In this document: one piece after another, positions 1-64,000 of the stretch | Layout: each line of letters starts with the position of its first letter | Numbering within the stretch: position 1 is the stretch's first letter | Assembly (NCBI GenBank): GCA_963709685.1 | Contig: CAVPXH010000020.1 | Location: 79,838 to 143,837 of the forward strand | From: an uncultured Actinomycetota bacterium | GTDB taxonomy: Bacteria > Actinomycetota > Actinomycetes > Propionibacteriales > Nocardioidaceae | Direction: 5' to 3' | DNA length: 64,000 nucleotides | The notes under the pieces: generated by a model | Told to the model about the DNA's origin: nothing | Seen by the model: the letters and a program-made list of their open reading frames with translations, nothing else | The model's database searches: none | Position numbers and translations under genes: made by a program

Positions 1-888
1 GTGGCCGGACCCCGGCCGGCGTACCTCGACGACGCACAGCTGGCGGTCTACCCCGGCCGGGCCGCCCTGTGCCGGGCGATGTGGCTGCCCGGAGCGGACC
101 GCGGCTTCGTGCCCCAGGGGCTGGCGCTGGACGGGGACACCGCCTGGGTGAGCGGGTACCACGACGGCGCGCACACGCGCCCCTGCCAGCTGGTGCACGT
201 ACGGCTGGACGGGGAACCGCTCGTCTTCCAGGACCGGGTCGTCGGCCGCGTCAGGCACCGGGAGCCGGTGCTCTGCCGGCACGGTGGCGGTCTGCTGCGC
301 ACCGCCGAGGGGCTGTGGCTGGCCGAGACCCACCGGCTGTGGCTGCTGGACCCCGCGCTCGTCGGCAAGGGCGACCCGGTGCTGCGCGGCTGGCGCCTGG
401 AGGAGCCGGTGCGGGGCTCGTTCCTGGTGCCCGGCGCCTCCGGGCGGCTCGGCCTGGGCGGCTACCGCGCCCACGACCGCGGCGCGGTCCACTGGTACGA
501 CGTCGCGACGCTCCTCGCACCCGGGCGGACGGTGCTGGCGGCCTCGCGGCGGGACCGGTCGCCCGGCACGAGCACGGCGCAGCGGGTGCTGCCCCGGCGG
601 GTCGGCATCGCGCCGGTCCGGGCCCAGGGCGCCGCCCGGATCGACGGCGGTGCTCCGACGTACGTCTCCTCCACCTCCGGGTGCGGCAAGCTCGCGCTCC
701 CGGGCGGCACCCGCGTGGCGTTCGCGCCCGGCGCGGAGGACGCCGAGCAGCAGGGCGCGCTGCTGTGGTCGGTCTCGGAGGCGGGGGCGTTCCGCTACTT
801 CCGCCTCGGCCGGCCGCTGGTGCCGATGCTCGCGGCGTACCGCCTCGACCGGCTGCTGCGCGGACCCGCCCCGACCTGCCCCTGGTGA
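1..888 (+). CDS. Hypothetical protein, possibly 5'-truncated by the window edge
   Basis: 295-aa ORF with typical high-GC codon use; fragments such as FVPQGLALDGDTAWVSGY look like beta-strand repeats; no family recognised. Confidence 0.6.
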   Translation: MAGPRPAYLDDAQLAVYPGRAALCRAMWLPGADRGFVPQGLALDGDTAWVSGYHDGAHTRPCQLVHVRLDGEPLVFQDRVVGRVRHREPVLCRHGGGLLRTAEGLWLAETHRLWLLDPALVGKGDPVLRGWRLEEPVRGSFLVPGASGRLGLGGYRAHDRGAVHWYDVATLLAPGRTVLAASRRDRSPGTSTAQRVLPRRVGIAPVRAQGAARIDGGAPTYVSSTSGCGKLALPGGTRVAFAPGAEDAEQQGALLWSVSEAGAFRYFRLGRPLVPMLAAYRLDRLLRGPAPTCPW

Positions 889-971
889 ACCCTGTCCGTC
901 GGGGCCGGTGTGGTGCTCGGCCGCGGGGACCCCGCGCGGGCGGTCGGGGCGCGGCACGCCAAGATGGGCGC

Positions 972-1643
972 ATGGCAGACACCACGCTGGAGACCCAGAC
1001 CGTCGCCGTCCTCGGCGGCACCGGACCGCAGGGGCGCGGGCTGGCGCGCCGCTTCGCCGCCGCGGGCCTGACCGTGGTGATCGGCAGCCGCAGCGCCGAG
1101 CGGGCGCAGGCCACCGCCGCCGAGCTCGCCGAAGCCACCGGCGGCGACGTGACCGGCGCGGCCAACGCCGAGGCCGCCGCGCAGGGCGACCTGGTGATCG
1201 TGGCGGTGCCCTGGGACGGGCACAAGGAGCTGCTGAGCGAGCTCGCCCCGGCGCTCGCCGGCAAGATCGTCGTGGACTGCGTGAACCCCTTGGGATTCGA
1301 CAAGCAGGGCGCCTACGCGCTCGCCGTCGAGGAGGGCTCGGCGGCCCAGCAGGCCGAGGCGCTGCTGCCCGACTCGCGCGTCACGGCCGCCTTCCACCAC
1401 GTCAGCGCGGTCCTGCTCGAGGACCCCGAGGTGGCCTCGATGGACACCGACGTGCTGGTGCTCGGCGATGACCGCGAGGCGACCGACGTGGTGCGCGCGC
1501 TGGCCGACACGATCCCCGGGATGCGCGGCATCTACGCCGGGCGGCTGCGCAACGCCCACCAGGTGGAGGCGCTGACCGCGAACCTGATCAGCGTGAACCG
1601 GCGCTACAAGGCGCACTCGGGTCTGCGGGTGACGGACGTGTGA
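972..1643 (+). CDS. npdG: NADPH-dependent F420 reductase
   Basis: ATG at 972 inside ORF 69..1643; VAVLGGTGPQGRGLA Rossmann motif, VAVPW, VDCVNPL, AAFHHVSA and RNAHQVEALTANLISVNRRYK match the NpdG family. Confidence 0.92.
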   Translation: MADTTLETQTVAVLGGTGPQGRGLARRFAAAGLTVVIGSRSAERAQATAAELAEATGGDVTGAANAEAAAQGDLVIVAVPWDGHKELLSELAPALAGKIVVDCVNPLGFDKQGAYALAVEEGSAAQQAEALLPDSRVTAAFHHVSAVLLEDPEVASMDTDVLVLGDDREATDVVRALADTIPGMRGIYAGRLRNAHQVEALTANLISVNRRYKAHSGLRVTDV

Positions 1644-1733
1644 GCCTGCGGTCCCGGCTACTGTGCGAGGTGTGAGGCCCGCCTCGTCCCGACACCGCCC
1701 GACCGGCGTACCCGACCCGCGCCTGGAGAGCGC

Positions 1734-2594
1734 ATGCTGAAGCTGGGCCGCGGGGAGTTCGACGACGACGCGCTGCTGGTGATGGCGATCGTCAACCGGA
1801 CCCCGGACTCGTTCTACGACCAGGGCGCCACCTGGGCCGAGGACAAGGCCTTGGCGCGGGTGCGGCAGGTCGTCGCCGACGGTGCCGACCTCGTCGACAT
1901 CGGGGGGATCAAGGCCGGCCCCGGTGAGGAGATCGGGGTGGAGGAGGAGAAGCGGCGCGTCGTCGGCTTCGTCGCCGCCGTCCGTGAGGAGTTCCCCGAC
2001 CTCGTGATCAGCGTGGACACCTGGCGCGCCGAGGTCGGCCACGCCGTCTGCGAGGCGGGAGCGGACCTGCTCAACGACGCCTGGGGCGGGGCCGACCCGG
2101 ACCTGGCCGCGGTTGCCGCCGCGCACGGCGCGGCGCTGGTCTGCACGCACACCGGGGGGATGCGGCCCCGGACCCTGCCGTTCCGCAACGCGTACGACGA
2201 CGTGGTGGCCGACGTGGTCGCGGACACGGTGGCCTACGCCGAACGCGCGGTCTCCCTCGGCGTGGACGCGCGCAGCCTGCTCATCGACCCCGCGCACGAC
2301 TTCGGCAAGAACACCTGGCACTCGCTCGAGGTCACCCGGCGGCTCGACGAGATGACCGCCACCGGCTGGCCCGTCCTGGTCTCGCTGTCGAACAAGGACT
2401 TCGTCGGCGAGACGCTCGGGCTGCCGGTCGGGGAGCGGCTCACCGGCACGCTGGCCGCCACCGCGATCGCCGCCTGGCACGGCGCGCGGGTCTACCGGGT
2501 GCACCAGGTCATCGAGACCCGGCAGGTCCTGGACATGGTGTCAGCCATCCGTGGCGTGCACACACCGGAGGCGGTCCGGCGCGGGCTGATGTGA
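1734..2594 (+). CDS. folP: Dihydropteroate synthase-like protein (FolP2 type)
   Basis: MAIVNRTPDSFYD, DIGG, SVDTWR, LNDAW, IDPAHDFGKN and SLSNKDF motifs; resembles the actinobacterial FolP2 paralogue. Confidence 0.88.
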   Translation: MLKLGRGEFDDDALLVMAIVNRTPDSFYDQGATWAEDKALARVRQVVADGADLVDIGGIKAGPGEEIGVEEEKRRVVGFVAAVREEFPDLVISVDTWRAEVGHAVCEAGADLLNDAWGGADPDLAAVAAAHGAALVCTHTGGMRPRTLPFRNAYDDVVADVVADTVAYAERAVSLGVDARSLLIDPAHDFGKNTWHSLEVTRRLDEMTATGWPVLVSLSNKDFVGETLGLPVGERLTGTLAATAIAAWHGARVYRVHQVIETRQVLDMVSAIRGVHTPEAVRRGLM

Positions 2595-2623
2595 GCCCGG
2601 GACACTGTGCGAGGCTGAACGGC

Positions 2624-3567
2624 ATGCGGGTTGCGTTGATGGTGACGTGTGTGAACGACGCGATGTTCCCCGATGTCGGCAGGGCGGTGGTGCGGCTGCT
2701 GCGCCGGCTCGGTGTGGAGGTGGACTTCCCGGCCGGGCAGGCGTGTTGTGGGCAGCCGATGGTGAACACCGGGTACTTCGACGAGGCGGTGCCGGTGGTA
2801 CGCAACTACGTCGAGGCGTTCGCGGGCTATCGACGCGGTGGTGGCGCCGTCGGGGTCGTGCGCGGGGTCGGCGCGGCACCAGCACGGCCTGGTCGCGCGG
2901 CGCTCGGGGGATCCGGGTCTGGTGGCGGCGGTGGAGTCGGCTCCGCCGACGTACGAGTTGTCGGAGTTCCTGGTCGACGTGCTGGGGGTGAGTGATGTGG
3001 GGGCGTCGTTCCCGCACACGGTGACCTACCACCCGACCTGCCACTCCTTGCGGATGCTCGGCGTGGGCGACCGGCCGCGGCGGCTGCTGGAGGCGGTGCG
3101 GGGGTTGCGGCTGGTGGACCTGCCGGCGGCGGAGGAGTGCTGCGGGTTCGGGGGGACGTTCGCGGTGAAGAACGCCGACGTCTCGGTGGCGATGGGCTCG
3201 GACAAGGCGCGGCACGTGCGCGACACCGGTGCGGAGGTGCTGGTGGCCGGGGACAGCTCGTGCCTGATGCACATCGGCGGGTTGCTCTCGCGGCAGCAGG
3301 CGGGGGTGCGGGTGCTGCACCTGGCGGAGGTGCTGGCCGCGACCGAGGGTGCGGTGGAGCCGGCCGCGGTGCTGGGCGCCGGCGCGGTGGAGTCTGCTTC
3401 GGGGCCGCGCCCGGAGCCGGGCGCCTTCGACAGCACCGGCGGCACCGGCGACACCGGCGGCACCGGCGGCACCGGCGGCACCGGTGAGCACCGGTTCCCG
3501 GTCGTCGAGCGGTCCTCGGTCGTCGAGCTTGTCGAGACGCCTCGACGGCGGAGGGGGCATCCGGTGA
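2624..3567 (+). CDS. lutA: Lactate utilization protein A (CCG-domain Fe-S protein), frameshifted near 2830; C-terminus uncertain
   Basis: MRVALMVTCVND...CCGQP in ORF 2591; continues in another frame as VVAPSGSCAG...YHPTCH...ECCGFGGTF in ORF 2838; a TGA overlapping the lutB GTG (GTGA, 3564-3567) suggests the true end. Confidence 0.85.
3432..3485 (+). repeat. Tandem 9-bp repeat (GGCACCGGC-like, about 5-6 copies) in the lutA-lutB linker
   Basis: gcaccggc ggcaccggc gacaccggc ggcaccggc ggcaccggc ggcaccggt read directly. Confidence 0.85.
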
Positions 3568-5070
3568 GCGCGACGTTCGTGGGGATGCCGGCGTTCCCGG
3601 CGGCGGCGCGGGCGGCGCTGGCCGACACCCAGCTGCGCTCCAACCTGGCGCACGCGACCTCGACGATCCGCGCGAAGCGGGGTGCGGTGGTCGCGGAGGT
3701 CGGGGACTGGGAGGAGCTGCGGGCCGCCGGCGCGGGCATCAAGGACAACACGCTGCTGCACCTCGACGAGCACCTGGTGCGGCTGGAGGAGGCGCTGACC
3801 GCGCGGGGTGCGGTGGTGCACTGGGCGCGGGATGCGCAGGAGGCGTGCCGGGTCGTCGCGGAGGTGGCCAAGGACCATGGCGTGGATGAGGTGGTCAAGG
3901 TCAAGTCGATGGCGACCGCCGAGATCGGGCTGAACGAGCACCTGGCCGCCCACGGGATCGCGGCGTGGGAGACGGATCTGGCCGAGCTGATCGTGCAGCT
4001 GGGGGAGGACCTCCCGTCCCACATCCTGGTGCCGGCGATCCACCGCAACCGGGCGGAGATCCGCCGGATCTTCGCCGAGCGGATGGCAGGCGCGGGCCGG
4101 GCGGCTCCTGAGGACCTGACCGATGAGCCGGCGCGGCTGGCGGAGGCGGCGCGGTTGCACCTGCGGGAGAAGTTCCTGCGCGCGAAGGTGGCGGTGAGCG
4201 GGGCGAACTTCGCGGTCGCGGAGTCCGGGACGCTGGTGGTGGTGGAGTCCGAGGGCAACGGGCGGATGTGCCTGACCCTGCCGGAGGTGCTGGTCTCGGT
4301 GGTGGGCATCGAGAAGGTGGTGCCGACCTTCGCCGACCTGGACGTGTTCTTGCAGCTGTTGCCGCGCTCGAGCACGGGGGAGCGGATGAACCCCTACACG
4401 TCGCTGTGGAACGGGGTGACGCCCGGGGACGGGCCGGCCGAGGTGCACGTGGTGCTGCTGGACAACGGCCGCACCCGGGCGTTGGCCGACGAGGTGGGCC
4501 GCCAAGCGCTGCGCTGCATCCGCTGCTCGGCCTGTTTGAACGTGTGCCCGGTCTATGAGCGCACCGGGGGGCATGCCTACGGGTCGGTGTACCCCGGGCC
4601 GATCGGCGCGATCCTGAACCCGCTGCTGAAGGGCGTCGGGGTCGATGAGCAGGTCGACTCGCTGCCGTACGCGTCGTCGTTGTGCGGGGCGTGCTTCGAG
4701 GCCTGCCCGGTCAGGATCGACATCCCCTCGGTGCTGGTGGACCTGCGCGCCCGGGTCGTCGATGCCCATCGCGGGACGGCGGTCACACGTCGGGGAGGCG
4801 GCGGCGATGAAGGCGGCCGCCTGGTCGTTCGGCTCCGGTGCCCGGCTCGGCGTGGTGGAGCGGGCGTCGGGGCTGGCCGGTCGGGTGGCCGGCCGCCTGG
4901 GCCGTCGTACCCTGCCCGGCGGGCGTCGGGCACTGTCCCGGCTGCCGTGGCCGGGCTCGAGGTGGACCGGCGCCCGGGACCTGCCCGCTCCACCGGCCGA
5001 GTCCTTCCGCGCGTGGTGGAGCCGCACCGACGGCGACCGCACGGACAGCCAGGGGGAGGGCGAGCGGTGA
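3564..5070 (+). CDS. lutB: Lactate utilization protein B (LUD + 4Fe-4S dicluster), frameshifted near 4780
   Basis: SATFVGMPAF start, KVKSMATAEI, ETDLAE, PSHILVPAIH, CIRCSACLNVCPVY and SSLCGACFEACPV; C-terminus (EAAAMKAA...PAPPAESFRAWW) lies in ORF 4645..5070. Confidence 0.9.
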
Positions 5071-5666
5071 GCGCGCGCGAGGACATCCTGGCCGCCGTAC
5101 GCCGGGCCACCGCGGGTGCGGACACGAGCGAGGTGCAGGTGCCGCGCGGCTACCGGGACCGTCCGGCACCCGCGGACGTGGTGGGCCTGTTCGCCGAGCG
5201 GGTCGCCGACTACCGCGCGGTGGTGGAACGCTGCAGCCTCGAGGACGTGCCGCAGCGGGTCGCGGCCGCGCTGGCCGACGCGGAGCGGGTGATCGTGCCG
5301 GCCGGCACGCCGTGGACGATGCCCGGGGCGCACGACGGGGACGGGTTGAGCGCCGCCGACCTCGACAGGTACGACGCGGTGCTCACCGCCGCGACCGTCG
5401 GGATCGCGGAGACCGGCACGATCGTGCTCACCCACGGCCCGGGCGAGGGCCGCCGCGCGCTGACCCTCGTGCCCGACCTGCACGTGTGCGTGGTCCGCGC
5501 CGACCAGGTCGTGCCCGGCGTCCCCGAGGCCATCGCCATGCTCGGCCCGGCTGCGACCCGGCCGCAGACCTGGATCAGCGGACCGTCGGCCACCAGCGAC
5601 ATCGAGCTGCGCCGGGTCGAGGGCGTCCACGGCCCCCGACACCTGCACGTCCTCGTCGCCGACTGA
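5067..5666 (+). CDS. lutC: Lactate utilization protein C (LUD domain)
   Basis: GTGA overlap with the lutB stop; MSAREDILAAVR...IAETGTIV...LTLVPDLH...ISGPSATSDIELRRVEGVHGP. Confidence 0.9.
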   Translation: MSAREDILAAVRRATAGADTSEVQVPRGYRDRPAPADVVGLFAERVADYRAVVERCSLEDVPQRVAAALADAERVIVPAGTPWTMPGAHDGDGLSAADLDRYDAVLTAATVGIAETGTIVLTHGPGEGRRALTLVPDLHVCVVRADQVVPGVPEAIAMLGPAATRPQTWISGPSATSDIELRRVEGVHGPRHLHVLVAD

Positions 5667-5885
5667 CCGCTCGGCGCGGATCAGCGCCGCGGCGCCTTGA
5701 TCGTGCACGAAACCGTCGCTTCGCCGGGCTGCTGGGTGCCCTGGCGCGGGGACAGGGCGCGGCCGCTGCCGCCCGCCTGGGCCGCCGATTCTCTGACCCG
5801 GCTCGCCTCCCTTTACCCTGCCGCGAGTGCCTGCCGGCGCCCGCGGGCGCCGGCGAGTGTCGCGGCCGGGTCCCGGCCGTCTCTC

Positions 5886-5935
5886 TTGACGTGTGACGAG
5901 GAGCACTATACGTTCATCTCAATGCCTATAGGATT
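5886..5935 (+). promoter_or_regulatory. Sigma70-type promoter with overlapping dyad (candidate GntR operator) for the fuconate operon
   Basis: TTGACG (5886-5891), 17 nt, TACGTT (5909-5914), then the near-palindrome AATGCCTATAGGATT (5921-5935). Confidence 0.65.
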
Positions 5936-5956
5936 CTGATTGAGAGGCTGCACATC

Positions 5957-7297
5957 GTGCCCACCGTCGCTTCGGTCGTCACCCAGGACGTCCGGTTCCC
6001 CACCTCCCTGGAGCTGGATGGCTCCGACGCCGTCAACGTCGATCCCGACTACTCGGCCGCCTACGTGACCGTCCGCCTCGACAACGGCGAGGAGGGCCAC
6101 GCCTTCGTCTTCACCTGTGGACGCGGCAACGACATCGTCACCCACGCGATGGACGTGTACGGCGAGCTGCTTGTGGGCCGCGACGCCGATGAGCTCGTCC
6201 ACGACCTCGGTGGCGCCTCGAAGCGGCTGATCCACGACTCCCAGATGCGCTGGCTCGGACCGGAGAAGGGCGTTTCCCAGATGGCCTGCGGCGCACTCGT
6301 CAACGCGTTGTGGGACCTGCGGGCCCGGCGTGAGAACAAACCCCTGTGGCTGTTGCTCGCCGAGATGTCGCCCGAGGAGCTCGTGAGCGTCGTCGACTTC
6401 ACCCACATCCGCAGCGCGCTCAGCCCGGAGCAGGCGCTGGAGATCCTGCGTCGTGGCGAGGAGGGCAAGGCCGAGCGGATCGCGTCGCTGAAGGCCGACG
6501 GCTTCCCCGCCTACACCACCTCCCCCGGGTGGCTCGGCTACAGCGACGAGAAGCTGGTGCGACTGTCCACGGAGGCGCTCGACGACGGCTTCTCGATGAT
6601 CAAGCTGAAGGTCGGCGGCAGCCTCGAGGACGACCGCCGGCGCCTGGGCCTCATGCGCAGCAACTTCCCCGGCGTCCCCGTCGCTGTCGACGCCAACCAG
6701 CGTTGGGATGTCGACGAGGCCGTCACGTGGATGAAGGAGCTCGCCGAGTTCGAGCCCTACTGGATCGAGGAGCCGACGAGCACCGACGACGTCCTCGGCC
6801 ACGCGACCATCCGCAAGGGCATCACGCCGGTGCGGGTCGCGACCGGCGAGGCGGTCGCCAACCGCATCGTGTTCAAGCAGTTGCTCGAGGCCGAGGCGAT
6901 CGACGTCATGCAGATCGACGCAACCCGGGTCGGCGGCATCAACGAGAACATCGCCAACCTCCTGCTCGCCGCGCGCTTCGGCGTGCCGGTCTGCCCGCAC
7001 GCCGGCGGTGTCGGCCTGTGCGAGCTGGTCCAGCACTACTCCTTCTTCGACTACGCGGCCGTCAGCGGCAGCCAGGACGGTCGCTTCATCGAGTACGTCG
7101 ACCACCTGCACGAGCACTTCGTCGAGCCGGCGCGGGTCCGCCGGGGCCGCTACGTCGCACCGACGCGGCCCGGGACCGGCGCGGAGATGCTCGCGCCGTC
7201 GCGGGAGCGGTGGACCTTCCCCGAGGGGTCCGGTTGGCGCGAGGTCGGCGAGCGAGCCGCAGTCACCGAGCCGCACATGACGCCTGCCGAGGTCTGA
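5957..7297 (+). CDS. L-fuconate dehydratase (enolase superfamily, FucD/ENOSF1 type)
   Basis: DVRFPTSLELDGSDAVNVDPDYSAAYV, RWLGPEKG, PAYTTSPGWLGYSDEK, KLKVG, VDANQ, WIEEPTS, ATGE, PHAGGVGLCE and EYVDHLHEHF are diagnostic. Confidence 0.92.
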   Translation: MPTVASVVTQDVRFPTSLELDGSDAVNVDPDYSAAYVTVRLDNGEEGHAFVFTCGRGNDIVTHAMDVYGELLVGRDADELVHDLGGASKRLIHDSQMRWLGPEKGVSQMACGALVNALWDLRARRENKPLWLLLAEMSPEELVSVVDFTHIRSALSPEQALEILRRGEEGKAERIASLKADGFPAYTTSPGWLGYSDEKLVRLSTEALDDGFSMIKLKVGGSLEDDRRRLGLMRSNFPGVPVAVDANQRWDVDEAVTWMKELAEFEPYWIEEPTSTDDVLGHATIRKGITPVRVATGEAVANRIVFKQLLEAEAIDVMQIDATRVGGINENIANLLLAARFGVPVCPHAGGVGLCELVQHYSFFDYAAVSGSQDGRFIEYVDHLHEHFVEPARVRRGRYVAPTRPGTGAEMLAPSRERWTFPEGSGWREVGERAAVTEPHMTPAEV

Positions 7298-7337
7298 GGC
7301 GCCACAGTCCAGCAGCACTACACACATCGAAGGGAAC

Positions 7338-8177
7338 ATGATGGTTGGGGTAAGGAAGAAGATCCTGGCCGGGGTCGTCGCGACGCTCGCGCTCGTCACC
7401 GCGGGCTGCACGTCGAGCGGCGCGAACGCAAGCGGCGGGGGCGGTGGGACCACCTCCGCCTCGGACAGTCATCTGACGCAGGTGCTCAAGTCGCACACGA
7501 TCCGCATCGGCGTGCAGTCGGAGGCCGCCCCGTGGGGTGTGCAGAAGTCCGACGGCAGCTTCGAGGGGTTCGACATCGACATCGCGAAGGCGCTCGCTGA
7601 CGCGCTCGGCGCGAAGCCCAAGTTCATCGCCGTCACCAACGAGTCGCGCATCCCCATGCTGCAAGCGGACAAGGCGGACGTGATGATCGCGTCGTTCACC
7701 GCCACCGACGAGCGCGCGCAGCAGGTCGCCTTCACGATCCCCTACGCCGCCGGCGGCACGTTGATCGCGGTCCCGGAGAACTCGTCGATCCGCAGCTACG
7801 GCGACCTGGCCGGCAAGTCGGTCTCCGCCAGCCGCGGCAGCATCGGTGAGCAGATCCTCGAGTCGCACTTCCCGAAGGCGAAGCCGGCGCTGTTCAACTC
7901 CTTCGCCGACTCCGTCCAGGCGCTCAAGAGCGGCAAGGTCGACGCGCTGATCGAGAACAACGTGATCGTCCCGCAGCTGGTGCAGAAGGACTCCAACCTG
8001 CGCGTGCTGCAGGGCCCGGTCCTCGAACCGTCGCTGATGTCCATGGGCATCAAGCAGGGTGACCAGGTGTGGATGAACTACCTGAACAACTTCATCCGCA
8101 ACTACAACGTGTCGGGCCAGAACGACACGGCCAGCAAGAAATGGCTGAGCCAGCCGATGCCCGACTTCCTCAAGTAG
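7338..8177 (+). CDS. Polar amino-acid-type ABC transporter substrate-binding lipoprotein (PBP family 3)
   Basis: Lipobox LVTAGC; GFDIDIAKALA, RIPMLQADKADVMIASFTATDERAQQVAFTIPY and ALKSGKVDA. Confidence 0.88.
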   Translation: MMVGVRKKILAGVVATLALVTAGCTSSGANASGGGGGTTSASDSHLTQVLKSHTIRIGVQSEAAPWGVQKSDGSFEGFDIDIAKALADALGAKPKFIAVTNESRIPMLQADKADVMIASFTATDERAQQVAFTIPYAAGGTLIAVPENSSIRSYGDLAGKSVSASRGSIGEQILESHFPKAKPALFNSFADSVQALKSGKVDALIENNVIVPQLVQKDSNLRVLQGPVLEPSLMSMGIKQGDQVWMNYLNNFIRNYNVSGQNDTASKKWLSQPMPDFLK

Positions 8178-8187
8178 CAGCCGTGGT

Positions 8188-8218
8188 GTGCGGCAGGGCG
8201 ACCCCCGCCCTGCCGCAC
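8188..8218 (+). terminator. Perfect 13-bp hairpin between SBP and permease (attenuator or mRNA stabiliser)
   Basis: GTGCGGCAGGGCG-acccc-CGCCCTGCCGCAC; no U-tract. Confidence 0.6.
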
Positions 8219-8239
8219 CCGGACCGGTAGGACCCAGCC

Positions 8240-8911
8240 ATGACCTTCTATTTCGGCGATCTGCTGCCGTACGCCCCCCAGCTGGCCGCGGCGCTGTGGA
8301 CCAGCATCTACATCACCCTGATCGCGATGGCCGTCGGCAGCGCGCTCGGCGTGGTGCTCTACCTCGGCAAGACCGCCTCGCTGCCCGTCGTACCGGCGCT
8401 GAGCGCGGCCTACATCGAGGTCTTCCGCAACACCCCGCTGCTGGTGCAGCTCTACCTCATCTACTTCGGCCTGCCGGAGGCGGGCGTGAACCTGAACCCC
8501 ACGTGGGCGGGTGTGGTCGCGCTGACGCTGAACAACTCCGCCTACACCGCCGAGATCTACCGTGCCGGGTTCCAGTCGGTGCCCCATGGCCTGCGCGAGG
8601 CGGGCCACGCGCTCGGCATGAAGAGCGCCCAGGTGTTTCGCTACATCGTCTTCATGCCGGCCACCCGCAACGTCTTCCCGGCGCTGACCAACCAGTTCAT
8701 CCTGCTGTTCCTGGCCTCGTCGATCGCCTCGATCATCGGACTGCCCGAGCTGATGAACTCGATCCTCAACATCAACAACCAGACCTACCGCACGTTCGAG
8801 ATCCTCGCCGTCGGCGGCCTGCTCTACTTCGTCGTCTCCGCGGTCCTGGTGCTCGCATCAAGACTCACCGAGTCCTACTTCTTCCGCTGGGGGGGCAGGA
8901 ACCATGCTTAG
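8240..8911 (+). CDS. Amino-acid ABC transporter permease (HisM/GlnP type)
   Basis: YIEVFRNTPLLVQL, SAYTAEIYRAG and EAGHALG EAA loop. Confidence 0.9.
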   Translation: MTFYFGDLLPYAPQLAAALWTSIYITLIAMAVGSALGVVLYLGKTASLPVVPALSAAYIEVFRNTPLLVQLYLIYFGLPEAGVNLNPTWAGVVALTLNNSAYTAEIYRAGFQSVPHGLREAGHALGMKSAQVFRYIVFMPATRNVFPALTNQFILLFLASSIASIIGLPELMNSILNINNQTYRTFEILAVGGLLYFVVSAVLVLASRLTESYFFRWGGRNHA

Positions 8912-9614
8912 GTCGTTCAACTGGCACGACTTCGAGTCGCTGCTGCGCGGCGCAGGCTGGACGCTCGCGCTGTGCGTGACGTCCGGAGCCCTCGGCACCG
9001 TCCTCGGGATGCTGCTGGCGCTCGCGGCCACGTCGCCGCTGCGCGTCGCGCGGTGGCTGGCGACGGTGTACGTCTACTTCGTGCGCGGCATCCCGCTGCT
9101 GATCCTGGTGTTCTTCGCCTACTTCGGGATCCCGCTGATGTTCCCCGACCTGGGGTTGTCGGCCTTCGCCACCGCGGTGATCGCGTTGACCGCCTTCAGT
9201 GCCGCCTACATGGCCGAGATCTTCCGCGGCAGCATCAACGCGGTCCCCCGGGGCCAGTTCGAGGCAGCCTCCGCGCTGGGGCTGGGCTACGCGAACAAGT
9301 ACCGCTTCGTGGTGCTGCCCCAGGCGATGCGGATCGCGGTGCCGCCCGCGATCGGCTTCCTCATCGCGCTGATCAAGGACTCCTCGCTGGTCACCGTGAT
9401 CGGATTCGTGGAGCTGACCCACGCCGGCACGATCGTCAGCAACCTCACCGCAGACCCCATCACGACGTACGCCGTCGTGGCCGCCCTCTACTTCGTCATC
9501 TGCTACGGCGTCTCCCGGCTGGGCCGCTGGTACGAGAAGCGCAGCAGCGCGCACGACCGTGTCCCCGACGTCGAAGAGCAGCCGCAAGCCCTCCAGCTCG
9601 AAGGTGTCGCATGA
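8904..9614 (+). CDS. Amino-acid ABC transporter permease
   Basis: [30 protein letters not shown] and KDSSL. Confidence 0.9.
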
Positions 9615-10333
9615 TCATCGTGAAGGACCTCCACAAGAAGTTCGGCGGCAACGAGGTGCTCAAAGGCATCGACTGCCACGTCGACGAGCAGGAGGTGGTC
9701 TGTCTCATCGGGCCGTCCGGCTCCGGCAAGAGCACGCTGCTGCGCTGCCTCAACGGTCTGGAGTCGATCACCTCGGGATCCGTGATGGTGAACGGCCACG
9801 AGCTGACCCACGGCAGGACCGACATCAACGCGGTGCGCCGCGAGGTCGGGATGGTCTTCCAGCACTTCAACCTCTTTCCGCACCTGAAGGTCGTCGACAA
9901 CGTGATGCTCGCGCCGATGAAGGTGCTCAAGACCTCGAAGGACGAGGCCCGCGAGCGGGCGCTGGCGCTGCTGGGCAAGGTGGGGCTCGCCGACAAGACC
10001 CATGCCTACCCGAGCAGCCTGTCGGGCGGGCAGCAGCAGCGGGTCGCGATCGCCCGGGCGCTTGCCATGAACCCCGCGCTGATGCTCTTCGACGAGCCCA
10101 CCTCGGCGCTGGACCCGGAGATTGTCGGGGAGGTGCTGACCGTCATGAAGGACCTGGCCCGTGAGGGCATGACGATGGTCGTGGTCACCCACGAGATGGG
10201 CTTCGCCCGGGAGGTGGCCGACCGTGCGATCTTCATGGATGGTGGTGTCGTCGTCGAGGAGGGGCCGCCCTCGCAGGTCTTCGGCGAGCCCCAGCACGCC
10301 CGGACACGCGACTTCCTGAGCAAGGTGCTGTGA
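9611..10333 (+). CDS. Amino-acid ABC transporter ATP-binding protein (GlnQ type)
   Basis: ATG at 9611 within ORF 8972; [35 protein letters not shown] and VVTHEMGFA. Confidence 0.93.
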
Positions 10334-11535
10334 CGATGAGTGACCGACCTACGGCCGGCACGACCGCCGTGGACGAGGAGGTGGCGCGGGCGCTGCCCAC
10401 CGACGGGTGCGCGGGAACGCTCGTCGGCCGGGTCTGGGACCCGGCCGGCCCGGGGCCCTCGTCGGTCCTCGTGCGTGGCGACGGCGTCTACGACCTGAGC
10501 GCGTCGTACCCCACGGTGCGGGATCTGTGCGAGGAGCCGGACCCGGCCTCGGCAGCGCGCCGGGCCGCCGGGAGGCGCCTGGGCGGCTTCGCCGACGTCC
10601 TGGGCAACACCAGTGCCTCCACCCGCGACGAGGATCGCCCGTGGCTGCTCGCGCCCGTCGACCTGCAGACGCTCAAGGCCGCGGGCGTCACGTTCGCGGT
10701 GTCGATGATCGAGCGGGTGATCGAGGAGCGGGTGCGCGGCGACTTCGAGGCCGCGACGAAGATGCGGGTGCAGATCCTCGACGAGATCGGCACCGACCTC
10801 GCGGAGGTCCGGCCGGGGTCGGAGGAGGCGATGCGGCTCAAGCGGTTCCTCACCGAGCGCGGCCTGTGGAGCCAGTACCTCGAGGTCGGCATCGGGCCGG
10901 ACGCCGAGATCTTCACCAAGGCGCCCACGCTGGCGGCGGTCGGTACGGCGACGCCGGTGGGTGTCCCCGCGTCCTCGACGTGGAACAACCCCGAGCCCGA
11001 GGTCGCGCTGGCGGTCTCGTCGCAGGGGCGGGTCGTGGGCGCCATGCTCGGCAACGACGTGAACCTGCGCGACGTCGAGGGCCGGTCGGCACTGCTGCTG
11101 CCGCAGGCGAAGGACAACAACGCCTCCTGCGCGCTCGGCCCCCTGCTGCGGCTGTTCGACGACGGCTTCGACCTCGACACCGTGCGGGCGATGACGGTGC
11201 GCCTCGAGATCGACGGGACCGACGGGTTCCACCTCGACGGCGTCTCGGAGATGACGCAGATCAGCCGGGACCCCCTGGCCCTGGTCGACCAGCTTCTGGC
11301 GACGCACCAGTACCCGGACGGGGTGGTGCTGATGCTGGGCACCATGTTCGCCCCCGTGGTGGACCGCGAGGTGGCGGGCATGGGCTTCACCCACAAGGAG
11401 GGCGACCGCGTGCGGATCTCCGCCGACCAGCTCGGCACCCTGACCAACGAGGTCAGGTACTGCCACACCTGCGACCCCTGGTCCTTCGGCCTGCGGGCCT
11501 TGATGACCAACCTGGCCGAACGCTCGCTGCTCTAG
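10330..11535 (+). CDS. FAH-family protein, 2-keto-3-deoxy-pentonate dehydratase-like (XylX/KdaD type)
   Basis: [47 protein letters not shown] and [11 protein letters not shown]. Confidence 0.75.
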
Positions 11536-11599
11536 ATCCACCGAGACTCAGCGGGCACCGACCATCACCGACTCACCACCGACCCACGAGGAGGATGGC

Positions 11600-13114
11600 T
11601 TGATCACCACCACGAACCCGCGCACCGGGGCGACCACCGAGATCGAGGTCGAGGAGACCCCGACCGCCGAGGTGGAGCGGCTCGCCCACCAGGCCCAGGA
11701 GGCGGTGCCCGCGCTGGAACGGCTCGGGCGCGAGGGACGGGCGCGCCTGCTCGAGGCGATCGCCGACGCCCTCGAGGCCGCGCGTGAGGACCTCGTCCGG
11801 ACCGCGGGGCAGGAGACCGGCCTCGCGGACGGACGGCTGAACGGGGAGCTGAGCCGCTCGGCGTTCCAGTTCCGCCTCTTCGCCGAGGCGGTGCGCGAGG
11901 GCGGCTACCTGGAGGCCATGATCGACCACGCCGCCGACACCCCGCTCGGCCCCGGTCCGGACCTGCGGCGGATGCTGCTGCCGATCGGGCCGGTGGCCGT
12001 GTTCGGGGCCAGCAACTTCCCGTTCGCGTTCTCGGTGGTCGGGGGAGACACCGCCTCGGCGCTGGCCGCCGGGTGCCCGGTCCTGATCAAGGCCCACCCC
12101 TCGCACCCGCTCACCTCGCTGCGCTCCTTGGAGGCGATCGGGGAGGCGCTGCGCGCTGCCGGTGCGCCGGAGGGTGCCGCCTGCCTGGTCTTCGGCCAGG
12201 ACGCCGGCTCGGCGCTGGTCGGCCACCCGCTGGTGCGGGCGGTCAGCTTCACCGGCGCGCTGTCGACCGGTCGCGTGCTGCAGGACCTCATCAACCGCCG
12301 CGAGGACCCGATCCCGTTCTACGGCGAGCTGTCCAGCCTCAACCCGCTGGTGGTCACCCCGGGTGCCGCCCGCGCCCGGACCGGGGAGATCGCCCAGGGG
12401 CTCTTCACGTCGGTGACCGGCTCCGGTGGCCAGCTGTGCACCAAGCCGGGCATCGCGTTCGTCCCGTCGGGTGAGGAGGGGGACCGCCTCGTCGAGGAGC
12501 TGCGCGCGCTCACCGAGAAGGGCGAGGGGCACGTGCTCCTCAACTCCCGGATCCGGGAGGCGTACGACGCGATCGCCGACCGGCTCGTGCGCGGCGGCGC
12601 GCCGGTGGCGGCCCGCGGCCCCGAGGCCGACGGCGACGGGTTCGTCGTGCCGCCGACCCTGCTGACCACCCAGGCGGCGGACATGTCCGAGGCGCTCGCG
12701 GAGGAGTGCTTCGGCCCGCTGGTGATCGTGGCGCGCTACGACGACGTCAAGCAGGTCGCGGCGGCGGTCGAGCGGATGCCGGCCTCGCTGACGGCCACGG
12801 TGCACGCCGAGGACGTCGAGTCCGCGCTGGCTGCCGAGCTGTCCCGGATCCTCGAGCCGCACGCCGGACGGCTGGTGTTCAACGGCTACCCGACCGGCGT
12901 GCGCGTCTCGTGGGCGCAGCACCACGGGGGCCCGTGGCCCTCGACCAACTCCCAGCACACCTCGGTCGGCGTCACCGCGATCCGCCGCTTCCTGCGGCCC
13001 TTCGTGTGGCAGAGCGCGCCCGAGTCCGTGCTTCCCGAGGAGCTGCGCGAGGACTACCGCGCGATCCCGCGCCGGGTCGACGGCACCCTGGTGCTCCCGG
13101 AGGGCGTCCGATGA
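11600..13114 (+). CDS. Aldehyde dehydrogenase, alpha-ketoglutaric semialdehyde dehydrogenase type
   Basis: VFGASNFPFAFSVVGGDTASALAAGCP, GELSSLNP, GQLCTKPG, EECFGP and HHGGPWP. Confidence 0.85.
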   Translation: MITTTNPRTGATTEIEVEETPTAEVERLAHQAQEAVPALERLGREGRARLLEAIADALEAAREDLVRTAGQETGLADGRLNGELSRSAFQFRLFAEAVREGGYLEAMIDHAADTPLGPGPDLRRMLLPIGPVAVFGASNFPFAFSVVGGDTASALAAGCPVLIKAHPSHPLTSLRSLEAIGEALRAAGAPEGAACLVFGQDAGSALVGHPLVRAVSFTGALSTGRVLQDLINRREDPIPFYGELSSLNPLVVTPGAARARTGEIAQGLFTSVTGSGGQLCTKPGIAFVPSGEEGDRLVEELRALTEKGEGHVLLNSRIREAYDAIADRLVRGGAPVAARGPEADGDGFVVPPTLLTTQAADMSEALAEECFGPLVIVARYDDVKQVAAAVERMPASLTATVHAEDVESALAAELSRILEPHAGRLVFNGYPTGVRVSWAQHHGGPWPSTNSQHTSVGVTAIRRFLRPFVWQSAPESVLPEELREDYRAIPRRVDGTLVLPEGVR

Positions 13115-13962
13115 GGGTGGCCCGGCTCGGCCCCGTCGGTGGCGAGCGTCCCGTCCTCCTCGACGGGGACCGGGCGTTCGACCTCGGCGGCGTGGCCGAG
13201 GACATCGACGCCGGCTTCCTCGCCGCCGGCGGCCTGGAGCGGGCCCGCCGGGCGTGGGAGGCCGGCGACCTCCCCGAGGTGCCGGACGCCTCGACCCTGC
13301 GGACCGGTGCCCCGGTGGCCCGCCCCAGCGCGGTGCTGTGCGTCGGCATGAACTACGCCGCGCACGCCGCGGAGTCCGGCGCCGCCCCGCCGGAGGTGCC
13401 GATCGTCTTCTCGAAGACCCCGAACACCGTCGTCGGCCCCGACGACCCGGTGACCGTCCCGCCCGGCAGCAAGAAGACCGACTGGGAGGTCGAGCTCGGT
13501 GTGGTGATCGGCCGCCGCGCCGCCTACCTGTCCTCGCGCGAGGAGGCGATGGCGCACGTCGCCGGTTTCGTGCTCTGCAACGACCTCTCGGAGCGGGCCT
13601 TCCAGCTCGAGGAGTCCGGCGGGCAGTGGGGCAAGGGCAAGTCCGCGCCGGGCTTCTGCCCGACCGGTCCCTGGCTGGTGACGCCCGACGAGGTCGACCA
13701 CCACGCGCTGCGGCTGCGCAGCTGGGTCAACGGCGAGCCGCGGCAGGACTCCAGCACCGCCGACATGGTCTTCGACGTCGAGCACCTGGTCTGGGACCTC
13801 AGCCAGTACCTCACCCTCGAGCCGGGGGACCTGATCCTCACCGGCACGCCGGAGGGTGTAGCCCTCTCCGGCCGGTTCGACTACCTCGCGCCCGGCGACG
13901 TCGTCGAGCTCGAGATCGAGGGGCTCGGCCGGCAGCGCCAACAGATGGTGGCCTTCCGGTGA
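13111..13962 (+). CDS. FAH-family hydrolase (2,4-diketo-3-deoxy-L-fuconate hydrolase-like)
   Basis: ATGA overlap at 13111; CVGMNY, KTDWEVEL, NDLSER, WGKGKS and GDLILTGTP. Confidence 0.85.
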   Translation: MRVARLGPVGGERPVLLDGDRAFDLGGVAEDIDAGFLAAGGLERARRAWEAGDLPEVPDASTLRTGAPVARPSAVLCVGMNYAAHAAESGAAPPEVPIVFSKTPNTVVGPDDPVTVPPGSKKTDWEVELGVVIGRRAAYLSSREEAMAHVAGFVLCNDLSERAFQLEESGGQWGKGKSAPGFCPTGPWLVTPDEVDHHALRLRSWVNGEPRQDSSTADMVFDVEHLVWDLSQYLTLEPGDLILTGTPEGVALSGRFDYLAPGDVVELEIEGLGRQRQQMVAFR

Positions 13963-14705
13963 GCGGGTGCGACGGGCTGGTAGCCCTGGTCACCGGTGGT
14001 GCTTCGGGCATCGGCCAGGCGGCGGCCGCAGCGCTTGGCCGCGAGGGCGCCCGGGTTGCCGTGCTGGACCGAGACCCCGCCGACGAGTCGGAGGGGATGC
14101 TGGCCGTGCGGGCCGACGTCACCGACGACGCCTCCGTGCGGGCCGCGGTGGACGCGGTGGTCGACCGGTTCGGCCGGCTCGACGTCCTGGTCAACAACGC
14201 AGGGGTGGGCGCCCAGGGCGGGGTCGAGGACAACGACGACGGCGAGTGGGTGCGCGTCCTGGACGTGAACCTGCTCGGAATGGTGCGGGTGACCCGCGCC
14301 GCCCTGCCGCACCTGCGCCGCTCGCCCTGCCCGGCCATCGTGAACACCGCGTCGGTCGCGGCCGAGGTGGGCCTGCCGGAGCGGGTGCTCTACAGCGCCA
14401 GCAAAGGCGCGGTCGTCGCAGCCTCGCGGGCCATGGCCGCGGACCTGATCGCCGAGGGCATCCGCGTCAACTGCGTGAACCCGGGCACCGCGGACACGCC
14501 CTGGATCGGCCGGCTTCTGTCCCGGGCCGACGACCCGGCGGCGGAAAGGGCGGCGCTGGAGGCACGGCAGCCGCACGGGCGGCTGGTCTCCGCCGACGAG
14601 GTGGCCGCGGCGATCTGCGCGCTGGCCGCGCCGGGCGCCGGCTCCATCACGGGGACCTGCCTCACGGTCGACGGTGGGCTGACCGCGCTGCGGCTGCCGC
14701 GCTGA
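13959..14705 (+). CDS. SDR oxidoreductase (2-keto-3-deoxy-L-fuconate dehydrogenase-like)
   Basis: GTGA overlap; TGGASGIG, NNAG, YSASKG, IRVNCVNPGTADTPW and ARQPHGRL. Confidence 0.85.
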   Translation: MSGCDGLVALVTGGASGIGQAAAAALGREGARVAVLDRDPADESEGMLAVRADVTDDASVRAAVDAVVDRFGRLDVLVNNAGVGAQGGVEDNDDGEWVRVLDVNLLGMVRVTRAALPHLRRSPCPAIVNTASVAAEVGLPERVLYSASKGAVVAASRAMAADLIAEGIRVNCVNPGTADTPWIGRLLSRADDPAAERAALEARQPHGRLVSADEVAAAICALAAPGAGSITGTCLTVDGGLTALRLPR

Positions 14706-14910
14706 GCGGGCGCTGAGCGGCGTGCCCGCACCACCCGGTGGGCGTGCCGGTGCGGAGCGGAAGGCCGCCCGGTGCGGGGCGGCACCTCGCCAGACGCCCG
14801 AGTTGCGGGGTTCACGCGTCTCGGAAGTAAACCGGAAGTCGGGCACGGTCCATCGGAATCACATATGATCAATACGTAGTCGCGCCATTCTCGAAAGCAG
14901 AGGTCCTCCC

Positions 14911-15642
14911 GTGTCGACGAAGTCAAGCTCCCCGGCATCCGAGTCAGGGGCCGCCGTCAGCAAGGTCTACACGGCCCTGCGCATGCCGATCGTCGACGGC
15001 GAGATCGCACCCGGAACGCGCATCAACATCGACGCCGTCGCGCGTGACCTGGGCGTCTCGCAGACTCCGGTGCGCGAAGCGCTGCAGCGGCTGGAAGCCG
15101 ACGACCTCCTGGTCTACACACCCGGCCGCGGCTACCGCACCACGCCCATGCTCGATCTCGCCGGCCTGCGGTCGGTCTTCGAGTTCCGGTTGCTGGTGGA
15201 GCCGTGGGCGGCGAGGACGGCGGCCAGCGACCGGCTCGCGAACCCGGCCACGGCCCTCGACGAGGAGATCGGCTCCTTCGAGCGCGTGGCACACGCGGGC
15301 GGGGACGTGCGCCAGCAGATGCTCACCCACGACACCCGGTTCCACGACATGATCCTCGCCGCGGCCGGTAACGAGGTGGTGCGCCATGCCTACTCGCAGA
15401 CGCACTGCCACCTCCACGTCTTCCGTCTCTACCCGGTCGACGTCGACGGCGCGCTCACCATCACCGAGCACCGCACCATCTGGGAGGCGGTCAAGGCCGG
15501 CGACCCGAACGCGGCCGAGGAGGCCATGGCCGAGCACATCAGGAACTCCTACCAGCGCTCGGCACGGGCCTTCGACGGCCGCGCGCCGGAGGTGGAGACG
15601 CTGGCGCGCACCGGGAGCACCCGGGCGCGCGAGGTCGACTGA
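14911..15642 (+). CDS. GntR-family transcriptional regulator with FCD domain
   Basis: ARDLGVSQTPVREALQRL HTH; FCD features FHDMI and AMAEHI. Confidence 0.9.
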   Translation: MSTKSSSPASESGAAVSKVYTALRMPIVDGEIAPGTRINIDAVARDLGVSQTPVREALQRLEADDLLVYTPGRGYRTTPMLDLAGLRSVFEFRLLVEPWAARTAASDRLANPATALDEEIGSFERVAHAGGDVRQQMLTHDTRFHDMILAAAGNEVVRHAYSQTHCHLHVFRLYPVDVDGALTITEHRTIWEAVKAGDPNAAEEAMAEHIRNSYQRSARAFDGRAPEVETLARTGSTRAREVD

Positions 15643-15702
15643 GGTCGCGTGTACGACGGAGCCCCCGCGCCGCTCGGCGTCGGGGGCTCCGTCGTACCCG
15701 GC

Positions 15703-17499
15703 TCAGTGGTTGTGCCGGGGGACACCCTTGGTCTGGGCGACTCGCTGGTAGGCCACCGCCGGTTCCAGCACCATCCCGGTGGACATCTGACCGACCATCG
15801 AGCGCTGGATCTCCTGCCACGGCGTCTGCGACTCCGGCACGGGGAACGGCGTCTCGTCGAGCTGCGCGCGGCGGGCGGCCAGCTCGGCCTCGTCGAGGAG
15901 CACGTCCGCGCGGCCCCGGTCGAGGTCGATGCGCACCGTGTCCCCGGTGCGCAGCAGCGCCAGCCCGCCGCCCACCGCTGCCTCCGGGGAGGCGTTGAGG
16001 ATGGAGGGAGAGCCGGAGGTGCCCGACTGGCGCCCGTCGCCGACGCAGGGCAGCGCGTGGACCCCCTTCCTGATCAGGTCGGCGGGGGGCTGCATGTTCA
16101 CCACCTCCGCGGCGCCGGGGTAGCCGACCGGCCCGTTGCCCCGGATGAACAGCACGCAGCCGTCGTCGATACCGAGCTCCGGGTCGTCGATGCGACGGTG
16201 GTACTCCTCGGGGCCGTCGAAGACGACGGCCCGGCCCACGAAGCAGTTCGGGTGATCGGCGTCGGACAGGTACCGCTCGCGGAACGCCGGTGAGATGACG
16301 CTGGTCTTCATGATCGCGCTGTCGAAGAGGTTCCCGGTGAGGACGACGAAGCCGGCGTCCGGGGCGAGCGCGTCGGCGAAGGCGCGGATGACGACGCCGT
16401 CGGGCGCGGTGTCGCGGCAGTTCTCCCCGAGGGTGCGGCCGTTGACGGTCATCGCCCCCTCATGGATGAGGCCGTGGCGCATCAGCTCGTGAACCACGGC
16501 CGGCACGCCGCCGGCGCGGTGGTACTCCTCGCCGAGGTACTGGCCGGCCGGCTGCACGTCCACGAGCAGCGGCACGTGGTGCCCGAGGCGCTGCCAGTCC
16601 TCGACCTCGAGGGGCACACCGACGTGGCGGGCGATCGCGTTGACGTGGATCGGGGCGTTGGTCGAGCCGCCGATCGCCGAGTTCACCACCACCGCGTTCT
16701 CGAACGCCTCGCGGGTGAGGATGTCCGAGGGCTTGAGGTCCTCGGAGACCATCTCCACGATCCGTCGGCCGGTCAGGTAGGCGACGCGGGCGCGGTCGCG
16801 ATGCGGGGCCGGGATGGCGGCAGAACCGGGCAGGCTCATGCCGAGCGCCTCCGCGAGCCCGTTCATCGTGGACGCCGTACCCATCGTGTTGCAGTGCCCG
16901 GGCGACGGCGCCGAGGAGGCGACCAGCTCGACGAACTCGGCGTCGTCGATCTCGCCGGCCGCCAGCATCTCCCGGGCCTTCCACACGATCGTGCCCGAGC
17001 CGGTCCGGTTCCCGTCGTGCCAGCCGTTGAGCATCGGGCCGCCGGACAGCACGATCGCGGGAATGTTCACCGTGGCCGCGGCCATCAGGCACGCCGGCGT
17101 CGTCTTGTCGCAGCCGGTGGTGAGCACCACGCCGTCGAGCGGGTACCCGTGGAGCACCTCCACCAGCCCGAGGTAGGCCAGGTTCCGGTCGAGCGCAGCG
17201 GTGGGACGGCGTCCGGTCTCCTGGATCGGGTGCACCGGGAACTCGAAGGCGATCCCGCCCATCTCCCGGATGCCTTCCCGGACGCGGTCGGCGAGCTGCA
17301 GGTGGTGGCGGTTGCACGGGGACAGGTCGGAGCCGGTCTGGGCGATGCCGATGATCGGCTTGCCCGACTGCAGCTCCTCCCGGGTCAGCCCCCAGTTCAT
17401 GTAGCGCTCGATGTAGAGAGCGGTCATCCCGGGGTTCTCCGGATTGTCGAACCACTCCTGGCTGCGCAGCCGGCGGCGGTCTGGTGTCTGCCCGTTCAT
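15703..17499 (-). CDS. IlvD/Edd-family sugar-acid dehydratase (L-arabinonate/D-xylonate dehydratase type)
   Basis: [45 protein letters not shown] and NASPEAA. Confidence 0.9.
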
Positions 17500-17561
17500 C
17501 TTCTCTCCTCGTGGGTGCGGTTGCGGTGGTGCGGCCCTGGGCGCGTTCCCTCGCCGGGAGG

Positions 17562-18431
17562 TCAGTCCTCGAACCCGAGGCGCACGAGCGCCGCGGACAC
17601 GTCGTAGGTCACGGGAGGGGGCAGGAGCGGCGGGCGCACGGTCCCCATCCCGACGCCGTGCCGCGCCTGCGCGAGCCGCTTGAGCAGTCCCGGTGCGGCG
17701 TACTCCTTGGTCATGGCCCGCACCGCGCGCAGGTGGGTGGAGAGCCGCTCGGCTCGTGCGGTCTCACCGTCTCGCACCCGCCGGTGCAGCTCCACGACGT
17801 GCTCGGGAACGATGTTCGCGAGCGCTGAGATGCCGCCGTCGGCGCGCGGCAGCCGCCCCGGCAGGTCGTCCTCCGTGCCGAGCAGAACGCCCTGGCCGGC
17901 CGCCCGGACGGTGGCGGAGTAGCCAGCGTCTCCCGCTGAGTCCTTCACGCCCCACAGCGGCAGCGAGGTCACCACCTCGGCGGGGACGGGGACCGCGTAC
18001 TTGGGGATGTGGTAGGCCAGCACGGGATGCCGGGAGACCTCGAGGACTCGCTCGTAGAAGCGGCGCAGGCCCTCCGGCTCCACGGGCTTGAAGTAGTACG
18101 GCGGGAGCACCAGTACCGCGGTGACCGGCAGGTCACCGAGACGTGCCAGCAGCTTCACCGAGTCGGGAAGGTTGCCCTCGGCGACCGTGGGAAGCAGGCC
18201 GATGCCGAGATCCGCCTCGGCCAGCGCCTCGAGCACCCGGATCTTCTCCTCGGTGCCGACCGAGGGTCCCTCGCCGTTGGTACCGAACGGCACCACCCCG
18301 TCCACACCCTGGTCAGCAAGCCAGCGCACGTGCGCGCAGTAGGCCTCCACGTCGAGCGTGCGGTCCGCGTCGTCACGGAACGGGGTCACGTTGGCGGCGT
18401 AGACGCCACCGAGCGGATGGGGCACGGTCAT
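17562..18431 (-). CDS. DHDPS/NanA-family aldolase or dehydratase (KDG aldolase-like)
   Basis: ATG at 18431; [23 protein letters not shown] and GVKDSAG (Schiff-base Lys). Confidence 0.85.
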
Positions 18432-19390
18432 CTCCCGAGCTGGGTGGTGTCGGACATGAAGTGGGCGAGCTCCTCGGCGGACGGCAGGCCCTCGTAGTCG
18501 CCGAGCGTGGTCACGCACAGCGCGCCCATCGCGTTGGCGAGCCGAAGTCGCTCCTCCGGGCCGGCGCCGCGCAGCAGTCCGGCGAGGTAGCCGGCGGCGA
18601 AGGCGTCTCCCGCACCGATCGGGTCCACCTGCTGCACGGCGAAGGGCGCGCCTTCCCAGCGCTCGCCGTCACTCCAGAGGGTGGCACCGTCACGACCTCG
18701 CTTGACGACCACCTCCCGCGGCCCCGCCTCGCCGAGCCGGCGCACCGTCTTCTCCTCGTCGTGCCAGTCCCACAGCACCTCGGCCTCCTCCACGCTGACG
18801 AACAGCACGTCGACGTGCGGCAGCACGGTCTGCACGGCGGCACGTGCCTCGGCGGGCCCCCACAGGCGGGAGCGGTAGTTCACGTCGAAGCTCACCTGGA
18901 CGCCGTGGCGGTGCGCCTCCTGCGCGGCCCAGGTGACGAAGTCGGCGCAGTCCGGGGACAGGGCCGGCGTCACACCGCTGAGATGCAGGAACCTGGCGCC
19001 CTCCAGGCAGCGGAGGTCCAGGCCACCGGGGGCGAGCGTCGAGGCGGCGGAGCCCGCGCGGTAGTAGTACACCCGCACCTGCCCGGCGACCTCCTCGCGG
19101 AAGTACAGCCCCGTGGGCCGCCGCGCGACCCGGCGGACGGCGCTGGTGTCCACGCCCTCGGCGCGGATCCGGTCGAGGACCAGGTGTCCCGGCTCGTCGT
19201 CGCCGAGCAGGCCGGCCCAGGCCGACCGGACCCCGAGCCGGGCCAGCGCGATGGCGACGTTCGACTCGGCTCCGCCGGTCTTCAGCAGCACCGAGGGTGT
19301 GTGCCGCAGCCGCCCGGGCGCAGGCGGCACGGCCAGCATCATGCTCTCGCCGATGCACACCACGGCGGGGCTCGAGTCCAGCACGCTCAT
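18428..19390 (-). CDS. kdgK: PfkB-family sugar kinase (2-keto-3-deoxygluconate kinase-like)
   Basis: CIGESM, GGAESNVA, YYRAGSAAS, FDVNYRSRLW and DPIGAGDAFAAG. Confidence 0.8.
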   Translation of the reverse strand: MSVLDSSPAVVCIGESMMLAVPPAPGRLRHTPSVLLKTGGAESNVAIALARLGVRSAWAGLLGDDEPGHLVLDRIRAEGVDTSAVRRVARRPTGLYFREEVAGQVRVYYYRAGSAASTLAPGGLDLRCLEGARFLHLSGVTPALSPDCADFVTWAAQEAHRHGVQVSFDVNYRSRLWGPAEARAAVQTVLPHVDVLFVSVEEAEVLWDWHDEEKTVRRLGEAGPREVVVKRGRDGATLWSDGERWEGAPFAVQQVDPIGAGDAFAAGYLAGLLRGAGPEERLRLANAMGALCVTTLGDYEGLPSAEELAHFMSDTTQLGR

Positions 19391-20657
19391 CCGGCTGCTT
19401 GCGGCAGCCACAGCACGAGCTGCGGGAGCGCGAGGAGAAGCACGAGCACACCCAGCAGCGCCAGGTAGAACGGCGGCATCCGGCGCAGCAGGTCGCCCAT
19501 GGAGACCCGGCCGACCGCGCAGCCGACGTAGAGCACCGTGCCCACGGGGGGCGTGATCAGCCCGATCCCCAGGACCAGCGACATGATCACGCCGAAGTAG
19601 ACCGCCGGCACCCCGACGCTCGTGGCGATCGGCGCCATGATCGGGGCCAGGATCACCATGGCCGGGGTCAGGTCCATCACCACGCCCACCACCAGCAGGA
19701 GCAGGCACATCAACCCCAGCACCACGTAGGGCGAGGAGGAGATCCCGTTGACCGCGTGACGAGGTGCGAGGGCACCTGTGCGGTGGTGAGCAGAAACGCG
19801 ACCGACATGGCCATCGCCAGCAGGAACAGCACCATGCCGGTGGTGCGGCCGGTCCGGATGAGGATCGGCCACAGCTGCCGTGGGTGGATCTCGCGGTAGA
19901 TCAGCATCGAGACGATCAGCGAGTAGGCCACGGCGGCCACGGCGGCCTCGGTGGCGGTGAAGACGCCGCCGAGGATGCCGCCCACGATGATGACGGGCAG
20001 GATGAGCGCGAGGATCGCGCCCCGGAAGGACACCCACAGCTGGCGTAGCGAGAAGGGCTGGCGGATGGCCGCGGAGGAGCGGCGGGCGGTCAGGAACGTG
20101 GTGACCATCAACGCCAGGCCGACGAGGATGCCCGGCACGATGCCGGCGATGAACAGCTCGCTGATCGAGGTGTTGGTGACGATGCCGTAGAGGATCAGCG
20201 GGATCGACGGCGGGATGATGATGCCGATGACCGCGGCCGAGACGGTGATGGCGGTGGCGTGACCGGCGGTGTAGCCCTCCCGCTTCATGGACGGGATCAT
20301 CATGCCCCCGATCGCGGAGGCGTCCGCGACGGCGGACCCGCTGATGCCGCCGAAGAACATCGACGCGGCGACGTTGACCTGGCCCAGGCCGCCCGAGATG
20401 AAGCCGACCAGCGCCTGCGCGAACGCGACGAGCCGCCGGGCCAGTCCGCCCGTGCTCATCAGCTCCCCGACGAGGACGAAGAACGGGATGGCCAGCAGGG
20501 GGAAGCTGTTGACGCCACGCACCGCCTGCTCGACGAGCACTGCCGTGTTGGCGTCCATCACGACCAGCAGCACCAGGGAGGAGAGGCCGAGCGCGAAGGA
20601 GACGGGGATGCCGATCGCGATGGCCGCGAAGAGCACGCCGAGGAAGATCCACAGCAT
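19387..20657 (-). CDS. dctM: TRAP transporter large permease DctM, frameshifted near 19757
   Basis: LLAIPFFVLVGELM, FFGGISGSAVADA, IIPPSIP and TATEAA in ORF 19710..20657; GLITPPVG C-terminus in the adjacent frame. Confidence 0.9.
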
Positions 20658-20660
20658 GAG

Positions 20661-21257
20661 TCAGTCCTCCTGTGCGCTGTGCGCTGCGGCCGGGCGGACG
20701 GCCACGGCGATGCGGTAGACGGTGATGAGCCCGATCATGACCGCGGCGACCGGGACGGCGGCGGTGTAGAGGTTGTAGGGCACGTTCAGCAGCGGGGTGT
20801 TCCCCGGCGAGGTCGACATCACGTCGCGGGCGCCCAGCAGCAGTGCCCCCATCAGTGCCAGCACCAACAGCTCCTGGACCACGGTCAGGGCGCGGCGGCC
20901 GCGCTCGGGCAGCCGCTCGATCAGCGTGTCGACGACGATGTGCTCGCGGTGAAGGTGTGCCAGCCCGGCGCCGAGGAAGATCACCCAGACGAACAGCAAC
21001 CGGGCCAGCTCGTCGGAGACGGCGAGCGACTTGTCCAGCACGAACCGGCCGAACACGTTGACCCCGACGGCGACGATGAGCACCACGAGCAGGGTGACCA
21101 TCACGGTCTTGAGGCTGAAGTCGAGAACCCGGAAGAAGCGGGGCAGGGCCGCGAGGCGCTGCCGGTCCTGCGCGGCGAACTCCTCGGGGCTGCCCGGGTC
21201 GCCCAGCGAGGGCGACTCCTCGGGGCCGGCGCTGTCCGCCGTTGTCGTGGTCTCCAT
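20661..21257 (-). CDS. dctQ: TRAP transporter small permease DctQ
   Basis: ATG at 21257; four TM segments; ELARLLFVWVIFLGA and HIVVD. Confidence 0.88.
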   Translation of the reverse strand: METTTTADSAGPEESPSLGDPGSPEEFAAQDRQRLAALPRFFRVLDFSLKTVMVTLLVVLIVAVGVNVFGRFVLDKSLAVSDELARLLFVWVIFLGAGLAHLHREHIVVDTLIERLPERGRRALTVVQELLVLALMGALLLGARDVMSTSPGNTPLLNVPYNLYTAAVPVAAVMIGLITVYRIAVAVRPAAAHSAQED

Positions 21258-21331
21258 CAAAGCTGCGCTCCTTCGTGTTGCGGGGGTGGGGCGCCAGGTG
21301 CCCCACCCCCGCAGCCGGGTCGGCCGGGCCG

Positions 21332-22477
21332 TCAGCCCTGGGCTTCCTTCTGGACCTGGGCGACCAGGTTCTTGCCGATCTTCGGCGCCCACTTGTCGTA
21401 CACGGGCTGGACCGCCTTGCGGAAGGCAGCCATCTGCGACGGCGACAGGTCGTTGATCTTCATGCCCTTGTCCTTCAGCTGCTGCTTGGCGTAGTCGCTG
21501 AACTCTCGGCTGACCTTGCGCTCGTAGTCGCGTGCCGAGTAGGCGGCCTGCTGGACGATCTGCTGGTCCTGGGGGCTGAGGCTGTTGAAGAACTTCTCGC
21601 CGATCATGATGATGAAGGGCGAGTAGACGTGCCGGGTGTCCGAGGCGTACTTCTGCACCTCGTAGAACTTCGAGGTCAGGATCGTGTTCCAGGGGTTCTC
21701 CTGGCCGTCCACGACGCCCTGCTGCAGGGCGCTGAAGACCTCGCCGAACGCCATCGAGGTCGGGTTCGCGCCGAGCGTCTTCCAGATGTCGACCTGGATC
21801 GGGTTCTCCATCACGCGGATGGCCAGGCCCTTGACGTCGGCCGGAGAGGTCACCGGCCGCTTGTCGTTGGTCAGCTCGCGGTAGCCGTTCTCCGAGAAGG
21901 CGAGGGCCTTGATGCCCGAGCCCTTGAAGCTGTCGAGCATCTTCTGGCCGATCGGTCCGTCGAGCACCTTGTCCGCCGACTGCGGCGTGGGGAACAGGAA
22001 CGGCAGGTCGAACAGGGAGAGCTGCGGAACGATGCTCGCGGCCGGAGACGTGGAGGGATACGTCATCTCCAGGGTCCCGGACTGGAGCGCCGACATCATC
22101 TGGTTGTCGTCACCGACGGCGCTGTCGGTGAAGATCTTGACCTTCAGGCGGCCGTTGGTCCGCTTGTCCAGGATGTTCTTGAAGTACTCCACCGAGAGCT
22201 CCTGCGGTGAGCCCTTGGACAGGCCGATGCCGAACTTGATGGTGTGCGAGTCGCCGTTGGCGACCACGCTGCCCTTGATCGGAGGCGGGTCCGAGAGCTG
22301 AGGACCGCTGGCACTGCTGCTGCCGCTGTCGTTGCTGTTCCCCGAGCCCCCGGAGCCGCCCGAGCTCCCGGCGGCCTGGTTGCTGTTGAAACCGCCGCCG
22401 CACGCGGCGAGCATCGTGGCGCCGGCGGCCAGCAGGGTGATCCGGGCGACTGCCGCCCGTGCCCTGGTCTTCCTCAT
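21332..22477 (-). CDS. dctP: TRAP transporter substrate-binding lipoprotein DctP
   Basis: Lipobox MLAAC, Gly/Ser linker, ENGYRELTN, GLAIRVME, GEVFSALQQGVVDGQENP and FYEVQKY. Confidence 0.92.
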   Translation of the reverse strand: MRKTRARAAVARITLLAAGATMLAACGGGFNSNQAAGSSGGSGGSGNSNDSGSSSASGPQLSDPPPIKGSVVANGDSHTIKFGIGLSKGSPQELSVEYFKNILDKRTNGRLKVKIFTDSAVGDDNQMMSALQSGTLEMTYPSTSPAASIVPQLSLFDLPFLFPTPQSADKVLDGPIGQKMLDSFKGSGIKALAFSENGYRELTNDKRPVTSPADVKGLAIRVMENPIQVDIWKTLGANPTSMAFGEVFSALQQGVVDGQENPWNTILTSKFYEVQKYASDTRHVYSPFIIMIGEKFFNSLSPQDQQIVQQAAYSARDYERKVSREFSDYAKQQLKDKGMKINDLSPSQMAAFRKAVQPVYDKWAPKIGKNLVAQVQKEAQG

Positions 22478-22781
22478 CTGTGACTCCTTGTCGGTGTGCT
22501 GTGCACGGCTTGTCGAGGGCGACTGGCTCGAGCCGCTGCGAGCGCAACCCCGGCCGATGTGTGGTCTCCGCCACACATCGACGATGGTGCCGTATCGTAT
22601 AGGAAACAACCGGGTCCAACGCAAGAGTCGACATTGACGACAGGATCCAATGAGGATCTAATGCGGCCGATCGGGGCTCGGGCCGTCCCCCGAACCGGGG
22701 CGCGAGAGGAGGCGGGATGCAGAACCACCAGCAGGGAGGCACCTGCCGGGCCTGGGCGGGCGACTGCTCCGAGGCGGCGCG

Positions 22782-23987
22782 GTGAGTCCCCGGGTCGTTG
22801 CGCTCGAGACGGTGCGTCCGCGTATCCAGCCGAACGTGCTGTTCCTGCGGCTGCACACCGACGACGGCCTCATCGGTCTCGGGGAGTCGTTCTTCGGTGC
22901 ACGCACCGTCGAGGCGTACCTGCACGAATCGGTCGCCGAGGTCCTGTTCGCCTGCGCCGACCCGACTCCGGAGCGGGTCGCAGCCATGCTCCGTCCCTAC
23001 GTCGGCTACCAGGGTGCCGGCGCGGAGGTGCGAGGGAACGCCGCGGTCGACCTCGCCCTGTGGGACCTGCTCGGGCAGCGGGCCGAACTCCCGCTCGCCC
23101 GCCTGCTCGGCGGCCCGGTCCGCGACCGCGTCCCCGTCTACAACACCTGCGCAGGCAGCGCCTACGTCAGCACCTCCACCCGGCAGGAGTCCGCGAACTG
23201 GGGACGTGACGGCTCCCGCGGGCGACGGTACGACGACCTGGACGCCTTCCTCGAGCGCCCCGGACAGCTGGCCCGCGAGCTGTGGGACGAGGGCATCCGG
23301 GGCATGAAGGTCTGGCCCTTCGACCGCGCCGCCGAGCGGTCCGGCGGCACCGACATCAGCCGCGACGAGGTCGCGCGCGGCACCGCGGTGCTGGAGGCGG
23401 TGCGGGAGGAGGTCGGCGAGGACATGCGCCTGATGGTCGAGCTCCACGGGCTGTGGGATCGCCGGTGTGCCACCCTCCTGTGCGACGCGGTTGCGCCGTA
23501 CCGGCCGTTCTGGGTGGAGGACCCGATGCGGCCCGACGCCGTCGAGGGGCTGGCCCGGTTACGGGAGGACGTCGACGTCACGCTCGCCACCGGGGAGACC
23601 TGCGTCGGTCGACGGGGCTTCGCGCCCCTGCTCGCGCGCGGTGCGCTCGACGTGGCCACCGTGGACCTGCTCTGGTCGGGAGGGTTGACCGAGGCGCGCA
23701 AGGTCGCCGCCTTCGCCGACACTTTCGGAGTCTCCGTCGCCCCGCACGACTGCACCGGGCCGGTGGCCCTCGCGGCCTGTTGCCACCTCGTGCTCAGCCA
23801 GCCCAACGGGCTGATCCAGGAGACGGTGCGGGCCTTCCTGCGCACCTGGTACGGCGAGCTCGTCGAGGGCCTGCCGGCGGTGACCGACGGCACCGTCGGC
23901 CTCGTCGACACGCCGGGCCACGGCGTGCGACTACGCGAGGGGCTCCTCGACGGCGACCAGGTGGAGACCTCGGTCTCCCGGCCGTGA
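22782..23987 (+). CDS. Mandelate racemase/muconate lactonizing family sugar-acid dehydratase
   Basis: GLGESF, AVDLALWDLLG, VYNTCAG, KVWPF, MVELH, WVEDP, GET and PHDC. Confidence 0.85.
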   Translation: MSPRVVALETVRPRIQPNVLFLRLHTDDGLIGLGESFFGARTVEAYLHESVAEVLFACADPTPERVAAMLRPYVGYQGAGAEVRGNAAVDLALWDLLGQRAELPLARLLGGPVRDRVPVYNTCAGSAYVSTSTRQESANWGRDGSRGRRYDDLDAFLERPGQLARELWDEGIRGMKVWPFDRAAERSGGTDISRDEVARGTAVLEAVREEVGEDMRLMVELHGLWDRRCATLLCDAVAPYRPFWVEDPMRPDAVEGLARLREDVDVTLATGETCVGRRGFAPLLARGALDVATVDLLWSGGLTEARKVAAFADTFGVSVAPHDCTGPVALAACCHLVLSQPNGLIQETVRAFLRTWYGELVEGLPAVTDGTVGLVDTPGHGVRLREGLLDGDQVETSVSRP

Positions 23988-24025
23988 GCGCACACGCTCC
24001 TCATCCCCGACCACAAGGAGAAGAG

Positions 24026-24907
24026 ATGAACCTCGACGACTCGTTCGACCTGCTTGCGGAGCTGGGCTACTCCCGTGCTGTCGCCCTCACCGACTCGGCG
24101 TCCCGTTTCCCCGGCGGTGACGCCTGGCGGGTGGAGATCCCCAGCTGTGAGGGTCCGGCCGTGATGGCAGCGGTGGTCGAGGAGGCCGACCGCCGTGGCG
24201 TCCCCGTCCATCGGATCTCGCAGGGGAGCGGGGTGATGATGCTGACGGACGCGGAGATCACCCGCATGGTGGAGCTCGGGCACGAGCGGGACATCGAGGT
24301 CTGCCTCTTCCTCGGTCCCCGCGGGGCCTGGGACACCGGAGGGCAGGCCAAGGTCTCGGCCGCCGCCGGCGCGGCGGCGCGGGGCAGCCGTGCGGTGGCG
24401 GCCTGTCTGTACGACGCCTTCCGCGCCGTCGACCTCGGCGTGCGCAGCCTGCTCGTGGGTGACCTCGGGGTGCTCCGCCTGCTGCGCCGGCTCAAGGACG
24501 AGGGCCGCCTGCCCGCGGACCTGGCCCTCAAGACCTCGGTGATGATGCCGCTCACCAACGCTCCGACGGCGACCCTCTACGAGGAGGCGGGGGCGACGAG
24601 CCTGAACGTGTCCACCGACCTCGAGCTCGCCACCCTGGCCGAGATGCGCGCTGCCACCTCCGTGCCGCTCGACATGTACGTCGAGGTGCCCGACGACCAG
24701 GGGGGCAGCGTGCGCTTCTTCGACGTGCCCGACGTCGTGCGGGTCGCCGCGCCCGTCTACCTCAAGATGGGCCTGCGCAACGCGCCGAACATCTACCCGA
24801 CCGGGGCACACCTCGCGGACCTCGCGATCGCCCTGGGTCGTGAGCGAGTCCGCCGCGCCGAGCTGGTGCTGCAGCTGCTTCGTGCCGGACGAGGGGACGC
24901 GTCGTGA
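24026..24907 (+). CDS. Uncharacterised protein, peptidase-U32-like TIM-barrel family
   Basis: RBS AAGGAG and ATG at 24026; RVEIPSCEGP, VHRISQGSG, LFLGPRGAWD and DMYVEVPDDQGG resemble a conserved family often labelled U32 (recalled). Confidence 0.65.
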   Translation: MNLDDSFDLLAELGYSRAVALTDSASRFPGGDAWRVEIPSCEGPAVMAAVVEEADRRGVPVHRISQGSGVMMLTDAEITRMVELGHERDIEVCLFLGPRGAWDTGGQAKVSAAAGAAARGSRAVAACLYDAFRAVDLGVRSLLVGDLGVLRLLRRLKDEGRLPADLALKTSVMMPLTNAPTATLYEEAGATSLNVSTDLELATLAEMRAATSVPLDMYVEVPDDQGGSVRFFDVPDVVRVAAPVYLKMGLRNAPNIYPTGAHLADLAIALGRERVRRAELVLQLLRAGRGDAS

Positions 24908-26289
24908 GCCGAGCGGCTCGCGCGCCCGTCGTCCTCGACCTGGTGTCCCGGCTCGGCGAGAAGCAGGTGGTCACCGACCGGGACGTCCTCGAGTCCGCCC
25001 GGCACGACCGGGCGACGTACTGCCCGGCCGGGGAGCCGCTGGTGCTGGTGCGCCCGACCTCCACCGAGCAGGTGCAGCAGGTGGTCCTGCTGGCCCGCGA
25101 GCACCGGGTCCCGCTCGTCACGCAGGGCGCGCGCACCGGACTGTCCGGTGCCGCCAACGCCGTGGACGGTTGTGTGCTGCTGTCCACGCAGCGGCTGAAC
25201 CGGATCCTCGAGGTCGACGCGGACGACATGGTGGCGGTCGTGCAGCCCGGCGTGGTGAACGCGGCGTTGTCACGGGCAGTCGCCGAGCGGGGACTGTTCT
25301 ACCCGCCCGACCCCTCGTCGTGGGAGGAGTCCACCATCGGGGGCAACGTGGCCACCAACGCGGGCGGGCTGTGCTGCGTGAAGTACGGCGTGACCGCCGA
25401 CTTCGTGCGCGGCCTCGAGGTGGTGCTGGGCACCGGCGACATCGTGCGTACCGGCCGGCGCACGGTCAAGGGAGTCGCCGGCTACGACCTGACCAGGCTG
25501 GTCGTCGGGTCGGAGGGCACGCTGGGCGTGGTGACCGAGGTGACCCTCGCGCTGCGCCCTGCCGCGGAGACGGCCCTCACCGCGGCCGCCACCTTCCGCC
25601 GCGGCGAGGACGCGCTGCGCGCGGCCGCGGCGGTCATGGCCGCGGGCCTGCGCCCGTCGCTGCTGGAGTTCGTCGACGGCACCACGGCCCGCGCCATCCA
25701 GGCCGTGCGTGACATGGGGCTGCCCGAGGACGTCGGCGGCCTGCTCCTGGCGCAGTCGGACCGCGGCGACCGCGCCGCCGAGGATGTCCGCCGGATCGCG
25801 TCGATCTGCCTCGCCGAGGGCGCCGTGGACGTGGCCGAGGCCGCCGATGCGGAGGAGTCCCGGATGCTCCTGGAGGCGCGGCGCCTGGTGAACGCCGGGC
25901 TCGAGACCCTGGGGGCGACGCTCGTCGATGACGTCGCCGTGCCACGGTCCCGGCTCGCGGAGCTGCTGCGCGGCATCGAGCGGATCGCGGAGGAGACCGG
26001 CGTCCTGGTCGCCTGCCCGGGGCACGTCGGCGACGGGAACATGCACCCGACGGTGATCATCGATCGCGACGATCCGAACTCCGGAGCGCGCGGGGTGCGC
26101 GCCTTCGACGCGATCATGGAGCTCGGCCTCCGACTCGGCGGCACGATCACCGGTGAGCACGGCGTCGGCATGCTCAAGCGGGACTGGCTCGAACGGGAGC
26201 TGGGCGTCACGAGCGCGGCCCTGCACCGAGAGCTGCGTCGGGTCTTCGACCCCTCCGGCGTGCTCAACCCCGGCAAGGTCCTGGCCTGA
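24904..26289 (+). CDS. FAD-linked oxidase (GlcD / D-lactate dehydrogenase family)
   Basis: GARTGLSG, PPDPSS, TIGGNVATNAGG, VGSEGTLG, GDGNMHP, GEHGVG and LNPGK. Confidence 0.88.
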   Translation: MSRAARAPVVLDLVSRLGEKQVVTDRDVLESARHDRATYCPAGEPLVLVRPTSTEQVQQVVLLAREHRVPLVTQGARTGLSGAANAVDGCVLLSTQRLNRILEVDADDMVAVVQPGVVNAALSRAVAERGLFYPPDPSSWEESTIGGNVATNAGGLCCVKYGVTADFVRGLEVVLGTGDIVRTGRRTVKGVAGYDLTRLVVGSEGTLGVVTEVTLALRPAAETALTAAATFRRGEDALRAAAAVMAAGLRPSLLEFVDGTTARAIQAVRDMGLPEDVGGLLLAQSDRGDRAAEDVRRIASICLAEGAVDVAEAADAEESRMLLEARRLVNAGLETLGATLVDDVAVPRSRLAELLRGIERIAEETGVLVACPGHVGDGNMHPTVIIDRDDPNSGARGVRAFDAIMELGLRLGGTITGEHGVGMLKRDWLERELGVTSAALHRELRRVFDPSGVLNPGKVLA

Positions 26290-26427
26290 ACGCCGACCGC
26301 CGCACCCGGCGGGTGCCTGCCCGACGGCGGTAGTGCTCCCCGTCCACGCGCGGCACGCGCGCCGCGCCACTGCGGCACCACCGGGCCGGGGTTTGGCGGC
26401 GGCGTCCCACCGGGCACGCTGGAGGTC

Positions 26428-27456
26428 ATGAAATCAACCCAGATCCGCCTTGCCGCCCGCCCCGTCGGAGAGCCCGACGACAGCTGCTTCGAGACCACCA
26501 CCGTCGACCTGCCCGACCTGAGCGACGGCCAGGTCCTGCTGCGCGTGGTCTACCTCTCCCTGGACCCCTACATGCGCGGCCGGATGAGCGCCGCGAAGTC
26601 CTACGCCGCCCCGGTGGAGGTCGGCGACGTGATGGTCGGCGGCACGGTCGCCGAGGTGGTCGAGTCGCGCAGCGAGAAGGTCGCGGCCGGTGACCTGGTG
26701 CTGTCCTACTCCGGCTGGCAGAGCCACGCGGTCGCCGACGAGAACGCGGTCCGGCGCCTCGACCCGGCCGAGGCCCCGGTCTCCACCGCGCTGGGCGTGC
26801 TCGGCATGCCGGGCTTCACCGCCTACGCCGGGCTGCTCGAGATCGGCAAGCCGAAGGAGGGCGAGACCGTCGCGGTCGCGGCCGCGACCGGCCCGGTCGG
26901 CTCCGCGGTGGGACAGATCGCCAAGGTGAAGGGCGCCCGCGCGGTCGGCATCGCCGGCGGCCCGGAGAAGGTGCGCGCGCTCACCGAGGAGTTCGGCTTC
27001 GACGTGGCGCTCGACCACCGCGCGCCCGACTTCAAGGAACAGCTGCGAGAGGCCGTGCCGGACGGGATCGACGTCTACTTCGAGAACGTCGGCGGCCCGG
27101 TGGCCGACGCGGTGTTCGGCCTGCTCAACAAGTACGCCCGGGTCCCGGTCTGCGGCCTGGTCGCCAACTACAACGCCACCTCCGCGCCCGAGGGGCCGGA
27201 CCGGCTGCCCGGGTTCATGGGGCAGGTGCTGTCCAAGAGCCTGACCATCCGCGGCTTCATCCAGGACGAGTTCTCCCGCTCGCACGGCGCGGACTTCCGC
27301 CGGGACATGCCGGGCTGGGTCCGGGAGGGCAAGGTGCGCTACCGCGAGGACGTCGTCGAGGGCCTGGAGCACGCGCCCGAGGCGTTCCGCGGCATGCTGC
27401 GCGGCGCCAACTTCGGCAAGCTGCTCGTCCGGGTGGGGGACGACCCCACCCGCTGA
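26428..27456 (+). CDS. NADP-dependent alkenal/ene reductase (CurA/YncB type, MDR family)
   Basis: YLSLDPYMRGRM, LGMPGFTAYAGL, AATGPVGS, YFENVGG and NFGKLLV. Confidence 0.9.
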   Translation: MKSTQIRLAARPVGEPDDSCFETTTVDLPDLSDGQVLLRVVYLSLDPYMRGRMSAAKSYAAPVEVGDVMVGGTVAEVVESRSEKVAAGDLVLSYSGWQSHAVADENAVRRLDPAEAPVSTALGVLGMPGFTAYAGLLEIGKPKEGETVAVAAATGPVGSAVGQIAKVKGARAVGIAGGPEKVRALTEEFGFDVALDHRAPDFKEQLREAVPDGIDVYFENVGGPVADAVFGLLNKYARVPVCGLVANYNATSAPEGPDRLPGFMGQVLSKSLTIRGFIQDEFSRSHGADFRRDMPGWVREGKVRYREDVVEGLEHAPEAFRGMLRGANFGKLLVRVGDDPTR

Positions 27457-27517
27457 GCCGTGCGGGGCGGTCCCGCCGGGCCTACTCGGGGTTCGGCGCG
27501 TGTGGCAGGCTCGGACA

Positions 27518-28581
27518 ATGCCGCAGATCCTCGCTGCTCGGGGCAGGCTGCCCGCCCACAAGTCGACCCAGGACGAGGTCACGCGCGTCTTCGGTGACCT
27601 CATCGTCACCGGAGACGGGCTGGACCGCCGCCTGCTGCACCGGCTGCACGCGAACGCCGGGGTGAGCTCGCGGCACACCGCGCTGCCGTTGGAGGAGTAC
27701 GGCGCGCTCGAGGACTTCGGCCAGGCCAACGACGCGTTCCTCGACGTCGCGGTGGACCTCGGCGCCGAGGCCGTGCGTGACCGCCCTGGAGGCGGCCGGC
27801 CTCACCGCGCGCGACGTCGACCTGGTGGTCTCCACGACGATCACCGGTCTCGCCGTACCCTCCCTCGAGGCCCGGCTGGCCCCGCGCGTGGGCTGGCGGC
27901 CGGACGTGAAGCGGGTGCCCCTGGTCGGGCTCGGCTGCCTGGCCGGGGCGGCCGGGGTCGCCCGCGTGCACGACTACCTGCTCGGCCATCCCCGCGACGT
28001 CGCCGTGCTGCTGTCGGTGGAGCTGTGCTCGCTGACCGTCCAGCGCGGCGACACGTCGGTGGCCAACCTGGTGGCCAGCGGGCTGTTCGGCGACGGTGCC
28101 GCCGCGGTCGTCGTGGTCGGCGAGGACCACCCGCTGGCCGCGGCCGGGCCGCGCACGCTGGACACCCGAAGCCGCCTCTACGCCGACACCGAGCGGGCGA
28201 TGGGCTGGGACGTCGGCGCCACCGGCCTGAAGATCGTGCTCGGCGCGGAGGTGCCCGGGCTGGTCGAGGAGTACGTCGCCGAGGACGTCGACGGCTTTCT
28301 CGCCGGGCACGGGCTCACTCGCGACGACATCGGCTGGTGGGTGTGCCACCCCGGAGGCCCCAAGGTGCTCGAGGCGCTGCAGTCGGCGCTCGGCCTCGCA
28401 CGCGACGACGTCGGGCTCACCTGGGAGTCGCTGGACCGCATCGGCAACCTGTCCTCGGCCTCGGTGCTGTTCGTGCTCGAGGACACGCTCGCGACTGCGC
28501 CCGCCGGCGCCAGGCTCCTACGGGATGCTGATGGCGATGGGGCCCGGGTTCAGCCTCGAGATGGTGCTGCTGCAGGCATGA
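27518..28581 (+). CDS. Type III polyketide synthase (SrsA/BpsA-like), frameshifted near 27780 and 28500
   Basis: Catalytic triad motifs LGCLAG, HPGGPKVL and GNLSSAS, plus LFGDGAAA; C-terminal AMGPGFSLEMVLL in a third frame ending at the ATGA overlap. Confidence 0.88.
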
Positions 28582-29110
28582 GCAGCCTCGCGGCGTTCAC
28601 CGTGCTGGTCGGGCTCGTCGGCCTCGAGCGGCTGGCCGAGCTCGTGGTGTCCCGGCGCAACGCCGCGTGGAGCCTGGCGCGCGGCGGTGTCGAGCACGGC
28701 CGCGGCCACTACCCGCCGATGGTGGTGCTGCACACCGGCCTGCTGGTCGGGGCGCTGGTGGAGGCGTGGGTACGTCGACCCGCGGTGCCGGCCGCGCTGG
28801 CGTGGAGCATGCTCGTGCTCGTCGTCCTCGCCCAGGCCCTGCGGTGGTGGTGCATCCGCACGCTCGGGCCGCAGTGGAACACCCGGGTGATCGTCGTACC
28901 CGGTCTGGGGCTGGTCGCGCGCGGGCCGTACCGTCTGCTCCGCCACCCCAACTACGTCGCCGTGGTCGTCGAGGGCTTCGCGCTGCCTCTCGTGCACGCC
29001 GCGTGGATCACCGCGTGGTGTTCACGGTCCTCAACGCGGTGCTGCTGCGGGTGCGGATCCGCACCGAGGACGCAGCCCTTCGCGGCCTGTCGGCGCACGG
29101 CGCGTCATGA
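28578..29110 (+). CDS. Isoprenylcysteine carboxyl methyltransferase family protein (SrsB/BpsB-like), frameshifted near 29015
   Basis: RLAELVVSRRN, EHGRGHYPPMVVLH, LGPQWNTRV, GPYRLLRHPNY, then LLRVRIRTED in a shifted frame. Confidence 0.88.
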
Positions 29111-30119
29111 CCGACCTGCTGGTCGTCGGCGGCGGTCCGGCGGGGCTGGCCGACGGCGCTGTACGCGGCCCGCGCCGGCCTGCGGCGGTGGTGGTGGAGC
29201 CGCGGCCCGGCGCCGTCGACAAGGCCTGCGGGGAGGGGCTGATGCCGGCGGCCGTCGCGGCGCTGCGCGGACCTCGGCGTCGACCCCGTCGGGAGTGCCG
29301 TCGCCGGCATCCGCTACCTCGCGGCGACGCGGCCGCCGAGGCGCGGTTCGCGCGCGGCCGCGGGCGGGGGGTGCGCCGTACGACGCTGCACGCCGCGCTG
29401 CGCGAGGCCGTGGCCGCGGCCGGCGTGGCGGTCGGGCCGCGCGCGGGGGCGAGGTCGCGCAGGACGCCGCCGGCGTCACGGTCAACGGCATACGGGCCGG
29501 GCACCTGCTGGCCGCCGACGGCCTGCACTCGCCGGTGCGCCGCCGGCTCGGCCTCGACGTACCGCCCGGCCACCCGGCGCGCGTTCGGGCTGCGCGCGCA
29601 CCTGCGGACCCCGCCGTGGTCGTCGCTGGTCGAGGTGCACTGGGGCCGGCCGCCGAGGCGTACCTCACCCGGTCGGCGCCGGACCTCGTCGGCGTCGCGG
29701 TGCTGACGTCGCGGCGCGCGACTTCGAGGAGCACCTGAGGTCGTTCCCCTGGCTGCGCGAGCGGGTGGCCGGCGTGCCGCGGACCCCCGTGCGCGGCGCC
29801 GGCCCGCTGCGGCAGCGGTCCGCCCGGCGCGTGGCGGGCCGGGTGCTGCTGGTCGGGGACGCGGCGGGTACGTCGACGCGCTCACCGGCGAGGGCATCGC
29901 GCTGGCGCTGGCGCAGGCCCGGGAGGCGGTCGCCGCGGTGGCCGCCGGACGACGCGGCCTACGAGGCGGCGTGGTGGCGGGTGACGCCGGCGCTACCGGT
30001 GGATGACGCACGCCCTGCTGGCCGCGAGCCGGGTGCCGCCGGCGCGGCGGTCGCTGGTGCCGCTCGCCTGCGCGGCCCCGCCGCTGTTCCGTGCCGCGGT
30101 CAACGCGCTCGCCGGCTGA
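29107..30119 (+). pseudogene. FAD-dependent monooxygenase (SrsC-like) with many indels (real decay or sequencing error)
   Basis: DLLVVGGGPAGL, DKACGEGL, GVRRTTLH, AADGLHSPVRR and LLVGDAAG-YVDALTGEGI are recognisable only by switching frames several times. Confidence 0.75.
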
Positions 30120-30201
30120 CCGCGGACGCCGGACGTCATGCGGTCCAGGCACGGGGCGTTCGACCCTGGTCCGCTGTGCGGAGCAGTCCTACCCTCGCGG
30201 C

Positions 30202-41877: not shown

Positions 41878-43182
41878 GTGACTCGAGAGCTGAGCCGCGT
41901 GCGTGACCTGCCCACCCGTGCCGCGCACGGGCGCGTGGCGATGATCAGCCTGCACACCTCGCCGCTGGACCAGCCCGGCACCGGCGACGCCGGCGGCATG
42001 AACGTCTACGTGGTCGAGCTGTCCAAGCGGCTCGCCGCGCGCAACGTCGCGGTCGAGATCTACACCCGTGCCACCTCCTCGACGCTGCCGCCGACGGTCG
42101 AGGCGTACCCGGGGGTCACCGTGCACCACGTGCACGCGGGGCCGTTCGAGGGGCTCACCAAGGCCGAGCTGCCCAGCCAGCTGTGCGTGTTCGCGCGCGA
42201 GGTGCTGCGTGCCGAGGCCCGCCACGACCAGGGCTGGTACGACGTGATCCACTCCCACTACTGGCTCTCGGGCCAGGTGGGTGCGCTGGTCCGCGACCGG
42301 TGGGGTGTGCCGCTCGTGCACTCGATGCACACGATGGCCAAGGTGAAGAACGCCCAGCTCGCGCTCGGCGACACCCCGGAGCCCTCCGCGCGGCTCATCG
42401 GCGAGGAGCAGGTGGTCGACGCGGCCGACATGCTCATCGCCAACACCGACCTGGAGGCCAAGCAGCTGCTGGAGCTCTACGACGCCGACCCGAGCCGGGT
42501 CGAGACCGTGCACCCGGGCGTGGACCTGTCGGTCTTCCGGCCGACGGACGGGGCGCGCGAGCGGCTCGGGCTGCCGCAGGACGCGGTGGTGCTGCTCTTC
42601 GCCGGCCGCATCCAGCCGCTGAAGGCCCCCGACGTGCTGCTGCACGCGGTGGCCCGGCTGCTGGAGCGCGAGCCCGCGCTGCGCCGGCGGCTCGTGGTCC
42701 CCGTGGTCGGCGGTCCGTCCGGCAGCGGCCTGGAGCATCCGGAGGCGCTGGCGCAGCTGGCCACGTCCCTCGGCATCGACGACGTGGTCCGGTTCGTCCC
42801 GCCGGTGGCGCAGCGCGAGCTCGTGGACTGGTACGCCGCCGCGACCCTCGTCTGCGTCCCGTCGTACAACGAGTCCTTCGGGCTGGTCGCGGTCGAGGCC
42901 CAGGCGGTCGGTACGCCGGTCGTGGCCGCGGCCGTGGGCGGGCTGACCACCGTCGTGCGCGACGGGGTCTCCGGCCTGCTCGTCGAGGGCCACGACCCCG
43001 AGGACTACGCGCGGGCGATGGCCCGCGTCATCGAGACGCCGGGCCTGCGCGACCGGATGGCCGCCGGCGCCCTGCGGCAGGCCGGCCAGTTCGCCTGGGA
43101 GCGCACCGCGGACCGTACCCTCGAGGTGTACCGGCTGGCCTCCGCGGCCATGCGCGACGACCTGGAGGGGATGCCTGCGTGA
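41878..43182 (+). CDS. mshA: D-inositol-3-phosphate glycosyltransferase (mycothiol biosynthesis)
   Basis: [47 protein letters not shown] and [17 protein letters not shown] at 41865. Confidence 0.95.
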
Positions 43183-43670
43183 GTGCTCGCACCGACGCCG
43201 CCGAGGTGGTCCGGGCCTACCTGAAGGACTCCGACCTGGCGTGGAAGGAGCTGTCCGACGGCGTCTTCCACGTCGACCTGCCGGGGGAGCGGAAGCTGCA
43301 GACCCCGTGCCGGCTCGACGTCGGCGAGCACGCGCTCGGGGTGCACGCCTTCGTGGCGCGGCAGCCCGACGAGAACCACGCGCGTGTCTACCGCTGGCTG
43401 CTCGAGCGCAACCTGCGGCTGTTCGGCGTCGCGTTCGCCGTGGACCGGATGGGCGACATCTACCTCGACGGCCGGCTGCCGCTGTCCACGGTCACGCCCG
43501 AGGAGATCGACCGGCTGCTGGGGGCGGTGCTCACCTACGCCGACGAGTCGTTCAACACCATCCTCGAGCTCGGGTTCGCCAGCTCGATCCGCAAGGAGTG
43601 GGAGTGGCGCACCTCCCGCGGGGAGTCGACGAAGAACCTCGAGGCGTTCCGCGGCTGGCTCGAGAAGTAG
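43179..43670 (+). CDS. YbjN-domain protein (mshA-associated)
   Basis: GTGA overlap; [24 protein letters not shown]; conserved neighbour of mshA in Actinobacteria. Confidence 0.85.
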
Positions 43671-43700
43671 GCCACGCCCGGTTCGTGCCGGCGGGCGGTC

Positions 43701-44378
43701 TCAGGCCTCGAGCTTGTAGCCCAGCCCGCGCACGGTGACCAGCAGGCTCGGCGAGGCGGGGTCGGCCTCGATCTTCGTCCGCAGCCGCTTCACGTGCACG
43801 TCGAGGGTCTTGGTGTCGCCGACGTAGTCCGAGCCCCACACCCGGTCGATGAGCTGGCCGCGGGTGAGCACCCGCCCCGGGTTGCGCAGGAACATCTCGA
43901 GCAGCTCGAACTCCTTGAGCGGCAGCTTCACGTCCTCCCCGCGCACCGACACGACGTGCCGCTCGACGTCCATCCGGACCGGACCGGCCTCGAGGGTCGG
44001 CGGCGCGAGGTCGGGATCGGCGCCGCGACGCAGGACCGCACGGATGCGGGCCACGAGCTCGCGCGGGGAGTACGGCTTGGTGACGTAGTCGTCGGCCCCG
44101 AGCTCGAGCCCGACCACCTTGTCCACCTCGTCGTCCTTGGCGCTGACCATGATCACCGGGACGTTCGAGGTCTGCCGGATCTGGCGGCACACCTCGGTGC
44201 CCGGCAGGCCGGGGAGCATCAGGTCGAGCAGGACGATGTCGGCGCCGGCCCGGTCGAACTCCGTGAGCGCGTCGGTGCCGGTGGCCGCGAGGGACACCTC
44301 GAAGCCCTCCTTGCGCAGCATGTACGCCAGCGCGTCGCTGTAGCTCTCCTCGTCCTCCACGACGAGCACTCGGGTCAC
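43701..44378 (-). CDS. regX3: Phosphate-regulon response regulator (RegX3/PhoP type)
   Basis: VLVVEDE, LLDLMLPG, ELGADDYVTKP and WGSDYVGDTKTLDVHVKRLR. Confidence 0.93.
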   Translation of the reverse strand: MTRVLVVEDEESYSDALAYMLRKEGFEVSLAATGTDALTEFDRAGADIVLLDLMLPGLPGTEVCRQIRQTSNVPVIMVSAKDDEVDKVVGLELGADDYVTKPYSPRELVARIRAVLRRGADPDLAPPTLEAGPVRMDVERHVVSVRGEDVKLPLKEFELLEMFLRNPGRVLTRGQLIDRVWGSDYVGDTKTLDVHVKRLRTKIEADPASPSLLVTVRGLGYKLEA

Positions 44379-45532
44379 TGCGGTGCCTCCTGTCGGCTTT
44401 CGGTGTACGTCGGACCCGCGGGCGCCGGGCTCCGGGGCAGGGAGAGGGTGAACGTCGAGCCGTGGCCCTCCACCGACCAGACGCGGACGTCCCCGCCGTG
44501 CGTGGCGGCCACGTGCTTGACGATCGACAGCCCGAGGCCGGTGCCTCCGGTGGAGCGGTGCCGGGCCGGGTCGACCCGGTAGAAGCGTTCGAAGATGCGC
44601 TCGAGCTCCGGGGCGGGGATGCCGATGCCCTGGTCGGTGACGCACAGCTCGACCATCGTGTCGGCCGTCTTGGCGGCCACCACCACGGTGCTGTTGTCGG
44701 GCGAGTAGGCGACCGCGTTCGCCACCAGGTTGCCGAGCGCCAGCGCGACCTCGTCGGCGTTGCCGAGTGCCTGCAGGGCGCGCTCGCCGTCGTGCACGAC
44801 GGTGATCCGCTTGCTCTGCGCGTCGATGGCGGACTGGTCGATCGCCGCGGCGATCACCTTGTCGACGTCCACCGGCTCGGCGAGGTCCAGCGGCTCGTCA
44901 CCCTGCAGCCGGGACAGCTCGATGATCTGCTGCACCAGCCGGGAGAGCCGGGCGCTCTCGGTCTGCATGCGGCCGGCGAAGCGGACCACCGCCTCGGGGT
45001 CGTCCGCGGCGTCCTGCACGGCCTCCGCGAGCAGGTTCAGCGCGCCGACCGGTGTCTTGAGCTCGTGGGAGACGTTCGCGACGAAGTCCCGCCGGATGGC
45101 CTCGACGCGGCGCTCGCGGGTGCGGTCCTCCACCAGGGCCAGCACCTGCCGGGTGCCGAGCGGGGCGACGCGCGCCGTGAGGTGGATCGCCGCACGCCCG
45201 CGGGGCAGCACCAGCTCGGTCTCGCGGATCTGCCCGTCGCGCCGTACCTCCCGCACCAGGTCGGCCAGGTTCGGCACGGTCAACGCGTCGCCGCGCACCA
45301 GCCCGAGGGCGTAGGCCGGTGCCGACGCCTTGAGGACCCGGTCGGTCTCGTCGACGACCAGGGCGCTGGAGCGCAGCACGCTGAGCACCGTCGCCACGGC
45401 AGGCGGCACGGCCGGCTCCTCCTGCGGAGGCACGCGGTGCATCTGCCGGTCGCTCACCCGCCACGCGATGACGACACCGGCCCCGAGCACCGCGCCGAGC
45501 AGCGCGAACAGCAGCGCCTGCGTTTGGTCCAC
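44375..45532 (-). CDS. senX3: Sensor histidine kinase (SenX3/PhoR type)
   Basis: RRDFVANVSHELKTP, NLVANAVAYS, DQGIGI, RIFERFYRVD and GTGLGLSIV. Confidence 0.92.
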   Translation of the reverse strand: MDQTQALLFALLGAVLGAGVVIAWRVSDRQMHRVPPQEEPAVPPAVATVLSVLRSSALVVDETDRVLKASAPAYALGLVRGDALTVPNLADLVREVRRDGQIRETELVLPRGRAAIHLTARVAPLGTRQVLALVEDRTRERRVEAIRRDFVANVSHELKTPVGALNLLAEAVQDAADDPEAVVRFAGRMQTESARLSRLVQQIIELSRLQGDEPLDLAEPVDVDKVIAAAIDQSAIDAQSKRITVVHDGERALQALGNADEVALALGNLVANAVAYSPDNSTVVVAAKTADTMVELCVTDQGIGIPAPELERIFERFYRVDPARHRSTGGTGLGLSIVKHVAATHGGDVRVWSVEGHGSTFTLSLPRSPAPAGPTYTESRQEAPQ

Positions 45533-45592
45533 GGCACGATCGTACGGGGACCGGACCACGGCGATTTCCCCGTGGACGCCGCTGACCTGCGC

Positions 45593-45658
45593 TTTCGCCC
45601 GCTGTTCACCTCTCGTTCACGCCAGGTCGCCGTCTGGTCACCTTCGGCGACCTACCAT
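45593..45658. promoter_or_regulatory. PHO boxes (11-bp direct repeat units) and phoU -10 element
   Basis: TTTCGCC 45593, GTTCACC 45604, GTTCACG 45615 (11-bp period), GGTCGCC 45625, GGTCACC 45636; TACCAT 45653-45658; matches the Streptomyces PhoP GTTCACC repeat in the phoU-phoRP intergenic region. Confidence 0.8.
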
Positions 45659-45665
45659 GCACCCC

Positions 45666-46322
45666 ATGCGTGAGGCTTACATCGAGCAGCTCGACTCCAT
45701 CGTCGACGACCTCGTCACCATGACCCAGGACGTGCGCCATGCCGTCGCGGAGGCCACCAAGGCCCTGCTGACGGCGGACGCGGAGACCGCGGAGCGGGTG
45801 ATCTCCGACGACGCCGAGCTCGACGCGCTGCGTGAGCGGGTCGAGGCGCGCTGCTTCGAGCTGCTCGCGCTGCAGCAGCCGGTCGCGACCGACCTGCGGA
45901 TGCTGGTCGCGGCCCTGCGGATGGTCGCCGACCTCGAGCGGATGGGGGACCTCTCGGTCCACGTCGCGAAGGTGGCGCGGCTGCGGGTCCCCGCGCTGGC
46001 CGTCCCGGACGAGATGGTGCCGACCATCGAACGGATGGCCACGGTGGCCGAACGGATGGTGGCGCGGGTGTGCCAGATCATCGCCGAGCGCGACGTCGAC
46101 GGTGCCCTCAAGCTCGAGGAGGACGACGAGGAGATGGACAACCTGCGCCAGTCCTCGTTCCGGCTGATGCTCGACGACTCGTGGCCGCACGGCGTGGAGC
46201 CTGCGGTCGACATCGCGCTGCTCGGCCGCTACTACGAGCGGATCGCCGACCACGCCGTGTCCCTGGCGCGGCGGGTTGTCTACCTGGTCACCGGTCAGGT
46301 GGTGCACCCGATCGACGCGTGA
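45666..46322 (+). CDS. phoU: Phosphate signalling protein PhoU
   Basis: LALQQPVATDLR, DLERMGDL, DDEEMD and RYYERIADHA. Confidence 0.95.
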   Translation: MREAYIEQLDSIVDDLVTMTQDVRHAVAEATKALLTADAETAERVISDDAELDALRERVEARCFELLALQQPVATDLRMLVAALRMVADLERMGDLSVHVAKVARLRVPALAVPDEMVPTIERMATVAERMVARVCQIIAERDVDGALKLEEDDEEMDNLRQSSFRLMLDDSWPHGVEPAVDIALLGRYYERIADHAVSLARRVVYLVTGQVVHPIDA

Positions 46323-46334
46323 TGCCATGATGGG

Positions 46335-47252
46335 GTGGTGACCAGGCAGAGGGGGGCCGCTGCTGCCGGGATCGACCACCTGCGGTCGTTCCTCGAGGCT
46401 GCCGAGCGCTTCGCCGTCGCGGTGGCGAGCGCGGACCTGCGTGCGCCCGTGCCCGGCTGCCCGTCGTGGTCGGCGTACGACGTCGTCTGCCACCTCGGCA
46501 ACGTGCACGCCTGGGCGGCCACCATCGTCGAGACCGGCGCCTGGGCGGCGGAGCAGAACGACGAGCCGCCGACCCGCCGGCCGCGGGCGGTCAGCGACTG
46601 GTACGTCGGGAAGGCCGGCGACCTGCACGCGGTGCTGCGCGCCGCCGACCCCGAGGCCGCCTGCTGGAACTTCGTGCACGGAGCGCAGGGGCGGACGTCG
46701 TTCTGGACCCGCCGCCAGCTGCACGAGACCAACGTGCACCTGCTCGACCTGGTCGGCGGGTCGGCGACGCGCGCCGGCGTGGACCTCGACCCGGAGGTGT
46801 GCGCGGACGGGGTGGACGAGGTGCTGCGGGTGCTGCTGCACCGGATGCACCATCGCGGGCAGCCCGCGCGGCTCACCGCGCCGCTGTGCCTGGTGGCCAC
46901 CGACACCGGTCGCGCGTGGACGGTCACCCCGCGGGTCGGCGCACCGAACGGGGCGGGGGTGCCGGTGCAGCCGCGCGGATCCGCGGCCGAGACCGCGCCG
47001 GCGATCGTCACCGGGCCGCCCTCGGTCGCCGGACGCCGGCACCCCACCGCGGACCGGATCGAGGCCCCGGCCGAGACGCTGTTGCGGCTGCTGTGGCACC
47101 GGCTGTCGCTCGACGACGTGCGTCTGGTGGGTGAGGAGGGGGCCGCCGAGGAGCCGGCCGGCCTGTCCCTGCTCGACGACGCGCCGCTGGTCCACGTGAC
47201 CGGCGACAGCTCCCGGGTGCGCGGCTTCCTCGCCTCCCGCCTCACCCCCTGA
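46335..47252 (+). CDS. Mycothiol-dependent maleylpyruvate isomerase family protein (MDMPI/DinB-like)
   Basis: APVPGCPSWSAYDVVCHLG, FWTRRQLHETNVHLLD and DGVDE. Confidence 0.85.
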   Translation: MVTRQRGAAAAGIDHLRSFLEAAERFAVAVASADLRAPVPGCPSWSAYDVVCHLGNVHAWAATIVETGAWAAEQNDEPPTRRPRAVSDWYVGKAGDLHAVLRAADPEAACWNFVHGAQGRTSFWTRRQLHETNVHLLDLVGGSATRAGVDLDPEVCADGVDEVLRVLLHRMHHRGQPARLTAPLCLVATDTGRAWTVTPRVGAPNGAGVPVQPRGSAAETAPAIVTGPPSVAGRRHPTADRIEAPAETLLRLLWHRLSLDDVRLVGEEGAAEEPAGLSLLDDAPLVHVTGDSSRVRGFLASRLTP

Positions 47253-47349
47253 GCGGGCGCCTGCGCGGGCGCGGGTCCCCCGACGTGGTCGCGTGGCCGC
47301 CGCGCGGGGCCGGCAGCGTCGCGGCGCGCCGGCCCCGGCGGCGCCGGCG

Positions 47350-48462
47350 TCAGGCGGAGGTGGCCGGCTGCGTCTCGGAGGGCAGCCGGAGGCCCGAGTC
47401 GGTGGAGAACAGGTGGACGTGCCCGGCCTTGGGGGCGAACTCGACGTTCTCGCCCTTCATGGGCGGGCGGCGGCCGTCGACGCGGGCGATGAGGTCGTAC
47501 TCGGCGCCGTTGACCTGCGCGGTGCCGTAGACGTAGGCGTCCGCGCCGAGCTCCTCGACGAGGTTGACCGAGGTCTTCAGCCCTTCTCCGGGGCCGACGA
47601 GCTCCATGTCCTCGGGGCGCACGCCCACGGTGACCTTGCGCCCGGCCTTGCCGGCGTCCTCGGCGGTCTCCCGCGGCACCCGCATCTCGGCGCCGCCGAA
47701 GTGCAGCGCGTCGCCGTCGATGGTGAGCTCGAGCAGGTTCATCGCCGGGGAGCCGATGAAGCCGGCGACGAACACGTTGGCGGGCTGGTCGTACATGCTG
47801 CGCGGGGTGTCGACCTGCTGGAGCACGCCGTCCTTGAGCACCGCGACCCGGTCGCCCATGGTCATCGCCTCGACCTGGTCGTGGGTGACGTAGACGGTGG
47901 TGACCCCGAGCCGGCGCTGCAGCGCGGCGATCTGGCTGCGGGTCTGCACGCGCAGCTTCGCGTCGAGGTTGGACAGCGGCTCGTCCATCAGGAACACCTG
48001 GGGGGAGCGCACGATCGCGCGGCCCATCGCCACGCGCTGGCGCTGGCCACCGGAGAGCGCCTTGGGCTTGCGCTCGAGGAACTCGCCGAGGTCGAGGATC
48101 CTGGCCGCCTCCTCGACGCGCTGGCGGATCTCGTCCTTGGCCACGCCGGCGATCTTCAGTGCGAAGCCCATGTTGTCGGCGACCGACATGTGCGGGTAGA
48201 GCGCGTAGTTCTGGAACACCATGGCCACGTCGCGGTCCTTCGGCGGCAGGTTCGTCACGTCCCGCTCACCGATCCGGATCTGGCCCTCGTTGACGTCCTC
48301 GAGCCCGGCGAGCATCCGCAGCGAGGTGGACTTGCCGCAGCCGGAGGGTCCGACGAGCACGAGGAACTCGCCGTCGCCGATCTCGATGTTGAGCCTGTCC
48401 ACCGCGGGGCGGTCGCCGCCGGGATAGATGCGAGTCGCCTCGTCGAACGTGACAGTGGCCAT
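47350..48462 (-). CDS. msiK: Multiple-sugar ABC transporter ATP-binding protein
   Basis: MATVTFDEATRIYPG, GPSGCGKST, AMVFQNYALYPHM, LSGGQRQRVAMGRAI and DEPLSNLDAKLR. Confidence 0.92.
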   Translation of the reverse strand: MATVTFDEATRIYPGGDRPAVDRLNIEIGDGEFLVLVGPSGCGKSTSLRMLAGLEDVNEGQIRIGERDVTNLPPKDRDVAMVFQNYALYPHMSVADNMGFALKIAGVAKDEIRQRVEEAARILDLGEFLERKPKALSGGQRQRVAMGRAIVRSPQVFLMDEPLSNLDAKLRVQTRSQIAALQRRLGVTTVYVTHDQVEAMTMGDRVAVLKDGVLQQVDTPRSMYDQPANVFVAGFIGSPAMNLLELTIDGDALHFGGAEMRVPRETAEDAGKAGRKVTVGVRPEDMELVGPGEGLKTSVNLVEELGADAYVYGTAQVNGAEYDLIARVDGRRPPMKGENVEFAPKAGHVHLFSTDSGLRLPSETQPATSA

Positions 48463-48610
48463 GAGAAGTCCCCATTCACCGGCAGGAACGTGCCGGACGA
48501 TCCGTAGTAAGTGGGCAGTGGTGCCCCCGACGCTAGTGCGGTCCATCTCACATGTCCACGAAACTCCGGTGTTACGTATTTGTGACCGCGTCGCATTGAC
48601 CGCGCCTGTG

Positions 48611-48624
48611 TGTAAACGGTTACA
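48611..48624. promoter_or_regulatory. LacI-type operator between divergent msiK and the sugar SBP
   Basis: TGTAAACGGTTACA near-perfect palindrome with LacI-like central CG; TTGACC at 48596. Confidence 0.7.
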
Positions 48625-48690
48625 TCGAGGAGCCGGCATCGCGCGCGGAAGCGTCGGGACCGCCGGTGCCCACGAGAACAGGAGCAACGG

Positions 48691-50076
48691 ATGCGATCAC
48701 TGACAACTCGTCGCCGGGTGGCGACCATGGCTGTCGTGCTCACCGCTGGGATGACTCTCGCCGCGTGCGGGGGCGGTTCCGGTGGCGGGGGAACCAACAG
48801 CGCCGGTGGAACGTCGCCGGGTGAGGGCAACCCGCAGTGCGAAGGCCTGACCCAGTTCGGCGACCTCAGCGGCAAGGACGTGCACGTCTACACGTCGATC
48901 GTCGCCCCCGAGGACCAGTCCCAGAAGGACTCCTACAAGCTGTTCACCAAGTGCACCGGCGCGACCGTGACCTATGAGGGCTCCAAGGAGTTCGAGGCCC
49001 AGCTCGTCGTCCGGGTCAAGAGCGGCAACCCGCCGGACATCGCCTACGTCCCGCAGCCCGGCCTGCTCAGCACGCTGGTCAAGGACACCGGCAAGGTCGT
49101 CCTCGCGCCGGACCAGGTCGCCAAGAACGTCGACAAGTGGTGGGGCAAGGACTGGAAGGGCTACGGCACCGTCGACGGCAAGTTCTACGCCGCCCCGCTG
49201 GGCGCGAACGTGAAGTCGTTCGTCTGGTACTCCCCGAAGATGTTCAAGAAGAACGGCTGGCAGGTCCCGCAGACCTGGGACGAGATGATGCAGCTGTCGG
49301 ACAAGATCGCCGCCACGGGCATCAAGCCCTGGTGCGCGGGCTTCGGCTCCGGCGAGGCCACCGGCTGGCCGGGCACCGACTGGCTCGAGGACGTCATGCT
49401 CCGCGACGCCGGTCCCGCGACCTACGACAAGTGGGTCAACCACCAGATCCCGTTCAACGACCCGCAGGTCGTCTCCGCGCTCGACCGGGTCGGCAAGATC
49501 CTCAAGAACCCCAAGTACGTCAACGGCGGGTTCGGTGACGTGAAGTCCATCGCCACGACGACGTTCCAGGACGGCGGCCTGCCGATCCTCAAGGGGCAGT
49601 GCGCGCTGCACCGCCAGGCGAGCTTCTACGCCGCCAACTGGCCGCAGGGCACCAAGGTGGCGCCGGACGGTGACGTGTTCGCCTTCTACCTGCCGCCGAC
49701 CAACGACCAGAACGGCAAGCCCGTCCTCGGTGGTGGCGAGTTCGTGGCCGCGTTCAACGACCGTCCCGAGGTGCAGGCCTTCCAGACCTACCTGTCGACC
49801 GACACCTGGGCCAACGAGAAGGCCAAGGCCACGCCCGGTGGTGGCTGGGTGAGCGCGAACAAGGGCCTGGACGTCAACAACCTGGTCAGCCCGATCGACC
49901 AGCTGTCGGCCAAGACCCTGCAGGACCCGAAGGCGGTCTTCCGTTTCGACGGCTCCGACCAGATGCCGGGCGCCGTGGGCGCCGGGTCGTTCTGGAAGGA
50001 GATGACCGCGTGGATCACCGGTCAGGACACCAAGACGACCCTCGACAACATCGAGAAGTCCTGGCCCAGCAGCTGA
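48691..50076 (+). CDS. Sugar ABC transporter substrate-binding lipoprotein (AglE-like)
   Basis: Lipobox TLAAC; GNPPDIAYVPQPG, KSFVWY, PWCAG..SGEATGWPGTDW and FRFDGSDQMP. Confidence 0.88.
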   Translation: MRSLTTRRRVATMAVVLTAGMTLAACGGGSGGGGTNSAGGTSPGEGNPQCEGLTQFGDLSGKDVHVYTSIVAPEDQSQKDSYKLFTKCTGATVTYEGSKEFEAQLVVRVKSGNPPDIAYVPQPGLLSTLVKDTGKVVLAPDQVAKNVDKWWGKDWKGYGTVDGKFYAAPLGANVKSFVWYSPKMFKKNGWQVPQTWDEMMQLSDKIAATGIKPWCAGFGSGEATGWPGTDWLEDVMLRDAGPATYDKWVNHQIPFNDPQVVSALDRVGKILKNPKYVNGGFGDVKSIATTTFQDGGLPILKGQCALHRQASFYAANWPQGTKVAPDGDVFAFYLPPTNDQNGKPVLGGGEFVAAFNDRPEVQAFQTYLSTDTWANEKAKATPGGGWVSANKGLDVNNLVSPIDQLSAKTLQDPKAVFRFDGSDQMPGAVGAGSFWKEMTAWITGQDTKTTLDNIEKSWPSS

Positions 50077-50092
50077 GCTGCTGATCCCGTGG

Positions 50093-50123
50093 CCGCGGGG
50101 ACCCGTCCCTCGGGTCCCCGCGG
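50093..50123 (+). terminator. Perfect 13-bp hairpin after the SBP gene
   Basis: CCGCGGGGACCCG-tccct-CGGGTCCCCGCGG. Confidence 0.6.
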
Positions 50124-50189
50124 TCGCTCCCCTTCCAGTACGACGGCCGCGGCCGGCTTCGCGGCGCACGCTTCCAAGGAGGCGACCGG

Positions 50190-51153
50190 ATGTCGATCGG
50201 TGAGAAGCTCGTCCAGATGGTCATCGCCATCGGCCTGTTCATCGGGGTCGTGGCCGTGGTGCTGTTCTTCGCGGACCGGGTCAAGTCGAGACGCGGAGAG
50301 GTCGCGCAGACGACGGCCTTCGTGCTGCCGGCGGTCGCTGATGATCGCGGTGGGCCTGCTCTACCCGGCGATCCGCACCATCTACCAGTCGTTCCGGGAC
50401 GCGAACTCGACGAAGTTCGTCGGCCTGCACAACTACCACACCATCTTCACCACCTCCGACGAGCTGCAGGTGCTGCGCAACACGGCGCTGTGGGTCGTCG
50501 TCACCCCGGTGGCGGCCACGTTGATCGGCCTGGTCTACGCCGTGCTCGTGGACCGCGCCCGGTTCGAGAAGGCCGCCAAGGCGCTCATCTTCCTGCCGAT
50601 GGCGATCTCGCTGGTCGGCGCGTCGCTGATCTGGAAGTTCGTCTACGACTACCGCGCCACCGAGAACGCCCAGATCGGCCTGCTCAACCAGATCCTGAAG
50701 TGGATCGGCCTCGACACCTACCGCTTCCTGCTCACCGAACCCTGGAACACCTTCTTCCTGATCGTCATCATGATCTGGGTCCAGGCCGGGTTCGCCATGA
50801 CCGTGCTCTCGGCCTCGATCAAGGCGATCCCCGACGACATCATCGAGGCCGCCCGGCTCGACGGGGTCTCCGGCTTCCGGATGTTCCGCTACATCACGGT
50901 GCCGAGCATCCGCCCGTCGCTGATCGTCGTGCTCACCACGATCTCGATCACCACGCTCAAGGTCTTCGACATCGTGCGCACCGCCACCGGCGGCAACTTC
51001 GGCACCAGCGTCTTGGCCTACGAGTTCTACGTGCAGAGCTTCCGGTCGTTCGACACCGGTCTCGGCGCGGCGCTCGCGGTGCTGCTGTTCGTCCTGGTGA
51101 TGCCGATCGTCATCTACAACATCCGACAGATGCGGAAGGTGGAGGCCCGATGA
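50190..51153 (+). CDS. Sugar ABC transporter permease, frameshifted near 50335
   Basis: N-terminus in ORF 50190, remainder (FLPMAISLVGA, EAARLDG, LKVFDIV) in ORF 50089..51153. Confidence 0.88.
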
Positions 51154-52097
51154 CCACGACCACGCCTGAGGTACCGGCCCCGGCCCTCAAGCCCGACCGC
51201 CGCAGGAGCCGCGCCGCGAAGGCGCACGACCGGCTGTCCAACCCGGCCGCGTCGCTGACCGCGATCGTGATCGCGGTGCTGTGGACGGTCCCCACCTTCG
51301 GGCTGCTGATCTCCTCGTTCCGGCCGCAGGACCAGGTGCAGAACAGCGGCTGGTGGACCTGGTTCACCAACCCGACCGTGACGTTGGACAACTACAAGGC
51401 GGTGCTCACCGGCAGCGACACCGACCTGGCGACGTACTTCATCAACTCCATCGTGATCACGTTGCCGGCGGTGGTGATCCCGATCTCGCTGGCCACCATG
51501 GCCGCCTACGCGTTCGCCTGGATGAAGTTCCCCGGCCGCGACCTGCTGTTCGTGGCGGTCTTCGCGATGCAGATCGTGCCGATCCAGGTCACGATGATCC
51601 CGCTGCTGAGCCTCTACGTGAACCCGCCGTTCGGCCTGCCGCAGCTGGCCGGGAGCTCGGCGCCCGGGGGCGGCTTCTACACCATCTGGCTCTCGCACTC
51701 GATCTTCGCGCTGCCGCTGGCGATCTACCTGCTGCACAACTTCATGCGGGAGATCCCCGGCGAGCTGATCGAGGCCGCCCGCGTCGACGGCGCCGGCCAC
51801 GTGCGGATCTTCACCCGCATCATGCTGCCGCTGATGATGCCCGCGATCGCGGCGTTCGGCATCTTCCAGTTCCTGTGGGTGTGGAACGACCTGCTGGTGG
51901 CGCTGGTCTTCGGCGGCGGCAGCCTCGACGTCTCGCCGCTGACCGTCCGGCTCGCCGAGCTCTCGGGCAGCCGCGGCCAGGACTGGCACCTGCTGTCCGC
52001 GGGCGCCTTCGTCTCGCTGATCGTGCCGCTCGTGGTCTTCCTCGCCGGCCAGCGCTACTTCGTCCGTGGCATGCTCGCGGGTAGCGTCAAGGGCTAG
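51150..52097 (+). CDS. Sugar ABC transporter permease
   Basis: ATGA overlap; AAYAFAW, EAARVDGAG and FQFLWVWNDLL. Confidence 0.9.
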   Translation: MTTTTPEVPAPALKPDRRRSRAAKAHDRLSNPAASLTAIVIAVLWTVPTFGLLISSFRPQDQVQNSGWWTWFTNPTVTLDNYKAVLTGSDTDLATYFINSIVITLPAVVIPISLATMAAYAFAWMKFPGRDLLFVAVFAMQIVPIQVTMIPLLSLYVNPPFGLPQLAGSSAPGGGFYTIWLSHSIFALPLAIYLLHNFMREIPGELIEAARVDGAGHVRIFTRIMLPLMMPAIAAFGIFQFLWVWNDLLVALVFGGGSLDVSPLTVRLAELSGSRGQDWHLLSAGAFVSLIVPLVVFLAGQRYFVRGMLAGSVKG

Positions 52098-53500
52098 GCC
52101 CCGGGACCGGTGACGAGGGTGTCGGCATGGACGAGATCCGCGAACCAGCGGTAGGACTGCTTGGGCGTGCGAGCCAGCGTCTGCCGGTCGACGTGCACCA
52201 GCCCGAAGGTCTTGGTGTAGCCCTCGGCCCACTCGAAGTTGTCGAGCAGCGTCCACAGCACGTAGGCGCGCACGTCGGCGCCTTGCCCCCGGGCGCGGCG
52301 CACGGCCTCGACGTGGTCGCGCAGGTAGGCGATCCGGTCCCCGTCGGCCACGGACCCGTCGGCGGCACGCGCGGAGTCGTCGTACGCCGCGCCGTTCTCG
52401 GTGACCACCAGCGGCAGGCCGGTACGACGGGCGGTGTCGACCAGCAGCTCCTCCAGACCGGCCGGCTCGACCTCCCAGCCGATGGCGGTCAGCGGCTCGC
52501 GGGGCACGAACCGGAACCCCTCCACCCCCGGGAACTCGTCGGTGCCGGCATCCCCGCCGGTGGCTGCCTGCCCGCCGGTCGCGGTGTCCCCGTCGTCGAG
52601 GGCGACACGGCTCGGGGTGTAGTAGTTGACGCCGAGCCAGTCCGCGGACCCGCGCACCAGGTCGAGGTCGCCGTCCCGCACGACGCCCGGGTCGGCAAGC
52701 ACGGGGGCGAGCTTCAGCAGCCGGTCGTCGTAGGCCCCGTCGACCAGCGGTCCGAGCCAGACCCGGTTGCGGATCGCGTCGACACCGTCGGCGACCTCGG
52801 AGGCCTCCGGGCGCTCGGCCCACACCGGCGTCAGGTTCAGCACGATCCCGACGGTGTCGGCGCCCGCCTGGTGCAGGCGGGCGGCCGCCAGGCCGTGGCC
52901 CAGCAGCAGGTGGTGCGCGGCGCGGTGGGCGTCGCCGCCCTCCTTGCGCCCGGGCGCGTGCCGGCCCGAGCCGTAGCCGAGGTAGGCGGCGCACCACGGC
53001 TCGTTGTGGGTGGCCCACACCTGCACCCGGTCACCGAGCCGCTCGTGCGCCACGGCCGCGTAGTCGGCGAACCGCTCCGCGGTCTCGCGCACCAGCCACC
53101 CGCCCGCGTCCTCCAGCGGCTGGGGCAGGTCCCAGTGGTACAGCGTGGCCATCGGCTGCACGCCGCGGGCCAGCAGGCCGTCGACCAGCCGGTCGTAGTA
53201 GGCCAGCCCGCGCGGCTCCACCGCACCGGCGCCCGTGGGGAGCACCCGCGGCCAGGCGAGCGAGAACCGGTAGTAGCCCACCCCCAGGCCGGCGACGAGG
53301 TCGAGGTCCTCCTCGAGCCGATGGTAGGAGTCGCAGGCCACCGATCCGTCGCTGCCGTCCACGACGGTGCCCGGCCGTTGCGTGAAGGTGTCCCAGATCG
53401 ACGGCCCGCGGCCGTCCTCGGTCACGGCGCCCTCCACCTGGTACGACGCGGTGGCGGTGCCCCAGGCGAGGCGGGACGGGTCGGGCAGGTGCGTGCTCAT
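52094..53500 (-). CDS. GH1 beta-glucosidase
   Basis: WGTATASYQVEG, YRFSLAWPR, LYHWDLP, NEP acid/base, GVNYY, VTENG nucleophile and DNFEWAEGY. Confidence 0.93.
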   Translation of the reverse strand: MSTHLPDPSRLAWGTATASYQVEGAVTEDGRGPSIWDTFTQRPGTVVDGSDGSVACDSYHRLEEDLDLVAGLGVGYYRFSLAWPRVLPTGAGAVEPRGLAYYDRLVDGLLARGVQPMATLYHWDLPQPLEDAGGWLVRETAERFADYAAVAHERLGDRVQVWATHNEPWCAAYLGYGSGRHAPGRKEGGDAHRAAHHLLLGHGLAAARLHQAGADTVGIVLNLTPVWAERPEASEVADGVDAIRNRVWLGPLVDGAYDDRLLKLAPVLADPGVVRDGDLDLVRGSADWLGVNYYTPSRVALDDGDTATGGQAATGGDAGTDEFPGVEGFRFVPREPLTAIGWEVEPAGLEELLVDTARRTGLPLVVTENGAAYDDSARAADGSVADGDRIAYLRDHVEAVRRARGQGADVRAYVLWTLLDNFEWAEGYTKTFGLVHVDRQTLARTPKQSYRWFADLVHADTLVTGPGA

Positions 53501-53547
53501 GGCGGCCACCGTACGACGGCCGGGCCGCGCACCCCGAGGCGACGCCC

Positions 53548-54555
53548 GTGACCAGCATCAAGGACGTGGCGCGCGAGGTGGGGATGTCGACGGCGACGGT
53601 GTCGCGCGCACTGCGGGGGATGCCGCGGGTCTCGCCGGAGACCCGGGACAAGGTGCTGGAGGCGGCCGCCCGGCTGGACTACGTCGCCTCGCCGCACGCC
53701 GCGAGCCTGGCCAGCGGCCGCACCCGTGCGGTGGGCGTGATCGTGCCGCACGTGACGCGGTGGTTCTTCTCCTCGGTGGTCCACGGCGCCGAGAGCCGGC
53801 TGCGCGAGGAGGGCTACGACCTGCTCCTGTACAACCTCGCCGGTGACCCGCAGGCGCGGCACCGGGTGTTCTGCACGCACCTGCTGCACAAGCGCGTGGA
53901 CGCGGTGCTGGTCCTGGCCCTCACGCCGACGGCGGAGGAGGTCGCCGCGCTGGGCAAGCTGGACCGGCCGGTGGCGGTGGTCGGCTCGCGCGTGCCGGGC
54001 TGGTCGAGCGTGCGCATCGACGACGTCGCGGCCGCACGCACCGCGGTCCGTCACCTGCTGACGCTGGGACACCGGCGGATCGCCTACCTCGGCGGCTCCC
54101 TCGACGACCCGCTCGACTTCGCCGCGCCCCTGGACCGGTTGGCCGGCTTCCGTGCGGAGCTGGCCGCCGCCCGCCTCGACCACCCGCCGGGCTGGGAGCT
54201 GGTCGGCGACTTCACCGCCCGGGGCGCGCGTGCGGTCACCGAGGAGCTGCTCGCGCGCGGCGGCGAGCCGCCCACCGCGATCTTCGCGGCCTCCGACGAG
54301 ATGGCGATCGGCGCGATGCGCGCGCTTCGCGGGGCGGGCCTGCGGGTGCCGCAGGACGTGTCGGTGATCGGCATCGACGACTACGAGATGGCGGAGTTCT
54401 TCGAGCTGACCACGGTGGCGCAGCCGGTCCACGAGCAGGGGCGGCTGGCGGCCGGCCTGCTGCTCGAGGCGATCAGCGGCGGCCGGCACGCCTCGGCGCT
54501 CACCGTTCCGACGAGGCTGGTGGTGCGAGGCACGACGGCCCCGCCGCGCGGCTGA
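53548..54555 (+). CDS. LacI-family transcriptional regulator
   Basis: TSIKDVAREVGMSTATVSRAL, SDEMAIGA and VPQDVSVIGIDD. Confidence 0.93.
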   Translation: MTSIKDVAREVGMSTATVSRALRGMPRVSPETRDKVLEAAARLDYVASPHAASLASGRTRAVGVIVPHVTRWFFSSVVHGAESRLREEGYDLLLYNLAGDPQARHRVFCTHLLHKRVDAVLVLALTPTAEEVAALGKLDRPVAVVGSRVPGWSSVRIDDVAAARTAVRHLLTLGHRRIAYLGGSLDDPLDFAAPLDRLAGFRAELAAARLDHPPGWELVGDFTARGARAVTEELLARGGEPPTAIFAASDEMAIGAMRALRGAGLRVPQDVSVIGIDDYEMAEFFELTTVAQPVHEQGRLAAGLLLEAISGGRHASALTVPTRLVVRGTTAPPRG

Positions 54556-54558
54556 GGG

Positions 54559-55317
54559 TCAGCGGCCCTGCTTGGCCACCGCCGCGATCGCGTCCGCGGC
54601 CGCCTCCGGGTCGAGGTACTGCCCACCCCGCTCGAGCGGCTTCATGTTCTCGTCGAGCCGGTAGACCAGCGGGATGCCGGTGGGGATGTTCAGACCCACC
54701 ACGGCCTCCTCGCTCATGTCGTCGAGGTGCTTGACCAGCGCCCGCAGGGAGTTGCCGTGCGCGGCGACGCAGACGGTGCGGCCGGCGCGCAGGTCGGGCA
54801 CGATCGCGTCGTACCAGTAGGGGAGCATCCGCTGGACGACGTCCGCGAGACACTCGGTCCGCGGCAGGATCTCGTCGGGCAGGTCGGCGTAGCGGGCCTC
54901 CCCGGTCTGCGCCCACTCGTCGTCGTCGTCGATCCGCGGGGGTGGGGTGTCGTAGGAGCGACGCCAGAGCATGAACTGCTCCTCGCCGTACTTCTCCAGG
55001 GTCTCCTTCTTGTTCTTGCCCTGCAGCGCGCCGTAGTGGCGCTCGTTGAGCCGCCAGGACCGCTTCACCGGGACCCAGTGCCGGTCGCACTCGTCGAGGC
55101 AGAGCTGGGCGGTGGTGATCGCCCGGCGCAGCACCGAGGTGTGCAGCACGTCCGGGAGCACGTTGTGCTCGGCGATCAGGGCGCCGCCGCGGACGGCCTC
55201 CTCGCGTCCCTTCTCGGTCAGGGCCACGTCGACCCAGCCGGTGAAGAGGTTCTTGGCGTTCCACATGCTCTCGCCGTGGCGGAGCAGGACGAGCGTGTAC
55301 GGCGCGGCGGCGGTCAT
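54559..55317 (-). CDS. gpmA: 2,3-bisphosphoglycerate-dependent phosphoglycerate mutase
   Basis: [33 protein letters not shown] and AHGNSLRAL. Confidence 0.96.
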
Positions 55318-55361
55318 GGACCTCAGCCTAGTGGGCGCGCGGGGCGGCCCACCGCCACGGG

Positions 55362-55844
55362 TCAGGAGCCCTTCGGCAGCGGGATGTCGCGGTACATCGG
55401 GTCCGAGGCGACCACGACGGGCACCTGCATGGTGACCGTGTCGGCGTTCTGGAAGCTGAAGGTCAGCTTGACGAAGTAGCCGGCCTTGACCGGTGCGCCG
55501 CTGACGCTCCACGCGCCGGTCTTGCCGAGGTTCACCATGCCGCCCGGGGCGATGGTGGTGCCGCCCGAGGGGCCCTGCGTGGTGACACCCTGCTGGGCTC
55601 CGGAGATCCCGGTGAGGCGGTCCTGCTGCTGGTAGCTGTTGTTGACCAGGCCGGCCACGATGGTGCCGCTGCCGTCGACCCCGGAGACGATGAGGGCGTT
55701 GAGGACGTCGACCTGGCTGCTGCGGTTGTCGACGCCGACCGCGGCGTTGTACGGCAGGTCCGTCTGCTCCTGGAACCCGCAGGAGGCGACAAGCGGGGCC
55801 GCCACCAGCAGGGCTGCGGCGGCGGTGCTGCGACGAAGGTTCAC
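55362..55844 (-). CDS. Putative lipoprotein (LpqE-like)
   Basis: Signal peptide with lipobox [22 protein letters not shown]. Confidence 0.7.
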
Positions 55845-55922
55845 GTCTGGGGTCCTCTCGATGCGCCGTCGGCGGACGGTCGGCGCGACACACAGGGCGG
55901 CAGGTCGAGCGCAGTCTAGCGA

Positions 55923-56639
55923 CTACTGGCGCAGTCCGACGGTGAGGGCTGCGACGAGCAGGCCCGCGGCCACCACGAACGTGTAGACGGTGGTGATCCA
56001 CAGCAGCTTGGGGGCGCCGATCCGCAGGGCGATGCGCAGCGGGAGGTGCCGCACGCCGGTCTCGTTGTCCTCGACGAGGTCGGGCAGGGTGTTGGCAAAG
56101 TGGATGCCGATCCCGAGCAGGGCGGCCAGCACCGTCATCGCGATCGTCGGCGGCCCCCCGTGGTAGCCCCCGCCCAGCCCGCCGTAGGAGAGGAAGGCCG
56201 GGAGCAGCCCGAAGCTGACGGCGTAGGGCAGCCACGACAGCACCGTGCGCTTGAACCAGAAGTTGTAGGACCAGGCGCTCAGCACCGCGGCGATGTGGGC
56301 GATGCCGGCGACCGTGCCGTTGGCCACCGAGAGCGGGACGACGAGGAGGAAGACGCACGCGGTCGCGAAGGTCACGGTGCCCGGGTCGACCCAGCCCATG
56401 GCCACCGGCTTGTCGCGCCGGCCGACCCGCCGGTCGCGGTCGGCGTCGACCACGTCGTTGATCCATCCGACCGTCAGCTGCCCGGTGAGCACCGTGGCGG
56501 CGACCAGCAGACACTCCGGGCCGGACCGGCCGCTCAACGCGGCAGCGGCGGTGAGGACGATCGTCATGGCCGCCGTCGGAAGGGGGTGGCAGGCCAGGAC
56601 CAGGGAGCCGACCGTGCCCCGCTGCTTCCCGAGCTTCAT
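55923..56639 (-). CDS. UbiA-family prenyltransferase
   Basis: [12 protein letters not shown]...KPV Asp-rich motif, SYN and NTLPDLVED; multiple TM segments. Confidence 0.85.
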
Positions 56640-56817
56640 GCTCCGCAGTATTGACCAGAACCCGCAGGCTGACCCGGATTTGCCGGCGCTCCGCATGCCG
56701 CCCGAGACCCCGGCGAACCCAACCTGAGAACAGCCTGAGGCACATCCGGCGGCCATCTGTCAACCCCCAATGTGGCCTCTGACCTGCACTTTCACCGCGG
56801 ACACCTGATCTGTGACG

Positions 56818-56826
56818 TGTTAGACT
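56818..56826 (+). promoter_or_regulatory. Extended -10 promoter of carD
   Basis: TG-T-TAGACT upstream of the GGAAGG RBS and ATG 56854. Confidence 0.55.
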
Positions 56827-56853
56827 GGCCACCTAGGAAGGGGTACTTGGCAT

Positions 56854-57339
56854 ATGACATTCACCGTCGGCGAAACGGTTGTTTACCCAAATCACGGCGC
56901 TGCAGTAATCGAGGACATCGAGACTCGCAAGATCAAGGGCGAGGACAAGCAGTACCTCGTGCTGCGGATCGTCGCCCAGCAGGATCTCGTGGTCCGCGTC
57001 CCCGCCTGCAACCTCGACCTGGTCGGGGTGCGCGACGTAGTGGACAAGGAGGGTCTGGACCGCGTCTTCGACGTGCTGCGCGCCGCGCACACCGAGGAGC
57101 CGACGAACTGGTCCCGCCGCTACAAGGCCAATCTGGAGAAGCTGCACTCCGGTGATGTCATGAAGGTCGCCGAGGTCGTGCGCGACCTGTGGCGCCGGGA
57201 GCGCGACCGCGGTCTGTCGGCGGGGGAGAAGCGGATGCTGGCGAAGGCCCGCCAGATCCTCGTCTCCGAGCTCGCGCTGGCCGAGCACACCAACGAGGAC
57301 AAGGCCGAGGCGCTCCTCGACGAGGTCCTCGCCTCCTAG
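56854..57339 (+). CDS. carD: CarD transcription factor
   Basis: [35 protein letters not shown] and LSAGEKRML. Confidence 0.96.
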
Positions 57340-57353
57340 GCACGGTTCTCTTC

Positions 57354-57398
57354 CGGAGGCCCCCGCACCACGGTGTGCTGGGGCCTCCGTGCATTTCT
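57354..57398 (+). terminator. Intrinsic terminator after carD
   Basis: CGGAGGCCCC...GGGGCCTCCG stem followed by tgcatttct. Confidence 0.6.
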
Positions 57399-57460
57399 GC
57401 TCCCGGGCCCGCCGCGAGGTCCCCGCGGCGGACGGCGGGAGCGCGGACGAGTCGGTGGAG

Positions 57461-58150
57461 GTGGGTACGTCGAACACGACGGAGCAGGTCGAGGACGTGG
57501 ACGTCCTGGGGGTCGTGCCCGTGGAGGGCCGCGGCTCGCTCCCCTTCGCGCTGCTGCACGGGGAGTCGTTGGTCGCCGTCGCGTCGTGGGCGCTCGGCGA
57601 GGCCGAGGTGGAGCTGCTCGACTTCGACGCGTCCTGGTCCTCGGTGCAGGAGCGTGAGGCAGTGCTCGCCGTGCACGACCCGTTGTGCCCGGCGACGCCG
57701 GTCCCGTTCCTGCGCGAGGCGGTCGCCGCGGCCGCCCGGCGGCACTGCGTGGTGGTGGGGGTGCGGCCGGTCACCGACACGGTCAAGCGTGCCGAGGGGG
57801 GCGTCGTGGGCCGAACCGTGGACCGGGAGGGCCTGGTGGCGGTGGCCTCCCCGCTCGTGCTGCCGCCGGCGGTGTGCGCCGACCTGCCCGCCTGGCCGGA
57901 CCTCGACGACCTGGCTGCCCTCGTGGACCGGCTCCGTGAGCGGTACCCGGTCTCCTTCCTCGAGGCGCCGCCGTTGGCGCGGCGGGTCGCCGACGAGTCC
58001 GACCTGCGCTTGCTGGAGGGCCTGGCCGCGAGCGGTGAGCGCTACCTGCGCGCGGCCAGCAGGTGCGCGGCGAGGTCGACGTCCTCGGGGAAGGTGATCT
58101 TCAGGTTCGTCGCCGGTGCCGGCACCGCGCGGATGACCACGTCGGTGTAG
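57461..58150 (+). CDS. Degenerate IspD-like protein (start and true end uncertain)
   Basis: HDPLCP (cf. HDAARP), PVTDTVK and [11 protein letters not shown] (cf. DRxxLxxxQTPQ); lacks the AAGxGxR loop; overlaps the convergent ispD by about 110 bp. Confidence 0.65.
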
Positions 58151-58743
58151 GCCTCGAGACAGCTCGCGGTGTCCGTGCCGCAGAACCCGTCGCGCTCCGC
58201 GCGCCGGTAGGCAGCCAGCAGCGGCCCGGCGCGAAACGCCTGCGGCGTCTGCACCCCCACCAGGTCGGCGACCGGGCCGGCGCCGGCGCTGCGGGCCAGG
58301 AGGCCGGGCTGCGGGCGCACCGGGATCGCCCCGCCGGACTCGGCCGCCGCGCGCACCACCTCGTCGAACAGCTGCGGGCTCGCGAGCGGGCGGGCGGCGT
58401 CGTGGATGGCGACGACGTCGACCTCGCCGTCGTCGATGTGGGCGGCGAGGTGCAGCAGGGCGCGCCACTCGGACTCATGCCGGGTGGCCCCGCCCTCGAC
58501 GAGCTGCACGGCGGGTCCGACCACGGCCGCCACCTCGTGGCGGTCCTGCGGCCGGTGCACGACCACGAGGGGGCCGACGTACGGCACCGCGGCGACGCTG
58601 CGCAGCGACCAGGCGAACACCGGCAGGTCGCCGAGGGGCAGCAGGACCTTGTTGGTCGGGGCGCCCACCCGCGTGCCCGAACCGGCGGCCAGCACCACCA
58701 CCGCGGCCCGAGGGTGGCCGGTGCGCGGCGGCTCGACGTTCAC
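58042..58743 (-). CDS. ispD: 2-C-methyl-D-erythritol 4-phosphate cytidylyltransferase
   Basis: [36 protein letters not shown] and NLKITFPED. Confidence 0.9.
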
Positions 58744-58771
58744 GGGGGTAGAGGCTACCGGCCGGCCCCGG

Positions 58772-59494
58772 TCACGCCGTGATGAGCCGGTGGGCGCGCA
58801 GCCGCGCGTAGACCGGCTGCGCGCGCCGGTACAGCTCCCGCAGCCGCGGCTCCTCGTCCCCGGGCGCGTCGGGCGCCGGGTCGAGCCGGTGGAACCCGCG
58901 CGAGCGTGCCGTCGAGGCGTGCCAGTCGGCCCACAGCTCCCACTCCGGCCGCATGCCGGGTTCCCAGGTCAGCGCCTCCGCGCGGAAGGGCAGCCCCATC
59001 GCGGCGCACCAGGCGGCGACGGTCCCGGCCGGATCCCGGCACAGGTCCTCGGCGTCCACCACGACCAGCGGCCGGTCCAGCGACTCCACCACGGCGGCCG
59101 CCTCCTCGAGCGCCTCCCAGCCGGACTCCTCGTCGGTGAAGTCCGGCCACCGACGCGCGAGCGACGGCAGCGTGGCGGCCGGGTCCCTGACCAGGAAGCA
59201 GTTGGCGAGACGGCCGAGCAGCTGCGCGTCGAGCAGCCCGCGTGCGTGGTAGGCCATGTCCTTGACGAACACCGGGCGCGTGCGCGCGGCCTCCTCCAGC
59301 TCGGCGACGATCTCGGCGGCCGCGCTGTGCGGCAGCTCCTCGGTGTAGCGGTCCGAGCGGCGGTCCGGCCCGTAGTAGTAGCTGCGGGAGAACGGCTCGT
59401 CGAACACCGCGTGGTCACCGCGCTCGATCATCATCCGCTCGAACGACGTCGACACCGACCGGGGCACGGTCCACAGCATGATGATCCGCTCCAC
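58772..59494 (-). CDS. Sulfotransferase-like P-loop protein (stand-alone)
   Basis: [42 protein letters not shown] and WHAS. Confidence 0.75.
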
Positions 59495-59605
59495 GCCCCT
59501 ACCCTCCCACGCGACTGCTCCCGGGGGGCGCCGGGTGCTGCGCGCCCGCCTGTGGCCCGCCGGCCAACCGTGGAGGGACCTGGCCGACCGAGACGAGGAC
59601 AGGCG

Positions 59606-59777
59606 ATGGGCGAGCCGGCGTACGTGTCGCAGGTGCGGATCGAGCGCGAGGGCGGTCCGGTGGGCGAGCACTACGGGTACCCGGCCGACGAGTACCCCGA
59701 CCACCCTCGACCACGTCGTCGGCGCCGCCGCAGGTTGAACGACCGGCACGTTCGCCGGCGCCCCGCGGGCCCAGGAC
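59606..59777 (+). pseudogene. Remnant of an OsmC-like (seleno)protein gene with in-frame TGA at the catalytic Cys position
   Basis: MGEPAYVSQVRIEREGGPV-GEHYGY...[shift]TTLDHVVGAAAG-TGA(59736-59738)-TTGTFAGA; similarity to OsmC-related selenoproteins recalled from memory. Confidence 0.6.
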
Positions 59778-60653
59778 CTAGCCGAGGGCCTGCTCGACGA
59801 CCGCGATGAGCGCGGACGAGACCAGCCGGTCGCGTTCGAGCGGCAGCATGTGGCCGGCGCCGGGGCTCACGACGAGCTCGGCACCGGGGATCGCCTCGGC
59901 GAGGCGGCGCGCGTGCGGTAGCGGCGTGAGCCGGTCCTTGCTGCCGACGAGCACGCGCACCGGGATGCCGTCGAGCACCGCGAGCGGGGCGTGCCGGTCG
60001 TGGCTCATGAGGTCGGTGTAGAAGCCGCACATCGAGGCGGCGGGCGTGTTGATGATGCCCTCGACGGTGAGCATGTGGTCGCGCAGACGCATCTCGTCGC
60101 CGAACAGGAACCGCCGGGCCACCAGCGACTCCACGAGCGGCGCGCGGCGCCGGCGCCGGCGGCTGAGTCGCCGCGCCCGCCACGCCAGCAGCCGGGGGAT
60201 CTGCTCCTTGGCACGCGCCCCGATCTCCGGCAGGCCCAGCGTCACCGTGCTGAGGTCGCCGCCGGAGGTCGCGACGAGCACCACGCCGGCCACCCGTTCC
60301 GGGAACAGCTCCGGGCGCTGCTCGGCCAACGCCATGATCGTCATGCCGCCGATCGAGTGGCCGGCCAGCACCAGGTCACCCTTGGGGGCGTAGGTGTCGA
60401 TGAGGTCCGAGAGGTCCCGCCCGAGGTTCGCCACCGTCGCGGCCTGCTCCGAGGTCTCCTGCGAGGCCCCGTGGCCGCGGTGGTCGTAGCTGACGATCCG
60501 GAGGTCCGCGCCGAACCGTCGGCGCAGGTCGCGCACCTGGTAGCGCCACGAGTCGTGGTCGCTGGTCCAGCAGTGCGCCAGGACGACGGTCAGCGGGGCC
60601 GTCTCCGGGCCGTCGACCTCCACGAACAGCTGCAGCCCGTCGTACGTCCTCAC
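59778..60653 (-). CDS. Alpha/beta hydrolase (lipase-like)
   Basis: LAHCW, YDHRGHG, GHSIGG nucleophile elbow, GSKDRLTP and GAGHMLPLE. Confidence 0.9.
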   Translation of the reverse strand: MRTYDGLQLFVEVDGPETAPLTVVLAHCWTSDHDSWRYQVRDLRRRFGADLRIVSYDHRGHGASQETSEQAATVANLGRDLSDLIDTYAPKGDLVLAGHSIGGMTIMALAEQRPELFPERVAGVVLVATSGGDLSTVTLGLPEIGARAKEQIPRLLAWRARRLSRRRRRRAPLVESLVARRFLFGDEMRLRDHMLTVEGIINTPAASMCGFYTDLMSHDRHAPLAVLDGIPVRVLVGSKDRLTPLPHARRLAEAIPGAELVVSPGAGHMLPLERDRLVSSALIAVVEQALG

Positions 60654-60661
60654 GGGCCGTA

Positions 60662-60692
60662 ATGCTGCCGCGACATACCCCGGGTATGTCAA
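60662..60692 (-). promoter_or_regulatory. Promoter with a perfect dyad inside the -35/-10 spacer, upstream of the hydrolase
   Basis: Minus strand: TTGACA, 19 nt, CAGCAT; GACATACCC-C-GGGTATGTC at 60672-60690. Confidence 0.6.
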
Positions 60693-60700
60693 CCCCACCC

Positions 60701-60740
60701 CTCAGCGGGGGAGGAGCAGCCTCAACGGGGGAGGAGCAGC
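60701..60740. repeat. Two tandem 20-bp units at the ispF 3' end
   Basis: CTCAGCGGGGGAGGAGCAGC / CTCAACGGGGGAGGAGCAGC. Confidence 0.8.
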
Positions 60741-61207
60741 GCGGTCGCCACGGCCGCCACGCCCTCCCCGCGGCCGGTGAGCCCCAGCCCGTCGGTCGTG
60801 GTGGCCGAGACGGTCACCGGCGCGCCGACGGCCCGGGAGAGCACCTCCTCGGCCTCGCTGCGCCGGGGTCCCACCTTGGGGCGGTTGCCGATCACCTGGA
60901 CGGCCACGTTGGCGACGTCGTAGCCGGCCGCGCGCACCCGTCGTACCGTCTCGGCGAGCAGCGCGCTGCCGCTCGCCCCGGCCCACGCGGGCTCGGCCGT
61001 GCCGAAGTTGCTCCCCAGGTCGCCGAGCCCGGCCGCGGACAGCAGCGCGTCGCACGCCGCGTGCGCGGCCACGTCGCCGTCGGAGTGACCGGCCAGCCCG
61101 GCCGGCTCGTCGGGGAAGTGCAGCCCGGCCAGGTGCAGGGGCACCCCTTCCTCGAGCCGGTGGACGTCGGTGCCGATGCCGATGCGCGGAGTCACGGGGC
61201 CGATCAT
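60722..61207 (-). CDS. ispF: 2-C-methyl-D-erythritol 2,4-cyclodiphosphate synthase
   Basis: [34 protein letters not shown] and [13 protein letters not shown]. Confidence 0.95.
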
Positions 61208-61278
61208 GCCGCACCCCCGGACCACGCTCGCGAGGTCCGGCGCCCGTCCGACCGCGGGGACTGCGCGAACATGAGGGT

Positions 61279-64000: not shown

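Follow-up and report, generated by a model that had tools for sequence, protein, structure and literature searches.

We propose that four consecutive genes of an uncultured actinobacterium probably encode an ATP-driven aldonate importer, whose scaffold is that of the PAAT family of polar amino acid transporters (TC 3.A.1.3-type) and whose ligand is most likely L-fuconate and/or D-arabinonate, and possibly also L-galactonate. This prediction of the ligand rests on gene context and alignment. A search of the literature yielded no description of a PAAT-type sugar-acid importer. The genes are located in a stretch of 64,000 nucleotides from a member of the Nocardioidaceae, which was analysed as a whole and is referred to as the window.

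Genes of the transporter and of the surrounding operon

2838-5666, + strand: LutA/LutB/LutC-type L-lactate utilisation genes, adjacent upstream (CCG, LUD and Fer4 domains)
5886-5934, + strand: promoter-like region and palindrome upstream of the FucD gene (sequence reading)
5957-7297, + strand: L-fuconate dehydratase (FucD) orthologue, enolase superfamily (569 bits, E 4e-170, full length to X. campestris FucD, 2hxt/1yey)
7338 (or 7341)-8177, + strand: substrate-binding lipoprotein (SBP), SBP_bac_3 fold with altered ligand pocket (Pfam SBP_bac_3 PF00497, 116 bits)
8240-8911, + strand: ABC permease 1 (BPD_transp_1, 67.5 bits; TIGR01726 HEQRo_perm_3TM, 104.7 bits, cut-off 42.2)
8904-9614, + strand: ABC permease 2 (BPD_transp_1, 67 bits; TIGR01726, 96.2 bits, cut-off 42.2)
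9611-10333, + strand: ABC ATPase of the GlnQ/HisP type (ABC_tran, 133.9 bits; GlnQ equivalog model, 340.7 bits, cut-off 379)
10336-11535, + strand: long (399 aa) FAH-family protein, XylX/KdaD-like, putative 2-keto-3-deoxy-D-pentonate dehydratase (408 bits to PDB 9kkt)
11600-13114, + strand: aldehyde dehydrogenase (ALDH), putative alpha-ketoglutarate semialdehyde dehydrogenase (KGSADH) (Aldedh, 178 bits; 354 bits to 1eyy, 337 bits to 3v4c)
13111-13962, + strand: short (283 aa) FAH hydrolase of the 2,4-diketo-3-deoxy-acid type (FAA_hydrolase, 236 bits)
13959-14705, + strand: SDR, putative 2-keto-3-deoxy-acid 4-dehydrogenase (adh_short_C2, 189 bits)
14911-15642, + strand: GntR/FCD regulator, presumed operon repressor (GntR, 55.5 bits; FCD, 75.5 bits)
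19387-22624: TRAP-type DctPQM system in the same window

An initial annotation of this DNA had placed an SBP, two permeases and a GlnQ-type ATPase at 7338-10333, between an L-fuconate dehydratase gene and an FAH gene, and we found all four genes there on the + strand, with the FucD orthologue upstream and the XylX-like FAH gene downstream. With its SBP_bac_3/type II fold, two TIGR01726 permeases and a GlnQ/HisP-type ATPase, the system has the components of a PAAT-type importer. The signal peptide of the SBP ends in VTAGC, the Cys of which is invariant in 12/12 aligned homologues, and the protein reaches no equivalog model (best score 132 bits, cut-off 256). The ATPase also matches TcyN (324 bits) and EhuA (308 bits) over its full length, and as all of its scores stay under the equivalog cut-offs, we regard it as a member of the family and not as the orthologue of a named system. 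According to our reading of the sequence, the two permease genes overlap by 8 nt; an ATGA overlap joins permease 2 and the ATPase. Two nucleotides separate the ATPase stop codon (10331-10333) from the ATG at 10336, the start of the called 399-aa FAH product, and an alternative GTG start at 10330 would create a GTGA overlap. A perfect 13-bp GC-rich hairpin, which is not followed by a T-run, lies between the SBP and permease genes (8188-8218, + strand). The 76-nt stretch containing it has a folding energy of -39.2 kcal/mol (z -3.7), and 0/200 shuffled sequences were equally stable; the hairpin might act as an mRNA stabiliser or a partial attenuator.

The alignment of the dehydratase to 2hxt spans residues 1-429, and K218, K220, D248, E274, E301 and H351 are all identical. 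In the work of Yew et al. 2006, FucD is reported to be promiscuous and also acts on L-galactonate, D-arabinonate, D-altronate, L-talonate and D-ribonate, and several acids therefore remain candidates for the importer. We take Lys220 (of the KxK motif) to be the general base, His351 the general acid and Asp248, Glu274 and Glu301 the Mg ligands, which are the roles reportedly assigned by Yew et al. 2006.

The enzymes downstream of the transporter had been described as Weimberg-type. The XylX-like FAH and ALDH genes would fit this description; the list was, however, incomplete as it lacked the second, short FAH gene (13111-13962), which together with the SDR forms the putative pair of the non-phosphorylative L-fucose/L-rhamnose 'Route III'. 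With this module downstream, the operon would hold both a Weimberg-type branch and a "pyruvate + lactate" branch. The long FAH protein scores 68 bits to the S. solfataricus 2-keto-3-deoxy-D-arabinonate dehydratase (KdaD, 2q18). Its best structural match, 9kkt, is an FAH-family protein without a named function, behind which no paper was found in the literature; there is no NCBIfam match and the names in the protein database are all generic. For the ALDH, the closest structures, 1eyy and 3v4c, are NADP-dependent ALDHs and the scores against two KGSADH equivalog models are far below the cut-offs (85 bits, cut-off 770; 98 bits, cut-off 750); its putative role as KGSADH is proposed because it adjoins the XylX-like gene, and the two genes are adjacent in 18 loci. 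The short FAH hydrolase matches L-2,4-diketo-3-deoxyrhamnonate hydrolase (8gsr) over its full length with 209 bits and model NF053535 with 264 bits (cut-off 500). A GTGA overlap connects its gene to that of the SDR, and the pair stays together in 17 loci. A PDB search with the SDR returned generic matches only, with which functions as 4-dehydrogenase and as aldose 1-dehydrogenase are both compatible.

The LutABC genes were considered as a conserved part of the unit and rejected, as their linkage is specific to the window and absent from all other loci. Their presence is nevertheless compatible with L-lactate being a product in the source strain of the window.

Linkage of transporter and dehydratase across genomes

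A FucD homologue is encoded within 10 kb in 22/23 public genome loci that carry an SBP at least 53% identical to that of the window, loci that are related to one another and are not independent samples; the 23rd comes from a contig of 5.6 kb that is truncated at both ends. The initial annotation had named orthologues unlinked to dehydratase genes as evidence against its reading, and we observed the opposite, namely linkage together with an operator common to transporter and dehydratase. At least five different gene orders occur among the loci, which belong to Nocardioidaceae, Intrasporangiaceae, Micrococcaceae, Microbacteriaceae and one unclassified Actinomycetota genome. Cultured carriers include Arthrobacter globiformis, Pseudarthrobacter humi, Intrasporangium chromatireducens and Xylanimonas allomyrinae. 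Both genes are uncommon, the SBP being present in 3/401 genomes sampled from the class and FucD in 6/81 genomes of the family, and no SBP copy was found among plasmid sequences at E <= 1e-40. In naming sources, relatives of the SBP are called 'polar amino acid transport system' or 'transporter substrate-binding domain-containing protein'.

The minimal conserved unit, seen in loci L010 and L015, is GntR-FucD-SBP-permease-permease-ATPase, and GntR homologues with 56-75% identity adjoin the FucD or SBP gene in most loci. Searches by tblastn with the window proteins and by Pfam on selected ORFs revealed no deaminase, ammonia-lyase, aminotransferase, opine oxidase or deglycase in the conserved gene set. 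In five Micrococcaceae loci, a UxaA/GarD-family (GD_AH) dehydratase encoded directly after the ATPase replaces the cluster FucD. We presume that the novel D-arabinonate dehydratase of Watanabe and colleagues belongs to the same UxaA/GarD (GD_AH) family. That enzyme lies outside the enolase superfamily, is also active on D-altronate, and has relatives that include L-fuconate and L-galactonate dehydratases (Watanabe et al. 2019, PMC6336799).

Upstream of the FucD gene, a -35 box (TTGACG, 5886-5891) and a -10 candidate of the TANNNT type (TACGTT, 5909-5914) are followed by a palindromic candidate operator, TGCCTATAGGAT, at 5923-5934. The palindrome TTCCTATAGGAT (allowing up to 2 mismatches) is located 30-100 nt upstream of the FucD and/or SBP gene in 22/24 orthologous loci, which also share the layout TTGAC(G/C)...TTCCTATAGGAT, and it precedes both genes where these form separate units. 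Two matches are present in the window compared to 0.15 expected. A protein with a GntR HTH and an FCD domain, and a palindrome common to the units that it would regulate, are consistent with a GntR/FCD regulon.

The ligand pocket of the SBP

The AF2 model of the mature SBP domain has a pLDDT of about 90, and Foldseek places it close to ArgBP, AncCDT-1 and AncQR (TM 0.87-0.94). The solved structures nearest to it all have an alpha-amino acid or an opine as ligand, which speaks against an aldonate. In HMMER alignments to AncCDT-1, AncQR, T. maritima ArgBP and GlnPQ SBD2, Asn206 of the SBP aligns with the reference Asp (Asp170 of AncCDT-1), which belongs to the alpha-amino-acid-binding motif (bioRxiv 10.1101/157495). 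Among 117 clade members, this position is occupied by Asn in 104, Ser in 5, Leu in 4 and Ile in 2, and never by Asp. The carboxylate-binding Arg125 is conserved in 117/117, as are Arg165 and Glu205, and the Thr of the carboxylate motif in 111/117. Of the motif formed by an Arg for the carboxylate and an Asp for the alpha-ammonium group, the Arg is thus kept and the Asp is gone, and since the SBP lacks this Asp, it is unlikely to bind a common amino acid tightly, the other finding that the initial annotation had named as evidence against its reading.

The same pocket, with Arg/Arg/Glu and no Asp, is found in paralogue clades, whose genes adjoin a KDG kinase and a KDPG aldolase or a galactonate-dehydratase-like enzyme. 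Clade B has KDG kinase and KDPG aldolase only, without an aldonate dehydratase, and clade C carries an Amidohydro_3 gene, possibly coding for a deacylase. An alphaproteobacterial sister clade with the pocket SRR[A/V]A adjoins GD_AH dehydratases, and several of its loci also contain DHDPS-type genes and a KGSADH-like ALDH. Asp-retaining SBPs of the same data set have no acid-sugar dehydratase neighbour, in a sample that is biased as the loci were fetched by two peptide patterns of the family. We see an even chance that an entire lineage within the PAAT family, comprising the actinobacterial clade (pocket Thr-Arg-Arg-Glu-(Asn/Ser/Gly)) and the alphaproteobacterial sister clade (Ser-Arg-Arg-(Ala/Val)-Ala), exchanged alpha-amino acids for sugar acids as ligands through loss of the alpha-ammonium Asp, with the carboxylate Arg retained, which would give the family its first sugar-acid ligand class. 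Its sub-clades would then be tuned to different acids, namely L-fuconate/D-arabinonate, KDG-type acids, galactonate-like acids and aldarates, and many 'amino acid ABC transporter' annotations beside acid-sugar dehydratases would be wrong.

A proposed model for aldonate uptake and the alternatives

In accordance with the initial annotation, the imported substrate is probably already an acid, as suggested by the dehydratase linkage, the common operator and the lost Asp. In our model, the lipid-anchored SBP would capture the acid outside the cell. Judging from the alignment, the Thr120/Arg125 motif would hold the carboxylate, and Glu205-Asn206 at the former alpha-ammonium site, together with the additional invariant Arg165, could bind the 2-hydroxyl and the polyol chain. 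By homology, the two permeases and the GlnQ-like ATPase would move the acid inward, and FucD would dehydrate it to the 2-keto-3-deoxy acid. In one branch, the SDR might then oxidise this intermediate and the short FAH hydrolase cleave the product to pyruvate and L-lactate (or glycolate); in the other, used for a C5 acid, the XylX-like FAH protein might act as dehydratase and the ALDH oxidise the product to 2-oxoglutarate. The GntR/FCD repressor may bind the palindrome TTCCTATAGGAT observed over the promoter and thereby control FucD and the transporter jointly.

Other ligands have to be weighed against an aldonate. It is rather unlikely that the importer takes another organic acid from the area of this pathway, such as a 2-keto-3-deoxy acid, an aldaric acid bound with the assistance of Arg165, or one of the end products L-lactate and glycolate. 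Arg165 is an extra invariant cationic residue, and in the window the operon is preceded by the Lut genes; clade B, without an aldonate dehydratase, suggests a keto-deoxy acid for some relatives, and the GarD-like, KdgD-like and KGSADH-like genes of the proteobacterial sister clade fit a galactarate/glucarate route. However, an aldonate dehydratase (FucD or GD_AH) accompanies the clade A transporter in every case and shares its regulation, and such an enzyme would serve no purpose if the ligand were a keto-deoxy acid or lactate. The Lut linkage is moreover not conserved, and the window FucD has kept its catalytic set and scores only 99 bits to talarate/galactarate dehydratase. A nitrogen-bearing sugar-acid derivative seems unlikely, be it an amino-sugar acid (e.g. 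a 2-amino-2-deoxy-aldonate) or an opine- or Amadori-type conjugate, with Glu205 replacing the Asp as amine binder. As the neighbour of the lost Asp, the invariant Glu205 could itself bind an amine, leaving room for an amino-sugar acid, the opine and Amadori binders NocT and SocA share the SBP fold, and the clade C Amidohydro_3 protein could remove an acyl group. In Pseudomonas, a polar-amino-acid-type ABC system has reportedly been tied to glucosaminate uptake by genetic evidence. Against this, FucD requires a 2-hydroxy acid, and neither the conserved set of clade A nor the minimal unit of FucD, transporter and regulator contains any of the nitrogen-removing enzymes searched for. With a conserved core of only GntR, FucD (or a UxaA/GarD-type dehydratase) and the transporter, we therefore favour a plain sugar acid among the three ligand classes that the initial annotation had offered (sugar acid, amino-sugar acid, opine/Amadori-like conjugate).

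That annotation had also stated that aldose dehydrogenase, lactonase and mutarotase are missing. Lactonase and mutarotase genes are indeed absent from the cluster, but the absence of an aldose dehydrogenase is not strictly demonstrated, since the SDR could in principle be one. If so, the importer might take a neutral sugar, L-fucose or D-arabinose, with the lactone opening spontaneously or by means of an unlinked lactonase, which we regard as quite unlikely. The SDR scores 198 bits against a 'glucose 1-dehydrogenase' subfamily model (cut-off 215) and resembles glucose-1-dehydrogenase-related structures, and the genome has four Amidohydro_2 matches, all on contigs other than that of the cluster. 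On the other hand, the SDR gene is always paired with the diketo-acid hydrolase gene, the arrangement of a 4-dehydrogenase step, and loci L010 and L015 have FucD and the transporter with no SDR within reach. The conserved carboxylate-binding Arg and Thr speak for an acid, and we know of no neutral-sugar ligand for the SBP_bac_3 fold. No mutarotase was found, with no match to RbsD/FucU and none to GH29 anywhere in the genome (92% complete). It is very unlikely that an ordinary amino- or imino-acid importer, e.g. for hydroxyproline, merely sits in the operon. The family models and the fold are those of a polar amino acid transporter, and hydroxyproline catabolism also ends at alpha-ketoglutarate semialdehyde, so that a KGSADH-like ALDH is common to both pathways. 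Yet the alpha-ammonium Asp is missing in every clade member, and the linkage to FucD extends over five families with at least five gene orders and a common operator. The hydroxyproline reading, prompted by the ALDH, was rejected, as the conserved set includes no hydroxyproline epimerase, D-hydroxyproline dehydrogenase, deaminase or other hydroxyproline gene, and the minimal loci lack the ALDH.

Should the predicted uptake of aldonates hold, it would add a new ligand class to a textbook transporter family and provide a natural case of a binding pocket retargeted from amino acids to hydroxy acids. Few aspects of genome annotation are as weak as transporter specificity, and a kept carboxylate Arg, a lost alpha-ammonium Asp and an acid-sugar dehydratase neighbour could then serve as a rule for re-annotation. 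It would also suggest that these soil actinobacteria scavenge aldonates, i.e. already-oxidised sugars freed by other microbes, and not the sugars themselves.

Comparison with known systems

The window importer has the same four-part architecture as the PAAT systems HisJQMP, GlnHPQ, ArtPIQMJ, TcyJLN and EhuABCD and the opine systems NocT/OccJ, with an SBP_bac_3 type II SBP, HEQRo_perm_3TM permeases, a GlnQ/HisP-type ATPase and the Thr...Arg carboxylate motif. It differs from them in the Asn, Ser, Leu or Ile that its clade has in place of the alpha-ammonium Asp, in the invariant Glu205 and Arg165 of the pocket, and in its genomic partners, which are acid-sugar and not amino-acid enzymes. A precedent for this fold leaving alpha-amino acids for other carboxylic acids is provided by the SBP_bac_3 proteins Pu1068 (SAR11_1068) and AncCDT-2 (PDB 5hmt, 5kkw), which have lost amino-acid binding and bind carboxylates or sulfonates weakly (bioRxiv 10.1101/157495), and which are likewise encoded beside ABC permease genes. 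The similarity to the window SBP amounts to only 73 bits. The CDT lineage keeps Asp170, which is thought to be shielded electrostatically by the substitutions Q100K and L198K (bioRxiv 10.1101/157495), whereas in the window SBP the Asp itself is replaced, and here the genomic context points to a candidate ligand class.

The same enzyme types, namely FucD and, as putatively assigned here, SDR and FAH hydrolase (Route III) and FAH dehydratase and KGSADH (Route II), occur in the X. campestris FucD operon and in Herbaspirillum/Paraburkholderia clusters. These non-phosphorylative L-fucose/D-arabinose clusters are described as beginning with the free sugar and as including a dehydrogenase, a lactonase and a putative ABC-type transporter for sugars (Watanabe et al. 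2019, PMC6336799), whereas the window cluster has no lactonase or mutarotase and a PAAT-type importer. In the relative locus L085, FucD lies beside a double-ATPase gene, which we take for part of a sugar-type ABC system. Sugar-acid transporters of the TRAP, MFS and CUT types presumably handle substrates of the same chemical class with proteins that are unrelated to the window importer; in comparison to these, the window ABC system would provide ATP-driven, high-affinity uptake.

Organization of the importer operon

The polar-amino-acid-type (PAAT) ABC importer lies within a run of genes on the forward strand, the order of which was taken from Pfam and NCBIfam scans and from direct reading of the sequence:

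2838-5666, + strand, LutA/B/C-type genes (Pfam/NCBIfam), followed by a 290-nt spacer up to FucD
5957-7297, + strand, L-fuconate dehydratase FucD (Pfam/NCBIfam scans and reading)
7338-8177, + strand, substrate-binding protein (SBP)
8188-8218, hairpin between the SBP and first permease genes: perfect 13-bp GC-rich inverted repeat, 5-nt loop, no T-run
8240-8911, + strand, permease
8904-9614, + strand, permease
9611-10333, + strand, ATPase
10336-11535, + strand, long FAH-family protein
11600-13114, + strand, aldehyde dehydrogenase (ALDH)
13111-13962, + strand, short FAH-family protein
13959-14705, + strand, SDR-family protein
14911-15642, + strand, GntR/FCD regulator

The initial annotation had placed the transporter genes at 7338-10333, and profile scans and reading returned exactly these coordinates. 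The operon genes are closely coupled: at their junctions one pair overlaps by 8 nt, two pairs overlap as ATGA and one as GTGA, and one pair is 2 nt apart. The signal peptide of the SBP ends in VTAGC with an invariant cysteine and a Gly/Ser-rich linker is present, which is how lipoprotein binding proteins of Gram-positive bacteria usually look. A 76-nt stretch around the hairpin folds at -39.2 kcal/mol (z -3.7), and this structure may keep the SBP mRNA more abundant than the rest of the transcript. The window has a G+C content of about 72%, and the nearest relatives of its SBP are from Nocardioidaceae.

Linkage of the importer to FucD

In a pattern scan with one genome per species, 27 actinobacterial loci had an SBP that is at least 47% identical to that of the window, and the window proteins were mapped onto these loci by tblastn. 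Where the SBP is at least 53% identical (23 loci), a FucD homologue was found within 10 kb in 22. The remaining locus, L014, lies on a contig of 5.6 kb, which starts inside the ALDH gene and ends just past the SBP gene. Cultured carriers of the locus include Arthrobacter globiformis and Pseudarthrobacter humi RMG13. The genes for the long FAH, ALDH, short FAH, SDR and GntR/FCD proteins are also found in most loci. The gene order varies between a Nocardioidaceae/Intrasporangium arrangement, three Micrococcaceae arrangements and a Microbacteriaceae arrangement, and the smallest unit is GntR-FucD-SBP-permease-permease-ATPase (loci L010 and L015). Both genes are rare. Of 401 genomes sampled from the class, 3 have the SBP, and none of the 20 other family members among them does. 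FucD occurs in 6 of 81 family genomes, a number that includes one unpublished genome (G421) used for no other result. Because two rare genes recur side by side in shuffled orders, their adjacency is not due to chance. In L085, a locus from another family member, FucD, SDR and short FAH genes adjoin a double-ATPase gene, which we take to belong to a sugar-type ABC system, presumably the usual arrangement.

A shared operator

Upstream of the window FucD gene, a -35-like TTGACG is followed 17 nt later by a TANNNT -10 candidate, and the palindrome TGCCTATAGGAT is located at 5923-5934. This layout of promoter-like elements and palindrome (TTCCTATAGGAT, at most two mismatches) recurs in 22 of 24 orthologous loci, always 30-100 nt upstream of the FucD and/or SBP gene, and TTCCTATAGGAT sites number 34 in 422 kb of orthologous loci versus 10 in 717 kb of unrelated loci. 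The Micrococcaceae loci have FucD and the importer in separate transcription units, and in most of them each unit has its own operator copy. The importer is thus part of the FucD regulon, which is presumably controlled by the adjacent GntR/FCD protein acting as a repressor that would bind the palindrome.

Flanking genes

Upstream of the operon, a single 966-codon open frame (2766-5666, + strand) without an internal stop covers LutA-like (CCG), LutB-like (LUD plus 4Fe-4S) and LutC-like (LUD) parts. A second frame (4630-5070, + strand) codes for the C-terminal domain of LutB (PF11870, 31 bits), where the main frame gives a sequence rich in Arg, Gly and Pro that seems to be out of frame. Possible explanations are a frameshift, from an assembly error or in a pseudogene, and a fusion of LutA with LutB; the two may also be combined.

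A second sugar-acid gene set lies downstream (15703-19708, - strand) and converges on the GntR gene; its products are a dehydratase of the IlvD/EDD family (1052 bits to subfamily NF009560), a DHDPS-family protein and a PfkB kinase. A TRAP system comes next. The large TRAP permease DctM is split over two frames (19387-21306 and 19710-20657, - strand), with profile positions 1-298 in one and 300-413 in the other and a break near 19710-19760; DctQ (20661-21392) and DctP (21332-22624) adjoin it. The split, which is a frameshift or sequencing error, is the second of its kind within 20 kb. Another operator-like site, ATCGTATAGGAA (two mismatches to ATCCTATAGGAT), is located at 22594-22605 between the DctP gene and an enolase-superfamily gene (22782-23987), and may be part of the same or a related GntR regulon. 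With the 15703-19708 set and the operon from 22782 on, this region forms an island for sugar-acid catabolism that is served by two or more distinct uptake systems.

Enzymes encoded beside the importer

FucD matches the Xanthomonas campestris L-fuconate dehydratase over its full length with 569 bits and retains K218/K220, D248, E274, E301 and H351; it is a true orthologue. The long FAH protein, ALDH and SDR are assigned at the family level only: the long FAH protein matches PDB entry 9kkt (408 bits), an FAH-family protein with no stated function, and its C-terminal domain matches the Sulfolobus solfataricus 2-keto-3-deoxy-D-arabinonate dehydratase (68 bits), while ALDH is similar to the NADP-dependent enzymes 1eyy and 3v4c. 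Over its full length, the short FAH protein matches 8gsr, an L-2,4-diketo-3-deoxyrhamnonate hydrolase (209 bits); its match to family NF053535 (264 bits) stays below the cut-off, and its pairing with the SDR is invariable.

Based on these family matches, we infer that the operon encodes two lower pathways for a 2-keto-3-deoxy acid. In one branch, a dehydrogenase and a hydrolase would yield pyruvate together with L-lactate from a 6-deoxy-hexonate or glycolate from a pentonate, corresponding to Route III of Watanabe et al. (2019, PMC6336799). In the other branch, a dehydratase and a semialdehyde dehydrogenase would form 2-oxoglutarate from a pentonate, which is Route II, the Weimberg route. Weimberg-type enzymes had been named in the initial annotation, and would be those of the dehydratase/semialdehyde dehydrogenase branch; the short FAH gene (13111-13962), paired with the SDR gene, had been left out. 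The upstream Lut genes are compatible with L-lactate as a product in the window strain, and their linkage to the FucD-importer operon is not conserved in other loci.

A novel non-enolase D-arabinonate dehydratase, the relatives of which include L-fuconate and L-galactonate dehydratases, has been described (Watanabe et al., 2019, PMC6336799). In five Micrococcaceae loci, L007 (13125-14720), L009, L011, L017 and L025, a UxaA/GarD-family dehydratase gene with GD_AH domains (414 bits to the galactarate dehydratase model, below the cut-off) directly follows the ATPase gene, and the FucD of the other arrangements is missing at that place. A FucD paralogue, approximately 55% identical, is found in a neighbouring unit 1-3 kb further on, which has its own GntR gene and operator and continues with SDR, KDPG aldolase and PfkB kinase genes. 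We assume that the D-arabinonate dehydratase is itself a UxaA/GarD-family member; if so, the exchange of one aldonate dehydratase for a non-homologous one beside an unchanged importer would point to aldonates of L-fucono/D-arabino configuration as the cargo.

The binding pocket

The SBP was aligned with AncCDT-1 (5t0w), AncQR (4zv1), Thermotoga maritima ArgBP (6svf) and GlnPQ SBD2 (6h30) using HMMER, and the alignments are confident across the relevant strand. The carboxylate-side T-x-T-x-x-R motif is kept (Thr120, Thr122 and Arg125, 278-residue numbering). The aspartate of the reference amino-acid binders, Asp170 of AncCDT-1 and part of the alpha-amino-acid-binding motif (bioRxiv 10.1101/157495), aligns with Asn206. 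This residue is preceded by Glu205, where amino-acid binders have Thr, Leu or Asp, and Arg165, which precedes a conserved glycine of the second domain, takes the place of Leu, Ile or Asn. Arg125, Arg165 and Glu205 are present in 117 of 117 homologues of at least 230 residues, in which position 206 is Asn (104), Ser (5), Leu (4) or Ile (2) and never Asp. The AlphaFold2 model of the mature domain is confident and predicts residues 202-206 to form a beta-strand followed by a helix. The solved structures closest to the model are all amino-acid or opine binders. The SBP thus appears to have kept the fold and the carboxylate grip and to have lost the amine grip, as would be needed for a 2-hydroxy acid, with Arg165, Glu205 and Asn206 as candidate ligand-binding residues. 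A precedent is Pu1068, an SBP_bac_3 protein encoded beside ABC permease genes, which does not bind amino acids and binds carboxylates weakly (bioRxiv 10.1101/157495).

Related importer clades

A tree built on 66 SBPs of the retrieved loci unites all actinobacterial members of this group in one clade (SH-aLRT 92), sister to an alphaproteobacterial clade.

Importer clades, their gene neighbours and pocket residues at positions 120/125/165/205/206
Clade A: 23 loci, L082 and the window; FucD or GD_AH dehydratase, FAH genes, ALDH, SDR, GntR; TRRE plus N or S
Clade B: L020, L021, L023, L024; KDPG aldolase and PfkB kinase (L020, L023, L024), hexulose-6-phosphate-synthase-like and 6-phospho-3-hexuloisomerase-like genes (L020, L021, L024); TRRE plus S or G
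Clade C: L086 (4622-11214), L087 (6644-14154); GntR/FCD, Amidohydro_3 (530 residues), galactonate-dehydratase-like enolase enzyme (200 bits to 3sjn); TRRES
Alphaproteobacterial sister: L040 (4903-14244), L041 (10001-19603), L043, L050, L053, L055-L058; GD_AH (GarD/UxaA) dehydratases; SRR plus A or V plus A

Clade B SBPs are 47-51% identical to the window SBP; the L020 importer operon (3547-10589) has an IclR regulator, and L023 has a D-2-hydroxyacid dehydrogenase in place of the hexulose-phosphate pair. In clade C, L087 also has KDPG aldolase and PfkB kinase genes, and the amidohydrolase hints at an N-acylated or lactone substrate. The sister clade covers Xanthobacter, Sinirhodobacter, Methylopila, Kaistia, Mycoplana and Shinella; several of its loci also contain a DHDPS-family gene and a KGSADH-like ALDH gene. 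Together with the dehydratases, these genes correspond to the galactarate/glucarate route, except that the importer is of the 'amino acid' kind. In Sinirhodobacter (L041), genes for a long FAH (56% identical) and a short FAH follow the ATPase gene. No such neighbours accompany those SBPs of the data set in which the aspartate is retained (Chloroflexota, Campylobacter, Firmicutes and some Actinomycetota). As the loci are mutually related and were retrieved with two peptide patterns of this SBP family, this is to be read as a consistent pattern and not as a statistical test.

The probable cargo

The comparative evidence supports the sugar-acid reading well, and we consider it fairly probable that the importer carries a sugar acid. 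Most likely, it is an aldonate importer feeding FucD, with L-fuconate and/or D-arabinonate as substrate, although we are less confident about the exact compound than about a sugar acid as such. L-fuconate and D-arabinonate share the C2-C4 configuration, and each would use one of the two lower branches.

Among the alternatives, another acid of the same pathway area is unlikely as cargo: related importers do stand beside other acid-sugar enzymes, and that of the window is linked to FucD. It is quite unlikely that the cargo is a nitrogen-bearing sugar-acid derivative, for which Glu205 would be used. Uptake of a free sugar, with the SDR as a 1-dehydrogenase, is very unlikely. As initially noted, the cluster contains neither a lactonase nor a mutarotase gene, and no match to RbsD/FucU or a GH29 fucosidase was found in the genome (92% complete), whose Amidohydro_2 genes lie on other contigs. 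That an ordinary amino or imino acid is transported is highly improbable: the aspartate of amino-acid binders is absent from all 117 homologues.

Taken together, we favour an aldonate as the cargo. No account of a PAAT-type sugar-acid importer turned up in a full-text search of a limited literature library, and public sources label these proteins as amino-acid transport components or give no specific name. The importer has the architecture of a PAAT family member, but its SBP departs from the family's ligand motif.

Follow-up and report, generated by a model that had tools for sequence, protein, structure and literature searches.

The 64,000-nucleotide stretch of actinomycetal DNA analyzed here (the window) encodes U32L (U32-like), an uncharacterized barrel enzyme that is a distant U32 relative without an Fe-S site. 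The protein probably catalyzes a step that nobody has assigned, in the sugar-acid clusters of hundreds of bacteria. It is best explained as a soluble enzyme with a (beta/alpha)8 barrel, from a side branch of U32 that is cysteine-less at the Fe-S site, acting in the non-phosphorylative breakdown of sugar acids, aldonic acids among them. As to the reaction, our tentative first choice is a C-C lyase whose substrate is a 2-oxo sugar-acid intermediate; pyruvate would be released, and the hydroxy-acid by-product would be oxidized by a neighboring flavoenzyme. An earlier note on this DNA had placed the protein in such a pathway as a carbon-skeleton enzyme; taken as a hypothesis, that interpretation was largely borne out and is partly supported.

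U32L is a real gene. It occupies positions 24026 to 24907 of the plus strand, starts with ATG, contains no internal stops, and translates to a cysteine-poor protein of 293 aa. A good Shine-Dalgarno-like sequence, AAGGAG, read directly at 24016 to 24021 of the same strand, lies 4 nt 5' of the ATG, and the TGA stop shares bases with the GTG start (24904) of the next open reading frame, giving the GTGA overlap that the earlier note described. GC content at the three codon positions is 0.76/0.49/0.91, a bias expected of a coding region and also seen in both flanking genes. Among 8000 candidates examined, more than 4100 are homologues at E ≤ 1e-3, many of them 70 to 85% identical, and the family comprises 917 representative clusters (50% identity); U32L is therefore not a chance ORF. 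Database records label family members "U32 family peptidase." An NCBIfam profile search of U32L gave no match, and we found no solved structure, NCBIfam model, or paper describing the family.

The gene directly upstream on the plus strand ends 38 nt before U32L and, as previously noted, belongs to the enolase superfamily (mandelate racemase subgroup; MR_MLE_N and MR_MLE_C). Its 401-aa product (22782 to 23987) is a putative acid-sugar dehydratase; NCBIfam dehydratase equivalogs all score under cut-off, and the nearest solved structures (2pod, 4dx3, and 3dip) carry generic family names only. The overlapping downstream gene (24904 to 26289, plus strand) encodes a 461-aa FAD-linked D-2-hydroxyacid dehydrogenase of the GlcD/D-LDH family. 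Divergent from this operon, also as noted before, is a TRAP system on the minus strand, from 22477 downward. It consists of the solute-binding protein DctP (21332 to 22477; lipoprotein-like N-terminus, start and Shine-Dalgarno site present), the small membrane subunit DctQ (20661 to 21257; predicted start), and the large membrane subunit DctM (19390 to 20657), each recognized by the Pfam model of that name. The DctM match covers model positions 1 to 298 of 413, and there is an apparent frameshift near 19730 to 19755: in tblastn, the intact DctM of the syntenic locus L001 splits across two frames.

Three more minus-strand genes follow. They encode a PfkB-family kinase resembling 2-keto-3-deoxy-gluconate/galactonate kinases (18428 to 19390; Pfam PfkB, nearest NCBIfam KDG/KDGal kinases under cut-off), a DHDPS-family protein of aldolase or dehydratase type (17562 to 18431; Pfam DHDPS, nearest NCBIfam models dapA and archaeal KD(P)G aldolase, under cut-off) whose ATG (18431) overlaps the stop of the kinase gene, and an IlvD/Edd-family dehydratase (15703 to 17499; Pfam). 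The last scores 1051 bits with NCBIfam NF009560, over cut-off, and 528 bits with the L-arabinonate dehydratase model, under cut-off. A GntR/FCD regulator (14911 to 15642, plus strand; Pfam GntR and FCD) lies beside the cluster, in the same position as at L001. The immediate cluster lacks an aldehyde dehydrogenase gene; the nearest belongs to a different array some 11 kb upstream, and the SDR gene of the window is part of the neighboring plus-strand array.

The match of U32L to U32 proteins is weak and partial. Pfam PF01136 (Peptidase_U32) matches at 32.8 bits (curated cut-off 22.4) over model positions 11 to 90 of 233, about one-third of the model, and close relatives of U32L score under cut-off. 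U32L shares a barrel fold with the Peptidase U32 family, which includes Mk0906 (5D88) and the Fe-S "U32 oxidases" UbiU/UbiV, TrhP, and RlhA; the U32L model matches the Mk0906 structure in Foldseek at E = 4e-6. Strands 4 to 7 align with the family, via those Pfam positions, an Mk0906 profile (E = 0.18), and UbiU residues 39 to 164. The cysteine motif of U32 Fe-S proteins is CX6CX15CX3C (PMC11574389). Where UbiU has the segment EVFAFGSLCIMSEGRC, U32L has DMYVEVPDDQGGSVR. No motif of this kind occurs in any of the family members compared (39 close, 34 diverse), some of which have no cysteine at all, and U32L itself has exactly three (C41, C93, and C127). The earlier note was thus right that the cysteines are three and scattered and that the cluster of Fe-S U32 hydroxylases is absent; no match to a characterized Fe-S U32 hydroxylase was found, and its idea of an undescribed carbon-skeleton enzyme is not refuted on this count. 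In addition, K169 and N194 of U32L are absent from Mk0906, and the context of U32L is aerobic sugar-acid catabolism, in contrast to the quinone or RNA hydroxylation of the Fe-S proteins.

The AF2 model of U32L (pLDDT 83.6) has eight beta/alpha units, and a (beta/alpha)8 barrel is predicted with good confidence. In the model and family alignment, conserved polar residues E37, R63, D146, K169, N194, D216, and K247 are placed at the C-terminal ends of strands 1, 2, 4, 5, 6, 7, and 8; R133, R140, R208, R230, and G226-G227 are also conserved. Across the wide family E37 is invariant and D216 is at least 90% conserved. These two residues fall in the acidic motifs that had been singled out beforehand as possible metal binders, RVEIPS (beginning at residue 35) and DMYVE (beginning at residue 216), which puts both motifs at the predicted barrel mouth. 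K169 and K247 are each substituted in 2 of 34 diverse members. Identity across genera is very high (70 to 85%), with conservation focused on the barrel-mouth polar residues. On the predicted fold, residues placed in this way would be what is usually seen in a catalytic TIM barrel with an anionic ligand. Class II aldolases head the Foldseek matches, which also include PEP-mutase/isocitrate-lyase-type enzymes, all at TM ~0.5. The proposed comparison with HpcH/HMGL barrels returned only generic TIM-barrel matches and no specific relationship to either group. A Pfam scan gave no match to HpcH, DmpG, or KDPG aldolases, and the His triad of class II FBP aldolases is not present in the U32L sequence.

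The association with sugar-acid genes, suspected from the window, is strong in both genome and metagenome loci. Neighbors at genome loci include IlvD/Edd, UxaA-type, and enolase-type dehydratases, FAH proteins, aldehyde dehydrogenases, KDG-kinase-like and DHDPS-like proteins, and TRAP, TTT, or MFS transporters; the same kinds are found at metagenome loci. At 79 of the 80 actinobacterial-clade genome loci, a flavoenzyme gene lies no more than ~3 kb downstream of U32L, in at least four cluster layouts. What the gene just upstream encodes varies between a LarA-like protein and (de)hydratases of three unrelated families: it is enolase-family in the window, L005, and L006, a fused UxaA-type gene at L091, MaoC-type at L090, and in Kribbella a LarA-like gene, itself preceded by an IlvD-family gene. 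At L062 of the close clade the enolase-family gene is absent, so it is not an obligatory partner.

A second clade has no GlcD-like flavoenzyme gene at any of 80 loci, and its commonest neighbor is an enolase-superfamily dehydratase. Within five genes on either side of U32L at 72 loci we counted 21 enolase-family genes (13 directly downstream), 14 for aldehyde dehydrogenase (mostly directly upstream), 10 for SDR, 10 for MBL-fold proteins, and 8 for FAH proteins. The enolase-family and flavoenzyme links are each clade-specific, and neither is universal. Six loci share a recurring operon for a binding protein, two permeases, GH42 beta-galactosidase, Zn-ADH, an MBL-fold protein, U32L, and, last, an enolase-family dehydratase; because the operon ends there, U32L is its sole unassigned enzyme. 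Overall, several non-homologous types of hydroxy-acid enzyme accompany U32L (GlcD-like, NAD-type 2-Hacid_dh, Ldh_2, and LarA-like), which fits a hydroxy-acid co-product.

The partner proteins offer clues to the substrate. By sequence, DctP, a putative sugar-acid binder, is closest to solved structure 4p47 and then to CxaP of Advenella mimigardefordensis (7BBR; 259 bits, E = 7e-76). CxaP ligands are D-xylonate, D-fuconate, D-galactonate, and D-gluconate (PMC12076931), and the 7BBR structure contains 2-keto-3-deoxy-D-gluconate (PMC11668362). The earlier note's "FAD 2-hydroxyacid oxidase" is indeed an FAD enzyme by its Pfam domains (FAD_binding_4 and FAD-oxidase_C) but is better called a quinone-type D-2-hydroxyacid dehydrogenase than an oxidase; its glcD equivalog score in NCBIfam is 422, under the cut-off of 568. 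Its closest characterized relative is PdG-D-LDH (PDB 9qgz), an FAD/Fe(II) quinone-linked D-lactate dehydrogenase with which it is 48% identical across 455 aligned columns. The two share the Arg that binds carboxylate, the His/His/Glu metal ligands, and the catalytic His (R326, H374, H381, E418, and H419), but the methyl pocket is changed (Y327 to N330, T338 to V341, I369 to P372, and L380 to T383). An alignment of eight U32L-linked flavoenzymes shows no variation at P372 and T383 and either N or H at position 330. Specificity for D-lactate therefore cannot be assumed.

In the pathway that we infer, the TRAP system would import a C5 or C6 sugar acid, and the enolase-family (or IlvD-family) dehydratase would convert it to a 2-keto-3-deoxy acid. 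U32L would bind this 2-oxo acid, its carboxylate perhaps held by R63, R133, R140, R208, and R230, and, with a metal at E37, D146, and D216 or a Schiff base on K169 or K247, would cut a C-C bond via enolate chemistry to yield pyruvate and a short aldehyde. Oxidation of the aldehyde would give glycolate, D-lactate, or D-glycerate; alternatively, the hydroxy acid could be freed directly if the substrate is a 2,4-diketo form. The translationally coupled dehydrogenase would then oxidize the hydroxy acid. Established pathways yield pyruvate and glycolaldehyde (Dahms) or pyruvate and glycolate or lactate (Route III; PMC6336799).

Support for cleavage comes from the resemblance of DctP to a sugar-acid binder, from the aldolases that head the Foldseek matches, and by analogy from gene position. 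HpcH/HpaI-CitE class II pyruvate aldolases and lyases (GarL, RhmA/YfaU, and citramalyl-CoA lyase) are TIM-barrel enzymes that produce pyruvate by cleaving a bound 2-oxo acid, and their genes adjoin those for acid-sugar dehydratases or for a CoA-transferase and hydratase. U32L occupies the same genomic positions, which suggests a functional analogy, although it has no sequence or Pfam relationship to this group and its structural likeness to aldolases is generic. Specifically, at L090 it follows CoA-transferase and MaoC-hydratase genes, where such (itaconate) clusters normally encode a CitE/HpcH-type lyase, and none of six clusters with full Pfam lists contains an HpcH-family gene. Against a lyase, the aldolase resemblance comes without the His triad or a match to the aldolase Pfam models named above, and K169 and K247 are both occasionally replaced. 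DHDPS-type and/or KDPG aldolases and a KDG-kinase-like gene are already present in several clusters (including the window and L099), so an extra aldolase is not obviously needed there; the 2-keto-3-deoxy acid made by the compact GH42 operon could simply be processed by a kinase and an aldolase encoded in another part of the genome. The missing aldehyde dehydrogenase in the immediate cluster of the window also counts against it, and the altered flavoenzyme pocket could mean that the flavoenzyme acts on the sugar acid itself and not on a cleavage product.

An isomerase, epimerase, or tautomerase is a possible, if somewhat unlikely, identity for U32L. Working through an enediolate or enolate, such an enzyme would act on a 2-oxo or 2-hydroxy sugar acid (for instance, to shift a carbonyl, invert C3 or C4, or open or anomerize a hemiketal ring) and feed a neighboring dehydrogenase, kinase, or aldolase; beside a D-2-hydroxyacid dehydrogenase and a LarA-like racemase/epimerase, it would let more stereoisomers enter one pathway. 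U32L is often an "extra" gene where dehydratase/kinase/aldolase or Weimberg-pathway sets are complete (the window, L099, and Kribbella), and its companions act at C2 of hydroxy acids. Relative to the D-lactate enzyme, the flavoenzyme has a more polar pocket, which could accommodate oxidation of a sugar acid to a 2-ketoaldonate. Identity between the two clades is about 50% for U32L and only 32% for the partner enolase-family proteins, which also favors isomerization. However, the frequent aldehyde dehydrogenase directly upstream and the L090 arrangement are left without explanation, and Foldseek likeness to known TIM-barrel sugar epimerases and isomerases is not above the generic fold level.

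The aldehyde dehydrogenase would instead be explained if U32L were a Weimberg-type 2-keto-3-deoxy-acid dehydratase, analogous to FAH-type XylX/KdaD or DHDPS-type AraD/KdgD, that forms alpha-ketoglutarate semialdehyde for oxidation to 2-oxoglutarate by the adjacent enzyme. That gene is the second commonest neighbor, usually directly upstream on the same strand, and forms two-gene Aldedh-U32L units at L151, L156, L175, and L177; first-step dehydratases are also common nearby. We nevertheless consider this improbable: clusters of the Kribbella, L099, and L161 types already have FAH and/or DHDPS-type genes plus aldehyde dehydrogenase, the adjacent aldehyde dehydrogenase was not typed as a KGSA dehydrogenase (its PDB matches are generic), and the coupled D-2-hydroxyacid dehydrogenase, LarA-like protein, and MaoC/CoA-transferase context would have no role.

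A shade less probable still is a C-C hydrolase of 2,4-diketo-3-deoxy sugar acids, analogous to the FAH-type hydrolase of Route III, from which the pathway logic is taken (PMC6336799). Pyruvate and glycolate, D-lactate, or D-glycerate would be freed directly, and the product would pass straight to the GlcD-like enzyme with the overlapping gene. The order at L091 (SDR/UxaA-type dehydratase, U32L, GlcD-like) could read as dehydratase, 4-dehydrogenase, hydrolase, and hydroxy-acid dehydrogenase, and SDR genes lie directly upstream of U32L at several metagenome loci. Yet an SDR is lacking from many clusters, among them the Kribbella type and the GH42 operon, and that of the window belongs to another array. 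The FAH-family Route II/III enzymes (PMC6336799) share with U32L a neighborhood of dehydratase, SDR, aldehyde dehydrogenase, and hydroxy-acid oxidation, but their fold is unrelated; FAH genes are often in the same cluster as U32L, so the two are not simple substitutes.

Finally, a role outside carbon catalysis, as an accessory or scaffold subunit that serves the flavoenzyme, or as a degenerate U32 protein or peptidase that these clusters carry along, is suggested by the translational coupling, the co-occurrence in 79 of 80 close-clade loci, and the database label, but is very improbable given that the second clade keeps U32L without a GlcD-like gene, that conservation at the barrel mouth is typical of an enzyme, and that the characterized flavoenzyme homologue is active alone as a homodimer (PMC12724367).

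The gene for the cysteine-poor U32-like protein (U32L; 24026-24907, + strand) encodes 293 residues, with internal stops absent on translation. It starts with ATG, 4 nt after an AAGGAG motif (24016-24021), and its TGA stop and the GTG start of the next open reading frame (24904) overlap as GTGA. GC content by codon position (0.76/0.49/0.91) matches that of the flanking genes. Upstream is an enolase-family gene (22782-23987, +), in which Pfam found both the N-terminal and C-terminal MR_MLE domains. Downstream is a flavoenzyme gene (24904-26289, +) with FAD_binding_4 and FAD-oxidase_C domains (Pfam E values 2.8e-43 and 7.7e-60), and genes for the TRAP transporter proteins DctP, DctQ and DctM (also from Pfam) are divergent, on the minus strand. 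The protein has three cysteines (C41, C93, C127), and its only histidines are H62, H86 and H262. The earlier note had described a 293-aa frame that overlaps an FAD oxidase gene at GTGA and follows a dehydratase, a divergent TRAP system, three scattered cysteines and two acidic motifs (RVEIPS and DMYVE); translation and domain searches recovered every one of these features. A promoter and terminator scan found no sites and is uninformative at 72% GC. No public sequencing run is listed as containing the region.

The minus-strand operon is tightly packed: the DctM frame ends at the start codon of a PfkB kinase gene (19390), and the PfkB stop overlaps the start of a DHDPS-like gene. The best solved relatives of DctP are 4p47 and CxaP (7bbr, 259 bits). 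Ligands of CxaP are D-xylonate, D-fuconate, D-galactonate and D-gluconate; in 7BBR, 2-keto-3-deoxy-D-gluconate is present (PMC12076931, PMC11668362). The enolase-family protein scores far under the cut-off of all NCBIfam dehydratase equivalogs (best 182 versus 750), and its nearest structures (2pod, 4dx3 and 3dip) were deposited with generic family names only. A U32L member with 53% identity is encoded on the Thermomicrobium roseum megaplasmid. The enolase-family protein beside it is just 32% identical to that of the window, so the dehydratase partner varies while U32L stays conserved. Overall, the surrounding pathway (transporter, dehydratases, kinase, aldolase) is of a known kind.

The sole Pfam match of U32L is Peptidase_U32 (PF01136), at 32.8 bits versus a curated gathering threshold of 22.4. 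The match is partial, placing residues 134-219 on model positions 11-90 of 233, and the Kribbella flavida orthologue (21.4 bits) is under the cut-off. To judge from sequence, U32L is a fringe member of PF01136. No other Pfam family matched at E<=0.01, the NCBIfam search gave no match, and a PDB search with the single protein sequence found no relative. A family profile retrieved the U32 protein Mk0906 as the best PDB match, over barrel strands 4 to 7 (E=0.18). An AlphaFold2 model based on an alignment of 39 relatives (pLDDT 83.6, pTM 0.83; low-confidence loops at 103-115 and 224-226) has eight alternating strands and helices, and we predict a (beta/alpha)8 barrel from these units. Foldseek returned 274 PDB matches at E<=1e-3, and the best 50 of the 274 are all (beta/alpha)8-barrel enzymes. 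Highest among them are class II fructose-bisphosphate (FBP) and tagatose-bisphosphate aldolases, Mk0906, enzymes of the PEP-mutase/isocitrate-lyase type and IMPDH. Since these 50 are barrels at TM scores of ~0.45-0.55 and 10-16% identity, the fold is secure and lacks a specific structural relative. Even Mk0906 (5D88; E=4e-6, TM 0.47/0.55) resembles the model no better than unrelated TIM barrels do. Literature searches with locus tags, PDB codes, and U32 combined with sugar-acid, aldolase and 2-keto-3-deoxy terms found no paper describing the family.

The earlier note had set U32L apart from the iron-sulfur hydroxylases of the U32 family, and this distinction was confirmed. Characterized U32 "oxidases" bind a [4Fe-4S] cluster via four cysteines in the pattern CX6CX15CX3C, a motif that their activity requires (PMC11574389). 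The pattern, even when relaxed, occurs in none of 39 close and none of 34 diverse members of the U32L family. Conserved cysteine columns are absent, and some family members have no cysteine at all. A profile-profile comparison of the family with UbiU and UbiV of E. coli gave a probability of <1%, and the alignment was used only to place the cysteine motif. The cysteine-free segment DMYVEVPDDQGGSVR of the U32L family lines up with EVFAFGSLCIMSEGRC, the UbiU segment after strand 7. In this alignment an acidic, glycine-rich loop appears to replace the Fe-S loop. We therefore rejected an Fe-S U32 hydroxylase of the UbiU/UbiV, TrhP or RlhA type, as the cysteines are not at the required places. No ubiT-like or RNA-modification genes neighbor U32L in the sugar-acid catabolic loci examined, and these surroundings speak against an O2-independent hydroxylation, dependent on prephenate, of an RNA base or quinone precursor. 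We class U32L as a previously undescribed, Fe-S-free form of the U32 barrel that probably functions in sugar-acid catabolism. Occurrence of the U32 fold without an iron-sulfur site helps to separate features for substrate binding from those for redox chemistry.

The family is large. Among 8000 candidates examined, >4100 proteins matched at E<=1e-3, and database names of the homologues are "hypothetical protein" or "U32 family peptidase". An exhaustive search of 50%-identity representatives gave 917 clusters at E<=1e-3 and 113 at E<=1e-30. Scanning species-representative genomes with two peptide motifs of the close (actinobacterial) clade identified 457 encoding stretches of one subfamily, mostly from Kribbella, with the rest from Blastococcus, Geodermatophilus, Nocardioides, Ornithinimicrobium and uncultured Actinomycetota. 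SnoaL, RraA-like or PfkB segments that seem fused to U32L come from short contigs, look like merged gene calls and were set aside as evidence. A distant homologue (31% identity) is encoded on Enterobacter chuandaensis plasmid NZ_CP097174.1 (locus L087, 81015-81953). Its cluster looks biosynthetic, with genes for a phosphotransferase, an NAD(P) oxidoreductase, an aminotransferase, two "iron-containing redox enzymes", an M14 peptidase, an MFS transporter and a nucleotidyltransferase; thus, the family is not confined to sugar-acid catabolism.

In the close clade, 80 genome loci were collected by an alignment scan that is biased toward Kribbella, for which the metagenome scan of a second clade compensates. 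A GlcD-like gene lies within ~3 kb downstream of U32L in 79 of the 80, across at least four layouts. The window shares one layout with loci L005, L006 and L062: genes for an IlvD-family dehydratase, a DHDPS-like protein, a PfkB kinase and a TRAP transporter on one strand and, on the other, the enolase-family gene (missing from L062), U32L and the GlcD-like gene. In Kribbella and relatives, a GntR regulator gene precedes an oppositely directed array for a fused double UxaA-type dehydratase, FAH, aldehyde dehydrogenase, IlvD-family dehydratase, a LarA-like protein of 425-470 aa, U32L and the GlcD-like protein, the last three joined by 4-nt overlaps. In the Blastococcus/Geodermatophilus type the order is GntR, hot-dog protein, MaoC hydratase, U32L, a short DHDPS-like protein, a hexapeptide-repeat protein, GlcD-like and aldehyde dehydrogenase, adjoining genes for a family III CoA-transferase, a thioesterase, a TctCBA transporter and a crotonase. 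Here U32L occupies what we take to be the position of a CitE/HpcH-type lyase in itaconate-type clusters. The fourth layout (locus L091) has an SDR gene facing away from a set that encodes a fused UxaA-type dehydratase, U32L and the GlcD-like protein, with IclR, MFS, aldehyde dehydrogenase and FAH genes nearby.

Two further proteins of these clusters deserve mention. The LarA-like gene is translationally coupled upstream of U32L in Kribbella (L003:8589-10004 and 70 other genome loci). Its Pfam Lar_N match is weak in Kribbella, and one metagenome homologue (L099:1921-3192) passes the cut-offs of both Lar_N (44.2 bits) and DUF362 (36.7 bits); PDB searches, even by profile, gave no match. The protein may be an uncharacterized relative of the nickel-pincer 2-hydroxyacid racemases, the link to LarA being Pfam Lar_N only. 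The double dehydratases of ~910-925 aa (L003:1561-4332, L091:1809-4547, L092:1579-4323) head many U32L clusters and consist of two tandem sets of UxaA/GarD second and C-terminal domains, with the SAF domain absent.

The flavoenzyme of the window scores under the GlcD equivalog cut-off (422 versus 568) and so is not GlcD in the strict sense. A glycolate oxidase of the GlcD-GlcE-GlcF type was rejected, as the GlcE and GlcF partners are absent. The flavoenzyme is 48% identical to PdG-D-LDH (PDB 9qgz), an FAD/Fe(II) homodimer with a preference for D-lactate, which it oxidizes with quinones as faster acceptors than O2 (PMC12724367). The two share the carboxylate-binding arginine, the His/His/Glu metal ligands and the catalytic histidine (R326, H374, H381, E418, H419), and differ at four methyl-pocket residues, which are N330, V341, P372 and T383 in the flavoenzyme. 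All eight aligned U32L-linked flavoenzymes, drawn from all layouts, have P372 and T383, with N or H at position 330. We predict that the enzyme is a D-2-hydroxyacid dehydrogenase, possibly for a substrate of higher polarity than lactate.

The second clade is ~41-49% identical to the window U32L, and a metagenome scan gave 80 loci, 50 of them >=6 kb. A GlcD-like gene was found in 0 of the 80. We counted neighbors as clustered open reading frames within five genes on either side of U32L at 72 loci, with representatives annotated via Pfam. Enolase-family genes are most frequent (21 loci, 13 directly downstream of U32L; 28 of the 80 by tblastn), followed by aldehyde dehydrogenase genes (14, mostly directly upstream), those for SDR and MBL-fold hydrolase (10 each), FAH (8), IclR and GntR/FCD (7 each), IlvD-family and Zn-ADH (6 each), UxaA-type and GH42 beta-galactosidase (5 each), and NAD-type D-2-hydroxyacid dehydrogenase (4). 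The last may be a non-homologous replacement of the flavoenzyme partner in this clade. Compared with the PDB, the aldehyde dehydrogenases adjacent to U32L match generic aldehyde dehydrogenases only. Six loci share one operon encoding a binding protein, two permeases, GH42, Zn-ADH, an MBL-fold protein, U32L and an enolase-family dehydratase, and the genes beyond its end are unrelated. Along the path that leads from glycoside through sugar, lactone and sugar acid to 2-keto-3-deoxy acid, U32L is the sole enzyme of the operon without an obvious role. At the opposite extreme, metagenome locus L099 combines U32L with TRAP, LarA-like, IlvD-family, IclR, FAH, aldehyde dehydrogenase, DHDPS, UxaA-type, PfkB, KDPG aldolase, enolase-family and 2-Hacid_dh genes. 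An NAD-type D-isomer-specific 2-hydroxyacid dehydrogenase gene shares the locus with U32L in L099, L103, L107, L118, L161 and L165; it directly adjoins U32L in L118 and L161, and L161 also encodes an Ldh_2-family dehydrogenase.

Conservation locates a putative active site. Identity within the close clade is 70-85% across genera. In a wide alignment, to 26% identity, the invariant residues are E37, G69, G138, G189, R208 and P243, and those at least 90% conserved are S24, F28, R63, G120, R133, R140, D146, G148, P163, K169, S171, N178, N194, P214, D216, G226, G227, R230 and K247. In the model E37, R63, D146, K169, N194, D216 and K247 are at the C-terminal ends of strands 1, 2, 4, 5, 6, 7 and 8, and this set marks the predicted catalytic face of the TIM barrel. 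The five conserved arginines suggest an anionic ligand, a carboxylate or phosphate. Both the acidic trio and the two lysines would suit a route to an enolate, metal-assisted for the acids and via a Schiff base for the lysines. In class II (zinc) FBP and tagatose-bisphosphate aldolases, the barrel strands bear three histidines that bind the metal, together with a catalytic Asp-His pair. U32L differs in that H62, H86 and H262 all fall outside the invariant and nearly invariant columns of the wide alignment; the top Foldseek matches of this class (1gvf, 3c52, 1rvg) have TM scores of 0.51-0.54 and 12-16% identity. Membership in the HpcH/HpaI-CitE, DmpG-type or class I KDPG/DHDPS aldolases was not found via Pfam, NCBIfam or PDB profiles (none below E=0.18). 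On these comparisons U32L lies outside every known aldolase, lyase or isomerase family, and it could be a functional analogue of the HpcH/HpaI-CitE, DmpG or KDPG/DHDPS enzymes.

What can be said of the reaction goes past the fold and genomic context, and all of it we infer. The idea in the earlier note of a carbon-skeleton enzyme in a sugar-acid pathway stands as a hypothesis, as both observations that the note named as refuting it failed to appear: homologues are linked to sugar-acid catabolic genes, and the protein is not an Fe-S U32 match. Common to the contexts is a (de)hydratase giving a 2-oxo acid or hydroxyacyl-CoA, often accompanied by aldehyde dehydrogenase and often by 2-hydroxy-acid enzymes. 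We tentatively prefer a C-C lyase acting on a 2-oxo sugar acid, at somewhat less than even odds, because this is the simplest role that uses all three. U32L would cleave the 2-oxo acid to pyruvate and a short aldehyde, following the logic of the Dahms or non-phosphorylative Entner-Doudoroff pathways, and glycolate, D-lactate or D-glycerate would then be oxidized by the coupled flavoenzyme. Our reservations are that some clusters already encode aldolases, that the window has no adjacent aldehyde dehydrogenase gene, and that the modeled likeness to aldolases appears generic.

An isomerase or epimerase of 2-oxo or 2-hydroxy sugar acids, which we consider possible if rather doubtful, fits both the recurrence of U32L as a surplus gene where a cluster is already complete and its co-occurrence with enzymes that act at C2. 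A Weimberg-type dehydratase would explain the adjacency to aldehyde dehydrogenase; it accounts for little else and is unlikely. Slightly less probable still is a variant of the preferred cleavage reading, hydrolysis of a 2,4-diketo form to pyruvate and a hydroxy acid (again glycolate, D-lactate or D-glycerate), the latter passed to the flavoenzyme; Route III provides a precedent for the hydrolysis (PMC6336799). That U32L is a non-catalytic partner of the flavoenzyme is very improbable, since the second clade has no flavoenzyme gene.

Extending the C-C lyase reading to the family, it is possible, on balance doubtful, that the cysteine-less U32-like proteins are an unrecognized TIM-barrel family of cofactor-light C-C lyases or other enolate-forming enzymes for 2-oxo sugar acids. 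Their reaction would fill a gap in the non-phosphorylative breakdown of sugar acids in Actinomycetota, in Thermomicrobium (Thermomicrobiota) and in many uncultured bacteria represented only by metagenome contigs, and in actinobacteria they would form a metabolic unit with a dedicated D-2-hydroxyacid dehydrogenase. If so, the U32 scaffold would by extension be at root a 2-oxo-acid-binding barrel, which bears on prephenate use by the Fe-S U32 hydroxylases. Sugar-acid clusters have been heavily mined, yet the conserved U32L gene lacks an assigned reaction. U32L is a genuine, widespread enzyme family with an informative genomic context, and a solid lead for function discovery. An assigned reaction would correct the widespread annotation "U32 family peptidase", could complete operons such as GH42/Zn-ADH/MBL/U32L/dehydratase, and might provide 2-oxo-acid biocatalysis with a new scaffold of the aldolase or isomerase kind.

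Two genes of the window appear broken. DctM (19390-20657, -) has a frameshift near 19730-19755: relative to the intact orthologue in the syntenic locus L001, residues 1-310 are in one frame and 302-423 in another. The break is either an assembly indel or a pseudogene; if real, the transporter of the cluster is broken. A type III polyketide synthase gene (27500-29738, +) is apparently also frame-broken, as the frame that opens at 27777 covers the chalcone-synthase N-terminal model only from position 110 onward. This frame runs stop-free into an ICMT-like methyltransferase (28563-29090), and the cassette is missing from L001. Together, the two breaks suggest long-read indel errors in the assembly.

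An oxidoreductase gene follows that of the flavoenzyme (26428-27456, +) and was rejected as a pathway member: it matches the NCBIfam equivalog CurA, an NADPH-dependent curcumin/enone reductase (533.8 versus 440 bits), is absent from L062, and is probably unrelated to the sugar-acid genes. Near the start of the window, a 942-aa fusion (2838-5666, +) joins the CCG (LutA-like), LUD (LutC-like) and 4Fe-4S (LutB/LldF-like) modules of an L-lactate oxidation system, barely passing the LutB equivalog (447 versus 444.8 bits). After it comes a second sugar-acid-like array (5957-15642, +), with another enolase-superfamily protein (446 aa) that is closest to the L-talarate/galactarate dehydratase model and scores under its cut-off. 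The array also encodes FAH, SDR, aldehyde dehydrogenase, an ABC transporter of the polar-amino-acid type and a GntR/FCD regulator.
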